Shown: in pieces, positions 1 to 56,215 of the stretch | Layout: the number at the start of each line of letters is the position of its first letter | How positions within the stretch are numbered: the first letter of the stretch is position 1 | Origin: a virus | Lineage: Duplodnaviria; Caudoviricetes | DNA length: 56,215 nucleotides | Reading direction: 5' to 3' (one strand) | IMG/VR virus record: IMGVR_UViG_3300029998_000036 | Location: 1 to 56,215 of that record | The notes under the pieces: model-generated | The model's input: the letters and a program-made list of their open reading frames with translations, nothing else | Databases searched by the model: none | What the model was told of the DNA's origin: nothing | Position numbers and translations under genes: made by a program

Positions 1-158
1 TTAATCAAGCTATGGCATTAAAGAAAGCTGAATTACAGTCTGAACCCGGATTCGCTCCTATTGTCAATATTAGCAATGAAGAAGGTAATAAAGCTGCTTT
101 ACTACAAGAACAAGGTATAAGGACAGTCGCAGCTTCAACGACAGTCAATAGAAAATCT
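1..158. repeat. Terminal direct repeat (copy 1), circular assembly overlap
   Basis: 1-158 matches 56058-56215 except T127 vs C56184. Confidence 0.97.
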
Positions 159-1328
159 GCTGAAGCTGTTGCTAATGAAATGATAAATGTTCTACCTATA
201 TCAGAAAGTATGTCTAAACTTAAAGGTACTTCATCTCAAGATATTCAAGATAGAACTACTATCGGTATGCAAACAGCTAAAGATATTGTTGCCCCTTTGC
301 AAGACCTAGGAGAGGATAATATAGACAAACCTATGCAATCTATCACTACAGACAAATCATTGCCTTTAAATGAGCCTAATAAGTCTAAAACAGCTATTAC
401 AGCTAAAGCAGGTGCTGGAGAAAAAGCTAGTTTCTCGTTAGATTCAAGTGGCAAATGGCAAGGTGGAGAAGTTAAATATAAACCTACTATTACCACTATT
501 CAAGACAAAGGTATTAGTATAAAAGATGAAATGCCTTATACAATGGAATCGTTAATGGATAGTGCTGATTTATTACAAATAGGAGCTGGAGATAATTATA
601 ATGCCAACAATAATCCTTATTTAATGATGGCTAATCAAAGACAATCTTTTCTTAATGATTACGCTAAACAACAATCTGATAGAATACAGCAATCTGTTAA
701 ACAAGGTGAAGTTGAAGTTAAAGCTCCTACTGCAGATTATTCTAGCAAAGTATCTGAAGGAATGGGTACTAATATTTATTATGGCGGTTCTAAAATAGAC
801 ATGAGGTCTAGTGATAAAAAGGAAAAAATTCCTACTGCTACTGATGCTTCTGGACATGATATGGTAGCTACAGGACAAGAATTTAAATTCCAAAATATAT
901 CTTATCCTGAAAGAGCTAGTACAACAGTTGATGTAGCTCCAAGTCAAGTGACTTCTTCTGAATTTGCTTCTAATTGGATATTGTCAGATAGAGATGGTAA
1001 ATTACCTGCAAATTCTGTTTGGACATATAATTCCGGTACTGGTCAATCAGAGCCTAATCCTAAGATTAAAACAGTATTTGATTTACAACAGTTATTAAAA
1101 AATCCTCCTACTACAGGTGTTTCGTTTAAATCTAAATCTGGTCAAGACTTGATATATAGAAAACCTCAGCAAGATGCTAGTGGCAAACAAATGGGTTTGA
1201 ATCATAATCTTACAACTACTGATGGAAGTAATATTAGAGCTACAGGTGGACAGTTAAATACTTTAGGCGGTAGAGGTATCCAAGCCAATGCTCCTAAAGG
1301 TCAAAATCCATTACAATTAGGAGAATAA
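1..1328 (+). CDS. C-terminal part of a ~517-aa putative internal virion/ejection protein that starts at 55832 and wraps across the junction
   Basis: ORF 12..1328 is in frame with ATG 55832 through the terminal repeat (79 extra codons). Low-complexity Q/S/T-rich sequence in the cluster upstream of the giant protein. Confidence 0.6.
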   Translation, partial: NQAMALKKAELQSEPGFAPIVNISNEEGNKAALLQEQGIRTVAASTTVNRKSAEAVANEMINVLPISESMSKLKGTSSQDIQDRTTIGMQTAKDIVAPLQDLGEDNIDKPMQSITTDKSLPLNEPNKSKTAITAKAGAGEKASFSLDSSGKWQGGEVKYKPTITTIQDKGISIKDEMPYTMESLMDSADLLQIGAGDNYNANNNPYLMMANQRQSFLNDYAKQQSDRIQQSVKQGEVEVKAPTADYSSKVSEGMGTNIYYGGSKIDMRSSDKKEKIPTATDASGHDMVATGQEFKFQNISYPERASTTVDVAPSQVTSSEFASNWILSDRDGKLPANSVWTYNSGTGQSEPNPKIKTVFDLQQLLKNPPTTGVSFKSKSGQDLIYRKPQQDASGKQMGLNHNLTTTDGSNIRATGGQLNTLGGRGIQANAPKGQNPLQLGE

Positions 1329-1329
1329 T

Positions 1330-1920
1330 ATGGATCCGAAAATTAAAGATATAATAGTTGATCAAGCTTATAAACGTAAAGCTAGTGGGCAACCAATATC
1401 GATGGAAGATTTAAACTATATTATACAGCAACAAGCTATTCCTATACCTCAAGATAAAATAGTAGAATCTCAAAGTGGTTCTGAAGAAACTATGCAAAAT
1501 CTACAAAAGGCTAAATCTGGTAACGTAGAATCTGGTACATGGAATAATTTTAGACGCGGTTTAGGTGGTGGAGAATCAGACGAAGAATTAAAAGCTAGAG
1601 CTATACAAGAAGCTGAACAGGCGGTAAGATCTAAGCAAACTGTTATACCTAATCCTAAGGCTATTGATAAAGAACAATTGCTTAGAGAAGTTAACGCTAA
1701 TAAGTTATCAATGGATACAGCGGATACTATGTATAAAGAACCTCCTAGAGATCAGTTTTGGAATAGTCCTGAAGGATTAGCTTTATCAGTTAGAGAAGCT
1801 CAAGCTAGTGGTGATCAACAAAGACTTGAACAGGCTAAGTATAAACAAGCTAATATCGAAAAGCTTAAACAAGAATGGTATGGTAAAGCTATATCAACTA
1901 AAAAGAAAAAAAAGAAATAA
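1330..1920 (+). CDS. Putative internal virion/ejection protein, helical, with C-terminal K6 tail
   Basis: 196-aa Q/E/K-rich ORF directly upstream of the giant gene; ends ISTKKKKKK. Confidence 0.5.
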   Translation: MDPKIKDIIVDQAYKRKASGQPISMEDLNYIIQQQAIPIPQDKIVESQSGSEETMQNLQKAKSGNVESGTWNNFRRGLGGGESDEELKARAIQEAEQAVRSKQTVIPNPKAIDKEQLLREVNANKLSMDTADTMYKEPPRDQFWNSPEGLALSVREAQASGDQQRLEQAKYKQANIEKLKQEWYGKAISTKKKKKK

Positions 1921-2001
1921 ACATCGTACTAATTTAAACTAATTATAAGAGCTTATAATGGCTGACGAAATTAAAAAAAAAATGAATTTGTACCTTTTGG
2001 A

Positions 2002-5000
2002 GTGCCTTTAACCGATATACTCCAAGATATGGGTAAGACTGCGAGACAGTCTACTCAACCATTAACTACCGAACAACCAATGCAACCTGAAGCCATTATA
2101 GATAAAGCTCAGGTTGCTAAGGTTAAACCTAAACGTAAGACTTATCAAGAACTTCCTGAAAAAGAACAAACTTTAGTTGATAAAGAACAATCTGAACAAT
2201 ATCAAAGACAATTAGATAATGAAGCTAATCCTTTTAGATCATTAGATCAAAATGTCTTTATACCTACCACAGATGACCAAGGTAATACGAAATTGGTTTA
2301 TGATAACGATGAATACATGCGAGCTAAAAAGCAAGCTGATTCGATCTTATATGACCAATTTAATAATAATCCTTATCCTCAGTATCAAGAAGATTACTAT
2401 AATGCCTTTATATTAAAAAAGGACGGTAATCTATTTGACGCTACTAGAGGCTATGCCGGTTCTGCTAGGGTCGCATTAAAAGATATGTATGCAGATGCTA
2501 CTGGACAATCTGATCCTCAAAGAGAGAAAGCTAGAAAGTATTTTAGTGATATTATAGATAACTATACAGGTACTATAAAATCTATTGACGCTTCTAAGTA
2601 TTACGCTTTGGCTAAAGGAGGTTCTATTGATCCTAAAAGTATGATGCACGCTGAATCTAAACAATTTGGTTCTGATATATTCGGAGCCGCGGCTAAAGGA
2701 TTAGGTGGTATATTGTCTGGTCCGTTAGAAACTAACCAAGGGATTGATTTATTTAGTGGAGTTAAAAGCTTAACTGAAGCGGTATATCAACAAAATCTAG
2801 GCTGGATTGTAGATTCTAAACAACATGACGAATATGTTAAAGGACAAACTAAATTAGCTCAGAATGAAGGATTAGTTGGGCTATTAGGTTTAAAAGGAAA
2901 TATAGGTGGTTCAGAGATAAAAAATATAATCAAAAGTCAATTGCAAATGAGTATGGAGAAATACTCTAATCAATTAAAGGAAGATGGTTTATTTGATCCT
3001 AATGCTCCAGATCCTTTATTAGTTAAAATGCAAAATGACTTAAAAGCTATTGATGAAGAAGGTACTAATTTATTAGACTTTGCCGCTAGTACAGGAGTTA
3101 ATTTAACATCGCTTATAACCGATATATACTCTCCACTAGGAGCTTTTAATATAGGTGGTAAAGTTGCTAAGGGAGTTGAGAAAGTAAGCTTTAAGGTCAA
3201 AAGAAGCGTATCTATTGCCAAGGAAATGCAGTTAGGTAAAACATTTGGAGAAATGGATGTTCCTAAGCTTACTAAAGATGTCTTTAGTAACTTTAAAGTT
3301 AGCGAGAATACTTTAAATGAATTTAACCATGTCAATAAAATGACTAACGCAGTTAATATAAATAAGATACCAAATGTAAATTTAATATCTGAACATCCTA
3401 ACGTACAAGCTATTGTAGATTATCTTAAGCCATTCTTAAAGTCTGAAGGAGTTACTCTAGAAGGTAGTTTAATTGAACCGGCGCATAGTATTATTCCTAA
3501 TCTAACAACAGCTATTACTACTTCTTATTTGCAAACTATATTTGGAGATGTTACTCCTACATCAGATGAGATAGAAGCTGCTTCAAAGAATCTAGGTTTA
3601 ATGATGACTGCCGGTACAGTATTATTTAATGGATTACTACGCGGAACAATGATAGAAAATGGATTAGTTAAGAACTCTAAATTATTACAAAATATTGATC
3701 CTGATAAAGCTGAAAGATTAGTTGCTATGATTAACAATAAGAACATGTTTGTTAATGGACTTATGGATGTAGCCGCTGGTACTACACTTGAATTACCTAG
3801 TATTATGCAATTCTCAGCTCAAGATGATACTCATGGAGTAGGTAAAGCTATTGCTCAAAGTTTAATCACTCAATTAGCTATGATGGGACACGGTATAATC
3901 TCTAGTGGTAAAGGTTACTTAAGAGAATCTGATCATTTGAAACAAGAAAATGAATATTATAAATACGTAGACAAATTGACATTATATGACAAAATAGATA
4001 ATGTTGAAGTTCCTATTGGTAAAAGAGATGTTAATTTAGGAGAGTATGTTTATCAGAGAGCTAAACAGCAAAACATAGATGCTGACAATATGAAACTTAG
4101 CGATATGAAAAAGCTTTTAGATAAGACTAATTTAACTAAAGATCAATTAAAAATCATTGATAAGATAAATGATTTAGCTGGTGATGTTAGCGTTAATTTT
4201 TCTAGTACAGATATGCCTTATAACAGACCAGGCAAGTTCAATGCTAATGATAATGCTATTACAGTTAATACAAGCGTTGCTACCGATAGAACATTTAACT
4301 TAGATGGTACAATGGCTAACTTGATTATACATGAAGGTACTCATGCTTTAACCGCCGGTGAATATCGGAATAATCCTACATTTGCTAAGAATATTGATAA
4401 TATGTTTGATGATCTTATTACAAGTCCTTTGTTATCAGATACTCCAATACTTAATCAATTGTCCGGTCCTAATGGAAAAGATGAAATGATGGCTTTATTG
4501 GCTCAAGGTGATCCTAATATTATCAAGGCATTGAATCAATCAGACGTATCAGGACAATACGAGTATTACAAACGTAAAGTAGGTAAGTTGTTTGGTGGTA
4601 AAGAAACTTATGATAAATTCGTTGAAACTTTACAGAGCATACAATCGACTACTCCTTCAGAAGGTACTATGTATGGTTCTAATATATCTACTCTAAAAGC
4701 TATCGCCGGCGGGCCTGTTTATTCAATTAATAATCCTATGCCTTATGAAGTTAAAAATGATCTAAATGATGGCAAAGGAAATATTAGATTAGCTGAATTG
4801 AGTAAAGGTAAAATTTACATTAATACTGATTTTACTCCTGATTACTTTTGGAAGTATTTAATCGGCGAAGTACCTAGTGAAACATCTAAACAAAAGCAAG
4901 CTATGTTAGCTAGAATGGCTAAGGTAGATGGTTATAGCTTAGATAAGGTGAAATCTATTTTAACTCAGCCTCAAGACTTTATAGACTTTTTACATTTACA

Positions 5001-8000
5001 CGAACAATCGCATATTGATAATAACGATTCCGGAAAATATTCTGATTACTTCAAGAAGTATGGTAAACTTGATTACATGTCTGCTGATTTAATCAATGCA
5101 GAGAAACGTGCTACATTAGATGCTTTAAAGATTATAGAGAAACGTAAAGCTACCCAACCTGAAGCTGTTAGGCAAGAAGTGGAATCAATTATATCTATGA
5201 CTGCTAAAGACCCTACTTCTTTTGACCGTACAGAGGTTAATAAGACACAATTGATAGAAACATACGGCAGAGAGTTAATAGAGCGTTCTAAGCCAACGGA
5301 TATAGGTTTCTTTAGGAATCTAGGGTTCATGGATAAGTATAATGGATTTGAAGATATAGCTTCTAAGGATATTGACAAGATTACTAATCTTTATGTTGAT
5401 TACTATAATAGGGTAGAAGGACAATCTGACGATCCTAAAATACAGGAACAAAGATTAAATAAATCTTTATTACAAGCTATGAAACTAAAGAATCAAGTAC
5501 GTAAACCTGAGTATACTATATCTTTTGGTATGAGAGATAAACAAGCTATATTAGATAATGTATCTTTAAATAATACTCCAAAATATCCTGACGGAGAATC
5601 ATTAGATCCTTTCAGAACTAAAATGGATAATTTTAATGATAGATATTCTAAACAACTAGATAGATTTAATAGTGTAAATTTAAATGAATCTGAGAAAGCT
5701 ACATTAGATATTTTAAAAGGATATGATCATGTAACTGTTAATGGATATATCAACGATAAAGATACTGGTCACGATTCTGGTACTATTATAGCTAGAAATC
5801 CTGAATTAGCTAATCAATTAGCTGAGAAAGGTTTTGTCTATCTACCTAAAGCAACCGGTGGTAAAGTTATTAAACTAAATTTTAATGGCAAAGATCCTGC
5901 TATAATCGCTCAAGACTTGATGCAAATGGACTTGAAATATTTTCTATCGTCTGATGGAACTTATGGTCGCTATGGAGCCGGAAAGGCTATTGGTAATGAT
6001 CCTGTTATACTTAGTTTATTAGACTGGAATAAAATCAACAAAGGGATATTAACTAAGGATTATTTTATTGATAGCCCCAATATAGAACCTAAGGATTTAG
6101 AGAAATTACAACCTATATTTCAAGAAGTAAATAATGCTATTGATAATTATCTTAGAGGACCTAATGGCGAGCATATCTATAAAGATTCTAAACCTTCTTT
6201 GATAGATGCTTTTACTTCTCATTACCTTAATGTAATTGATGAATCTGCACAAACCAAAGGTACTAGATTAATTAAAGATAATTTAGGTAATACTCAAATA
6301 GCTGATAAAAAGATACCAAATAAGTATAATGCTCCTTTAGTTGATTCAGATACATTCTCGTACAAAGGAGAACAAGGTATAACAGTATTTGAAAAAATTA
6401 CTGGATTGGGAAGTGATATATCTTATTCTGATGCTAGACGTAGTGGTATAGATAAAGATAGTAAAGGTATATTTAGATCTACTGCTATAATTGATCCTGA
6501 TTGGCTTAAACCTAATACTGGATTATTTCCTAATGAAATGTTATATCGTTTTATGAAGGAAAAGGAAAATGATGGTGGGCAGAACTATCTTAATAGAGAA
6601 TCAGCTTTAATAGATTCTAGAGCTTTAGGTAAAGGAGATGAAATACCTGCATTAAGTAAGCAAGGTAATGGTTCTAGTGGCACTATAAATAAGTCTGCTA
6701 TGCACTATCAAGTATTCGATGAGTATAATGATTTGCATGAATCTGAATTAACTTCATTTAAAAAGAAATTACAATATGCCGGTATATCTGATGTAAGTAA
6801 TAGTTCATGTTTCAAAATGCCTAATTCATTTGAGTATATAAAGAAACCCGGACTTATTGATGGCACTACATTAGTAATGGACGGCGGTACTAATCTATTA
6901 CAGGTATTAGATAAAAATGGTAAAGTAGATAAAGACTTAAAAGATGAAACTATAAAAATCTATTTACATCAATTGTTCAATGAAGGTAATACTCCTGAAC
7001 AGTTTAAACATAAAACTTATTTAGCCGGTGAAAATCCTTCTAATTATATGTTTGGTTCTCATGTTTACGAAGATCATAAATTGAATACTGGAGCTGGTAC
7101 TTTAGGGATAAACAAAACTCCTAACTTTAGCCGTACTTCTAGGTTCTTTGAAGGAGAACTAGGACAAAAGACTTATGAAGCTACTAAAGATACTGAAAGA
7201 CTTATTGAGAATAGTTCTAAACAGCAAGACAATGATATATGTTTCTTAGAAGCTACTCATAGAAAATATGCTGATTTATTAAATAGTGCGATAGATAAAA
7301 ATGGATTAGCTGATTTTAATATAAATCCTGAAGATGCTACAAGACTTATTCGTGGTATGAAAACTATGATCAATAGTCTTAGAGAATCAGAAGTTAAGAA
7401 TGACTATATTAACGTAGATTACGCCGAATTAGCCTCTAAAATGATTGAAGATAGGTACAAGTATGCCTTAGACAATAATGAACCTATAAACGATTCTATT
7501 AAAGATATTTTCACATTGTATCATCAAATGGTAGGTTCAAGAGCTGGTGAAACATATAATCAAAAAGCTGGTCAATTTACCGTATATTCTGAAGCTAGAT
7601 CTAGAATAGCTGAAAAGGCTTATCAAGGATATACAGCTGGTATGAGCGTTAAACTTGGTACTTCTAATGAGGGTATAGCTTCTTATCATAGAGGATTAGA
7701 TGGATTTGCTAATATGGAATTAAGGCGTCAATTTGATAATCTAGTTAAACAAGGATTTACAAATAAACCTAGCGAAGAATCTACTTTATTGCATAATAAG
7801 ATAGAGGAATTCGGAGGTGACATTGAATCTGTTTATAGTGAATGGTCTAAATTACATATTGATAAAATTAAAGAAGGTTTGCTAAATACAACAGCTGAAC
7901 TATTACCTGAAATATTTGATGAAACTGGTTGGTGGAAAGAAAATGCTAAATTATCTGGTATAGTGTTAAGTGCTAAGGATATTGAACAATTAAACAAAAT

Positions 8001-11000
8001 ATCTGCTGAACCAATTACTTTGGGTAGTAAGATACTTGTTACTAGAGTTCCATTGGATAACGAAGCTTCTATGATGCCTGCTGTTGTCATTGGACTAGAG
8101 AATCATAATGGAGGCGTTGTAAGAGGCAATAAAGAACTAATAGCTCACTTTACTGGAGCTGATGATGATGGTGATGGTATATCATTACGTCCGGCTGATA
8201 AATTCAATTTCCCTAAAAAGAACTTCGACCCTATTTGGGAGCATTGGAAAGAACAAATGTCTTATATGAATAATGTTAAAAAGGGAGCTAGTGATTTAGA
8301 AGCTCAGGAAAAGATATTACAAAATGGTACTCGTAAAGTTTATAATACTTTGAAACAATATATTCCTAATTTACAGGCTAACGAATTAATCCAAAAGTCT
8401 AATCAACCCGGAATATTTAATAGAGCTATGCAAGCTGATAAATCAATGGACGTAACAGCTCGTAATGCTACTGCATTGCATGTAGCTAAAAACGGTTTAT
8501 CACCTGAATTAAGGAATATGGAAATTGATATTGGTGGTAAAATGTACCCTGCATTTGATGTTATTACAGCTTATCTTAATCCTAAATCAGTTGATATGTT
8601 TAATCCTCAGGTAGTTGATAATAAGAACGCAGTCGCTAATCTAATGGGTTATTCTGATTTAGATTCAATGCTAACTGAAGTAGGTGGTAAAGGTCGTAGC
8701 GCATTAAAGAAATTCAAAGAGCTGGGTTATAATGAAGCTAGTGAGAAATTAGCTTCTACAGTTTCAGATGAAGGTGGTCCGTTGAATAGAGTTGCTAAGT
8801 TTCTAAATGACAATACAATGGAACATGGTTTAAACAAAGACCATACTTCTATATTTGCCGCTCACAATAAGATGCAGTCTAATATGGCAGATCAGATTAT
8901 GTCTAAGGTGACTGATACAGTCAATAATATGTCTTTCCAAAATGAAGATGGTAGCCTTAATAGAACTAAGCTATTGTTTACGCCGGTGATTAATACTGCT
9001 CATGGTAAAAAAGTATCGTTAGGAGACTTAGCAATAGCTTTAAATCAATCTAAAGGTCAAGAGTTTTATGATGTAGTCCAACGTATATTTGGTATTGATT
9101 ATCCTACTATCGATAAGATATTAAAAGGCAACCAAAGAGTTAATGTTAAGTTAGATGGTAACGATTACAACATATCTCCTAATATTAAACAATTAGCAGG
9201 TATACATACTAAGAATGTTTTAAATAGTCTAGTATTAGGTCCGGGCAATATTAAGACTATTGAACTCAATAAACAGCTTGGTACTTCAATGACTATATAT
9301 CCTGATAGAACTATTAAATTGCCTGATGGTACTATCAAACCTATACATCAATTATTTGAACGTGATGGTAATGTTAAAGCATTTAAAACTCCTTATGAAA
9401 ATAACCAATTTATATATGCAGTGCAAAAAGCTATTAAAACTTCTGGTAATAAACAAGGACTTGTATTTGATAATAGCCAAGAATCTATTAAGATGCGTAA
9501 TAAGGAATATATCAATTCAATTGCAGATGCTTTCTCTAATGGAACTGAAGACGCTTCATTAATGACGACAGCTATTGCTTACCATCCTACAAGTCCCGAT
9601 GGCACGACTTTACTAAACAATGGTACAAATGAACCAAGTTCTATTTGGGCGCAGTCTAATGGTCCACAAATGCGTAATGACCTTATTAAAAACTATATGT
9701 CGCAAGGTATTGATAAAAAGACAGCTGAATACTTATCTAAAAAGAAATTAACAGCTGGATATGTTGATTTGCTTAATTTAACTGGATTACCTTTAAAAGT
9801 AGACAAAGGTACAAGCTTAGTAGATTTCACATTACAAAAGCAAACTGATATGTTGTATCCTAATAATAATGATTTAGGAACTACTGAACGATTTGACAAT
9901 CCATTTTACAGTTCAGTACAATCATTAAAGAATGAACCAACTAGAAAATTGTTTGAAATGAGAAAAGGTGATATAGCCGACTACGTTATGAAAGTAGATA
10001 AGAGAGCCGGTAGATTAATGAGACAAGGATTAGCAGGAAAGGCACTTTCTAGCCTTTCTAACGAACAATATCACGGTATAATTAAAGATATACTTAAGCC
10101 TGCTATTGAATCCAATATAGTCAAAGTATCGAGTAAACAGAAATGGAACGAAGCTCACACTAAAGAAGTATTAGACAACTTAGAATCTGTATTGGAATCT
10201 AATAATATAGATAATGCTGAGAAGTCTTGGCAAGATTCATTCGGTAGTAAAATAGGTTCTACTTTGTTTAGAGCTAATTATATAGCAGGATTGTTTAAAG
10301 ACTTAGCTAATGCTAATAAAACTTATAATAATAGGTCTACTCAATTTGCTTTATTCAATACTAGAACTCCTGAAGGTATCATTGACAGGGTATCTGTATA
10401 TAAGAATTTTTATGATGCTAGCCATGAGTATATTAAGTTCTTCACTAATACTGGCGATGTATCAAACGAACATCCCGGACTTGTCAAAGATATATTAGAG
10501 AAAACAAGTGGTAATGTATTAGCCGCTACCTACATGTCTAAAGCTCTAGTTGAAATAGTTAAACCATTGGACTTCTACAATAACATTAAAGATTCAATGA
10601 AATCCCAAATTACTCAATTCCATTTAGACAAAAACTTAACTGGTCATTTACAAGATTTTAAGCCTGAAGAATTGACTAATATATTCAAAGACGATGATTT
10701 GTCCAATATACTTAGTAATACTAATTTTAGTTCTATTACTGGCATAGAAACTATAAAGCAAGCTCTTTGTAATTATGGTGGAGTATCAGGTGATCTTAAT
10801 AATACTGAACTAATAGCTAAACAGATTGCTAAAAGCTGGAAAGAGACTAAACTAAATCCAATAGATTATTACCATGAGGATATAGAGACCGGTGGAGAGT
10901 ATAAAACTGCTATACCTAAACATTTAGTCGAATCAGTTCCTCCAGAGGTTTTAGCGGATTATAACGCATGGAGTTTAAGCCAAGGTTATCAAGAGAAAGT

Positions 11001-14000
11001 TGGAGAATTACATAAAGAGTTAGATCTTAAATCTAATCAAATTGAGAAAGCTGTTAATTCGTTTCTAAAGTATAAGACTTTCTACAATGCAATTGGTGAT
11101 CAAGCATTAAACTTAGCTAAAAGTTTTGATGATTTTATAATTAAACAAAAGTTTGATGTTAATGATCCTTCATCATTCGGACCATTAGGATTAGCTACTA
11201 GAGCTGTTAATAATTTAACTGAATTATCTAATGACTTAAAATCTATGGATAGCAAACGGTTCTTAAGTTCTATATCTACTACTGAAGCCGGTGATTTGGC
11301 TTTTGCTAGCGAACTCAATACTAAGCTGATTCAACCTACTTTAAAAGAAGAAGGCATATTACAAGAAACTAGAGAGGAGCTTAATACTAAATTCGATTAT
11401 AAGAACCAATCTGGCGTCCCTATGATGCGTATGATGCTTAATGCAATAGAAGCTACTGGTCATGGTCCAATAAATGATATAGGGACTAGAAAGTTCTTTA
11501 CCGATATGCTTAGAGAACAATCCAATGAAATGTACAATAGAAACTTATTCGGACAAAAACCTAATATTCCTATTGATATATCTCAAACCGCTTTACCAAT
11601 AGATGATATTATTGGTTCTGCTATTGAGTACCATAATCTTAATAACCAAGATAAGATGTGGTATGATCAAATGCAAAAGTTAGGAGTTCCTGAGTTCCAA
11701 GACGCTTGGTCTAATTTAGATCATATATCTAAAAGAGATCTATCTGAAGTCGCTAGACAAGTTATTAGTTCTAAAGTATCTGGAGCTATTAATAAAGCTA
11801 AAGGTGATATGGTTATACAAGAATTTTGGGACGATAATGGTTTATCGTTTGATCCGGCAAGACCTAAAAAACTTGAAGATGGTTCTTATGGTTATATTGG
11901 AATTGACGTTAATGGTATCAAAAAGAATATTGACTTAATTGACTTATATAATTTATTAGACAAAAGCGATCGTTCTTATAAGACTATATATGATCCTAGT
12001 AGGTTATCAGGTAAAGTTAATAGCCAAGTACAAGTAGCGTTACTCAATATGCAAGAAGTAGCTAGACAATCTTATGGTAGATATGGTGACGACAATCCTT
12101 ATGCCGCTGGATTAATTACTGAAAAGTTATCTCAAGGTATTAATGGTAAATATAGATTTATGCACGACCACGATGTTAGTATGTGGGCTTCTCAATTAGA
12201 TGATAAAGATTCATCTCAACCATTTGATGCTGGTAGTCCAATGAGTATTATAGCTAACGTCAATGGAGAATCAAGACAATTGGTAGGTTATGGCATTACT
12301 ATAATGAATCGATCTGTTGATGTAAAGAATAGCGATAAAATGAAAGCTATTAATAAATTAGAAGCTAGTGGTTATCATGCAGACTTAGCTCCAGATCAAA
12401 AAGCTATGATGACTAATGGTCGTAAAATACCTTCATTGATTATGGTAGATTCATTTGGTGGTAAAGATCCCGTTATATACTCAATACCTCTTTCTAGCGT
12501 TCAAAATGCTACAAGTGGAGATTGTTATGGCTGGACTAGTAATCGTCAATTAGAACGTCTTAAAAAGGCTTCTAATGGTATTGTAGATGGAATTGTTTCT
12601 AGCTTAAAGAATCCTAGAATAGTAGAGAATGATTTCAAAGCTTATCCTGATGCTAAGTATGTAATGGATAGAGAAGGATTTTATCAAGACTATAATTATA
12701 AAGCAGATAATACTAAAGGCAATTTACAAGTAAGACAAAAGCTATTAACTTTAGCCGGCGGTTTACCTAATTCAGAGTTTAGACAATATGCCGTTGCAAT
12801 GTCAAAAGATGCTATTGGAACTGATCTAATTAAACTAATGGCAGATGGTTATAATTCGTATCAAGGTAAGATGAAATACTGGGGAGGTTCGTATGTTGTT
12901 ACTACTGCAGCTGCTGGATTAATAGCAACTGGAGCAGCTTTAACTGGCAATATACCATTAGCTGGTTTAATGGCTGGTACTGCATTGAAATCTGTTGCTG
13001 GGTTTACTAAAAATATATTATGGCGTAAAGTAATTGCCAATAGAGCAACTACTGGTCAATGGGCATTACGTAATTATATACCTGACTTAGATAAAAATAA
13101 AGATCTTACTATTTCAGATAGTTTCGCTTCTTATATCTGGAGACCTTTAACTGAGGTATATAAATCATTAGGAGAGGTTAAATCATTATCTGAATCAGAT
13201 CTATCAATGGCAGCTGGTAAAATAGCTAGATTAACATTTGGAGAGCATTTAACTACTGAAGGTTCTAACTATGGTTTAGATATTCAAACTAAAGACGTAT
13301 CATTACAAAAGAAGATATATAAAGAGAGACTAGATATATTAGAAAAAACTAATAAAATGATTGAGAATGCAGGTCGTACCGACTTAGATGTTACTAAAGC
13401 TCAGTATCTATTAGAAGATTTATTGTCTAGTTCTAAATTCAATAAAGATGTTAAAGGATTAGTATATAAAGACCAATCTGGTTCATTCTCTACAATAGCC
13501 GGATTAACTAAAGAGGATATAACAGTTGCTAAAGATGAATTAGGTTCTTGGTTAAGTTCTACTGCATACGCCCAGTTCCTAGCTAATCAAGAAAAGAATA
13601 GCGCTATGAACACTACCAAGGTTGGTTTAAAGCATTCTATTAATATGCAGGAACAGCTTAAAAAAGCATTTGGCAATAGAGAGATATTCCAAGATGGGGC
13701 TGTTAACCAAACTGCATGGGACGATGTATTGACTATGAATACATTAAGTTATATTAGTCAAAGAACTATTGGTAACTTTGAAAAAATAGGTTCTGCTGCT
13801 ACTCCATTTGGTAGATGGGCATTAATGTTCTCACAGTTCTTACATGAGAATATATATGATACTACAATTGGTTCGGCTAATAGACGCAAACTATACAGAG
13901 CCTTAGAAAATGAAATTAACTTATTGCCTAAAGATGATGTTGCTAGAAAGGTAATGACTAAGTACGGTATCTTGGTAGGTGATAAATTATTCCATACTCC

Positions 14001-14505
14001 AAAGACTGAGACTAAAGCTATATTAGGTTCATTAACAGGTAATATGTTATTATCCTTAGTTGGCTTAGCTACATTACAGACTATGAATAACAATCTAGGT
14101 AAAGATGTAACTGAGATTACTGATGATGCTTTAAAGATGATAGCTGAACCTATGAATCTATCAGGACCGGTACAGAATAATTTAGTACGTGGAGTTGTTG
14201 GACTAGGATTTGATCTATTTGCTAATAAGCCTACATCTCAAAGTATTGTTAGTAATGCTTCTTATGGACAACAAGATTTACAATCTACATTAGGATTAGG
14301 TGTTGGACAATCTCAAGTATTAAAGCCTGAAGTAGTTATTGGATATGTAGCTTTACGTCATATATTAGAGGAAGCTAGAATAGTTCATAAAGTAACTGAT
14401 CATAAGCAAATGGAAGCTTTATTAGATAATACAATGATTGAAATGACTAATGAACTTGGCTTAGGTAATATAACTAGAACGTTATTAAAGAAAAAGAAAA
14501 AATAA
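2002..14505 (+). CDS. Giant virion protein: zincin (HExxH) domains + two-barrel (DPBB) RNA polymerase + hydrophobic C-terminal region; putative virion RNA polymerase/ejection polyprotein
   Basis: HEGTH (~aa777), HEQSH (~aa1000), NDGG (~aa1524), downstream Lys motifs LSKQ, NKSA and SSCFK, LVTRVP (~aa2015), TGADDDGDG (aa2054-2058). Located after small ejection-like genes. Confidence 0.75.
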   Translation: MPLTDILQDMGKTARQSTQPLTTEQPMQPEAIIDKAQVAKVKPKRKTYQELPEKEQTLVDKEQSEQYQRQLDNEANPFRSLDQNVFIPTTDDQGNTKLVYDNDEYMRAKKQADSILYDQFNNNPYPQYQEDYYNAFILKKDGNLFDATRGYAGSARVALKDMYADATGQSDPQREKARKYFSDIIDNYTGTIKSIDASKYYALAKGGSIDPKSMMHAESKQFGSDIFGAAAKGLGGILSGPLETNQGIDLFSGVKSLTEAVYQQNLGWIVDSKQHDEYVKGQTKLAQNEGLVGLLGLKGNIGGSEIKNIIKSQLQMSMEKYSNQLKEDGLFDPNAPDPLLVKMQNDLKAIDEEGTNLLDFAASTGVNLTSLITDIYSPLGAFNIGGKVAKGVEKVSFKVKRSVSIAKEMQLGKTFGEMDVPKLTKDVFSNFKVSENTLNEFNHVNKMTNAVNINKIPNVNLISEHPNVQAIVDYLKPFLKSEGVTLEGSLIEPAHSIIPNLTTAITTSYLQTIFGDVTPTSDEIEAASKNLGLMMTAGTVLFNGLLRGTMIENGLVKNSKLLQNIDPDKAERLVAMINNKNMFVNGLMDVAAGTTLELPSIMQFSAQDDTHGVGKAIAQSLITQLAMMGHGIISSGKGYLRESDHLKQENEYYKYVDKLTLYDKIDNVEVPIGKRDVNLGEYVYQRAKQQNIDADNMKLSDMKKLLDKTNLTKDQLKIIDKINDLAGDVSVNFSSTDMPYNRPGKFNANDNAITVNTSVATDRTFNLDGTMANLIIHEGTHALTAGEYRNNPTFAKNIDNMFDDLITSPLLSDTPILNQLSGPNGKDEMMALLAQGDPNIIKALNQSDVSGQYEYYKRKVGKLFGGKETYDKFVETLQSIQSTTPSEGTMYGSNISTLKAIAGGPVYSINNPMPYEVKNDLNDGKGNIRLAELSKGKIYINTDFTPDYFWKYLIGEVPSETSKQKQAMLARMAKVDGYSLDKVKSILTQPQDFIDFLHLHEQSHIDNNDSGKYSDYFKKYGKLDYMSADLINAEKRATLDALKIIEKRKATQPEAVRQEVESIISMTAKDPTSFDRTEVNKTQLIETYGRELIERSKPTDIGFFRNLGFMDKYNGFEDIASKDIDKITNLYVDYYNRVEGQSDDPKIQEQRLNKSLLQAMKLKNQVRKPEYTISFGMRDKQAILDNVSLNNTPKYPDGESLDPFRTKMDNFNDRYSKQLDRFNSVNLNESEKATLDILKGYDHVTVNGYINDKDTGHDSGTIIARNPELANQLAEKGFVYLPKATGGKVIKLNFNGKDPAIIAQDLMQMDLKYFLSSDGTYGRYGAGKAIGNDPVILSLLDWNKINKGILTKDYFIDSPNIEPKDLEKLQPIFQEVNNAIDNYLRGPNGEHIYKDSKPSLIDAFTSHYLNVIDESAQTKGTRLIKDNLGNTQIADKKIPNKYNAPLVDSDTFSYKGEQGITVFEKITGLGSDISYSDARRSGIDKDSKGIFRSTAIIDPDWLKPNTGLFPNEMLYRFMKEKENDGGQNYLNRESALIDSRALGKGDEIPALSKQGNGSSGTINKSAMHYQVFDEYNDLHESELTSFKKKLQYAGISDVSNSSCFKMPNSFEYIKKPGLIDGTTLVMDGGTNLLQVLDKNGKVDKDLKDETIKIYLHQLFNEGNTPEQFKHKTYLAGENPSNYMFGSHVYEDHKLNTGAGTLGINKTPNFSRTSRFFEGELGQKTYEATKDTERLIENSSKQQDNDICFLEATHRKYADLLNSAIDKNGLADFNINPEDATRLIRGMKTMINSLRESEVKNDYINVDYAELASKMIEDRYKYALDNNEPINDSIKDIFTLYHQMVGSRAGETYNQKAGQFTVYSEARSRIAEKAYQGYTAGMSVKLGTSNEGIASYHRGLDGFANMELRRQFDNLVKQGFTNKPSEESTLLHNKIEEFGGDIESVYSEWSKLHIDKIKEGLLNTTAELLPEIFDETGWWKENAKLSGIVLSAKDIEQLNKISAEPITLGSKILVTRVPLDNEASMMPAVVIGLENHNGGVVRGNKELIAHFTGADDDGDGISLRPADKFNFPKKNFDPIWEHWKEQMSYMNNVKKGASDLEAQEKILQNGTRKVYNTLKQYIPNLQANELIQKSNQPGIFNRAMQADKSMDVTARNATALHVAKNGLSPELRNMEIDIGGKMYPAFDVITAYLNPKSVDMFNPQVVDNKNAVANLMGYSDLDSMLTEVGGKGRSALKKFKELGYNEASEKLASTVSDEGGPLNRVAKFLNDNTMEHGLNKDHTSIFAAHNKMQSNMADQIMSKVTDTVNNMSFQNEDGSLNRTKLLFTPVINTAHGKKVSLGDLAIALNQSKGQEFYDVVQRIFGIDYPTIDKILKGNQRVNVKLDGNDYNISPNIKQLAGIHTKNVLNSLVLGPGNIKTIELNKQLGTSMTIYPDRTIKLPDGTIKPIHQLFERDGNVKAFKTPYENNQFIYAVQKAIKTSGNKQGLVFDNSQESIKMRNKEYINSIADAFSNGTEDASLMTTAIAYHPTSPDGTTLLNNGTNEPSSIWAQSNGPQMRNDLIKNYMSQGIDKKTAEYLSKKKLTAGYVDLLNLTGLPLKVDKGTSLVDFTLQKQTDMLYPNNNDLGTTERFDNPFYSSVQSLKNEPTRKLFEMRKGDIADYVMKVDKRAGRLMRQGLAGKALSSLSNEQYHGIIKDILKPAIESNIVKVSSKQKWNEAHTKEVLDNLESVLESNNIDNAEKSWQDSFGSKIGSTLFRANYIAGLFKDLANANKTYNNRSTQFALFNTRTPEGIIDRVSVYKNFYDASHEYIKFFTNTGDVSNEHPGLVKDILEKTSGNVLAATYMSKALVEIVKPLDFYNNIKDSMKSQITQFHLDKNLTGHLQDFKPEELTNIFKDDDLSNILSNTNFSSITGIETIKQALCNYGGVSGDLNNTELIAKQIAKSWKETKLNPIDYYHEDIETGGEYKTAIPKHLVESVPPEVLADYNAWSLSQGYQEKVGELHKELDLKSNQIEKAVNSFLKYKTFYNAIGDQALNLAKSFDDFIIKQKFDVNDPSSFGPLGLATRAVNNLTELSNDLKSMDSKRFLSSISTTEAGDLAFASELNTKLIQPTLKEEGILQETREELNTKFDYKNQSGVPMMRMMLNAIEATGHGPINDIGTRKFFTDMLREQSNEMYNRNLFGQKPNIPIDISQTALPIDDIIGSAIEYHNLNNQDKMWYDQMQKLGVPEFQDAWSNLDHISKRDLSEVARQVISSKVSGAINKAKGDMVIQEFWDDNGLSFDPARPKKLEDGSYGYIGIDVNGIKKNIDLIDLYNLLDKSDRSYKTIYDPSRLSGKVNSQVQVALLNMQEVARQSYGRYGDDNPYAAGLITEKLSQGINGKYRFMHDHDVSMWASQLDDKDSSQPFDAGSPMSIIANVNGESRQLVGYGITIMNRSVDVKNSDKMKAINKLEASGYHADLAPDQKAMMTNGRKIPSLIMVDSFGGKDPVIYSIPLSSVQNATSGDCYGWTSNRQLERLKKASNGIVDGIVSSLKNPRIVENDFKAYPDAKYVMDREGFYQDYNYKADNTKGNLQVRQKLLTLAGGLPNSEFRQYAVAMSKDAIGTDLIKLMADGYNSYQGKMKYWGGSYVVTTAAAGLIATGAALTGNIPLAGLMAGTALKSVAGFTKNILWRKVIANRATTGQWALRNYIPDLDKNKDLTISDSFASYIWRPLTEVYKSLGEVKSLSESDLSMAAGKIARLTFGEHLTTEGSNYGLDIQTKDVSLQKKIYKERLDILEKTNKMIENAGRTDLDVTKAQYLLEDLLSSSKFNKDVKGLVYKDQSGSFSTIAGLTKEDITVAKDELGSWLSSTAYAQFLANQEKNSAMNTTKVGLKHSINMQEQLKKAFGNREIFQDGAVNQTAWDDVLTMNTLSYISQRTIGNFEKIGSAATPFGRWALMFSQFLHENIYDTTIGSANRRKLYRALENEINLLPKDDVARKVMTKYGILVGDKLFHTPKTETKAILGSLTGNMLLSLVGLATLQTMNNNLGKDVTEITDDALKMIAEPMNLSGPVQNNLVRGVVGLGFDLFANKPTSQSIVSNASYGQQDLQSTLGLGVGQSQVLKPEVVIGYVALRHILEEARIVHKVTDHKQMEALLDNTMIEMTNELGLGNITRTLLKKKKK

Positions 14506-14536
14506 TTTGTTAATTGATTGATTTTGTTTATATTTG
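14506..14536 (+). promoter_or_regulatory. Bacteroidota/FCB-type primary sigma promoter (-33 TTTG, -7 TAnnTTTG)
   Basis: TTTG 14506-14509, 19-bp spacer, TATATTTG 14529-14536; intergenic, upstream of the holin/terminase genes. Confidence 0.65.
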
Positions 14537-14566
14537 CAATGTATTAATACACATATAGGAAAGAAC

Positions 14567-14872
14567 ATGCGAGAATTTTATGTGAAGTCGTTAGACGAAA
14601 AGCGTACAGTTAAGGAAGGAAACTGTTATTTAGGAGTTAATACTCTTGTTATCAATGGAGAGCTTAAATTATTGGTAATAGATGACAAGAAAAATATGTT
14701 TCCTTTGAATTACCATAGAGTAGAGTTTTTGGGATTCTTAGCCGAAGGAGATTTAATCTACAAGCCTGAGAATACTATCGTAGCTACTGTTGTTGCTGGT
14801 ACTACTCCAGAGGATTTGGATAAAGCTATTAATGCTTCTTTATCAACTAAAAAACAAAAGGATATAGTATAA
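14567..14872 (+). CDS. Hypothetical protein
   Basis: ORF 14534..14872; ATG 14567 preceded by AGGA is the more likely start. Confidence 0.6.
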   Translation: MREFYVKSLDEKRTVKEGNCYLGVNTLVINGELKLLVIDDKKNMFPLNYHRVEFLGFLAEGDLIYKPENTIVATVVAGTTPEDLDKAINASLSTKKQKDIV

Positions 14873-14910
14873 TGGCTAAGCCTAAAGGACCAAAGAAACC
14901 CGGTTGTTAA
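14872..14910 (+). CDS. Micro-ORF, basic 12-aa peptide MAKPKGPKKPGC
   Basis: TAATG coupling to the upstream stop; ends 1 nt before the next ATG and fills the gap exactly. Confidence 0.45.
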   Translation: MAKPKGPKKPGC

Positions 14911-14911
14911 T

Positions 14912-15370
14912 ATGGTAGATATTATACCACCGGATAGAGAATATATTGCTAAAGTTAATGCCGACCAATTGTCATTAGAACGCTCAGAAGCTAAAGCTAA
15001 GGCATTAAAGGATCGTGAAGCAATAGATTCTATGACTGCCAATCTAGAGGCTCAATACAGAGCCTCTATTGAGGTAAAAGAACAACCTAGTATTTGGAGT
15101 ATAGCTTGGTTTATCATAACTAACTCTCCAAAGTTATTAGTATTAATTTATCAATTCTTAAAGGTTATAACAATGAATGAAGACAAGAAGACTACAGTTA
15201 TGGCTACTGCTAAAATAGTATGTGGTATCATTGCCTTAGGATTAAGTATATTTCATATTGACTTATCTGCCGGTATGCAAGAAACATTAGTTGGTTTAGC
15301 TGGTTCAGGTTATTTAGTATTCTCTTGGTTACAAGGACTATTCACCAATAAAAAGACTGAAGCAAAATAA
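14912..15370 (+). CDS. Putative holin-like membrane protein
   Basis: Hydrophobic segments (IVCGIIALGLSIF, LVGLAGSGYLVFSWL), basic C-terminus, coupled to the terminase gene. Confidence 0.5.
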   Translation: MVDIIPPDREYIAKVNADQLSLERSEAKAKALKDREAIDSMTANLEAQYRASIEVKEQPSIWSIAWFIITNSPKLLVLIYQFLKVITMNEDKKTTVMATAKIVCGIIALGLSIFHIDLSAGMQETLVGLAGSGYLVFSWLQGLFTNKKTEAK

Positions 15371-17220
15371 TGGATGAACAATTCCTATTAAGCTTACTAG
15401 ACAATACTGCGCCTAGGTCCCAATTACAGGATCTAGGCATTTTAAAATTTGCTAAAACTTTCTTTCCTAAAAGATTTGAATACGATTTCGCTGATGTTCA
15501 TTATGATATGATTATGCTATTGTTCATGTTACTTGATCCTCAATACGAATATCAAACTGAACGTCAAGCATACTTCCTAGTGCATAGAGAAGCCGCTAAG
15601 ACTACTTTAGGTACATTCTTATTCCCAATGTATCTTATCTATATGAAAGGTCTTAAAATCAATGCTAGGCTCTATAATCGTAGCTGGAAAGGTAGAGGTG
15701 ATGATGAGAATTATAGACTAGGACAAATAGAGATTAATGAGAATTTTATATTAATAGCTTCTGAAACTGCTAGAGCTTCTGAGAATTTTGTTGTTTCATT
15801 AAGAGATGAGATTACTAGACGTTCTGATATGTCTATGATATTTGGAGAGAAAGATCCTAAAGAGATTATCATTGAAGATGAAAGAGAACGTAAGACTGAT
15901 AATACATGGCGTAAAGCCGCATTCAAGACAGCCGATAATACTGTTGTTATTGGACTAGGAGCTGGACAACAATCACGTGGTACTAATATTGATGGCTCAC
16001 GTCCTACCTTAGTTATCGTAGACGATATGTATTCACATAAGAATATAACAACTGAGGAGTCACGTGAAAAGATACGTTATTGGTTCGATTCAGAGCTTAC
16101 AAACTCATTAGATTCACGTAAAGGTAAAATACTATGGTCTGGTACTTTATTGCATCCTGATACGGTTGTAAAGGACTTTGATAAAGAAGACTGGTTCGGT
16201 ATATCAAGACCGCTTATCAATGTAGAGGAATTAACTGAAGTTATCAAAGGTTGTTCTAATAGTGGTTCATTTGTTATGCCTTCTAAGGAATGGTGCATTA
16301 GGAAACAACCTACATTAAAATCATTATCTTGGACTAGCCGGCATGATCTATATTCGATCATGTTACGTTATCGTAAAGCCTTGGATAAAGGTAAACTAAA
16401 TAACTTCTATCAGGAGTTTATGAATGAATACTTAGCTCCTGAAACTAAAATGATTCATAAAGATTCTTTTCTACCTTGTAAGCTTAATATATTTAAACAG
16501 CAAGGTATGCAAATGGTAGAGTTTAAACATGAGAACATTGACTGGTATGGTACTTGCTCTTTGTCAATCGGTTTTGATATTGCTAGTTCTACTTCTAACA
16601 ATACTGATGATACCGTTATTATGGTTGCTGGTTATGCTAGATGTTATCCTAAGATACAAGGTTTAGACTGGCAATCACAACAATCAACTATGCCTATGGG
16701 TAGAGTATTCCCTATCATAGCTCATATTGAAGGTGGTAAGTATTCTATCCATAACTATCAGAATACTAAAGGTCAATTAGAATCAATAGAAGCCTTATGT
16801 AGACGCTACGTAATAGACCGTGTTAAGATGGAGGCTAATGGACAACAGGCTTTAATAGAAAGAGAGCTTAGAAGTCATTTACAAGAGAATAATATACATG
16901 TTAGTGTTTGGGCTGAGTATACTAGTCAAAACAAAGCTGATCGTATATTGTCAGTAGTATTGCCTGTTATCCAAAAGTATACTAATATCTTATGTGAACC
17001 TAGTTCTTTAATTGAAAAACTATACTTTCAAACATTAACAGTTGGTATGAGTGATCATGATGATTATGCAGATGCCTATTCAATTGCAATGAAAGCTTCT
17101 AAACCTCCATTAAGAGTATTTGGACTTCAAACACATTTAGATACATCTGTAACGCAAACTAAGACGCGATGGGATCAATTAGTTGATGCGTACGGCAATG
17201 ATGCCTATTTATATTTATAG
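15370..17220 (+). CDS. terL: Terminase large subunit
   Basis: Walker A-like HREAAKTT, RGTNIDGSRPTLVIVDD (Walker B), GTLLHPD coupling motif, FYQEFMN, nuclease GFDIA and HDDYADA. Confidence 0.9.
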   Translation: MDEQFLLSLLDNTAPRSQLQDLGILKFAKTFFPKRFEYDFADVHYDMIMLLFMLLDPQYEYQTERQAYFLVHREAAKTTLGTFLFPMYLIYMKGLKINARLYNRSWKGRGDDENYRLGQIEINENFILIASETARASENFVVSLRDEITRRSDMSMIFGEKDPKEIIIEDERERKTDNTWRKAAFKTADNTVVIGLGAGQQSRGTNIDGSRPTLVIVDDMYSHKNITTEESREKIRYWFDSELTNSLDSRKGKILWSGTLLHPDTVVKDFDKEDWFGISRPLINVEELTEVIKGCSNSGSFVMPSKEWCIRKQPTLKSLSWTSRHDLYSIMLRYRKALDKGKLNNFYQEFMNEYLAPETKMIHKDSFLPCKLNIFKQQGMQMVEFKHENIDWYGTCSLSIGFDIASSTSNNTDDTVIMVAGYARCYPKIQGLDWQSQQSTMPMGRVFPIIAHIEGGKYSIHNYQNTKGQLESIEALCRRYVIDRVKMEANGQQALIERELRSHLQENNIHVSVWAEYTSQNKADRILSVVLPVIQKYTNILCEPSSLIEKLYFQTLTVGMSDHDDYADAYSIAMKASKPPLRVFGLQTHLDTSVTQTKTRWDQLVDAYGNDAYLYL

Positions 17221-17228
17221 GAGCTTAA

Positions 17229-17717
17229 ATGGGACGTAGGTTAGCAAATAGACAACCGGAGAATAAGAACCCTAGACTATTTAATCTTAATCATAGAGAT
17301 ATAGCTATTATTAGTCTAATTGGTAATGGAGTACAATATGATGATGCTATTAATACTTTTTATAAAGATAAACAGGCTATCAATAGAAGGCAGGATTTAA
17401 AACGTAATCCAATATTTCTATTTGCCTTAGCCAAGGAGCTTAGAGTGGTTAATGAATTTAAAGATGCCGGCTTAGATGAAACATGGTTAGCTAAACAATT
17501 GATGTCATTAGTAGAGGATAAAACAGAGAATCAATCAATGCGTAGCCAAGCTCTTACCATGATCAAAGATACTTTTACTCAACAGAATAAACAAAAAGGC
17601 GGTATGATAAGTGGTTTGATGCAACAGCAGCAATCTAGCCAATCATTGCCTGATAGTCAAGGAATGATAAGAAGAATATCTGAGACTACTACAAAGACTA
17701 TCGAAGATCTTATTTAA
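17229..17717 (+). CDS. Possible terminase small subunit
   Basis: 162 aa next to terL; HTH-like N-terminus and a helical-hairpin segment (GLDETWLAKQLMSLVED...RSQALTMI). Confidence 0.4.
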   Translation: MGRRLANRQPENKNPRLFNLNHRDIAIISLIGNGVQYDDAINTFYKDKQAINRRQDLKRNPIFLFALAKELRVVNEFKDAGLDETWLAKQLMSLVEDKTENQSMRSQALTMIKDTFTQQNKQKGGMISGLMQQQQSSQSLPDSQGMIRRISETTTKTIEDLI

Positions 17718-17723
17718 ACTATT

Positions 17724-17761
17724 AAAAAAATCCCTATATATCGTATTGATATATAGGGATT
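17724..17761. terminator. Intrinsic terminator between convergent operons
   Basis: AATCCCTATATATC-GTATT-GATATATAGGGATT 14-bp stem; A7 on the left gives a U tract on the minus strand. Confidence 0.85.
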
Positions 17762-17768
17762 AATTGTT

Positions 17769-17948
17769 TTAAGATTTAAACTGTTTTTGGTACTCTTCTG
17801 CTTTACTGAACATACTATCAACAATAGATTCTAGTTTTGCTTTATCTATTGTATTGTTAGATTCTATTAATGTTCCTATCTCTATATATCCATCTAATAG
17901 TATATCTAATATTTCCTGTAAATAGATTATCGTATCAGTTATTTTCAT
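17769..17948 (-). CDS. Small hypothetical protein (59 aa)
   Basis: Open frame MKITDTIIYLQEILD... with GAGG upstream; last gene of the leftward operon. Confidence 0.5.
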   Translation of the reverse strand: MKITDTIIYLQEILDILLDGYIEIGTLIESNNTIDKAKLESIVDSMFSKAEEYQKQFKS

Positions 17949-17949
17949 A

Positions 17950-18174
17950 TTAACCTCTATTACTTTCTATCGAATCATCCATTGCATTGCATAGTAATTT
18001 ACAATCAGGACAATATAGTCTTTGAGCGTATTCTAACGAAGCTTTTAATCCTTCATCTGTATCATGCATATTTGATTGACTAACTATTGAGTTAATTCTA
18101 GCTTTACATACATGGCACTCTGGTATCTTAGTTGTCCAGTTATTCAATGCTACTATTAATTTACTTTTTGTCAT
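17950..18174 (-). CDS. Small Zn-finger-like protein
   Basis: CHVC and CPDC motifs. Confidence 0.55.
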   Translation of the reverse strand: MTKSKLIVALNNWTTKIPECHVCKARINSIVSQSNMHDTDEGLKASLEYAQRLYCPDCKLLCNAMDDSIESNRG

Positions 18175-18383
18175 TTTGTTTCTTCTTGTTTAATTATATT
18201 ATTAATTTGAAGTTCTATTCTATTCAATTCTGTTCTAATATTTGACTCGTTTTCTATTATATCGGGTATTGGTGCTAGATATACTTTCGATTGATTGTTG
18301 TTTACAACCCAATAGTCTTTCAAATATATTTTTATATCTGCAATAGAATTAAGTATTATTTGAATATCGTTATTCTTTGTCAT
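18171..18383 (-). CDS. Hypothetical protein
   Basis: ORF with AAGGA RBS; 4-nt overlap with the next gene. Confidence 0.6.
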   Translation of the reverse strand: MTKNNDIQIILNSIADIKIYLKDYWVVNNNQSKVYLAPIPDIIENESNIRTELNRIELQINNIIKQEETK

Positions 18384-18394
18384 TTTATTATTCC

Positions 18395-18580
18395 TTATTT
18401 TGGTTGAGAATCTAATATTTGTTTTACTAAGTGTCTTATATCTTTTAATGCTTTAATACAATTTGCTATGTCGTTGTTACGAAAAGTTACTATTGTATCT
18501 GATTTCGCTCTCCATTGAGATTTTAATGTATCTCCAATTGAATAAGCCATATTCTGTATTCCATATAATTCTTTAAGCAT
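18395..18580 (-). CDS. Hypothetical protein
   Basis: ORF with AAGGA RBS. Confidence 0.6.
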   Translation of the reverse strand: MLKELYGIQNMAYSIGDTLKSQWRAKSDTIVTFRNNDIANCIKALKDIRHLVKQILDSQPK

Positions 18581-18603
18581 AACTATTATTCCTTAAACTA
18601 AAT

Positions 18604-18628
18604 AAAAAAAAGCCCTATCTCTAGGGCT
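18604..18628 (-). terminator. Intrinsic terminator
   Basis: AGCCCTA-TCTC-TAGGGCT stem with an A tract on the left (U tract on the minus strand). Confidence 0.8.
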
Positions 18629-18636
18629 AATTAATA

Positions 18637-19008
18637 TTACATTGTTATACATAAATTCTTGATAATAGTCTTTTGATCTTTGCTAACTGAAGCTTTACTC
18701 GACATCCAAATAGAATGACCTTCGACTACAATTGGTTCGTTAAAGCTAGTATTAGTATAATCTATTCCTTTAGATTCAAAGAACTTCTTTAACTCTACTG
18801 CTGTCAATGTATTGTTAAACGTCTTAAAGCATACGAAATGGACTGTAGGATCATATTTAGATACAATGACTGCTGAAGTATCTACCTTAGATAATATCTG
18901 TCCTAATGACATCGTAAGAGCTTCTGGAGTAGTTACTGTTTGTTGTACTGGAATGTTTGTAGGATCGAATGAGTTTGCTGTTGCTGTTGTTTGGTTAGTT
19001 GTTTCCAT
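18637..19008 (-). CDS. Hypothetical early protein
   Basis: ORF 18637..19020; ATG 19008 preceded by GGAG is the likely start; has its own terminator. Confidence 0.65.
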   Translation of the reverse strand: METTNQTTATANSFDPTNIPVQQTVTTPEALTMSLGQILSKVDTSAVIVSKYDPTVHFVCFKTFNNTLTAVELKKFFESKGIDYTNTSFNEPIVVEGHSIWMSSKASVSKDQKTIIKNLCITM

Positions 19009-19063
19009 GATAATCTCCACGAGAGAAGAGTAGTATTTGCATCACTCTTAAGCCACTCTGAAT

Positions 19064-19169
19064 ATCAATTGTTTTTGGAAAAGAACTAAGGAATCGAACC
19101 TTGGGCTCCAATATACGTTAGGAGGAATAGATCCAGCTATTCATGCACTCCTCTCCAAAAACAATTGAT
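19064..19169 (-). ncRNA. tRNA-like structured RNA within a long terminal stem
   Basis: Perfect 16-bp inverted repeat (19064-79/19154-69) extended by G-U pairs on the minus strand; T-arm AAGG-TTCGATT-CCTT, D-like arm GAATAG-CTGGAT-CTATTC, middle arm CTCC/GGAG. Confidence 0.65.
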
Positions 19170-19212
19170 TAAAGAGAAACTCTCATAATAAGTTGTATAA
19201 TTGTTAATCAAA

Positions 19213-19228
19213 ATAAAACGAAAATTAA
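19213..19228 (-). promoter_or_regulatory. Early promoter-like motif, copy 1 (TTAATTTTCGTTTTAT)
   Basis: 15/16 match to the repeated motif; upstream of the tRNA-like RNA. Confidence 0.6.
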
Positions 19229-19252
19229 ATATTATCTAATAATAGATAATAA

Positions 19253-19513
19253 TTAAATTAAAGAAGTAATTAAATCATTTGCTTCTTTACCAAATGTCCT
19301 AGTTATAAAGTCCGATTGGCTACCATCAATATCTATGTTATAACCAAAATTAGATACTAAGTAATCATCAAACTTAACTATATCAAAGAATATATCTCCT
19401 ATCATTGTAGACAACATTGGATCCACATACTCTTTTAATGAAGTATGGAAAGTCTTAAGAAACAAAGAAGAAATTGAATTGATTTGATTGAAAGGTATAA
19501 TGGCAATACTCAA
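19253..19513 (-). CDS. Hypothetical phage protein
   Basis: 86-aa ORF (TTG start) downstream of motif copy 2. Confidence 0.6.
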   Translation of the reverse strand: MSIAIIPFNQINSISSLFLKTFHTSLKEYVDPMLSTMIGDIFFDIVKFDDYLVSNFGYNIDIDGSQSDFITRTFGKEANDLITSLI

Positions 19514-19534
19514 TAATAGTTATTAATAATCAAT

Positions 19535-19550
19535 ATATAACGAAAATTAA
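19535..19550 (-). promoter_or_regulatory. Early promoter-like motif, copy 2 (TTAATTTTCGTTATAT)
   Basis: Exact 16-mer, oriented towards the leftward genes. Confidence 0.65.
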
Positions 19551-19559
19551 ACACAACTT

Positions 19560-20160
19560 ACTATAAGAAGATATATAGTATAAGAGATAATATATTAACT
19601 AATATATATAATAGTATAATATATATATAATAATATATAGTAACTAATAATAATAAATAGAGTATAATAAAGAATAGTAATATATAGTATTATATAATAT
19701 ATATATCCTATAATGAATAGATTCAAGTGTAATGCAGAATAAGAAGAATAGAAGTAAAAGCTGACACGTAAGCTTTGTGGAGTGTCTTACGATTTCTTAT
19801 TGTACGACGAATGCCAATTCGAGTTATTGTGAGCTATTTTAACTTTGTTGAAAATAATTACAATGTGCGCGCTTTAGTGTGCTCTGCGTAGCGACGCACA
19901 CAGCGCGTAACTATATATAGATATATATACTATATAGTATAATATAGTTACTATAATATATATTAATATATATAGTATAATATATAATAGACTATATAAT
20001 ATAATAACTAATAGTAATATAACTATAAGTATCTACGATAATCTATAGTACTCTATATATAGCAGGACACTATTCAATGACACTCCCCCACCCCCAGTAC
20101 AACCATAGGGGGAGCCTTGGATTCAATGAGCATATTCATGCGGGGAGATGTACTCCCATA
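19560..20160. other. Non-coding AT-rich/hairpin region: candidate origin and/or genome terminus
   Basis: No ORFs; TA-rich low-complexity tracts flank two irregular hairpins and a C5/G5 block, at the divergent strand switch. Confidence 0.5.
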
Positions 20161-20364
20161 CGTTAATGTTAAAATTTTATAATATATTTTTTACTACCTG
20201 ATATCGTTAATACCGATAGTAGGTTATTACTCTCATACATCATTAATAAATTTTACTATATATTTTTATTTATTATTTTTGTAATTAATAGATTTTCGAT
20301 TACACTTTCTAAAAAAATATTTTCTAAATTTTTTGGTGTAGAATTTAGGTAATAGGATAAGCAA

Positions 20365-20382
20365 TTAATTTTCGTTATATTT
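20365..20382 (+). promoter_or_regulatory. Early promoter-like motif, copy 3 (TTAATTTTCGTTATATTT)
   Basis: 18 bp identical to 29444-29461; upstream of the rightward early operon. Confidence 0.7.
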
Positions 20383-20439
20383 CGATAACAACAATTATCT
20401 TTTAAACGAAAATTTATTTATTATATACCGGAGGAGGAT

Positions 20440-20640
20440 ATGAAGAAAGTATTGTTTTCTATTTTGGTTATTACAGGTATATTCATGCTTGTATATTTAT
20501 TATTTATTTTCCTAATATTCTTTTTCACGCTAGTATGGCGTACAGATATATTGAATTGGGAAGTTCCTTTGAAATTGATATATCTACTAATATCTAGTTT
20601 GCTAAGCGGTATATCATTAATTGAAGTATATCATTATTAA
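20440..20640 (+). CDS. Small membrane protein (2 TM)
   Basis: Highly hydrophobic; strong GGAGGAGG RBS. Confidence 0.65.
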   Translation: MKKVLFSILVITGIFMLVYLLFIFLIFFFTLVWRTDILNWEVPLKLIYLLISSLLSGISLIEVYHY

Positions 20641-20667
20641 ATTTATTTATTATTAAACGGATTAGTT

Positions 20668-20889
20668 ATGAAAGTTTATATGGTTATAACCCAATCATTC
20701 CCTGATATGGTAGCCGGTTCTATCATTAGAGAAGATGGTCTTGTATTAGGAGTACATTTATCTAGCAATTTAGACTATTTGAAAAGAGATTTATCTCGTA
20801 AAGTAGAACGTGAAGAATACGAGTTAATAGATTGTTTAGATGGCAATACCCCTGAATTTTTAAAGCACTCTATAATTGTAGAAGGTTAG
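20668..20889 (+). CDS. Hypothetical protein
   Basis: ORF in the tightly packed early operon. Confidence 0.6.
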   Translation: MKVYMVITQSFPDMVAGSIIREDGLVLGVHLSSNLDYLKRDLSRKVEREEYELIDCLDGNTPEFLKHSIIVEG

Positions 20890-20891
20890 TT

Positions 20892-21266
20892 ATGAAAGAA
20901 AGTAAAGTAGCATCACAGGTTCAGTATGACAAAGCTATTAGAATATTTAATAAGACAACTGAGAACAGGACAATATATCTATGCAGCGATATAATCAAGT
21001 CATTTGAACAAGATATAGCTATAGACTACGATACAATCAAAAAGTTTAACGATTTATATGAAGGTAATTTTGACAAACCTAAGACTTTAGAGGAAGTATT
21101 CTACAAACATGCTTCAGTATGTTTAGAGGATTTAGATAGTGAAGAATATCCTCCAATGCCTAACGACGCCATGTTGTTTGATGATTTTAGAAAAGCAGTA
21201 GAAGAACATGTTAGATTAATTAGAACTAATCTAGAATATTGCAATTCAGTTGTAGAGGTTAAATAA
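20892..21266 (+). CDS. Hypothetical protein
   Basis: ORF with AAGG RBS. Confidence 0.6.
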   Translation: MKESKVASQVQYDKAIRIFNKTTENRTIYLCSDIIKSFEQDIAIDYDTIKKFNDLYEGNFDKPKTLEEVFYKHASVCLEDLDSEEYPPMPNDAMLFDDFRKAVEEHVRLIRTNLEYCNSVVEVK

Positions 21267-21577
21267 TGAAAGGTTATAAGTTCTATTTAGAGTATCCTAG
21301 TAATAAGGATAAACGTAAAGGTAAAATAAATGACTTAGGCAATCACAGCGGCAATGTATGCGCTATTATATTGGACACGCGTAGATATGGACAAGTAATG
21401 GGACATCCGATAGAGATAACGTACGACGCTATATCGGGATTAACGAATAATCCTAATAGTGAAGTATGTTCCTCTGAAGTATCTCAAAGTTGGTTATCGG
21501 GACGTTGTAAAGATATACAAGAAAGGATAGCTAGAATGATTCATCCGGCGTTGTTTAGGAGACTAGATGGAGAGTAA
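21266..21577 (+). CDS. Hypothetical protein
   Basis: TAATG coupling, GAGG RBS. Confidence 0.6.
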   Translation: MKGYKFYLEYPSNKDKRKGKINDLGNHSGNVCAIILDTRRYGQVMGHPIEITYDAISGLTNNPNSEVCSSEVSQSWLSGRCKDIQERIARMIHPALFRRLDGE

Positions 21578-21752
21578 AATCTATAAACTAGAACTAGAGG
21601 ATACAGAAGGAGTTTATCATGTGATGGGCTTCTTTCCTCATAGTAAAGCAGTCTATTTAGGTAGACGTCAAATGAGAACTCAAGATAATATCGTAGACTA
21701 TCAATTAACATTAAAGGAAAATAATAATGTCACAGAAAGCATTCAGAATTAA
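21567..21752 (+). CDS. Hypothetical protein
   Basis: Short ORF with AGGAG RBS. Confidence 0.55.
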   Translation: MESKIYKLELEDTEGVYHVMGFFPHSKAVYLGRRQMRTQDNIVDYQLTLKENNNVTESIQN

Positions 21753-22038
21753 AGAAATCATATTAGAAGATACTCCTGTATCTTATCTTAGGAGCGATGT
21801 ATTATACACTTTAAACGTCGTAGACGGACTTGACCAATATGGTAATGGAATTGTCGTAATAGTAAAAGAAAACGTCTTAGAATCTATTGAAAAGGCTAAA
21901 GAAGCCAAGATAGATATAGTTAGAGAATCGCGTGGATCGCAGGAATTAAGGAAGCAGATAAAGTTAATAGACGAGCTTCAAGAATTCTTAAAAGCATTCA
22001 AAGAAGATGAGACTGAATACGAATGTATAGTAGGTTAG
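21727..22038 (+). CDS. Hypothetical protein
   Basis: ORF with AAGGA RBS. Confidence 0.6.
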   Translation: MSQKAFRIKEIILEDTPVSYLRSDVLYTLNVVDGLDQYGNGIVVIVKENVLESIEKAKEAKIDIVRESRGSQELRKQIKLIDELQEFLKAFKEDETEYECIVG

Positions 22039-22039
22039 T

Positions 22040-22243
22040 ATGGTTAATCAATTATTAATTACAGCCATAATAATACTAAGTATAACTAATATATTAGTTT
22101 ACGTATTTATGGTAATTACAGATTATAAAATAAGGAACAAAGCAAATGTACACGATGTCAAAAAACGAAATAGCGAACGGAATTCCATTACCTCGCACAT
22201 TAAACGGATTAAAGAATTTAAACCCAAGCACAGAAAATTCTAG
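22040..22243 (+). CDS. Small single-TM protein
   Basis: N-terminal hydrophobic stretch and basic tail; overlaps the next ORF. Confidence 0.4.
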   Translation: MVNQLLITAIIILSITNILVYVFMVITDYKIRNKANVHDVKKRNSERNSITSHIKRIKEFKPKHRKF

Positions 22244-22715
22244 TTATACTAAATCCGAATTAAAAATTCTATTAAAAGATTTTAAGTTATCTCTAGAAAA
22301 CAAAGGATACGATCTATCTACTGTAGCTAATTTAGAAGAATCTTTTTTAGATAGTCTTAAAACTACAAAAATAGAAAATTCTAAACCTACTTTAGACGAA
22401 CGTATTCAAGATTGGGTACATAATAAAAGTAATAAAGCTGATCGTCATAATAAAGGTAAACTACAATGGCACCTAGTCAATATGAAGGCATTAGAACCTC
22501 TCGTTAAGGTCATGGAGTCGGGTGCAATTAAGTATGGAGAGGATAATTGGATGAAAGGCTTAGAACGCAAGGAAATCCTTAATTCAATGCAACGTCATAT
22601 GAACGCTTTAAGAGAAGGAGAATTATTTGATAGTGAATCAGGATTACATCATTGTGGTCATATATTAGCGAATGCAATGTTTCTATCGAATTTTAGTAAA
22701 GAGGAGTGGGAGTAA
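22146..22715 (+). CDS. dATP/dGTP diphosphohydrolase-like (DUF5664) domain protein
   Basis: GKLQWHLV...GAIKYGEDNWMKG...MQRH...DSESGLHHCGH signature. Confidence 0.8.
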   Translation: MYTMSKNEIANGIPLPRTLNGLKNLNPSTENSSYTKSELKILLKDFKLSLENKGYDLSTVANLEESFLDSLKTTKIENSKPTLDERIQDWVHNKSNKADRHNKGKLQWHLVNMKALEPLVKVMESGAIKYGEDNWMKGLERKEILNSMQRHMNALREGELFDSESGLHHCGHILANAMFLSNFSKEEWE

Positions 22716-22973
22716 TGAGTAAATTTTCAGAAAGAATGGGACCATTTATCCCTATGCTAGAGTTTTTATTGTCTGCGTCTAGAAAAAATTATTACAGAAG
22801 TCAAATGTTTCAATGGCGTTATAATATTATACAGGATGATTGGGAATGACATATCCACTATTTGAATCGTTATCAATAGTTATATTGTTCTTACTGTGTA
22901 TAGCGACAATACTTGTATTGATAGTTGGTATAGGCGTACTTATTGGTTTAATAATAAATTGGTGGAGAACAAG

Positions 22974-23417
22974 ATGACATCTCAACAAAAGGGTAAACGT
23001 AACGAAAAGAAAACTAAAGATTATTTTGAGAAAATATATGCGTGTAGAGTTGAAAACACCAAATCATCATCGTCATACCGTAGTGTCGATGGTAAAGTCC
23101 AGTTTAGGCGTACTAATAATGATTTCTTCGGTCTGTGGGATCATGTATGCATTAGTACAACTTATACTTCTATTCCTATTAATGGTCATATAGGGTTAGA
23201 TGGTAAACTAGTGCAGTATAATGACGATACCGTTCCTACTCAAGATGTAGATATTGGGAAAGGTTTGACTTTCTACGCTCAGACAAAAAGCAACGAATTA
23301 CCTAATTACTTTGCTAAAGCGTATCGTCAAGAATTAGTAGACTTTCCAGCTGATATTAAATTATTTATAGTCTGGAAAGATAGAGTTAAGAAACCATTGA
23401 TTTATTTAATCCATTAG
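22974..23417 (+). CDS. PD-(D/E)xK nuclease, Hjc-like Holliday junction resolvase
   Basis: KGKRNE at the N-terminus, DFFGLWD, AQTKS; ATG 22974 follows GGAG. Confidence 0.6.
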   Translation: MTSQQKGKRNEKKTKDYFEKIYACRVENTKSSSSYRSVDGKVQFRRTNNDFFGLWDHVCISTTYTSIPINGHIGLDGKLVQYNDDTVPTQDVDIGKGLTFYAQTKSNELPNYFAKAYRQELVDFPADIKLFIVWKDRVKKPLIYLIH

Positions 23418-23603
23418 AAACGATTTAAGCATGTTAAACTACATAGACGACACTTACTATGAAAAAGTAATTCAACCTTAACCTTGCGCTTATATGCCCC
23501 TATAAAATAGAATTAAAAAGATATAAGCGTTACGATTTGATTACAAGTATGGATTAGGTATTGTTAGCTATCTAGTCCTGTTTATTTTAAAGGAACAAAA
23601 ATA

Positions 23604-23840
23604 ATGATAGTCAAAGAACTTAAACAATATCTAGATAACGTTGATGAAAATATTGACGTAGTTATTGTTAACGAACATCGTAGTATACGTTATACTTCTC
23701 CAATTGACAAAGTAAGAGTAAGAGCATTTAGAGAGGAACCAAAAGCAGGTTATCATGAAATCATACAGTTTGTTATTAGTCCCGACACATCCATAGGTTC
23801 AGAAATTAAATCAACTGATATATGGATTAAATTACATTAA
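23604..23840 (+). CDS. Hypothetical protein
   Basis: MIVKELKQYL..D...V N-terminus common in small phage proteins; AAGGA RBS. Confidence 0.6.
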   Translation: MIVKELKQYLDNVDENIDVVIVNEHRSIRYTSPIDKVRVRAFREEPKAGYHEIIQFVISPDTSIGSEIKSTDIWIKLH

Positions 23841-24467
23841 TAACTATAGGTATCACTATGAAAGAATTACAATTATGTAAGTATAGAAATGAATGGTCTT
23901 TGTATGATCCTAATAGTAGAACTTATTGGTTTACTAATGCAAAGTCTACTTATCAAAGAATAAAAAAACTTAAACAAATTATGAAAGAGGATAGAGGTAA
24001 ATAGTATGACAGAAATGCAAGCACACGTTGTTAATATGCTACAATTACAATCAATATGTTATTGTATCTGTTCATTTGCATTGATTATCATTGCAATAAA
24101 TTCTTTTAATAAAAAGAAGTAATTAGATTTTTTAAATAAATTTGAGAATAAAAAATGAAAATCGAGACAAGATATATAGACACTATTTTAGGATATTCAG
24201 ATGCAAGCGAAAATATTCTTTTTATGTACTTCGACAATAGAAATTTTTTAAAATGCTCCCAAGACCTTAAATTTATCGATGTAAAAACTGGTAAAACCTC
24301 ATATTTTGGAGTAATAGAATGAAAAAGTTAAATCCATTATTCGCGGGTATGCTTCTTATGGCTACATCTGAGGTTTTATCCGAAAAGAAAAAGCGTAAAT
24401 TTAATTGCAAAATACCAAGAGACCCAAATATTACTCGAATACTTAAACAATTAGAAAGAGGTAAATA

Positions 24468-24866
24468 ATGGCTAATCAAACAATGGAAGTATTAAGCTTT
24501 ATAGAATTAACACAATTAGCAACAAAAGAAAATTGGGAATTTACAAATAATATTTTTCCTTTGATAAATAACGTTAAAAAAGTAAACAGCTTAGGAATAG
24601 AAGTCGACGGCAATGTTAGCGATTTTTACTCCCAAAAATTTAAGCCGGAATTAATTCCGGAATTGTTTGAAGGGTGGGTATTTGAACAGCAATGCTTTAT
24701 TAATGGTTTTAACGATATTGCTTTTAATAATAAAACTTATTTAATTAGTGTTAGAAATAGATGTTTGTTTTCTCATTACTATCCCCATACTCTTGACGAT
24801 TTTATAAACGATACTTCTAGAGCCAGTATTAAATTAACTTGGAAAATTAATTTTAAGGAAAATTAA
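24468..24866 (+). CDS. Hypothetical protein
   Basis: ORF with GAGG RBS. Confidence 0.6.
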   Translation: MANQTMEVLSFIELTQLATKENWEFTNNIFPLINNVKKVNSLGIEVDGNVSDFYSQKFKPELIPELFEGWVFEQQCFINGFNDIAFNNKTYLISVRNRCLFSHYYPHTLDDFINDTSRASIKLTWKINFKEN

Positions 24867-25018
24867 AATGCAAATAGTAATAAAAATTATTGACGGAGAA
24901 AATGAATTGTTTACATCAATAAGCGAAGAAACTTACGAACAAATGGCATTAAAAATTGAAAGCCCATTAGATAATATTTATAAAAGTTTAAAAGAATTAT
25001 TTGGGAAGGACTAAAAAT

Positions 25019-25186
25019 ATGAGTTTATCAGTAAAAGAATTAATAAAAGAATTGCAAAAAATTTTAGATTCAAATTCAGACGTACAGGATTACGTAGTAT
25101 GTATGGACTGCGGCGATTATAATTTATTAGAAGCCGATTGTATCTCGATGTCAAATTCACAACAGACTTTAACAATTAATTCATAA
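25019..25186 (+). CDS. Hypothetical protein
   Basis: MSLSVKELIKELQK...; ATG 25019 after AAGGA. Confidence 0.5.
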   Translation: MSLSVKELIKELQKILDSNSDVQDYVVCMDCGDYNLLEADCISMSNSQQTLTINS

Positions 25187-25194
25187 GGTTTAAA

Positions 25195-25455
25195 ATGACA
25201 CCGCAAGAAATAGAAGAAGTATGGCATAAATATTCAATTAGAATCGGTAGCTACCATGCTAAATTTATTAGAAAGATAGATTTTACCAAAGCCGCCAACG
25301 AATTAATACCTAGCGAGATGGATCGGCTTAAAATAGAATTAGCAAATTTGCAAATAGAATTTGAGGATAATGGCTGTAGTTATCAATATTATACGTCTTA
25401 TAAAAAAGATAAAATCAATAGAATTAAAGAATTAGAGGCGAAAAATGAAAGTTAA
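25195..25455 (+). CDS. Hypothetical protein
   Basis: ORF in the small-gene cluster. Confidence 0.55.
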   Translation: MTPQEIEEVWHKYSIRIGSYHAKFIRKIDFTKAANELIPSEMDRLKIELANLQIEFEDNGCSYQYYTSYKKDKINRIKELEAKNES

Positions 25456-25593
25456 AATATGCCATTGTAAGCAGTGCCGATATAGCAAACGTAATAAACG
25501 AACTAACGTTAAAAAGCTATTCAAAAGACTAACTAATAAAAAGCGACGCAAAGATACCGATTTAAAAATTTATTCTTTTATGTGGAGTTAAAA

Positions 25594-25809
25594 ATGAAAA
25601 AGAAAATACTGCAATTAGTAACAAGAATATCAATAGTTTTATTGTCGGTTTTTATTGTATTTTATACGGCATTCTCTATATTTGAATCGAATATTAATAT
25701 TTTTGAATGGAGTGGTAATGGTCAGAAATTACTCCCTATAAATATAATTATTTGGACTTATATTTTAGTTTTAAATACATTTAAGGAATTTAAGAATGAA
25801 AAATTTTAA
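25594..25809 (+). CDS. Small membrane protein (2 TM)
   Basis: Two hydrophobic stretches; ATG after GGAG. Confidence 0.55.
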   Translation: MKKKILQLVTRISIVLLSVFIVFYTAFSIFESNINIFEWSGNGQKLLPINIIIWTYILVLNTFKEFKNEKF

Positions 25810-26191
25810 ATCCTACCTACCCGACAAAAATACAATTGTCGATGTGGTCCAGATGAATTGGCTTAACGGTAAATTGTATTCAATTCATTATTACCATAGA
25901 GGTGAATTTATACCAACTGTTAACTTCCAAATCATGCGCCCTACTGGATTGAATGATAAAAATGGAACGCCAATTTATAGTGATTATTTGCTAAAAGATA
26001 TAAGAAGTGGTATTATATTTCGAGTGTATGATGTCGTTGGAGGGTGCGTTATGAAAGAATCTAAATGGAAAGAAGATATAAAAGATTGGCACGTGGCAGA
26101 TTATTTAGTTTGTCATTCTTTTTCAGATCCGCAATTAATTGCTTATGCGAGTGAATCGTTTGAAATTATCGGAACTATTTACGAGGTGTAA
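25796..26191 (+). CDS. YopX-family protein
   Basis: IMRPTGLNDKNGTPIYSD and C-terminal FEIIGTIYE signatures. Confidence 0.8.
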   Translation: MKNFKSYLPDKNTIVDVVQMNWLNGKLYSIHYYHRGEFIPTVNFQIMRPTGLNDKNGTPIYSDYLLKDIRSGIIFRVYDVVGGCVMKESKWKEDIKDWHVADYLVCHSFSDPQLIAYASESFEIIGTIYEV

Positions 26192-26352
26192 AATGAAAAA
26201 ACTTTATAAATCGCAGACGCAAAGGGAAAGGCGAGAGATAATGAGAATAGTTTTATCTTTTAAAAAACCAAAAAATAAAAAAGATAAAAATCGTTACTTT
26301 ATTTACAAACATCGCATACGGTTTGCAATTAATTACGTAAGGGTAAACAATT

Positions 26353-26718
26353 ATGAAAAATAACGAAAAAGCTTTAAAAATAGCAGTTGCTGAGTGTTGG
26401 CATTCTCAAGGAAGCCATGACGGAATAACCAAATATTCCAAAGAAGTCAATAACAAATGGCAGTTTGTAGAGCAGAGTAAAATTATTGAGTTATTTTCTT
26501 CTTGTAACGGCTTAATGCCAATAATAGAAAGGATAAATAAAGATAACAGCCAAAATAGTATAGAGATATTCGATTATAGTGTTTACTGCCATTGCGAAAA
26601 ATTAACAGTTGTTAATGGTTTTAATTACGTAGATACTTTGCTTATCGAAGCCCTCCAAGACGCAATTTTATTTTATCACGATAATCAATCAATGAATTGT
26701 TCTAATAACAAATCTTGA
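26353..26718 (+). CDS. Hypothetical protein
   Basis: 121-aa ORF converging on the inverted cassette. Confidence 0.55.
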   Translation: MKNNEKALKIAVAECWHSQGSHDGITKYSKEVNNKWQFVEQSKIIELFSSCNGLMPIIERINKDNSQNSIEIFDYSVYCHCEKLTVVNGFNYVDTLLIEALQDAILFYHDNQSMNCSNNKS

Positions 26719-26957
26719 TTTTCTCTAATAAATCTAAGACATCTCTGGAATAAACAATAATTACAATACTCTTCAGCTTTCTGTCTAGTACGATAATAAG
26801 TCTTTGGACTAATATTTAATTTATTGCAAATATCCTCTACAAACAATTTCTCTTTTGATTCAAATGCTAAAAATGAGATAATAGCAGTTCTGACTAATAC
26901 GTTCTTTTGCCCTTGCTTCGTTTCGGTGGCTAATGCCATTAATTGTTCTATATTCAT
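26685..26957 (-). CDS. Helix-turn-helix DNA-binding protein
   Basis: VEDICNKLNISPKTYYR HTH pattern. Confidence 0.7.
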   Translation of the reverse strand: MNIEQLMALATETKQGQKNVLVRTAIISFLAFESKEKLFVEDICNKLNISPKTYYRTRQKAEEYCNYCLFQRCLRFIRENQDLLLEQFID

Positions 26958-26976
26958 ATTGACTTCTCGTATTACA

Positions 26977-27008
26977 CAAATTTAATGTTTATTAATCGTT
27001 TTAACAAG
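26977..27008 (-). promoter_or_regulatory. FCB-type promoter for the HTH gene
   Basis: Minus strand CTTG, 20-bp spacer, TAAATTTG (TAnnTTTG). Confidence 0.45.
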
Positions 27009-27055
27009 CTCTATAACGTTTTTATTGTTATAAGCATAGATTTGTACCAAATAGT

Positions 27056-27088
27056 AAAAAGCCCTCTTAAATCACTTTAAAAGGGCTT
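27056..27088 (-). terminator. Intrinsic terminator
   Basis: AAGCCCT...AGGGCTT stem with a U5 tract on the minus strand, after 27093..27392. Confidence 0.65.
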
Positions 27089-27092
27089 ACGT

Positions 27093-27392
27093 TTAAACGT
27101 TTACGGTACTCATTGCTGCAATAGAACTAGTGCCTCCTATTGCTATACCAACAAATCCTGCAATTGTATCTATTCGCAATACTCCACCTTTACCGTCATT
27201 AGCCGCTGTTCCTGCGGATAATACATAATCATAATTAGTTATTGACGGAGTTGGTATGAATTGTGCGTTTGGACTTACCTTTAGTAAGTATATTGGGAAC
27301 GTCCCTACGTTCTGGAGGAATAACGTATTCCTGCGTCTGTTCGACGTCACTATCAACGTCGGTGTCACTGCTACCGTTATAGGACTGGGCAT
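27093..27392 (-). CDS. Small beta-rich (jelly-roll/spike-base-like) protein
   Basis: SNRRRNTLFLQNVGTFPIYL pattern with alternating beta strands; GGAGG RBS. Confidence 0.5.
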   Translation of the reverse strand: MPSPITVAVTPTLIVTSNRRRNTLFLQNVGTFPIYLLKVSPNAQFIPTPSITNYDYVLSAGTAANDGKGGVLRIDTIAGFVGIAIGGTSSIAAMSTVNV

Positions 27393-27404
27393 TGTATACC
27401 TCCC

Positions 27405-28238
27405 TTATATTACGGTAGACGTTGTAGAAAAAGGGCGCAAATGTTGTAAAATCGTACTTGTTTGCAAAGCGTTATTAGCTTCTAAAGCATTTGTCTGCAT
27501 CAATATAGTATTACTTGTTTTAGCATCATTTAATTGAGCTTGTAAATCAGCAATTCTATTTGATGTAATTAAACCTGTAATATCTTGAGTACTTTGTGCA
27601 ATAGCTCCTTTTATAGCGCAGCAACATTCAGCCATAGCTTGAGCATTAGCAGTACCCTGTGCAATAATCTGGTTAGTAGAGTTTTGCATTTGCATTGCGT
27701 TGCTATTAAAACCTTGCAATGTAGTAGTAGCTAAATTATTAAAACTATTTAATTGTGCTAAAGCATTCTGATTAGCTTGAGCAGTCACGTCTCTACCTAA
27801 ACCATTAATAGAGTTTAACGTTGTAAAGCTACCTGTTGCAATTGCTGTACTTATACCGGCTTGACCAAGTTGCAAATCGCGTGTAGTGCTGTTAATAGTA
27901 TTATTAATATTATTGCCACTATTAGCTAATTGCATTGAAACGCCAGAAATAGCTTCAGTAATATCAGAAGCTGACATAGATGCTTGTAAATTAGAGATCT
28001 GATTTTGCATTGCAGTTAAAGTTGGATTAATAGCAATTTCACTTGCTAAGCCTGAACGAGCTGCTCCACCATCCATACCGTAACCATTACGACCACCAAT
28101 ACCACCGCCAAAGAGACCTCCACCAAGCAGAGCACCAATTAATATACCGCCCAAACCTCCACCCCCTAAAAAACCATCGTTACCGTTACCGCCTGCTATT
28201 AAAGTAGGCATCGTTTGAGTTTGCATTCCTGCTAACAT
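27405..28238 (-). CDS. Gly-rich/coiled-coil protein with CCC motif
   Basis: N-terminal GFLGGGGLGGILIGALLGGGLFGGG, Q/N/A/T-rich helical core, AECCC, C-terminal heptads. Confidence 0.8.
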   Translation of the reverse strand: MLAGMQTQTMPTLIAGGNGNDGFLGGGGLGGILIGALLGGGLFGGGIGGRNGYGMDGGAARSGLASEIAINPTLTAMQNQISNLQASMSASDITEAISGVSMQLANSGNNINNTINSTTRDLQLGQAGISTAIATGSFTTLNSINGLGRDVTAQANQNALAQLNSFNNLATTTLQGFNSNAMQMQNSTNQIIAQGTANAQAMAECCCAIKGAIAQSTQDITGLITSNRIADLQAQLNDAKTSNTILMQTNALEANNALQTSTILQHLRPFSTTSTVI

Positions 28239-28347
28239 AAATCACCTGTTCATAATTTTAATAAAATTGCATTATTGCAAATGCAAATTATTAATCTTAT
28301 AAAAGGTACTTTGAGAAATTGGTTGTCAAAGAACGATACTAATTACG

Positions 28348-28797
28348 TCATTGAACTTTAGACAATATCTCAATCGCCATTTGAGTAGCAGCTATTTTAT
28401 CTTTTAATGAAATTGCAAAATCATGTAATTCTTTATATCTTAAACGTATTTCTTGTTTAGTAAACTCACGTCCCATTTTACGTTCTTGATTATAGATTTG
28501 TATTTTTAATTGCTCATTCATTTCTGGATTACGATGTTGTTTAGATTCTCCATGTTTAATATACCATGTATCTAATTCGCATAATAATCCTTCCTGATAA
28601 TCGTTGCTTAATAATATATTTAATCTTTCCTTTAAGGTAGCAATTGGAAATGCCATAATACTATTAGCGATTATATCTTCTTTTCTAGGATATAGCAAAC
28701 TAGGTGGAGGTTGCAAACTTTCTAAGGTAGGTATGTTATCGAATTGTGATACAGGCGGTTCACCCGCCTGCTCCATCACATTAATATTTGTGTTCAT
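28348..28797 (-). CDS. Hypothetical helical protein
   Basis: 149-aa ORF with AGG RBS in the inverted cassette. Confidence 0.6.
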   Translation of the reverse strand: MNTNINVMEQAGEPPVSQFDNIPTLESLQPPPSLLYPRKEDIIANSIMAFPIATLKERLNILLSNDYQEGLLCELDTWYIKHGESKQHRNPEMNEQLKIQIYNQERKMGREFTKQEIRLRYKELHDFAISLKDKIAATQMAIEILSKVQ

Positions 28798-28840
28798 CTA
28801 TTTACCTGACATAATTCTATAAATGGTTTTATTAGCCAAC

Positions 28841-29338
28841 CTATGCTACGTTTTTTGTTAGCATACTATTTTTCCAAGCTAATACTTTTAACTTTTTATC
28901 GTGTCGTTCATTTTCTTCATCTATTAATTGTCTAAGACCTTCTGGAGTTTCAGCTAATAACTTTTTAGCTTTTTTAGCGGCTTTCTTTTCAGCTTTACGT
29001 ACTATTTTAGCTTTTACGTATTTCATTAATTCATCGAATAATGCTTCTGTTGTGTCCCAACCATTAACAAGGCATTCTTCTGGATTACAATAAGCATCCG
29101 TGAAATGTTCTTTACTTAATAGTAAGCGTTCTTCTGAAGTATCAAGATCAATAAAATCATTATGATCTAATTGACTAAGAATTTGTTCGAACTCTGCTTT
29201 TGATAATGGATAAATTTTGCAATCCTCATCGTACATCTCGTAATCGTGAGATGGCAACATAACTGATTTAACAGCTACGATATGGCGATTGCAAATGATA
29301 CCCTTTTCGGTAGCTGATTCCCAAATGATTTTACTCAT
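28841..29338 (-). CDS. Hypothetical protein with K/A-rich segment
   Basis: RKAEKKAAKKAKK; AAGGA RBS. Confidence 0.65.
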   Translation of the reverse strand: MSKIIWESATEKGIICNRHIVAVKSVMLPSHDYEMYDEDCKIYPLSKAEFEQILSQLDHNDFIDLDTSEERLLLSKEHFTDAYCNPEECLVNGWDTTEALFDELMKYVKAKIVRKAEKKAAKKAKKLLAETPEGLRQLIDEENERHDKKLKVLAWKNSMLTKNVA

Positions 29339-29443
29339 TTTTATATATTCCTTAAATAATTTATAAGCAAATTAAAATATTCTATTTACCACTATTCGGG
29401 TAAATACGAGAAAATTATGACATAGATTATAAGACTAAGGATT

Positions 29444-29461
29444 TTAATTTTCGTTATATTT
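29444..29461 (+). promoter_or_regulatory. Early promoter-like motif, copy 4 (TTAATTTTCGTTATATTT)
   Basis: Identical to 20365-20382; upstream of the recombination/replication operon. Confidence 0.7.
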
Positions 29462-29505
29462 TACGTAAATTTATATTTTCACTTAATACTTAAACGAGGT
29501 TTATT

Positions 29506-29625
29506 ATGCCTGAAAACAGAACTTGTTTTTGCGATCCAGACGTATTTGAAGACGACGATTGTAAATGTCTTTGCGAACAATATATCGAATGCTCGGAGGC
29601 GATAAATGAACAATCTAGCGAATAG
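29506..29625 (+). CDS. Cys-rich acidic micro-protein (39 aa)
   Basis: MPENRTCFCDPDVFEDDDCKCLCEQYIECSEAINEQSSE with GAGG RBS. Confidence 0.5.
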   Translation: MPENRTCFCDPDVFEDDDCKCLCEQYIECSEAINEQSSE

Positions 29626-30259
29626 AGACGATACTAATTTGTTCTTTGAGGAACATGCTCAAGATCTAATCAAAAAGAGATTCGATGATGCTAAGAAAAC
29701 TAATATTGACAATCGTTTCGAGAAAACTAACGAAGCATCAATTAAGATTAGAGAGGGCAAAGGAGGGCAACGTTGGCGTTATATATCACGTATTGATGCT
29801 TTACAGTGGTTGGATAAACACTTCCCTCTATGGTCTTGGAATACCGATCCAAACTCATTTAGAGAATATGCCGGCTATGTACAATGCGTTGGTACGTTAG
29901 AAGTCAAAACAGAACAGTTAGTAACTAGATCTATTACTACTTATGGATCTGTAGAGATTAGAATAAATAGCACTACTGGACAACCGGTAATGATGACTTA
30001 TGCAAAGAATTGCGACACAGATGCTCTTAAAAGAGCTGTATTCACTCTAGGAGGCTTCTCTGATATATATAGCGATATAGACGATGAAACCGACTTTGAA
30101 ATGCCTACAAGCAACGATATAATGTGGTACTTCGATAAAGTAATACCACTAGTCCGTAATGATATGGACGGACGCAAACTAGCTGATAAATTTATGAAAT
30201 TCTTAGCTGGTACAATTACAAAAGAAATTATTGTAGAGAAATTAGGAATTAGAGGATGA
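29606..30259 (+). CDS. Rad52/Sak-like single-strand annealing protein
   Basis: YISRIDALQWLDKHFPLWSW and TDALKRAVFTLG motifs. Confidence 0.75.
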   Translation: MNNLANRDDTNLFFEEHAQDLIKKRFDDAKKTNIDNRFEKTNEASIKIREGKGGQRWRYISRIDALQWLDKHFPLWSWNTDPNSFREYAGYVQCVGTLEVKTEQLVTRSITTYGSVEIRINSTTGQPVMMTYAKNCDTDALKRAVFTLGGFSDIYSDIDDETDFEMPTSNDIMWYFDKVIPLVRNDMDGRKLADKFMKFLAGTITKEIIVEKLGIRG

Positions 30260-30453
30260 CAAAATATAAAATAAAATCTACAATAAATAATGATGGTGTC
30301 ATTGGATATAAAATTTACGAACGAGTTTTCTTTGTATTTTGGAAATGCATCAATCCTAATAAATATATCAAAGAAATGAACATTTGGTTCACAGCTACTT
30401 ATTCCAAAGAACAAGCATTATCTATTGTAAAAGAATTGGAGGATAAAATATAA
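30256..30453 (+). CDS. Hypothetical protein
   Basis: Coupled short ORF. Confidence 0.55.
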   Translation: MTKYKIKSTINNDGVIGYKIYERVFFVFWKCINPNKYIKEMNIWFTATYSKEQALSIVKELEDKI

Positions 30454-30737
30454 TGCCAACACTAAAAGTATTACTTGATGAAGCTGATCATCATCAATTC
30501 TATATTGCTACTTATTATATAGAATCATCTGCAGAGGTAGAATATTTAAATCAAGATTTATCTTATTATAATCTTAGATTAATTAAAGAAAATGTATCTA
30601 ATGATCATTCTAAAGAATATCAATTACAATCAGTTATAGATAATAATAATTTTAGCTTAGTATTAGCTAATGAATTATTATACGCGCAACAACATCCAAT
30701 AAAATTTATGTTTAAACAATTATTTAAAAAGGCTTAA
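30453..30737 (+). CDS. Hypothetical protein
   Basis: Coupled ORF with GGAGG RBS. Confidence 0.55.
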   Translation: MPTLKVLLDEADHHQFYIATYYIESSAEVEYLNQDLSYYNLRLIKENVSNDHSKEYQLQSVIDNNNFSLVLANELLYAQQHPIKFMFKQLFKKA

Positions 30738-30741
30738 TGTT

Positions 30742-31689
30742 ATGAGTAACTCACCTTATGGCTGGACTGCTCCAGTAAGAGATTCTTTCGTATTATCAGA
30801 AAACGATTTACAAACTGGAGAGATCGTTAACGTATTAATTTTAGGTATGGACTTTCCTGTTACATTCAAAAAAGACGTAGATCCCTCTCAATTAAGTTTT
30901 AAGGAACACGGAATATCTTTACAGTTAGCTATTACATTACGAGATAGATTGCAAAATCAGAACAATCCGGGTACTCCTTATCCTCCGGTAGAAAAATGTT
31001 TCTTAAAGGACGATAACGGTAATCCAATTGAACCTAAGTTCACAGTCTTTACAACATTCAATGCTTATCCTCCAAGACTTGTAGCTAGTAAATATAAGAT
31101 ACCTGCTAGAGGTGGTCAGGAAACTCCTATTGTACGTATAGATGGTTCTATAGTGCCTACTATATCAGAACTACTACCTAATGCTTTTGAGGAAAAAGAT
31201 AAAGAAACTGGTAAATTAGCGTCCGATATATTCGGAGAGGATATTGCAAAATATTCTTATTTACTAGCTAGAGAAAATAAACGTCGTAAAGATTGGGATA
31301 ATATTTTTGCTATGTGGGAACATCTTGACAATGACCAATGTTGTAGTGCGTTAATGAATACTTTATCAAGACAATTACTACTTTGTAAATATAACGAAGG
31401 AACTAAGAAATTTGAGTTCGTTGACCCTAAAGTTGGCATGTTGTTTAGATCAAGAATTAAACGTAATGACAAAACTCCTAAATATTTTGAATTACAGTCT
31501 AACGCTTGGAATAGTCAAGCTAAACGATTTGAAATATACTCCTCCTTAGATACTACAAAAGAGGTTGCTCCTGAATATGCTGCAACTGCTATCAAATTAC
31601 TTCAATTGAGAGATACTAATATTGCCGCTCGTATGGCAAGTAAAACAATAACTGAAGCTTATTCCACTCCAGAAGGCGATAAATTCTAA
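30742..31689 (+). CDS. Replication-module protein, possibly ssDNA-binding
   Basis: Between annealase and helicase; C-terminus PEGDKF resembles SSB tails. Function inferred only. Confidence 0.4.
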   Translation: MSNSPYGWTAPVRDSFVLSENDLQTGEIVNVLILGMDFPVTFKKDVDPSQLSFKEHGISLQLAITLRDRLQNQNNPGTPYPPVEKCFLKDDNGNPIEPKFTVFTTFNAYPPRLVASKYKIPARGGQETPIVRIDGSIVPTISELLPNAFEEKDKETGKLASDIFGEDIAKYSYLLARENKRRKDWDNIFAMWEHLDNDQCCSALMNTLSRQLLLCKYNEGTKKFEFVDPKVGMLFRSRIKRNDKTPKYFELQSNAWNSQAKRFEIYSSLDTTKEVAPEYAATAIKLLQLRDTNIAARMASKTITEAYSTPEGDKF

Positions 31690-33017
31690 TGAATCCAGAT
31701 TATCTTAGTATGTTTATAGTCGCTTATGTATTGCATAATCGCAGAGAACTACAAGAGATAGATGTGGAGTTATTAACTCATCAAGGCTTAAAGAATATAT
31801 TAACTAAAGCTAAAAGCCTAACAATTAAGTCGGACGAAATAACCAGAGGATTGCTCGTATCTGTTATTAGTCCGACGGATATTGCTACAATGGAAAGAGT
31901 TTATAATCTTTGGGAAAAAGATCTATCTAAACGCGATATAGAGACTATAAAATCAGAATTACATGAAATCAAATTACAATTAAAAGAACATCATAAAAAG
32001 AAGGCTTTTGTTGATTACTTACGACATTTGGCTGATTTAGCGGAACAGGGAGAATTACATAAAGTTAATAGAGAACTAAATGTATTGCATTATTCCAATA
32101 CTACTGAAGTTGATTTAACTGTTAATTACATGGTTGATTCTATACGCGATACGAATGGATTTAAGACCGGTATATACGATATTGATACAAGTATGGGCGG
32201 ACTGCATAAAGGCAATATCATGGGTATCTTTGGAGACACAGGCAGTATGAAAACAATGGCTTCCTTTTGGATGATGATTAAAATATTAGAAACAAACCCT
32301 ACGTTCATAGCTGTCTACTTTGAAAAGGAAATGCCTATTAAAGATTTAGCTCGTAGATTAGTTTCATACTGTATGGGAGTAGATACTCATGCTATTATGC
32401 AATTAGAAACCGATGAAGATAAATCTATATTCGGAGATCAAATATTAGAGTTCTTCCATGAGAATAAATCTAAGCATGATCTTATGAAACGCTTCCATTT
32501 AGTACCAAGAAATATGTTTAGTACGTCCGCTGATATGGTAGAATACGTTAAATATTACAAAGCTGATATTTGGTGTTTGGATTTTATGACTATGCTATTT
32601 GAGAGCAATGAAGGTCTAAATGAAAATACATTTATCATTAAAGAGATGGGTATATTAAAAGATCTAGTTGATAGAACTAACACGTTAGGTATTATATTAG
32701 GTCAATTAAAACAAGATACTGTTGAAATGCGTAATAATAAGATTCCTAAAATGAGCGATATGGAATGGGGTAAACAATTGAAACAATATGCGGCTTATAT
32801 GTTTGCAACTTTCTATCCTTCTAATTATTATGATAGAGCAGTACCTGATGAATTTTTCTATTTAATTGGGACTAAAACTCGTAATGGTAAAAAGATGACA
32901 ATACCATTAGAAGCTAAACCCGGATTATGTAGATTTGAAGAGGCTGAATTTAACACACGTAAACCAATGTTAGATTGGTTATCAAGTTATAAATCAAATA
33001 ATGGAATAAAACAATGA
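31689..33017 (+). CDS. DnaB-like (SF4) replicative helicase
   Basis: GGLHKGNIMGIFGDTGSMKT (H1), FEKEM (H1a), LDFM (H2), GQL (H3), KTRNG (Arg finger). Confidence 0.85.
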   Translation: MNPDYLSMFIVAYVLHNRRELQEIDVELLTHQGLKNILTKAKSLTIKSDEITRGLLVSVISPTDIATMERVYNLWEKDLSKRDIETIKSELHEIKLQLKEHHKKKAFVDYLRHLADLAEQGELHKVNRELNVLHYSNTTEVDLTVNYMVDSIRDTNGFKTGIYDIDTSMGGLHKGNIMGIFGDTGSMKTMASFWMMIKILETNPTFIAVYFEKEMPIKDLARRLVSYCMGVDTHAIMQLETDEDKSIFGDQILEFFHENKSKHDLMKRFHLVPRNMFSTSADMVEYVKYYKADIWCLDFMTMLFESNEGLNENTFIIKEMGILKDLVDRTNTLGIILGQLKQDTVEMRNNKIPKMSDMEWGKQLKQYAAYMFATFYPSNYYDRAVPDEFFYLIGTKTRNGKKMTIPLEAKPGLCRFEEAEFNTRKPMLDWLSSYKSNNGIKQ

Positions 33018-33340
33018 CAAACGAACAATTACAGATTATTCGATCTATTCTCAAACAATTAGAGATTAAAGAAAATGACTCCGATAGAATTAAAAATTTA
33101 ATCGGAGATAAATGTTGGTCTTTTAATAAATTTAATACTAGAACAGCTTTATCCGATATTGGGTATTTACTTAATGCTGAGCGTCAAGATAAACTTGTTA
33201 ATTCCATATTAATTCTTTTAGAAGAACAACAAATCGAGAACGATTTATATGTATCTCAATATAGTCCATTAATGTTAGCGATGGAGGTAGATCAAGTAGA
33301 ATCTTCTAAATTTGATTCGTATGGAGTACCAAAACAATGA
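33014..33340 (+). CDS. Hypothetical protein
   Basis: Coupled ORF. Confidence 0.55.
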   Translation: MTNEQLQIIRSILKQLEIKENDSDRIKNLIGDKCWSFNKFNTRTALSDIGYLLNAERQDKLVNSILILLEEQQIENDLYVSQYSPLMLAMEVDQVESSKFDSYGVPKQ

Positions 33341-33607
33341 CAAGAAAAGAATTAAAAGACATGGTATGGATAATCATACAAAATAGATATAGCGGACAAC
33401 TTTCAGTAGAAGAATCAGTTAGAATAGTTGCAGAACGTCATACTCCTAATTTTAATAGAGAACTTTGGGAAAAAGAACTGGCTAAACAAACTGAGGAGTA
33501 TTAAATGTTAGAGGAAATAGAACGACTTATTAAATTAGAAATTCGAGAGAATCAAGTTATAAATGAATTTAATAATCAATTTGAACAATTCTTAAAGGAG
33601 AATCGCA

Positions 33608-33856
33608 ATGAAAAAGTACCAAGCTAAAAGATTTATTGAAGCTATCCAATATTTAGGAGACGAAAAAACTTATAATGAATTACTCGAAAATAAAGTTCCG
33701 ATAATGGATAGAGAACACTGTATTGCCGTTGATACAATGTATGGATCAATAGTAACTCTTAGTAAAGGCGACTACGTATTAAAGCATCCTAACGATGGTT
33801 ATACTGTATGCGATGCAGAAACTTTTGATCAGTATTACGAAGAGGTTAAGCAATGA
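33608..33856 (+). CDS. Conserved small phage protein (GDY-motif type)
   Basis: IEAIQY...GDYVLK...VCDAETFDQYYE. Confidence 0.65.
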   Translation: MKKYQAKRFIEAIQYLGDEKTYNELLENKVPIMDREHCIAVDTMYGSIVTLSKGDYVLKHPNDGYTVCDAETFDQYYEEVKQ

Positions 33857-34854
33857 AAATAATTAATGATATGAACTTCCCTGAACCGTTTATGAAGGCT
33901 ATTGAGAATGATGACTATGATATGTTAGACGCTACTAAAGTTAGTGTTACTACGTTGATTGATTCGCCTTATATATGGCATTTAAAGAATAAACATAAAG
34001 ACGAAATTACTGTCAAAGCGTCTCAAAAAGTACGTACTTTATTTGGTTCGTCAGTTCATTACATGCTAGAGAGAGTTGGTTCGTCATGCGTTAACGAGTT
34101 ACGATTAGAACAAGAATTTAACGGTATGACTATAAGCGGCAAATTAGATTTGTGGGACCCTAAAGATCATACTTTATGGGATTACAAGACTGCCGGCGTT
34201 GATACCTATTGTTATAATAAAGACGGTAAACAAGAGTGGATTCAACAATTGAATATTAATAAATGGTTAATGGATTCAAAAGGTATACCAGTAACTTCAT
34301 TAAAAGTATTAGTATTCTTTATTGATTGGAAAGCTAGTAAACTATATGAATCTAATTATCCACCGGCTCCAATTATTGTATTAGATGTTCCAATTTGGGA
34401 TTGGAATTATCTAACTAAATTTTTACGATTACGTACTGAAGCACATAAAGCAACTAGAAATGGTATTCTAACTCCTTGCGACGATAGAGAGCGTTGGCAA
34501 AAGAAACCTAAATTCGCATGTAATAAACCCGGAGCGACTAGAGCTACTAGAGTATTCGATACTCAAAATGAAGCTTTGTTATTCTGTCAAGCTAATCCGG
34601 CGAATGAAGTAACTTATCGTCAAGGTTCGTATACTAGATGCGAAGGTTATTGTGATCTTAAACCATTCTGTTCTTATTACGCTTCAGAAGGTTCTACTAT
34701 TAGTTTAGAGCAATCTGTTGCTAAAGTTGAGAGTACATTTACTCATGTTGTTGAAGTACCTTTTGAAATAGTAGAATCGTTTCCACCTTCAGAAGATTAT
34801 ATAGACTTATCTAAAATGGAAACGAAAACAAATAATATAATTGATTTATTTTAA
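33853..34854 (+). CDS. PD-(D/E)xK Cas4/RecB-like exonuclease
   Basis: GSSVH, SGKLD, DYKT, QLNI and C-terminal RCEGYCDLKPFC. Confidence 0.8.
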   Translation: MKIINDMNFPEPFMKAIENDDYDMLDATKVSVTTLIDSPYIWHLKNKHKDEITVKASQKVRTLFGSSVHYMLERVGSSCVNELRLEQEFNGMTISGKLDLWDPKDHTLWDYKTAGVDTYCYNKDGKQEWIQQLNINKWLMDSKGIPVTSLKVLVFFIDWKASKLYESNYPPAPIIVLDVPIWDWNYLTKFLRLRTEAHKATRNGILTPCDDRERWQKKPKFACNKPGATRATRVFDTQNEALLFCQANPANEVTYRQGSYTRCEGYCDLKPFCSYYASEGSTISLEQSVAKVESTFTHVVEVPFEIVESFPPSEDYIDLSKMETKTNNIIDLF

Positions 34855-34862
34855 GGAATAAT

Positions 34863-35084
34863 ATGTCTGAAGAAATTAGAGATGGATATACTGAAGTATT
34901 GCTTGTAAAGTATAACGAAGAAACAAAAACTATGATATTTGATGTTAATTTGCCTAATATTGAAACATCTTATCAAGTAATAAAAATAATGTTTAAAACT
35001 ATGCTAGAAAATGGAATATCAGATCAAGCTATATTTGCTAGACTTGTAACTGATTTCCCCGCTAATGGAGTACAAAATGGATAA
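34863..35084 (+). CDS. Hypothetical protein
   Basis: ORF with AAGGA RBS. Confidence 0.55.
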   Translation: MSEEIRDGYTEVLLVKYNEETKTMIFDVNLPNIETSYQVIKIMFKTMLENGISDQAIFARLVTDFPANGVQNG

Positions 35085-35301
35085 AGAAATATTAGAAGAA
35101 CTTTCTGATATACATAGAAATCTAACTCTTACGTTACTTCAAGAAAATACTGAGAGCGAAAAGGATTTAATATTAATCTCTAAACTTGAAGAAGAATTAA
35201 GTTTTCTTAATACCATTCTTGGAATGGCTTTACAAATTTATAATTTACACGTTGGGAAATACGATGAACAAAATTCACAATATAACGATTCACAATCTTA
35301 A
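35077..35301 (+). CDS. Hypothetical protein
   Basis: ATG after GGAG. Confidence 0.5.
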   Translation: MDKEILEELSDIHRNLTLTLLQENTESEKDLILISKLEEELSFLNTILGMALQIYNLHVGKYDEQNSQYNDSQS

Positions 35302-36532
35302 ATCAGTATCTGATTATAATGCTACATTCAATGGTTGTTCTGTAATCGTAACAGCTGGGAACAACAAAGGTAAATCTACCTTATTAAAGACGTTCCCAGA
35401 CCGTTTAAGAGGCGAAAAGCCTGAATTGATAGTAAGGGAAGGAGAGAACAATGGAATCGCTACAATGGAGCTTACAACCGGAGAAAAGTTTATTTGGAAC
35501 TTCTCTAAAGATGGTAAAGAACAATTGAAATTTATTACTCGTGAAGGTATTAAAACTAATTGTACTAAAGAGATTAGAGATAGATTCTTTCCTCCATTAT
35601 TTGATATTGACGACTTCCTTAATTCAACTCCTAAAGATCAAATATTAATGTTGCAGAAATTAGTCAAAGTAGATTTTACTGCTATTGATGAACGTTATAA
35701 AATTGCTTATGCTGATAGAACTTATCGTAATAGACAATTTGAGGAATCTAAATCTAAACAATTACCATTCGATAGCGCATTACCTGAAATTGAAACTGAC
35801 TATACTGATCTTATCAAAGAAGTAGGTAATATTGATTCTCATAATAAACTACATGAATCTAAAACTACACAGTATGAAAGTATCATTGCTTCTAGAGATG
35901 AGTATTTAAAACAAGCTAATGAATTATTAGAACGCGCTAAATTATTAGAAATACAAATGGCTCAACTACAGGACTGGTTTATGGATTCAGAGAATTCACC
36001 TAAAAATGACGATGGAGAATTAAGTTCTAAAATAGCTAATATTAGTTTAGATAACGAGAAAATACGTAACAACAATATAGCTCGCCGGCAAGTAGACGAA
36101 TTAAAGCAATTAGAAATTACTGCTTATAATGCTGATAATACTGTTAAGTCTATTGAGAAAGAACGCAAAGATTTATTATCTCAAGCTAAATTGCCTGAAG
36201 GATTTGAGATCTCTTTAAATGGCATTCTAGTCGATAATTTGCCTTTAAACAAGAAACAGTTATCAACTAGTAAGTTATATATTAGTGCGCTTAAATTAGC
36301 CGCATTGCAGTTAGGAGAGGTTAAGACTTTACATTTTGACGCTAGTCCTTTAGATAAGAATTCATTACATGATATTATAAATTGGGCTAATCAAAACGAC
36401 TTGCAATTACTTATTGAGAAACCTGATTTTAATAATGGAGAGATCGAATATCATATAATCGATAATTCCGTTATGGATAGTTTAGATACTGTCGTACCAA
36501 CTATTAATCAACCAGTAGTAGATTTAATCTAG
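35264..36532 (+). CDS. SMC/Rad50-like ABC ATPase with coiled coil
   Basis: Walker A AGNNKGKST, central coiled coil, signature-like QLSTSK, LHFDASPLD; start trimmed to MNKIH. Confidence 0.75.
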   Translation: MNKIHNITIHNLKSVSDYNATFNGCSVIVTAGNNKGKSTLLKTFPDRLRGEKPELIVREGENNGIATMELTTGEKFIWNFSKDGKEQLKFITREGIKTNCTKEIRDRFFPPLFDIDDFLNSTPKDQILMLQKLVKVDFTAIDERYKIAYADRTYRNRQFEESKSKQLPFDSALPEIETDYTDLIKEVGNIDSHNKLHESKTTQYESIIASRDEYLKQANELLERAKLLEIQMAQLQDWFMDSENSPKNDDGELSSKIANISLDNEKIRNNNIARRQVDELKQLEITAYNADNTVKSIEKERKDLLSQAKLPEGFEISLNGILVDNLPLNKKQLSTSKLYISALKLAALQLGEVKTLHFDASPLDKNSLHDIINWANQNDLQLLIEKPDFNNGEIEYHIIDNSVMDSLDTVVPTINQPVVDLI

Positions 36533-36707
36533 GAGTATATATGATTATAACCGATACGTTAATTTCTTGGTTGCTTATTCTAACATTTTTTATTATTGGA
36601 TATAGTATATTTGTATACGGTAAACTTTTAGACTTAGAATGCCAAATACTTAGATTACGTAGACAAATATTAGAAGATTCTTTAAATAAATAACTAAAGG
36701 AACTTAT

Positions 36708-36989
36708 ATGCAAAATGGTTTGCATGCTCAAGATGATTATTTATCACTATCAAAACGTCTTCCTCCTAAATACTGGAACGAAGACGTTTTGGGTAGTATA
36801 ATAAATAATCTTAGAGTACATTTAATAACGACTGTTCAAAAATGGCAGGTATCATACTGGAACAATCGTTGCTGGAGTAGAATTGATCAATTTGATGGAA
36901 AGGAATTAGCTGTTGATTTTGCAGGTAATTTCCAAATTAACGATTATCAATTCACATTTCACAAATTACCTAAAAAGAGAAGGGTATGA
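36708..36989 (+). CDS. Hypothetical protein
   Basis: ORF with AAGGA RBS. Confidence 0.55.
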   Translation: MQNGLHAQDDYLSLSKRLPPKYWNEDVLGSIINNLRVHLITTVQKWQVSYWNNRCWSRIDQFDGKELAVDFAGNFQINDYQFTFHKLPKKRRV

Positions 36990-37579
36990 ACGTATATCAA
37001 GATATAGATAAATTCAAAAAACCATTTGATGAATTTATAACTAAACTTAGAGAGACTAATGATAGTAGTTATGATTTTAGAAAAGATGAAACTAAACTAC
37101 AATTAGTTATGTTAGTAGGAGAACAGTTAGGAAGCGAATGTCTTGATGATATGTACAATATTTACGAACATGGTATTGGTGGAGGTTATCATGGATTTAT
37201 ATATTATACTGAGACTAGCGACTTCTTCGATAATAATCAAGAGTTAATCGTAGACTACTTAACTGATTTAGCGCAAGATTGTTATGGTAAAGACGAAACA
37301 ATGTTTACTGTGTTTGGTAAAGAATCTTTAACAATGGCACACTTTAAAAATAATTGTGCTTGGGCTATTGGAGAAGAAATATCACGTTATATATGCGATA
37401 TGGATTCAGATGACTTTGAAGAACTATTAGCAAATTATGATATTGCTACTCCAGAAGACGATGTAGAAGAAGAAATTGATGATTCTGATGAACGTGACGA
37501 ACAGGAGCGTCAATGGCGTACTGATAGAAAAGAAGATGATGAACGTGACGAATATAAGTTACAGTCTGATTACAAGTAA
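36986..37579 (+). CDS. Highly acidic protein (HGxxGG..GFIYY family)
   Basis: EHGIGGGYHGFIYYTETSDFFD and a D/E-rich tail with duplicated DERDE. Confidence 0.65.
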   Translation: MNVYQDIDKFKKPFDEFITKLRETNDSSYDFRKDETKLQLVMLVGEQLGSECLDDMYNIYEHGIGGGYHGFIYYTETSDFFDNNQELIVDYLTDLAQDCYGKDETMFTVFGKESLTMAHFKNNCAWAIGEEISRYICDMDSDDFEELLANYDIATPEDDVEEEIDDSDERDEQERQWRTDRKEDDERDEYKLQSDYK

Positions 37580-37646
37580 AGTTTTTCTGTAATAAAATAA
37601 TTAATTAACATATTCGTTAATCAATCCATAATAAGTTGTTTCCTCT

Positions 37647-37680
37647 ACCTGTATGTCATGCTGAGATATACAGGTTTTTT
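37647..37680 (+). terminator. Intrinsic terminator
   Basis: ACCTGTAT...ATACAGGT followed by a T tract. Confidence 0.75.
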
Positions 37681-37700
37681 ATTTATATATAGGAGTTCGT

Positions 37701-38138
37701 ATGGAACCGTTAAGTCCTAGACTGATAAAATCAATATTTAAATATGCTTGTAGTACAGCATTAATAAATAATTTCAAATTAAATGTTTTTACTTTTGAAG
37801 ACTATTGTGTAGCAATGGAATATATACATATTACTAAAGATATAAATACTAAAAAAGATAAAGAAATTAGATCTGAGATATTGCAACTGTTTAAAACAAA
37901 TGGTATAGTACCAAAACATAGTAATTTATTTTATTCTAAGAAAAAGAAAATTAGACGTAAACTAAATGATTATTTCTTTATTGATTTTATTATATTCATA
38001 GAAATATTGGAAGAACTAAATATTCCAAAAAAATCAAAAAAACTCAAACAGAAAGAAGCATATGATAATTTACAAACTGTTTTCGATAAAGAAACTATTA
38101 TTAAACCCGGAAGATCTAAAGATGTTTATATCCATTAG
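37701..38138 (+). CDS. Basic hypothetical protein, possible regulator
   Basis: Lys-rich; AGGAG RBS; flanked by terminators between the replication and late modules. Confidence 0.55.
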   Translation: MEPLSPRLIKSIFKYACSTALINNFKLNVFTFEDYCVAMEYIHITKDINTKKDKEIRSEILQLFKTNGIVPKHSNLFYSKKKKIRRKLNDYFFIDFIIFIEILEELNIPKKSKKLKQKEAYDNLQTVFDKETIIKPGRSKDVYIH

Positions 38139-38140
38139 TC

Positions 38141-38172
38141 AAACCCTATCCTTAAAAGATAGGGTTTTTTTT
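38141..38172 (+). terminator. Intrinsic terminator
   Basis: AAACCCTATC-CTTAAAA-GATAGGGTTT plus a T tract. Confidence 0.85.
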
Positions 38173-38189
38173 ATAAGTTTATAAAAGTA

Positions 38190-38222
38190 TTTGCTTTATA
38201 AACTATTTTTTATTTATATTTG
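38190..38222 (+). promoter_or_regulatory. FCB-type promoter for the structural operon
   Basis: TTTG 38190-93, 21-bp spacer, TATATTTG 38215-22; upstream of the portal gene. Confidence 0.65.
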
Positions 38223-38269
38223 CAATCAACGAAATTGTCAGAATATGACAAAATACAGGAGTTTCTAAA

Positions 38270-40537
38270 TTGGCTAAAAGTAATGACAAAGTAAAGACTT
38301 ATAATGCTTGGACTAATAGAGCTTCTAGCGCATCTTCAATTGCTTTTAGATATAAAAAGCAATGTGAGGAATTTTACTATTCTGACGTAAATGATACTAA
38401 AACTCAATTTACTGAAAATCAACAAGATAAGATTATTAATACTTATAACATTCCAATAAGTACAAAAATATCTTATGCTATTATAGAACAATTACTTTCC
38501 TTCCTGACCGGTTCAAAACCATTTCCTAGATTAATAGCTGGAGATGACAGCGTATCAGACTTCATAGAATCTTTATCAAAAGGTTATCATGGAGTGTGGT
38601 ATGAATCACGTGCCGATAGAGAGCTTAAAAACGCTCTTAGAGACGCTTTAAATACTGGAGATGGATTCTTACAGGTTAGAGAGAATAACTTCTATAACGA
38701 GACCGCATTCAATGTTATGATTGAACATAAACCATGGAAACATTGGTTCATTGATCCTGATTCTCGTAAGTGTGATTTTAGCGATGCAGAGTTTATTATA
38801 TTCGCTGATATGATACCAGCCAAAAAAGCTGAAAATGAATATGGCATAACAATAGATAAAGAGACTTTAAAGTCAATGCCTGACGGTATTAATGCCTTAG
38901 TAGGTGTTAATATGTCAATACCTGATTATACTTCTTCTTGGGGTTCTGAGGACGTTAAAGTTAAATATGTGCTGTTACGTAAGATTTGGTTTAAAGAAGA
39001 AATTAATGTTTATATGTCAGATGATGGTTTTGTATCAACTCAACGTCCTATCCCAATTGATATACCTAATGAAACTAAACAGCAATTATTATCAGAGATA
39101 CAAAATAATCAAAGTCAAATAGCCCAAGGTTCTCAAACTCAAACTCAAGGTATGCAGTTAGCTGAGAATACTGATCCTTTGATTCAAGCAGATACTGATA
39201 CTCAATTCCAAGAGCAGGTTTCACAGCAAATGGATAATCAAAAAGGTCTTGGACAAACAGATCAAGTATTAGCTCAATTGCAAAATGAGAATCAAGTTAA
39301 AATGAAAGAAGCTTCTCAAATGCCTGATCTAATACCCGGATTTGAATTTACATCTGATTCCGACGGTACTAAAAGACAAATACAATCATTTACCAAAATT
39401 AGACGCAAAAGAATTAAATGCGCTATTATGGTAGGTGATAAGATATTAGAAGAAGATTACTTACCAATAGAACGTTATCCAATAGTTCACTTTACATTCT
39501 CACATAATGGTTCTCCAAATAAGACTTATGGTATAATTCATTATATCATGGACTTGGTTAAAGCTATGAATAAGTTTTGGGCATTGCTAATATATGACAT
39601 GCAATCAAATGGTATGCGTAAAGTATTGGCTCCTAGAACTTCTATTGTGCAAGTTAAGCAATTTGAACAATCATGGAGTACACCGGGTTCATTAAACTTA
39701 TATGAACCTGATCCTTCATTACCAAACAACGGACAACCTATTGTCGTAGATCCGTCACCTATGAATCAAAATATATCTTATATTCTACAAGCGTTCTTAC
39801 AGTTAGTAGAGTACATAACAGGTATTAATTCTATTATGCAGGGCGATGCCGCCGGCGCACCTCAAACAATGGGCGGTATACAGTCCTTACAGTCATTTGG
39901 TACTCAAAGGGTAAAGATGTTCGCTAGAGATATTGAAACGGCTCTAGAGGACTTATCGGTGGCTACAATTGGATTTCTACAAGCTTATGCTCCTAGAGAT
40001 AAATGGATTCAATACTTTGATGCAGAGGATAAACCACAATCAGTTCAATTTCTAGATATGCCAGATGACTTATCATTCAAAGTAAGAGTAGATATTGTTA
40101 ATTCAATGCCTACATATAAACAAATGTTCGCTCAATTACTAGGCTCTATATCAGGTCAAACTAAGAATCCTTATGTAGCAGATGCTTTAACTAAAACAAT
40201 GCTTAAATTAATAGATGCTCCAGAATCAAGACAATTAGCTGAAGATATTGACACAATCAAAATGATGGAAGGACAGATACAAAGTAAGGATAAAGAGACC
40301 AAGGATTTGCAAAATAGAATCAACATGCTAGAGAACAATTTATATCAAGCTGAATTAGCTAATAGAATTGATACAGCTTCTTTAAAGGCTGAAGGCGATA
40401 TTAAAGCTGTTAAAGCTAAACAACAAGCTGAAGCATTAGGGACTGCTGGCGCACCTCACATGAGCGAGATAGAAGCATTAAAACCTAATACTGAACAATT
40501 AGCAAATACTTTTTCACAAATTCCGGTACAAGAATAA
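38270..40537 (+). CDS. Portal protein (P22-like podovirus type)
   Basis: RDALNTGDG, FIDPDSR..DFSDAEFI, YPIVHF, YGII, ITGINSIMQG and a C-terminal coiled coil; first gene of the head module; TTG start with AGGAG RBS. Confidence 0.8.
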   Translation: MAKSNDKVKTYNAWTNRASSASSIAFRYKKQCEEFYYSDVNDTKTQFTENQQDKIINTYNIPISTKISYAIIEQLLSFLTGSKPFPRLIAGDDSVSDFIESLSKGYHGVWYESRADRELKNALRDALNTGDGFLQVRENNFYNETAFNVMIEHKPWKHWFIDPDSRKCDFSDAEFIIFADMIPAKKAENEYGITIDKETLKSMPDGINALVGVNMSIPDYTSSWGSEDVKVKYVLLRKIWFKEEINVYMSDDGFVSTQRPIPIDIPNETKQQLLSEIQNNQSQIAQGSQTQTQGMQLAENTDPLIQADTDTQFQEQVSQQMDNQKGLGQTDQVLAQLQNENQVKMKEASQMPDLIPGFEFTSDSDGTKRQIQSFTKIRRKRIKCAIMVGDKILEEDYLPIERYPIVHFTFSHNGSPNKTYGIIHYIMDLVKAMNKFWALLIYDMQSNGMRKVLAPRTSIVQVKQFEQSWSTPGSLNLYEPDPSLPNNGQPIVVDPSPMNQNISYILQAFLQLVEYITGINSIMQGDAAGAPQTMGGIQSLQSFGTQRVKMFARDIETALEDLSVATIGFLQAYAPRDKWIQYFDAEDKPQSVQFLDMPDDLSFKVRVDIVNSMPTYKQMFAQLLGSISGQTKNPYVADALTKTMLKLIDAPESRQLAEDIDTIKMMEGQIQSKDKETKDLQNRINMLENNLYQAELANRIDTASLKAEGDIKAVKAKQQAEALGTAGAPHMSEIEALKPNTEQLANTFSQIPVQE

Positions 40538-41523
40538 TGGATTTAACTAGCGAAATAGAAGCCGTAAACGCCTTCTGGGGAGACAATACTCAATCAGTCG
40601 ATGAAAGTATCCAAGAAGATATTACAACAGCTACTACGCCTTTAGAAAGCGAAACAGATACATCTGAAGAAGTTGTTGATAATAATATAGAATCTGAAGT
40701 GATAGAAGAAGATTATCCTTCTTTTATTCCTGATGAATATAAGCCTAAGACTTTTAAAGATGAAAAAGAGGAAGTTGAATTCTATCGTCAAAACTATCGT
40801 AAAGCTCTTAATCATTACAAGTCAGAAGAATTTAGCAAGACGTTAAAAGAGCAATATAAAGATTCTCTATTAAAAGAAGAAGAGGATTACGAAACGTTAA
40901 AAAAGATCCATACTTCATTTAAAGATGATCCTGAATTAATGTTTAAATTGTACTATCCAGAGAATTTAGCTAAACGCGGTATTGATGTCCAATTTTCTCC
41001 AGAAGAACAAAATAAAGTAATTAATAGAGTTCTATCAGATTCATTTGGTTCTAACTATAAAGATAAGTATGATCCAAATGAAGCATTAGACGATCCTAGT
41101 TCAATGTCTGCTAAGATGCTAGATAAACAACGTGAAGTTAAACAAGCATTACAAGAAGCTCAAACTAAAGCTGAAGCTAGTATACCTGATCCTAAAGCGT
41201 TAGAAAAGACTATTGTAGAACAACGACAAAAATACTTTAAAAATATTCCTGAAGATGAATTTAACTCATTTATAAAAGAAGTAGAGACATGGCAACCAAC
41301 ACTGCTAGACATCCACCGTGCTAAAAACTTTGATACATACGCTGAACAAGCCTATCAATTAGGTTTAGTTAAAGGTAGAGAAGCCAACGCTCAAGAATTT
41401 AAAAAGGCTGGCAAAACGATCAAACCAAGTAGTCCTGAAGTTAAACCAGAGGAAAAGAGAATGGATAATTATTTCCATGCTTTTTCAAACAGTAACAACG
41501 GATTACCAGATTTTAATTATTAA
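40537..41523 (+). CDS. Capsid scaffolding protein
   Basis: Acidic N-terminus, helical, between portal and capsid genes. Confidence 0.65.
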   Translation: MDLTSEIEAVNAFWGDNTQSVDESIQEDITTATTPLESETDTSEEVVDNNIESEVIEEDYPSFIPDEYKPKTFKDEKEEVEFYRQNYRKALNHYKSEEFSKTLKEQYKDSLLKEEEDYETLKKIHTSFKDDPELMFKLYYPENLAKRGIDVQFSPEEQNKVINRVLSDSFGSNYKDKYDPNEALDDPSSMSAKMLDKQREVKQALQEAQTKAEASIPDPKALEKTIVEQRQKYFKNIPEDEFNSFIKEVETWQPTLLDIHRAKNFDTYAEQAYQLGLVKGREANAQEFKKAGKTIKPSSPEVKPEEKRMDNYFHAFSNSNNGLPDFNY

Positions 41524-41543
41524 TTAAGTTAAAAGGAAAACAA

Positions 41544-43049
41544 ATGGAAGTTCCTCAAGTCAGAGTAGAAGGCGATATATGGTCAGGGTTTTCTGCTACC
41601 GGTACCATACCGGAAAGATTTACTTCTCGTGGTCTAGATAGATTAGGCGAGTTAGCCTTTATTACAAAAGGTACTAACAAGTTTATGTTTTCAGTCCATA
41701 CACGTTTTGGTAAAGCTAAAAGCGTACCTAATCGTGAACACATGGTTACTGAATTGGCAGAACTAGATCGTAGATTTTTTGTAACCGGTACATCAGATTC
41801 TGTTAATGGTAGAATCCATAATAGAATACCAATATCCAATTTACAAGCCGCTCAGTTGCAGTTAAATGATATGCTTATCAATACTAAGCTATATGCTTAC
41901 GTAAAAGGCGTACCTACCGGAGCTACGCAAATGTCACAAACATCTGTTAATAGCAATGGTACGTACAATTCAAATCCAGTCAATATCGGACCAGCGTTAG
42001 GCTATACAACAGGTTATATGCCAACATCAGTAGCGTTCTCTCGTTTATGGGGTAAAGGAGCTAGCAATGAATATTTCGTTGACTACGAACCAATGAAAGT
42101 AGTTCATATCTCTGAGCCAAATGCTATTAGTAGTGGAATAAGTTATATCGTTGTTAATAGATGCTATACCGGACCTCACTCTAGAGATATGGGTGGTTCA
42201 ATGATACCAACAGATATTATCGATACTTCTATTACAGCAGATTTAACTAACGGCGTAATCAAAGAAGGCGATATGTTGTTACGTATGCTACCTGTATTTA
42301 AAGAGGGTACTGGTGCACCTAATGGATTACACAAAAATCCAGTTATCGATAATAACTTTACTCAAGAGTTTAAGTACGCAGTTGAGAAAACAGCTGAATC
42401 TGATATTAACAAAAACTTGTTAAGTAAAACTCCTTTCGAGATCAATAAGATGCTTACAACTAGACGTATGAATATGGATATTGAAAGAACATATCTATTC
42501 GGACGTAAAGGTAAGTCGATGGATCAAAACGGTAAAGTTGAGTATTTGATGGGTGGAGTAGTAGAATCTATTATCAAAGATGATGCTCACATTATCGAAT
42601 ACAAACAACCTGCTTTAACATACCAAGGTTTATTAGATTTAGGACGTCCTATCTTTGAGTTAGGCGGTTCTCAAGAGCGTGATATGTTTGTAGGTTATTC
42701 TCTATATACTGAGTTGAAAAAAGCATTCTATGCTTCCGGTTATTTGAGAACTGATGCTTCTGCTTCTGCTAACTTTGATATTGAGATTGAATCTATTATT
42801 ACCGCCGGCGGTAAGTTAAACATTATTCCTCTATCGACAATGGAAGAGGCCGGTTGGGGTATGAGAGCTTTATGCTTAGATATGTCAGTACCTGCTTTTA
42901 CTCCTGTTACACATGACGGTTGGGATATGCGTTATGAACCTGATATTCAAGAGAAAGGTACTAATATGAAAAAAGATCAAATTATCGGTATCAAAGGTTT
43001 GGAACGTAAATACTTAGAATATCAATCTATCGTTAATTTTGATTTATAG
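41544..43049 (+). CDS. Major capsid protein (SU10/DUF5309-like, HK97 fold)
   Basis: NFTQEF, DIERTYLFGRK and MGGV motifs; follows the scaffold gene. Confidence 0.75.
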   Translation: MEVPQVRVEGDIWSGFSATGTIPERFTSRGLDRLGELAFITKGTNKFMFSVHTRFGKAKSVPNREHMVTELAELDRRFFVTGTSDSVNGRIHNRIPISNLQAAQLQLNDMLINTKLYAYVKGVPTGATQMSQTSVNSNGTYNSNPVNIGPALGYTTGYMPTSVAFSRLWGKGASNEYFVDYEPMKVVHISEPNAISSGISYIVVNRCYTGPHSRDMGGSMIPTDIIDTSITADLTNGVIKEGDMLLRMLPVFKEGTGAPNGLHKNPVIDNNFTQEFKYAVEKTAESDINKNLLSKTPFEINKMLTTRRMNMDIERTYLFGRKGKSMDQNGKVEYLMGGVVESIIKDDAHIIEYKQPALTYQGLLDLGRPIFELGGSQERDMFVGYSLYTELKKAFYASGYLRTDASASANFDIEIESIITAGGKLNIIPLSTMEEAGWGMRALCLDMSVPAFTPVTHDGWDMRYEPDIQEKGTNMKKDQIIGIKGLERKYLEYQSIVNFDL

Positions 43050-43058
43050 GAGTTATAA

Positions 43059-43577
43059 ATGAAAAAACTTATCTTATTGGTTATAGCATTATTGTCATTT
43101 ACAGTAATCTCTCAAGCTCAATATACAAGTCCTAAATTACTAGAAGAAATTGGTAGATATAGTTTCGGTAAAATGGACACAGTTTCAACTACTTATACTA
43201 TCACTTCAGACGCCTTTGGATTAGATGTAAAAGATTCTATTGCCTTTGCAGTTGAGTATCAAATTATAGATTCGACTACTCGTACAATTTGGGAAATTGA
43301 TTCTATTATGGTTAATATCTCTGATACATTGAAATTTGCTCCATTACCATTTAGCGCAGTTAGACGAGCTTCTACATATACGACTATAGCTAATTTAACT
43401 ACTGGATGGGTAGCTGGAGTATCACCTGAAGGATGTCATGTTACTAAAGGTATGACAATGAATTATGGATACTTGAAAGGAGGTTGCCAGATTGTTATAG
43501 TTCCTAAATCTGGTAAATTCCCTGTTAAATGGCGTAATAGAACGTTGAGAGTAATTTTATATAAAATATCACGATAG
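43059..43577 (+). CDS. Signal-peptide-bearing beta-rich protein
   Basis: MKKLILLVIALLSFTVISQA/Q Sec-type signal. Confidence 0.65.
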   Translation: MKKLILLVIALLSFTVISQAQYTSPKLLEEIGRYSFGKMDTVSTTYTITSDAFGLDVKDSIAFAVEYQIIDSTTRTIWEIDSIMVNISDTLKFAPLPFSAVRRASTYTTIANLTTGWVAGVSPEGCHVTKGMTMNYGYLKGGCQIVIVPKSGKFPVKWRNRTLRVILYKISR

Positions 43578-43585
43578 GAGATAAA

Positions 43586-43864
43586 ATGTTAGGAGAAGTA
43601 TTTCAATTAAGAAATTATGAAAGAACTTGGGGTGAAGGTCCCGGCGACAAATTAATATTTGTACGCGAAGTAACCTTAGTTGCTGGAACTGCTTCAATTG
43701 ATATGAGTATGACACTTCGTAAAGGAGCAACAGTTGATTATATATTAGCTAAACAAGTTACTATAGATAAAACTGCTGGTACAATAGCAATTAGTAATGT
43801 AGCAATTACAGATACAGCTACTGTTAAAGTTCTTATAATTGCTAATGCGGCGGATTTAGCATGA
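43586..43864 (+). CDS. Putative capsid decoration protein
   Basis: 92-aa beta-rich protein after the MCP; positional inference. Confidence 0.4.
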   Translation: MLGEVFQLRNYERTWGEGPGDKLIFVREVTLVAGTASIDMSMTLRKGATVDYILAKQVTIDKTAGTIAISNVAITDTATVKVLIIANAADLA

Positions 43865-44607
43865 TAACAAGACTAGATGCACACTTAAGTCTAGCCAACT
43901 CATTAGGGGACTCCGTAAGGAGTCCTTTATTGAGTGAGGTTGATATTCCTAATGGAGCCAGATATTCTACAAAGGAAAGAGATAGTTATTTGTATAGAGC
44001 TATGTTAGCTACACTTGACGAAGTTCTAGCGGCAGTACAATCATTAGAACGTAAAGACGCTAATATAGCTTTGTCCAGACTTATACCTTCTCATATCACT
44101 ACGACTGGAGCCACATACAGTAAAGTTGATCGTAAGGTTGATTTGCCTAGCGATGTTAAAATAGCTTGGATATTACAAGTATCTGCTGAATCTAATTTTA
44201 CTAATGCTAATAGCGATAATAAAATACCTATTCATATAATTAGTGATCCTTCTAAAGTTGCTAATGCTAGATTGTCTTTACGTCCAGATGCTTATGGTTA
44301 TTACTATCAGTTCTCGCAGAAAATAGATATATCAGATGAACATTTGGAAATTAAGGATGGTGGTATAGTAGAAGTTAGATATATACCTTATCCGGCTAAT
44401 CCAGCTAAACAAGCTTTAGATGCTATTGCAGGTAATGAGAAACCTTGGTTAGTTGAAATACAATTTGAGAATAGATACTTCCCTAGAGTATTACAATTAG
44501 CTTCTATGTATGCTTGGCAGGATTCAGAGGATTTAGAGAATGCTCAATTAATGGGACAAACAATTAAACCTATCGGAGTAAATAACAATGCCAATAGCCA
44601 GCGTTAA
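43861..44607 (+). CDS. Head-tail adaptor/ring-like protein 1
   Basis: Helical N-terminus (RYSTKERDSYLYRA), beta core ending VRYIPYP, C-terminal helix pair. Confidence 0.5.
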   Translation: MITRLDAHLSLANSLGDSVRSPLLSEVDIPNGARYSTKERDSYLYRAMLATLDEVLAAVQSLERKDANIALSRLIPSHITTTGATYSKVDRKVDLPSDVKIAWILQVSAESNFTNANSDNKIPIHIISDPSKVANARLSLRPDAYGYYYQFSQKIDISDEHLEIKDGGIVEVRYIPYPANPAKQALDAIAGNEKPWLVEIQFENRYFPRVLQLASMYAWQDSEDLENAQLMGQTIKPIGVNNNANSQR

Positions 44608-45454
44608 TCAGAATAATACTATTCAACCATTATCTAAAGTTTGGACACATCAAAGACTTGTATCTGAAGCTATGGTTATTACTGGAACAGCTGATCATGA
44701 ATACGTCCACATGGATCATGTAAGAGCGCACGCTAACTTAGCTATATCTAATATAGCTGATATGCTAAATACTAATTCTTATCCATGGTACGGTGTTACA
44801 TTTAAAGCTACATTTGAGAACCAATTGCATTCATCTGGATTAGAGTATGTTGATTTAACTTCTACTACCGTTGGTATAGATTCGATTACTAGAGTTAGTA
44901 TTGTAAAGGCATTAGATACTACAGGTAATCCAATATCATTTGCCGGCAATGTTATTAAAAAAGATATATCTGAATTAACTCAATTAGACACTTATCATAA
45001 TAGCGGTTGGAGACACTCAGTTGCTTGGACACATCATGGAGACGATTTAGTATTCTTTGTAGGTCCTAGTATAACAACAACTAATCGTGCTACATTACTA
45101 GCTCCATTCTATACTAGCAATATGTACAGAGCAGATTATCAGATTGTAGGTACTGATCCTTATATTAGTATCTGGGCATATAGACAACCTCAATTAGACA
45201 ATGGCTTACCACCATTAGCAGTTGGTACTGGATTTACTATGTTTGTAGATCTACCTGATAAGTTTATGAGATTGTGTTTGCAGATGGTTCAAAAGATGAT
45301 ATTAGAACAATTGAACCAACAGGTACCTGCTCAGTTAGAACAATTGATAGATCAATCAATACAACAGTTAAATCAAAAGGTAGGTCAGGAAGTACAATTC
45401 GAGAAATCTGAAAGAGAGAAAACTAGATACGGTAACCAACAATCAAGAGGATAA
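44588..45454 (+). CDS. Head-tail adaptor/ring-like protein 2
   Basis: ANLAISNI...AYRQP...VDLPDKFMRL architecture. Confidence 0.5.
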   Translation: MPIASVNQNNTIQPLSKVWTHQRLVSEAMVITGTADHEYVHMDHVRAHANLAISNIADMLNTNSYPWYGVTFKATFENQLHSSGLEYVDLTSTTVGIDSITRVSIVKALDTTGNPISFAGNVIKKDISELTQLDTYHNSGWRHSVAWTHHGDDLVFFVGPSITTTNRATLLAPFYTSNMYRADYQIVGTDPYISIWAYRQPQLDNGLPPLAVGTGFTMFVDLPDKFMRLCLQMVQKMILEQLNQQVPAQLEQLIDQSIQQLNQKVGQEVQFEKSEREKTRYGNQQSRG

Positions 45455-45455
45455 A

Positions 45456-45605
45456 ATGACTAAGTGTAAATTGAAGCAAGGCGACTTTTGTATGAATCGC
45501 GGTAGACAATTTAAGTTATATAATGGCAAGATACCAAAAAAGGTTTGCAAAGAAGGAATTTTAACTAAAGACGATATTTGTAAAAATTGTTTAGAGAAAG
45601 TATAA
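45456..45605 (+). CDS. Small Cys-rich basic protein (49 aa)
   Basis: MTKCK...FCM...VCK...ICKNC; GAGG RBS; TAATG-coupled to the CHAP gene. Confidence 0.5.
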   Translation: MTKCKLKQGDFCMNRGRQFKLYNGKIPKKVCKEGILTKDDICKNCLEKV

Positions 45606-46132
45606 TGACAAAAGAACAATTATTAGGAAATTTAGTATTTCAAGTAGCTAACAGTTATGTTGGTCAAAAAGAAGTTGGTAATAACGCTGGTTGGGTAGAT
45701 AAAAAGTTTGAAGCTAAAATGGTAGCAATGGGATGGCAAATTGGTTGGTCATGGTGTGCTATATTCTACAAGCTATGCCTCAAAGAAGCCCTAGAGCAAT
45801 ACTATTCAATGCCACATGACAATTCTATCGTTAAAGATATTTTAAAGGTTTATACGCCCTCTGTGTTACGTACAGTAGCTAATAGAAAAGAAGATTTAAG
45901 TTTGACTGATTTTACAGTTGGTTCTGCAGTATGTTGGCAAACTGGTAATTCGACTGGTCATGTAGGTATACTTATGACAGCTCCTAATAACGATGGCATA
46001 TTCTGGACTATCGAAGGTAATACCTCTGACCATAACAATAGCAATGGCGATATGGTAATGTCACGTAAACGTAGTTTGAAGAGTACGGATAAATTTAAAT
46101 TACTTGGATTTATTAAACCTAGAGTAATCTAA
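45605..46132 (+). CDS. CHAP-domain peptidoglycan hydrolase (endolysin candidate)
   Basis: WCAIF (Cys), GHVGI (His), TIEGNT, LGFIKP; start trimmed to the coupled ATG 45605. Confidence 0.85.
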   Translation: MTKEQLLGNLVFQVANSYVGQKEVGNNAGWVDKKFEAKMVAMGWQIGWSWCAIFYKLCLKEALEQYYSMPHDNSIVKDILKVYTPSVLRTVANRKEDLSLTDFTVGSAVCWQTGNSTGHVGILMTAPNNDGIFWTIEGNTSDHNNSNGDMVMSRKRSLKSTDKFKLLGFIKPRVI

Positions 46133-46941
46133 TGCCTAAATTAGTAATAAATGTATTAAGCGATGTACAATCTGATATTGGCGATCTAGCTAAAGAGATA
46201 ATTCAAAATGGTGAATATTTAGATTTACTTAATTTAACTATCAATGATGTAGCTAGAGAAACTGAAACTTGGGTTGCTAGATGGACAGGTACTCCTGTAA
46301 CTGTTACAGGCTCTACTCCAGTCTTTTCAGTATTTGTTCCATACAAGAATGCGGCTAATGAAGTTATCGCTCCATATCGCATTCTAAGAGCTATTAGGAC
46401 TAATGGATTACAGACACTTGAAACTAGAGAATATTCTATACAGACTATACAATCTACTGGAGCCGGTAATCTTTCGTTTAGTGGTAATACAAGTATAGTA
46501 CCAATGTCAGCGTTTGCTACACAAAGAGATTCTACTGATGGCTTTGTATTAACATTTCCTTCTGCTATCTTATTAGATGAAACTATTGTAATTGACTTTA
46601 TCACTTCTCAACCTTATGATCTAGAGGTTTGGGACGCTTCATTAATAAGTGGTAAAGTAACATCAAATGTATCATTAGCAGTTAAGCAAGACTTTGCTAA
46701 TCAAAATCAAGCAATTCAAAGTATAGTACCTGATTTTATTTATCCTACTATAAGATACGGTTTATTATTTAGGATATTAGAGAGAATGTTTATGCAAGGT
46801 AATATGAATATTCAAGCTCAGTTAGGATATGCCAAAAATGCTTATGATAAAGAAATGAGAAAATCTAAGTTTCATGCTCAAATGCCAAAAGACAATCAGT
46901 CAAGTATTCAACATCAAGCACATAATTTCTTACCGGAATAA
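46132..46941 (+). CDS. Head-tail adaptor/ring-like protein 3
   Basis: LLNLTINDVARET...VPDFIYPTIRYGLLFRIL architecture. Confidence 0.55.
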   Translation: MPKLVINVLSDVQSDIGDLAKEIIQNGEYLDLLNLTINDVARETETWVARWTGTPVTVTGSTPVFSVFVPYKNAANEVIAPYRILRAIRTNGLQTLETREYSIQTIQSTGAGNLSFSGNTSIVPMSAFATQRDSTDGFVLTFPSAILLDETIVIDFITSQPYDLEVWDASLISGKVTSNVSLAVKQDFANQNQAIQSIVPDFIYPTIRYGLLFRILERMFMQGNMNIQAQLGYAKNAYDKEMRKSKFHAQMPKDNQSSIQHQAHNFLPE

Positions 46942-46943
46942 AA

Positions 46944-49900
46944 ATGAGTAAAATAGTAAAATATATCACTATAACATTTGAACGTGGAATTGTAGAAAAT
47001 TTCAAACAAAGTGATTTGGATAATGAAGGAGTATTTCAATCAGTTCTATTTATGAATAACTGGAATCCTAATTTAGAGTCCAAGTCACTTGTTAAGAGAT
47101 ATATTGAAACTTATGATACTTCAATAGATAATTGGACAATTCAAGGAAATAAGACCTATTCTGTAGGTTCTATGAATATGAGCCAACCAATTGCCTATAA
47201 AATGCCATTTGCGGTAGTTCAAAAAGATGGAGTACGTTTCTATGCCTTTTGCAGTCGATTTACGGCTGGTAATCCTTTAGGCAATAAAGTAATCGAGACC
47301 GAATGGTTTAACGCCTTAGACGACGTTTCTGACGTCCGTTTTAAAGGTTACTTGCCAATTGGAGAATTAGCAGACTATTGTAGATATGGAGAGGCTTTAT
47401 ATTTTGTAAATACCGTTAGTTATCCTAATACTGAGAAAGTTTATCCAGTTTATAAATTTGCATATTGGGATAAAACTAAAATAAGAGCAAATGGTAATGT
47501 TTGGTTAAATGGAGTTGGTAATTTAGAAGGATTAACATTTACTCAAAATTATTTACCTTATGGCGATCTATCATGTTTAAAAGTATTTGAACCTAATAGA
47601 AGTTTAGTAAATAAATTTAAAGTTATATTCAAAGATAATTCAGTTCCAATTACAGACACTAGAACATTAGATGAATGTATTACTTTCCATGTATGGGAGA
47701 AACTATCTGAAATTGGAGATAGTAAAATACATAACAAATTACATGCTTACGTAGTTACTCCTGAATTACCTGATAATAAAGAAATAGTTGATGATGTAAA
47801 AAATTCTTGGCATTATCACAAACCAAGAAGATATACTGAATCAATATCTTCTATATTACACAATTCAACAGATATTGATTTTGCGCATCCAGATCAGGGT
47901 ACATTAACTTATGAAGAACTATATGATGATTTTGATAGTAATTCTAGAATAGTTTATAATAACAGTTCAAATAAAATATATAATTGTCTAAGTCCAGTAT
48001 TAAATAATAATATGGATTATAGTAATCCAGAAGATAGATTTTATACTTTGGATAAAGATTTTGTACAAAGTAATAAACTGATTACTTTTGCTATACCAAA
48101 TTATATTTCTAATAAAATGCCTAGAAATTGGTTTCCAGATGAAAAAATAACTTTTCTTATTACTATAGTAGAAAATAATATTGAAACAGTTTTAGGCCAA
48201 TATACTCATAATATAACAAGAGATGGCTATTATCCTTCATCGGTTACAAATCAAGACGATTCTACATATTTGATGGCACAACATTGTCCTATAAAAATAG
48301 ATTATGCTGAACATGAATTAATTAAACAAACTTCTATTTCTACTAAGTCATGGACATTTACTAATACTGATAGAGGCGACTGGAAATTATCTGGTGGTCA
48401 AACATCTGATGCTACTGAAGGTAGACATTCATGGAATGGTACTGTTTTTCAAAGATTAGAATATGCCAATTATCCATGGACACATATTAAACCTAAATAT
48501 TTATGTTTTACAGTTTCTATTGGACATGATTGTATATCAGATCTATTGAGCCATAATATATCAGCTATAAAAGTATATGTAGTACAACCTGATTTAACTC
48601 AAAAAGGTTTGTTAAAATCTATTACTTCTCAAGCTATTGAACCACCTACTACCTTATATTCTAAACCTAAAGATATTCAGTTAACATCTTCCGGCGAACA
48701 AGATTATTCAGTTTATTCTTTAATCAAAGAATTTAGAATAGTTGGAGATGGTAACAAAATAGAATCATGGCAGACTTACGATAAACGATTTAATGTATCT
48801 AATGCTTGGAAAGACGATTCAAATAATAAGTGTATTTGGGCAGTTGGTACAGATGAGAATAGCTTTGGTACTTTAAATGGCATTCCTGCCTTAGATAAAC
48901 TTCCACATGAGACTTATACTGAGATAACAGGTGTTACTATGCCTTTTGATGCTAGCGATCCTCTGACGTCATTAACGCCTGATTTTTGTGTTTGGGATTA
49001 CCCTACCGATAGTCCGGTATTAAATTTAGGCTTCTCCGGTAAAGTATGGAAAGGTACTGGAGCAGGATTGATAGTTGTTTCTAATGGAGTTGTTTATATT
49101 GGTAAATGTTTAGATGAATTTGGTAATATAGAACCTGCAGTATGGAGATGGTGTTTAATTCAAAATGGTAAACCAGCTTGGGATATTTTTCCAGAGGAAA
49201 ATCAGATTACGTTTGGACAGGAAAATCATACTGCGGGTATTGTTTATAGAGAACAGTTGGTAGCATTTACAAAAGATGAGTTCTTTAGAATGAGTGTTGC
49301 TCAAGCTTATACAGCTGAACAATGGGAAGTGTTAGATTCGGTACAAGGTCATGGTACATTTAGTCAAAAGACTGTATGCGTATGCCCAGATGGCTTTGTA
49401 TTCTGTGATAGCAATGGTATATGGATAAGCGATGGTAGACTACCTATGTCATTGACTAATAACCCTGAAAGAGGTTTAGCTATTACAAGTTTATATCAAT
49501 CTTTGATGATAGGTAATAACTATACTTTCATGGCTCACAATCAATCGTTTGTTCTGCCGGCTAATTCTATTATAAATGGCTATAATAACTATGCAGAGCT
49601 TCTATACGACGAGATTAATAATGAATTGATACTTTCATCGCCTGTTGTATTAAATAGTCTTAAAACGTCTTTAAACCTTATATATTCATTTACGTTTAAT
49701 AATTGGAGAATAGAATCATATCTTAGAAATGAGAAATTGTCATATTCTGTCAATCATAGATATTTATTTGCTAAACCTGATTTACAAACTCCTTTGATTG
49801 AAGATGGAGTGTTAAAGTTTTCTAAAATAGATACTCAAAACTCTGGCAACAAAGATCTTATATTTACTAATGATATTAATACATCTTTGAGATCACATGA

Positions 49901-50291
49901 GCTAGGTGATTCAGTAGACGATAATATACTTCATTCAGCGTTCTTAGCAGTCGAACCTATATCTAATGCTCCTGCCTATGATAACGTTGAACCTACGTTC
50001 TCTATTGCTTATAGAAGTAGTATCAATAATACTGTTGATCCAATTAACGATATGATTAAATTGAATATGGATCCGGTTATGGAACCTTCAAATCCTTTAT
50101 CAGCTTATAAGCAATTACAAACTCCTATTGATATAAGTTATGGAGATGATAATATAGTATCTAATGAATCTATTAAGTTAATGCTACCATTGAGAAGTAA
50201 GTTTCGTAGAGCGACGTTCCAATATATATCTAAACATACTATTAAAATAAAAGCTATTATTGTTAGAATAGTTTCAATGAAACGGAAATAA
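46944..50291 (+). CDS. Tail nozzle/stabilisation protein (P22 gp10/T7 gp12-like)
   Basis: 1115 aa, beta-propeller-like repeats (EQLVAF, HGTFSQKTV, GFVFCDSNGIW.SDG); follows the adaptor genes. Confidence 0.6.
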   Translation: MSKIVKYITITFERGIVENFKQSDLDNEGVFQSVLFMNNWNPNLESKSLVKRYIETYDTSIDNWTIQGNKTYSVGSMNMSQPIAYKMPFAVVQKDGVRFYAFCSRFTAGNPLGNKVIETEWFNALDDVSDVRFKGYLPIGELADYCRYGEALYFVNTVSYPNTEKVYPVYKFAYWDKTKIRANGNVWLNGVGNLEGLTFTQNYLPYGDLSCLKVFEPNRSLVNKFKVIFKDNSVPITDTRTLDECITFHVWEKLSEIGDSKIHNKLHAYVVTPELPDNKEIVDDVKNSWHYHKPRRYTESISSILHNSTDIDFAHPDQGTLTYEELYDDFDSNSRIVYNNSSNKIYNCLSPVLNNNMDYSNPEDRFYTLDKDFVQSNKLITFAIPNYISNKMPRNWFPDEKITFLITIVENNIETVLGQYTHNITRDGYYPSSVTNQDDSTYLMAQHCPIKIDYAEHELIKQTSISTKSWTFTNTDRGDWKLSGGQTSDATEGRHSWNGTVFQRLEYANYPWTHIKPKYLCFTVSIGHDCISDLLSHNISAIKVYVVQPDLTQKGLLKSITSQAIEPPTTLYSKPKDIQLTSSGEQDYSVYSLIKEFRIVGDGNKIESWQTYDKRFNVSNAWKDDSNNKCIWAVGTDENSFGTLNGIPALDKLPHETYTEITGVTMPFDASDPLTSLTPDFCVWDYPTDSPVLNLGFSGKVWKGTGAGLIVVSNGVVYIGKCLDEFGNIEPAVWRWCLIQNGKPAWDIFPEENQITFGQENHTAGIVYREQLVAFTKDEFFRMSVAQAYTAEQWEVLDSVQGHGTFSQKTVCVCPDGFVFCDSNGIWISDGRLPMSLTNNPERGLAITSLYQSLMIGNNYTFMAHNQSFVLPANSIINGYNNYAELLYDEINNELILSSPVVLNSLKTSLNLIYSFTFNNWRIESYLRNEKLSYSVNHRYLFAKPDLQTPLIEDGVLKFSKIDTQNSGNKDLIFTNDINTSLRSHELGDSVDDNILHSAFLAVEPISNAPAYDNVEPTFSIAYRSSINNTVDPINDMIKLNMDPVMEPSNPLSAYKQLQTPIDISYGDDNIVSNESIKLMLPLRSKFRRATFQYISKHTIKIKAIIVRIVSMKRK

Positions 50292-50293
50292 TA

Positions 50294-51052
50294 ATGCCTA
50301 TACGTACAACAGCTGCAACAGGATGGAGACATGATAATCTCGAAACTCAAAAAGAGTTTGAACGAATTGGTAAACAATTGTCTCAAGCTACCAAATCAAC
50401 CACCGACGCTAAAATTGTCGGTAGTCCCTTTGGTCAGGTGGGGACTGAAACTAGTCCAGATACTCAAGGACAAACTTTTGAACAAGATTTAAGTGTTAAA
50501 CATAATAGTAGCATAGTAAGTGAAAAGATAGTTAAGACTTTAAATTTTATAGATACTAGGCTTAACTATATAGAAGGCGTATTTATTGTACCAACAGTTG
50601 TAGAACTAAACGAAACTAGAGAGAATGCCAGTAGATCTGAAGTTAGTATAAAAATAAATGCTCATTTAAGTAAAATGGCTTTATTGAAATATCTTAAAAC
50701 TAATGGGTTATTTTCTAGTTTCAATATGCCAATAACTATAATTGATAATGAAACTAATTACGACATTACTGATTATAGTTTTCCAATAGGCGGTATAACT
50801 TATGATACGGTTGAGTATGTATCTAAAGCTGGATTCATTAATTCCTGTATAAGTAATAATAGAGTAGTTAATTTTGTTATTAATGGAATTAACTATCGAA
50901 TAGGTTTTACTGGCATGGGATTTCCGGCTAAATTAGAAAAGACTTGGAATAGCGACGGTAGAGAAATATTTACTTTGATATGGCAATTTACAAAAGCTAA
51001 TGGTGGATTTGATTTATTAGCTAAATACAAAACTCATATAGAAATATCTTAA
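50294..51052 (+). CDS. Putative tail protein
   Basis: Between nozzle and fibre genes. Confidence 0.45.
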   Translation: MPIRTTAATGWRHDNLETQKEFERIGKQLSQATKSTTDAKIVGSPFGQVGTETSPDTQGQTFEQDLSVKHNSSIVSEKIVKTLNFIDTRLNYIEGVFIVPTVVELNETRENASRSEVSIKINAHLSKMALLKYLKTNGLFSSFNMPITIIDNETNYDITDYSFPIGGITYDTVEYVSKAGFINSCISNNRVVNFVINGINYRIGFTGMGFPAKLEKTWNSDGREIFTLIWQFTKANGGFDLLAKYKTHIEIS

Positions 51053-51606
51053 TGATACTAAATCAATCTAGTTTAATATCTCCTACTCAAATAGATATAG
51101 AGGCTTTAAAAGAATTATTAACTACTACGGTTACTACTGGAGTTAATAAACAAATAGTCGAAAATCTAAATGGAGCTATTGATGATTATAACCAAACATT
51201 TACTACCGGATATGATTTTATACCTTATACAACAAGTGTGTTCTATAATGGTATAAAACAAAGACGTGGTTTTGATTATTCAGAGTTGAACAATAGAACA
51301 ATTGTTGTATCCTTTATACCTTCTAGAACAGGTATAGTAGATGACTTGCAAATAATCTATGAACAAGATAGTACCGCTACTGGTACTGTTATAAGAGAAC
51401 AATTACATGGAGTAGTTAATAATGTTAATCAAGTGTTTATAACTACTTATTCTTATCAAACAGGTTCATTAGCTATATTCTGTAATGGTATGTTATTAGC
51501 TAAATCTAATTATTCAGAATCTGCTGATAAGGAAATAACATTAACCTTCGCTCCTTCGACAATAGGAATGTATGACGATTTGTATATTATTTATAATAAA
51601 TTCTAA
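51052..51606 (+). CDS. Tail/fibre-associated protein with two beta-sandwich repeats
   Basis: Two G..D/N..N..F.T...VFxNG...YSE repeats. Confidence 0.6.
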   Translation: MILNQSSLISPTQIDIEALKELLTTTVTTGVNKQIVENLNGAIDDYNQTFTTGYDFIPYTTSVFYNGIKQRRGFDYSELNNRTIVVSFIPSRTGIVDDLQIIYEQDSTATGTVIREQLHGVVNNVNQVFITTYSYQTGSLAIFCNGMLLAKSNYSESADKEITLTFAPSTIGMYDDLYIIYNKF

Positions 51607-51616
51607 GTGAGGGAAA

Positions 51617-52765
51617 ATGTCTACGACACAAATTAGAGCCTCTAGACAATTCTATGCTGATGCAGATGTACCGTTCAATAGTTATAAGATTACAGGCTTA
51701 GCTAATGGTACCAATAATACTGACGCAATCAATAAATCGCAGTTAGATACTGCAATAGCTGGAGTAGTTAGCGGTACTGCTTTAAAGGGCGGTATAGACT
51801 GTTCTACGAACCCTAATTATCCGGCTGGTACTGTTGGTGATGTTTATAGAGTTACAGTCGCTGGCAAGATAGGTGGAGCTTCAGGACTTAATGTAGAGGT
51901 CGGTGATAGAATAGAATGTTATGTTACAAGTGTAACTGGAACTCAAGCAGCTGTTGGAGCTAATTGGTTAGTAACTCAAGCTAATATTGATGGAGCTGTT
52001 ATTACAACAGATACAACTGGAGTATCAACATCTATTATTACACAAAGTGCTAGTGGAGCTAGAACACATGTTCAAAGTTTAGCTAAAATAACATCTGGTG
52101 GTAGTGTTAATATACCGACTGGACAGACTTATCAAGTTAATGGAGTATCATTAACAGCTTCAATGATTGGAGCAGAACCTACTGTTACTAAAGGTAATCT
52201 TGATGAAACCAATTCTAATGTATTAGTTTTTAATGGTGGAGCTGGTTCAGTAAATTCATTGTTTTACCATACCACAATAGAAGTTAAAGTAGCTAGTAGT
52301 GGTAGTGGCGGTTATTTATCAGCTGCTGATTGGATTACATTTAATACTAAAGAACCAGCTGTTACTAAAGGTTCATTGTCAGAACTTACATCTAGTGTAT
52401 TAACTATAGCAGGTGGAGCTGGAGCAGTAATTGGATCTGGGGCTACAATAACCGTTAAACAAGCTAACACTTCTCAAAGTGGTTATTTAAGTTCTACAGA
52501 CTGGAATACATTTAATACTAAAATAAGTAAAGCAACTTTGTTAGCAGATCTTATTGTTAGAGAAGTTCCGACTGGTTCTAAGAATGGCTCTAACACTACA
52601 TTCACATTAGCTAATACTCCTGTATCAGGTAAAGAAGAAGTATTTGTCAATGGTATATTGATGGATGCTGGAGCCGGCAATGATTATACTATATCAGGCG
52701 CTACAATAACAATGCTTACAGCTCCTTTATCAACAGATAAATTAGTAGTCACATACTGGAAATAA
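51617..52765 (+). CDS. Tail fibre protein
   Basis: G/T/S-rich; DAINKSQLD, two GYLSxxDWxTFNTK repeats, C-terminal VFVNG...NDYTISG domain. Confidence 0.7.
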   Translation: MSTTQIRASRQFYADADVPFNSYKITGLANGTNNTDAINKSQLDTAIAGVVSGTALKGGIDCSTNPNYPAGTVGDVYRVTVAGKIGGASGLNVEVGDRIECYVTSVTGTQAAVGANWLVTQANIDGAVITTDTTGVSTSIITQSASGARTHVQSLAKITSGGSVNIPTGQTYQVNGVSLTASMIGAEPTVTKGNLDETNSNVLVFNGGAGSVNSLFYHTTIEVKVASSGSGGYLSAADWITFNTKEPAVTKGSLSELTSSVLTIAGGAGAVIGSGATITVKQANTSQSGYLSSTDWNTFNTKISKATLLADLIVREVPTGSKNGSNTTFTLANTPVSGKEEVFVNGILMDAGAGNDYTISGATITMLTAPLSTDKLVVTYWK

Positions 52766-52768
52766 ATA

Positions 52769-53716
52769 ATGGCTGCAACTCAAATTCCGGGTACTCAAAT
52801 AAAAGATTCATCTGTAACTGAAATAGATTTAAGTTTTAGCGATGTTACTACAAATAATGCAGATACTACAAAACATGGTTTAATGCCTAAGTTTCCGGGT
52901 ACTTCTAATCAACATTTAAGCGGCTTAGGTACTTTTGTAGCTGATTATTTAGCTAATAGTCCTGAAGTAATACAATATAGGACTTATTCTACGACTGGAG
53001 AAATATTTACAGCTATTCAGTCATTTATAGATTATAATATATTATATATTGATTATACTGGTGCTGCAACAATAGACTTAACTGCTTTAGGAGAACCTTC
53101 TCAAATAGTAGATAAAGTTCATTTTATTATTATTCGTAATATAGGTGGTAGTACAGTAACAGTTAATTTACCAGTATCCAATACTACCTATAGACTTGTA
53201 TCATGCCCTATAACAACGTTTACTTTAGCAAATAATGAATCTAAAATGATAACAATAGTTCATATTAGGAGTACAGCGTTTCCTAGCGGTTATGTTGGTA
53301 AACCTATAATGGGCATATCGGTTAATCAATCATCTAGTTTACCAACTGGAACAGCTGGATCTACGTTAAAGTTTAATGCTTCTAGCGTATTGGAAGCAAC
53401 ATTCGCAGATGTATATTATAATAATATTGGAGCTAGTTCTGGTACAATAACATTTGATTGTGTATATTACAATTACTTTGATATTACCTGTGCTACTCCA
53501 ATTAGTGTGGCTATATCTAATTTAGCTAGTAATAGATATGCAGTTATATATATTAAAAATACTGCTGCTGCCCCAATAGCTGTTTCATTACCTTCTGGAA
53601 GTATAGCAGCTAGCAATTCATTCAATATAAATTCTAATTTAGCTAGAGAGTTTTCGGTAATTAAAGTTAATAATGTTTTAAGATGGCAAGTATCTGGCGA
53701 ATTAAATACAATTTAA
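52769..53716 (+). CDS. Tail fibre/receptor-binding protein
   Basis: HGLMPK linker, LPTGTAG linker, two similar beta domains. Confidence 0.6.
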   Translation: MAATQIPGTQIKDSSVTEIDLSFSDVTTNNADTTKHGLMPKFPGTSNQHLSGLGTFVADYLANSPEVIQYRTYSTTGEIFTAIQSFIDYNILYIDYTGAATIDLTALGEPSQIVDKVHFIIIRNIGGSTVTVNLPVSNTTYRLVSCPITTFTLANNESKMITIVHIRSTAFPSGYVGKPIMGISVNQSSSLPTGTAGSTLKFNASSVLEATFADVYYNNIGASSGTITFDCVYYNYFDITCATPISVAISNLASNRYAVIYIKNTAAAPIAVSLPSGSIAASNSFNINSNLAREFSVIKVNNVLRWQVSGELNTI

Positions 53717-53735
53717 GAATATAAATTAAAATAAA

Positions 53736-54164
53736 ATGAGACAAGCATATTTAGATACAGTAGATAAGAATCCTAACAGACCAACAGTACAAGCTACTTT
53801 AAGTTATGTAACAAGAACTGCTACAAATTTAGTATTAAATTTATCATCAATAGGCAATGGAGATAATTGTCTTATAATAGGTTTCTACAAAGGATATGGT
53901 GATAATATATTGTTGACGCCTCCAATTCCATTATCTACATTCCCAATTGATGGAACTAATTATACTGCTAATACAATATTTGGATCAGGTAGTTCAATAG
54001 GAAATGGATTTGCAGTTTATAAAGGGAATACAAATAACAATATTACAATTTCTGGCCTTTCACGTGGTAGTACTTATACTTTTTATGCTTTATCATTTGA
54101 TAGCGTAACTAATACTTATTTAACAGATCCATCGGCTATTCAAAATAGAAATACACAAAGGTAA
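53736..54164 (+). CDS. Fibronectin-III-like protein
   Basis: VYKGNTNNNITISGLSRGSTYTFYA FN3 pattern. Confidence 0.6.
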   Translation: MRQAYLDTVDKNPNRPTVQATLSYVTRTATNLVLNLSSIGNGDNCLIIGFYKGYGDNILLTPPIPLSTFPIDGTNYTANTIFGSGSSIGNGFAVYKGNTNNNITISGLSRGSTYTFYALSFDSVTNTYLTDPSAIQNRNTQR

Positions 54165-54167
54165 AAC

Positions 54168-54530
54168 ATGGAATCACCTGATTTAATGAAAACAATATTA
54201 ACTGTATTGTTATTTATATCCACCACTACTTTAGGTATTGTTGGTTGGTTTATCAAAAACACTTATGGACAAGTTATTAAGTCCGTAGATGAGTTTAAAA
54301 AAGATGTTAAAGAATCTATTGATGTTTTACAAAAAAGCGTCAATGTAATTAAAGATGCTATGGAAGAAAGACGTATAAATGAAACTAAGTTTGAAGGTAG
54401 AGTTAGTCAAACTGAAAAAGATATTGTAGAATTGTATGCTTCCATGGAAGTAGTAAAAAATAAAATAGAAGAACATTCGACAAAACAAGTTATATTTGCA
54501 AGTAAATGTAAAGATTGCAATAGGGTATAA
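54168..54530 (+). CDS. Single-TM + coiled-coil protein (holin/spanin-like)
   Basis: N-terminal TM, heptads, C-terminal CKDC. Confidence 0.5.
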   Translation: MESPDLMKTILTVLLFISTTTLGIVGWFIKNTYGQVIKSVDEFKKDVKESIDVLQKSVNVIKDAMEERRINETKFEGRVSQTEKDIVELYASMEVVKNKIEEHSTKQVIFASKCKDCNRV

Positions 54531-54531
54531 A

Positions 54532-54960
54532 ATGATAGACTTTGCTTCTATATTAGGTAAGCAACAACAAAAGCCTCAAACAAGCGATTCTAGCACTAAT
54601 AGTAGCGTAGCCGATAACTTTATCGGCTTACCTACTAATAGTGTCTCTAATGCCATTAATGGAGCTGTTAATGGTGATACTAGTCAAATTACATCTGCTG
54701 GATTATCTACTATTGGCAATTTGTTATTACCCGGAGTTGGTGGTATGATAGGAGGAGCATTTGGTGGTATGATAGGTGGTGGTAAATCTGATGAACAAAA
54801 GAAAGCCGAGCAATTACAAAAGGCTAAAGAAATTGCTAATCAATCATTATCCGTTGAAGCAGGACAATTGCAATCGATGTCAAGTATAGATCAAGATAGA
54901 AAAGAACAATTAGCTAAATTACAACCTCCTAATAACTTTATGGAAACAAGGAGAATATAA
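54532..54960 (+). CDS. Putative ejection/internal virion protein with glycine zipper
   Basis: LPGVGGMIGGAFGGMIGGG; start trimmed to ATG 54532. Confidence 0.55.
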   Translation: MIDFASILGKQQQKPQTSDSSTNSSVADNFIGLPTNSVSNAINGAVNGDTSQITSAGLSTIGNLLLPGVGGMIGGAFGGMIGGGKSDEQKKAEQLQKAKEIANQSLSVEAGQLQSMSSIDQDRKEQLAKLQPPNNFMETRRI

Positions 54961-55832
54961 TGATCGGTAATCCATATTATAAGTCTAATAGAATAGAAGA
55001 TGCTTTAAGTAGAGTAAAGAAACGTTATCCTGTACTAGATCAACAACAACCAATTACTCCAATAGATCCTAACGCACCTGATATTGGCGATATAAACCAA
55101 TATTCATCTGTTGATCCTAAGCAAGGTTCTAATCAAGGTGATACTGGACAAATGACTACTATATCTAATCAACCTGTTAATTTACAACAGCGTATTGAAA
55201 CTGCCCCTACTGCTATTCCTATTCCACAAGGGAATACTGGAACTGATATAGTACAAGACGATACTACCACCGGTGGAGCTTATGCTGGATTAGCTGGAGC
55301 TTTAGGCGGTGGTTTATTGTCTATGCTTAACAATGGTGGTAATGAAAAGAAATATTGGGAAGGTAGAACTGCTCAAGCTCAAAATACTGCTAATAGAGAA
55401 TTGAATTTAGCCACAGATCCTGAAGCTAATAGACGTGCTTCTCAATTGGCGTTAGAAACTGCTAAATCAGGTGCAGTACAACAAGCTTCTAATATTGGAG
55501 CAACAGCAGCAACAGCAGGTGGGTTAGGCGGTGATGTATCATCTGCTCAATTGCAAGGTATTAAAGCTGCTGCTCCTGTTATGCAAACTAGTGGGCAATA
55601 TGATACTGCTATTGCCGGATTACAAGGTCAGAAAGCTCAAGAAGAATCTGGTAAATTACAACAACTTATGGCAGGTACCCAACAACGATTTGCTATCGAT
55701 GATTCTGCTAATTATGTGCAAAAGCCTAGTAAGTATTCTGGTCTATTATCTATGATACAGGCTGGAGCTAATACAGGTAATATACTTAATGAGATTGGCA
55801 GTCAAAAGAATAAAAAATTGGAGAAGAAATAA
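54960..55832 (+). CDS. Putative ejection/internal virion protein
   Basis: Gly/Ala hydrophobic segment (GGAYAGLAGALGGGLL), Q/A-rich helices, basic C-terminus. Confidence 0.55.
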   Translation: MIGNPYYKSNRIEDALSRVKKRYPVLDQQQPITPIDPNAPDIGDINQYSSVDPKQGSNQGDTGQMTTISNQPVNLQQRIETAPTAIPIPQGNTGTDIVQDDTTTGGAYAGLAGALGGGLLSMLNNGGNEKKYWEGRTAQAQNTANRELNLATDPEANRRASQLALETAKSGAVQQASNIGATAATAGGLGGDVSSAQLQGIKAAAPVMQTSGQYDTAIAGLQGQKAQEESGKLQQLMAGTQQRFAIDDSANYVQKPSKYSGLLSMIQAGANTGNILNEIGSQKNKKLEKK

Positions 55833-56215
55833 TGCCACAGGTAACTCAATTACAAGGTGATAATAGTAATCTACAAGACGCTCAAATAGCTACACAAACG
55901 CTAGGTGAAACAATGCGTAATATTCGTAAAAAGGAAAGAGAACAATCTAGCGCATTAAATCAACTTAGAGTAAAGCTATTAGCTAAACCTGATAAATTCC
56001 AAACCGGTACTGCCGTATCTGCCAATGTAGACGGTACTATTGTTGGCAATGATATATTTAATCAAGCTATGGCATTAAAGAAAGCTGAATTACAGTCTGA
56101 ACCCGGATTCGCTCCTATTGTCAATATTAGCAATGAAGAAGGTAATAAAGCTGCTTTACTACAAGAACAAGGTATAAGGACAGCCGCAGCTTCAACGACA
56201 GTCAATAGAAAATCT
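55832..56215 (+). CDS. N-terminal part of the wrap-around ejection-like protein (continues at position 159)
   Basis: TAATG-coupled ATG; MPQVTQLQGD...DIFNQAMALKK runs in frame into ORF 12..1328. Confidence 0.75.
   Translation, partial: MPQVTQLQGDNSNLQDAQIATQTLGETMRNIRKKEREQSSALNQLRVKLLAKPDKFQTGTAVSANVDGTIVGNDIFNQAMALKKAELQSEPGFAPIVNISNEEGNKAALLQEQGIRTAAASTTVNRKS
56058..56215. repeat. Terminal direct repeat (copy 2)
   Basis: Matches 1-158 with one mismatch. Confidence 0.97.

What the first reader, a model, noticed from the sequence alone, without database searches (positions are those of the whole stretch)
2002..14505. 4167-aa virion polyprotein with a divergent two-barrel RNA polymerase (DDDGD active site)
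Seen: LVTRVP (nt 8044) followed about 40 aa later by TGADDDGDG (nt 8161), and upstream NDGG (6571), LSKQ, NKSA and SSCFK. Known: two-barrel polymerases (cellular beta/beta', QDE-1-type RdRPs, YonO, phi14:2 gp66) have RxP...DxDGD in one barrel and DG plus conserved lysines in the other; crAss-like phages inject such an enzyme for early transcription. The variable position here is Asp rather than the usual hydrophobic residue. Inference: a virion-delivered single-chain RNAP in a small non-crAss-type genome.
Basis: partly seen in the sequence, partly recalled or inferred. Interest (0 to 1): 0.85.

Follow-up and report, generated by a model that had tools for sequence, protein, structure and literature searches.

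The report
Giant phage protein, probable injected RNA polymerase
A 4167-residue protein of a 56-kb peat phage carries, in its conserved centre, a catalytic domain that resembles the RNA polymerases that crAss-like and Thermus phages inject into their hosts, so this type of enzyme probably also occurs in an unrelated, uncultured phage lineage.

Summary
The ORF (2002-14505, 4167 aa) and the motifs are real. Some coordinates are 3-9 nt off. The DxDxD motif alone is not evidence, because 1.7 are expected by chance in a protein of this size. Standard searches found only the protein itself. Synteny with the terminase gene recovered four more phages, each with a 4009-4913 aa (about 4900 in one) gene in the same place. 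All five keep D-x-D-x-D: DDDGD here, DYDKD or DFDKD in the relatives. The best-conserved block is aa ~1197-2256.

The clade profile aligns over RxP...DxDxD with two experimentally proven virion two-barrel RNA polymerases: crAss-like gp66 (P 3e-4) and P23-45 gp96 (P 3.3e-4). Those two match each other only at P 0.036. An N-terminal HExxH domain is 34% identical to one in a crAss-like polymerase protein. N4-type polymerase shows no similarity.

Not shown:
- The second barrel (sequence comparison not significant).
- Virion packaging and polymerase activity.

The terminase, portal and capsid genes are not crAss-type.

Verdict: probably a new, very divergent family of injected single-chain two-barrel RNA polymerase inside a polyvalent giant protein. 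Confidence is about 0.6.

The parts
2002..14505 (+). Giant ORF of 4167 aa (GTG start as listed; the true start codon is uncertain).
   Evidence: Independent contigs cover it without indels. No Pfam, PHROG or NCBIfam family.
4099..4611 (+). HExxH domain 1 (aa ~700-870; HEGTH at aa 777, nt 4330-4344). Candidate zincin-like metallopeptidase.
   Evidence: H-E-x-x-H is invariant in 4 of 4 clade members whose N-terminal part is available. BLASTP block 592-794 matches L022 at E 8.7e-4. There is no profile-level support.
4780..5151 (+). HExxH domain 2 (aa 927-1050; HEQSH at aa 1000, nt 4999-5013), shared with a crAss-like polymerase protein.
   Evidence: Its only tblastn match among 50,697 phage records is cr116_1 (listed under two accessions), at E 3e-7. 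BLASTP gives E 1e-14 and 34% identity over 134 aa, with HEQSH aligned to HELSH. The matched protein is the gp66 homologue.
5590..8769 (+). Conserved core of the clade (aa ~1197-2256). Candidate polymerase module.
   Evidence: BLASTP of the window protein against the relatives gives its longest and best blocks here, E 7e-14 to 2e-15.
6544..6831 (+). Upstream motifs NDGG, NKSA and SSCFK (aa 1515-1610). Candidate second barrel, unproven.
   Evidence: D1524 and K1564 are invariant in 5 of 5. The best local hhalign pairs SSCFK with gp66 GVKVG (K1065), but E is 0.58 and not significant.
7894..8268 (+). Catalytic-barrel-like region (aa 1965-2089), including RxP (R2015, P2017).
   Evidence: hhalign versus the crAss-like profile: P 3e-4, 57 gapless columns, aa 2010-2066 to gp66 1317-1373. 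hhalign versus P23-45 gp96: P 3.3e-4, 115 columns, aa 1965-2089 to gp96 693-816.
8161..8175 (+). D2054-D-D2056-G-D2058, the candidate Mg-binding triad.
   Evidence: Located. The three Asp are invariant in 5 of 5 members.
8569..8646 (+). Conserved Y-x-x-(Q/P)-K-(G/S)-V-D-x-x-N block (aa 2190-2215). Possibly a bridge-helix or trigger-loop equivalent.
   Evidence: D2198 is invariant. The best local hhalign pairs it with gp66 ~1600-1612, but E is 0.94 and not significant.
12799..13011 (+). Gly/Ala-rich hydrophobic stretch (aa ~3626-3665).
   Evidence: Sequence printed. Relatives have hydrophobic segments 570-612 aa from their C-termini.
14020..14076 (+). Hydrophobic segment at aa 4007-4025, 160 aa from the C-terminus.
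   Evidence: Kyte-Doolittle score 1.65. G001 has one 180 aa from its C-terminus.
15370..17220 (+). Large terminase gene, the synteny anchor used to find the relatives.
   Evidence: phrog_38, E 1.6e-44. Relatives are 39-45% identical, and the five loci that reach upstream (two of them near-identical contigs of one phage) each have a giant ORF immediately upstream.

Best explanation
The gene encodes a giant multi-domain ('polyvalent') protein of a roughly 56-kb tailed phage found in peat metagenomes. Its conserved centre (aa ~1197-2256) is most likely a single-chain two-barrel RNA polymerase. The barrel that carries R2015-x-P2017 and D2054/D2056/D2058 binds the catalytic magnesium, as in cellular beta-prime, QDE-1, crAss-like gp66 and P23-45 gp96.

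By analogy with those two phage enzymes, and from its place at the end of the structural gene block, the protein is probably packaged in the virion. It would then be ejected with the DNA and transcribe the first phage genes independently of the host polymerase.

The N-terminal HExxH domains may cut the protein or host targets. The C-terminal hydrophobic segments may help passage through the envelope.

Shown here: the ORF, its conservation, and homology of the catalytic-barrel region. Inferred: the second barrel, the fold, polymerase activity, packaging, ejection and the roles of the flanking domains.
For: 1. Five phages (the window, G001, L021, L022/L005, L029/L009) carry a 4009-4913 aa ORF (about 4900 aa in L022/L005) directly upstream of related terminases.
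2. The best BLASTP match between the window protein and G001 lies exactly over the motif region (E 2e-11). The most conserved block clade-wide is aa ~1197-2256.
3. D-x-D-x-D is invariant in 5 of 5 members and P of RxP in 5 of 5.
4. hhalign of the clade profile against a 9-sequence crAss-like polymerase profile gives P 3e-4 and score 45.8 over 57 gapless columns covering RxP...DFDxD. The reversed template scored 24.2, the reversed query 24.1, and 0 of 20 column shuffles exceeded 19.3.
5. hhalign against P23-45 gp96 gives P 3.3e-4 and score 42.4 over 115 columns on the same region. gp66 versus gp96 reaches only P 0.036.
6. With the 86-column profile, 2 of the 4 best PDB sequences are the gp96 polymerase, aligned over the same stretch. 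Their E-values of 1.3-1.8 are not significant.
7. aa 927-1050 has one match among all phage records, a domain of the crAss-like cr116_1 gp66 homologue.
8. Two clade members and that crAss-like protein carry ART-PolyVal, a domain of injected polyvalent proteins.
9. The gene follows the portal, capsid and tail-like genes. phi14:2 has the same kind of order.
Against: - No structure could be predicted, so no barrel has been seen.
- hhalign probabilities are only 35-40%, and the significant alignment covers 57-115 residues.
- The upstream barrel and the bridge-helix/trigger-loop regions gave non-significant alignments (E 0.58 and 0.94).
- DGG is not conserved in two members.
- The Arg of RxP is Val in L022/L005.
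- The motif alone is expected by chance.
- PDB profile searches were not significant, and the gp96 rows did not reappear with the longer profile.
- E. coli beta-prime aligns in register only at P 0.2.
- Neither virion proteomics nor RNA data were available.
- sigma-70-like sites are no rarer than in shuffles (105 versus 99.2), so host-polymerase independence is not indicated by sequence.
Confidence: 0.6

Rival explanations
1. A virion ejection or internal protein with no polymerase activity. Under this reading the conserved centre is a structural or other enzymatic domain, the acidic D-x-D-x-D loop binds metal for a different reaction or for stability, and the resemblance to polymerase barrels is a relic or a coincidence.
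For: The second barrel is unsupported. The motif alone is expected by chance. The fourth motif position is Lys in 4 of 5 members and the second is Asp in the window, both unusual. Arg of RxP is lost in one lineage. Hydrophobic C-terminal segments fit an ejection protein.
Against: Two independent proven polymerases match the same region at P about 3e-4, with clean controls. All three Asp are kept across proteins only 20-30% identical. crAss-like enzymes also lack Gly at position 4 and are active (passages of the preprint 10.1101/2020.03.07.982082).
Confidence: 0.2
2. A two-barrel polymerase that is made after infection and works in the cell as a non-virion enzyme, like P23-45 gp64. Alternatively it has another nucleic-acid role, such as priming replication.
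For: Packaging is untested. PHROG scans of the 31 ORFs of 150 aa or more found a DnaB-like helicase and an exonuclease but no DNA polymerase or primase. QDE-1 has dual template use (search-listing abstract of PMC9508822).
Against: The gene sits between tail-like genes and the terminase, not in the replication block. Its size, HExxH domains and hydrophobic C-terminus resemble injected polyvalent proteins. The relatives carry ART-PolyVal.
Confidence: 0.12
3. An N4-type virion polymerase, meaning a T7-like right-hand enzyme inside a giant protein. The distantly N4-like terminase might suggest this.
For: Most of the listed tblastn hits of the terminase are phages that I recall as N4-like, at 21-24% identity; the hit with the best E-value (7e-16) is a Desulfofustis phage. 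N4-like polymerases are fused to zincin-like domains (PMC5512222, passages).
Against: BLASTP against N4 gp50 gives a best E of 0.57. hhalign gives P 0.31 for the mini-polymerase domain and 0.66 for the full length. tblastn of all three thirds of the protein against 50,697 phage records hit no N4-like phage.
Confidence: 0.02

Closest known systems
crAss-like phage virion RNA polymerase (Cellulophaga phage phi14:2 gp66, PDB 6VR4)
   Same: Both are giant proteins encoded at the end of the structural block. The catalytic-barrel region aligns without gaps (R-x-P...S...I-x-G...G-x-D-F/D-D-x-D). Position 4 is not Gly in 4 of 5 clade members, and it is I or V in crAss-like enzymes. An HExxH domain is shared with the cr116_1 homologue. 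ART-PolyVal occurs in relatives on both sides. Some Crassvirales versions are also 4460-4774 aa long.
   Different: No similarity is detectable outside 57 columns plus the one N-terminal domain. gp66 tblastn finds 141 phage records, whereas the window protein finds none over its polymerase region. Terminase, portal and capsid belong to other PHROG families and show no BLASTP similarity. The genome is 56 kb rather than about 90-100 kb. The source is peat rather than gut or marine. The motif is DDDGD/DFDKD rather than DFD(I/V)D.
Thermus phage P23-45 gp96, the tape-measure-fused virion RNA polymerase (PDB 8H2M/8H2N)
   Same: In both, a two-barrel module sits inside a giant virion protein of more than 4000 aa. 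This gives the longest profile alignment (115 columns, P 3.3e-4) and includes the strand upstream of RxP. It carries DFDGD, with Gly at position 4 as in the window protein.
   Different: gp96 is a tape measure of a long-tailed siphovirus with the polymerase at its N-terminus. Here the module is central, and no tape-measure family was found by Pfam or PHROGs. There is no similarity outside the catalytic barrel.
Coliphage N4 gp50 virion RNA polymerase and polyvalent proteins in general
   Same: It shares the concept: a 3500-aa injected protein with a central polymerase and flanking domains, including zincin-like HExxH domains (PMC5512222, passages). The terminase is distantly similar to N4-like ones (the N4-like label is recalled).
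   Different: The catalytic module is of a different, unrelated fold class (T7-like), and no sequence similarity was found.

Membership tests
Two-barrel (double-psi beta-barrel) RNA polymerase superfamily | Three metal-binding aspartates, D-x-D-x-D, in the beta-prime-like barrel. | tested here: met
   D2054/D2056/D2058 are invariant in 5 of 5 clade members.
Two-barrel (double-psi beta-barrel) RNA polymerase superfamily | Sequence homology of the region around the motif to accepted members. | tested here: met
   hhalign gives P 3e-4 to the gp66 family and P 3.3e-4 to gp96. Controls scored 24 or below. Probabilities are only 35-40%. E. coli beta-prime aligns in register at P 0.2.
Two-barrel (double-psi beta-barrel) RNA polymerase superfamily | A second (beta-like) barrel with conserved basic residues, upstream in the same chain. 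| tested here: inconclusive
   K1564 and D1524 are invariant. The best local alignment pairs SSCFK with gp66 K1065, but E is 0.58.
Two-barrel (double-psi beta-barrel) RNA polymerase superfamily | Bridge helix and trigger loop after the catalytic barrel. | tested here: inconclusive
   The conserved block at aa 2190-2215 aligns to gp66 ~1600-1612 only at E 0.94.
Two-barrel (double-psi beta-barrel) RNA polymerase superfamily | Two double-psi beta-barrel folds facing one cleft. | not tested
The one accepted job was interrupted. No fold search was possible.
Two-barrel (double-psi beta-barrel) RNA polymerase superfamily | Mg-dependent, template-dependent RNA synthesis. | not testable with these tools
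   This needs biochemistry.
crAss-like virion RNA polymerase (gp66 family) / Crassvirales | Detectable homology across the gp66 core (about aa 860-1750). | tested here: not met
   Only 57 columns are significant. tblastn of aa 1401-2300 found no phage record.
crAss-like virion RNA polymerase (gp66 family) / Crassvirales | DFD(I/V)D motif. | tested here: not met
   The clade has DDDGD, DYDKD and DFDKD three times. The crAss-like set has I or V in 9 of 9.
crAss-like virion RNA polymerase (gp66 family) / Crassvirales | Crassvirales-type terminase, portal and major capsid protein. | tested here: not met
   BLASTP E-values are 0.16-0.96. The window's genes fall in PHROGs 38/156/1328, phi14:2's in 6681/6547/11589.
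N4-like (T7-like) virion RNA polymerase | Sequence similarity to the N4 gp50 polymerase domain. | tested here: not met
   BLASTP best E is 0.57. hhalign P is 0.31 and 0.66.
Polyvalent proteins of phages (Iyer et al. 2017) | A giant multi-domain protein with one or more zincin-like HExxH domains. | tested here: inconclusive
   HExxH is invariant in 4 of 4 members, and a second copy is shared with a crAss-like protein. No Pfam or PDB profile hit names it a zincin.
Polyvalent proteins of phages (Iyer et al. 2017) | Host-modifying effector domains such as ART-PolyVal. | tested here: not met
   None is found in the window protein. It is present in relatives L021 (E 2.5e-47) and L022 (E 1.2e-21).

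The most novel reading that the evidence does not exclude
Injected two-barrel RNA polymerases may not be a speciality of crAss-like phages. They may be an old, exchangeable module of podovirus-type giant ejection proteins. On this reading, a phage lineage whose packaging genes are nearest to N4-like phages carries a two-barrel enzyme where N4 carries a T7-like one. That would be a non-homologous swap of the catalytic core inside the same kind of injected scaffold. The enzyme might also substitute for the DNA polymerase or primase that this genome seems to lack.
Probability: 0.2. Interest if true: 0.8.

Novelty: new variant of a known kind. Interest (0 to 1): 0.6.

Why it matters
Virion-delivered two-barrel RNA polymerases are known from crAss-like phages and from P23-45-like Thermus phages. 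They are central to ideas on how RNA polymerases, and the eukaryotic RNA-interference polymerases, arose.

A third, very divergent family would show three things:
- The strategy is more widespread than thought, since this family occurs in small peat phages with unrelated head and packaging genes.
- The polymerase module moves between phage lineages as part of polyvalent injected proteins.
- The metal-binding motif tolerates Asp at position 2 and Lys at position 4.

It also gives a compact 1060-residue core to test biochemically. My five literature searches found no description of this clade. The list of 23 polymerase families in the supplements of the P23-45 paper could not be read and may bear on this claim.

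Tried and rejected
Searches with no hit for the window protein:
- Pfam, PHROG and NCBIfam scans found nothing above threshold. Pfam scans of the five 86-aa core segments also found nothing.
- phmmer against PDB found nothing significant. Profile searches with A1, A6 and A7 found nothing significant either.
- Protein searches of the 5.8-billion set returned only the protein itself or nothing. The 1.84-billion representative set returned only the protein itself.
- tblastn of aa 1401-2300 and aa 2301-4167 against phages found no match.

Searches for more relatives:
- Pattern scans of viral contigs with the protein or with A1 found nothing.
- Later scans re-found only known members.
- The genome contigs terminase scan gave only distant hits in MAGs, which do not identify a host.

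Sequencing runs: no RNA holder is listed, so nothing can be said about expression.

Other negative results:
- Rfam and tRNA scans were empty.
- The fold of 19715-19915 had z = -1.46, which is unremarkable.
- sigma-70-like sites are not enriched.
- The internal-duplication test of the two HExxH domains was weak, E 0.034 over 14 aa.

Considered and rejected: N4-type polymerase, and membership of Crassvirales.
Full report
**The observation.** The window is a complete virus record of 56,215 bases, with CheckV completeness of 100. It has a 158-nt direct repeat at its two ends and a G+C content of about 32%. The ORF 2002-14505 (+) is open for 4167 codons.

Three coordinates are 3-9 nt off:
- LVTRVP at aa 2012 (nt 8035).
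- DDDGD at aa 2054-2058 (nt 8161).
- NDGG at aa 1523 (nt 6568).
- LSKQ at aa 1551, NKSA at aa 1563, SSCFK at aa 1601.

Taken alone the motif means little. A protein of this size and composition is expected to hold 1.7 DxDxD. DxDGD turns up in 554 of 5000 shuffles, and RxP-x(30-45)-DxDxD in 130 of 5000.

The gene is not an assembly artefact. Contigs of four further peat metagenome runs cover all 30 bins of it, and the listed pieces have no gaps and at most one differing letter.

**Genome context.** PHROG scans of the 30 other ORFs of 150 aa or more gave these assignments:
- large terminase, 15370-17220;
- DnaB-like helicase, 31689-33017;
- exonuclease, 33853-34854;
- portal, 38270-40537;
- major head protein, 41544-43049;
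- endolysin, 45587-46132;
- fibre-like protein, 51617-52765.

The giant gene follows the tail-like genes across the end repeat and precedes the terminase, so it sits in the structural block.

The phage is not a crassvirus by its hallmark genes. Its terminase, portal and capsid proteins show no BLASTP similarity to those of phi14:2 (E 0.16-0.96) and fall in other PHROG families. Most of the listed tblastn hits of the terminase among cultured phages, at 21-24% identity, are phages that I recall as N4-like; the hit with the best E-value (7e-16, 26% identity) is a Desulfofustis phage.

**Standard homology searches fail.** The following found nothing for the giant protein:
- No Pfam, PHROG or NCBIfam family was found.
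- There was no significant PDB sequence hit.
- tblastn of aa 1401-2300 or aa 2301-4167 against phage records gave no match.
- Only the protein itself came back from the 5.8-billion protein set and the 1.84-billion representative set.

**Relatives found by synteny.** Searching with the terminase recovered related loci in viral and metagenome collections. Later scans extended these loci. Every locus that reaches upstream of the terminase holds a giant ORF there:

| Genome | Giant ORF | Motif |
|---|---|---|
| Window | 4167 aa | DDDGD |
| G001 | 4480 aa | DYDKD |
| L021 (= L006 contig) | 4913 aa, stop to stop | DFDKD |
| L022 with L005 (near-identical contigs) | about 4900 aa | DFDKD |
| L029 (= L009 contig) | 4012 aa, stop to stop | DFDKD |

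No further member was found.

The best BLASTP segment between the window protein and G001 lies exactly over the motif region: E 2e-11, 27% identity, aa 1967-2215. Across the clade, the longest and strongest blocks cover aa ~1197-2256 (E 7e-14 to 2e-15). Weaker blocks lie at 592-794, 2676-3079 and 3859-4001.

In the alignments:
- The three aspartates and the Pro of RxP are invariant in 5 of 5 members.
- The Arg is Val in L022/L005.
- Asp at motif position 2 is peculiar to the window. The others have F or Y.
- Gly at position 4 is also peculiar to the window. The others have Lys.

**Comparison with proven two-barrel polymerases.** I built a 9-sequence profile from phi14:2 gp66 (aa 701-1760) and eight Crassvirales homologues.

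hhalign of the clade profile against it gave a single hit: P 3e-4, score 45.8, probability 39.6%. It spans 57 gapless columns, pairing window aa 2010-2066 with gp66 1317-1373. The shared pattern is R-x-P...S...I-x-G...G-x-D-F-D-x-D, ending on the gp66 DFDID motif. According to the preprint, mutation of that motif abolishes activity.

Controls:
- reversed template, 24.2;
- reversed query, 24.1;
- 20 column shuffles, at most 19.3.

Against the P23-45 gp96 virion polymerase as a single sequence, the clade profile gave P 3.3e-4 and score 42.4 over 115 columns. This pairs window aa 1965-2089 with gp96 693-816, including DFDGD at 779. As a yardstick, the crAss-like profile against gp96 reaches only P 0.036 over 32 columns.

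A PDB profile search with the 86-column core was not significant. Even so, 2 of its 4 best rows were gp96 entries aligned over the same stretch, at E 1.3-1.8. With a longer profile they did not reappear.

E. coli beta-prime aligns in register (NRAP...NADFDGD), but only as the second hit at P 0.2. gp66 and gp96 do not find beta-prime at all by this method.

The P23-45 paper states that many of these families share no significant sequence similarity beyond the small region around DxDxD (section 9 read). The kind of evidence obtained here is therefore the kind to be expected.

**What is not shown.** Alignments restricted to the upstream and downstream parts were not significant. Their best local pairs fall on plausible places:
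- SSCFK with gp66 K1065, at E 0.58.
- aa ~2186-2201 with gp66 ~1600-1612 near the trigger loop, at E 0.94.

DGG is DGA and DSL in two members. Only D1524 and K1564 are invariant.

No fold could be examined.

**Flanking domains.** An HExxH motif at aa 777 is invariant in the 4 members whose N-terminal part is available.

A second HExxH domain (aa 927-1050) has exactly one match among 50,697 phage records, the crAss-like phage cr116_1 (listed under two accessions), at E 3e-7. By BLASTP it is 34% identical over 134 aa, E 1e-14. The matched 2507-aa protein is the gp66 homologue of that phage, E 1e-16.

That protein, and the giant proteins of L021 and L022, carry the Pfam domain ART-PolyVal, with E-values of 9e-13, 2.5e-47 and 1.2e-21. 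The window protein and G001 do not.

The polyvalent-protein paper (passages read) describes giant injected proteins. In these, zincin-like peptidases are the commonest domain and are thought to process the polypeptide, and N4-like polymerases are always fused to such domains.

Hydrophobic segments lie near the C-terminus in all members examined.

Some Crassvirales polymerase genes are also 4460-4774 codons long. The size alone is therefore not new.

**Rival: N4-type enzyme.** BLASTP against N4 gp50 gives a best E of 0.57. hhalign gives P 0.31 and 0.66. This reading is rejected.

**Mechanism proposed.**
- Shown: a conserved giant gene in the structural block, whose most conserved region contains a domain homologous to the catalytic barrel of virion two-barrel polymerases, with the metal triad intact.
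- Inferred: a second barrel upstream, and polymerase activity. Also inferred are packaging and ejection with the DNA, followed by host-independent early transcription. The early genes may be the small-gene blocks that diverge from the AT-rich repeat region at 19.5-20.4 kb. Possible self-processing by the HExxH domains is likewise an inference.
- No RNA run holds the sequence, so expression timing is unknown.

**Novelty.** The kind (an injected single-chain two-barrel polymerase inside a giant protein) is known. This family, its phage lineage (five genomes; the three full-length records are 54-56 kb, and the window's own sequence is held by peat metagenome runs) and its motif variants are not described in the papers my five searches returned.

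I rate it a new variant of a known kind, with interest 0.6 and confidence 0.6 in the polymerase reading.

Noticed in passing
window 1-158 and 56058-56215: A 158-nt direct repeat at the two ends, 99% identical. The genome is therefore about 56,057 bp, either circularly assembled or with terminal repeats.
   Followed up: no
window 19560-20045 (with 19720-19910): An AT-rich array of TATAGTATAATATA-like units in two clusters. They flank a G+C-richer stretch with a hairpin. The array lies between small-gene blocks that diverge from it (17769-19513 on the minus strand, 20440-26718 on the plus strand). It is a candidate origin or early control region. The fold z-score was only -1.46, and there was no Rfam hit.
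   Followed up: partly
L021:2463-17204 (aa 1270-1473) and L022:4253-11893 (aa 1099-1305): Two clade relatives carry ART-PolyVal ADP-ribosyltransferase domains in the N-terminal part of their giant proteins. L021 has three stretches. The window protein has HExxH domains at the corresponding distance from the motif.
   Followed up: partly
L023:9589-17112 (crAss-like phage cr116_1): The annotated 2507-aa gp66 homologue ends inside the catalytic motif (after ...TGSDFD). The polymerase gene therefore looks interrupted or split exactly there.
   Followed up: no
window, whole: PHROG scans of the 31 ORFs of 150 aa or more found no DNA polymerase, primase or second RNA polymerase. They found only a DnaB-like helicase and an exonuclease. 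Smaller ORFs were not scanned.
   Followed up: no
window 17729-17761: A perfect 14-15 bp bidirectional terminator-like hairpin lies between the convergent genes 17229-17717 (+) and 17769-17948 (-).
   Followed up: no
window 51617-52765: This protein has a YadA_stalk coiled-stalk match (E 3.6e-8) and tail-fibre or decoration PHROG hits. Internal 171-177 nt repeats lie at 52214-52522. It is a likely receptor-binding fibre.
   Followed up: no
window 22146-22715: The C-terminal half of this 189-aa early-region protein matches PHROGs annotated as dATP/dGTP pyrophosphohydrolase and as T7-lysozyme-like endolysin that inhibits RNA polymerase (E 3e-32 and 2e-21).
   Followed up: no
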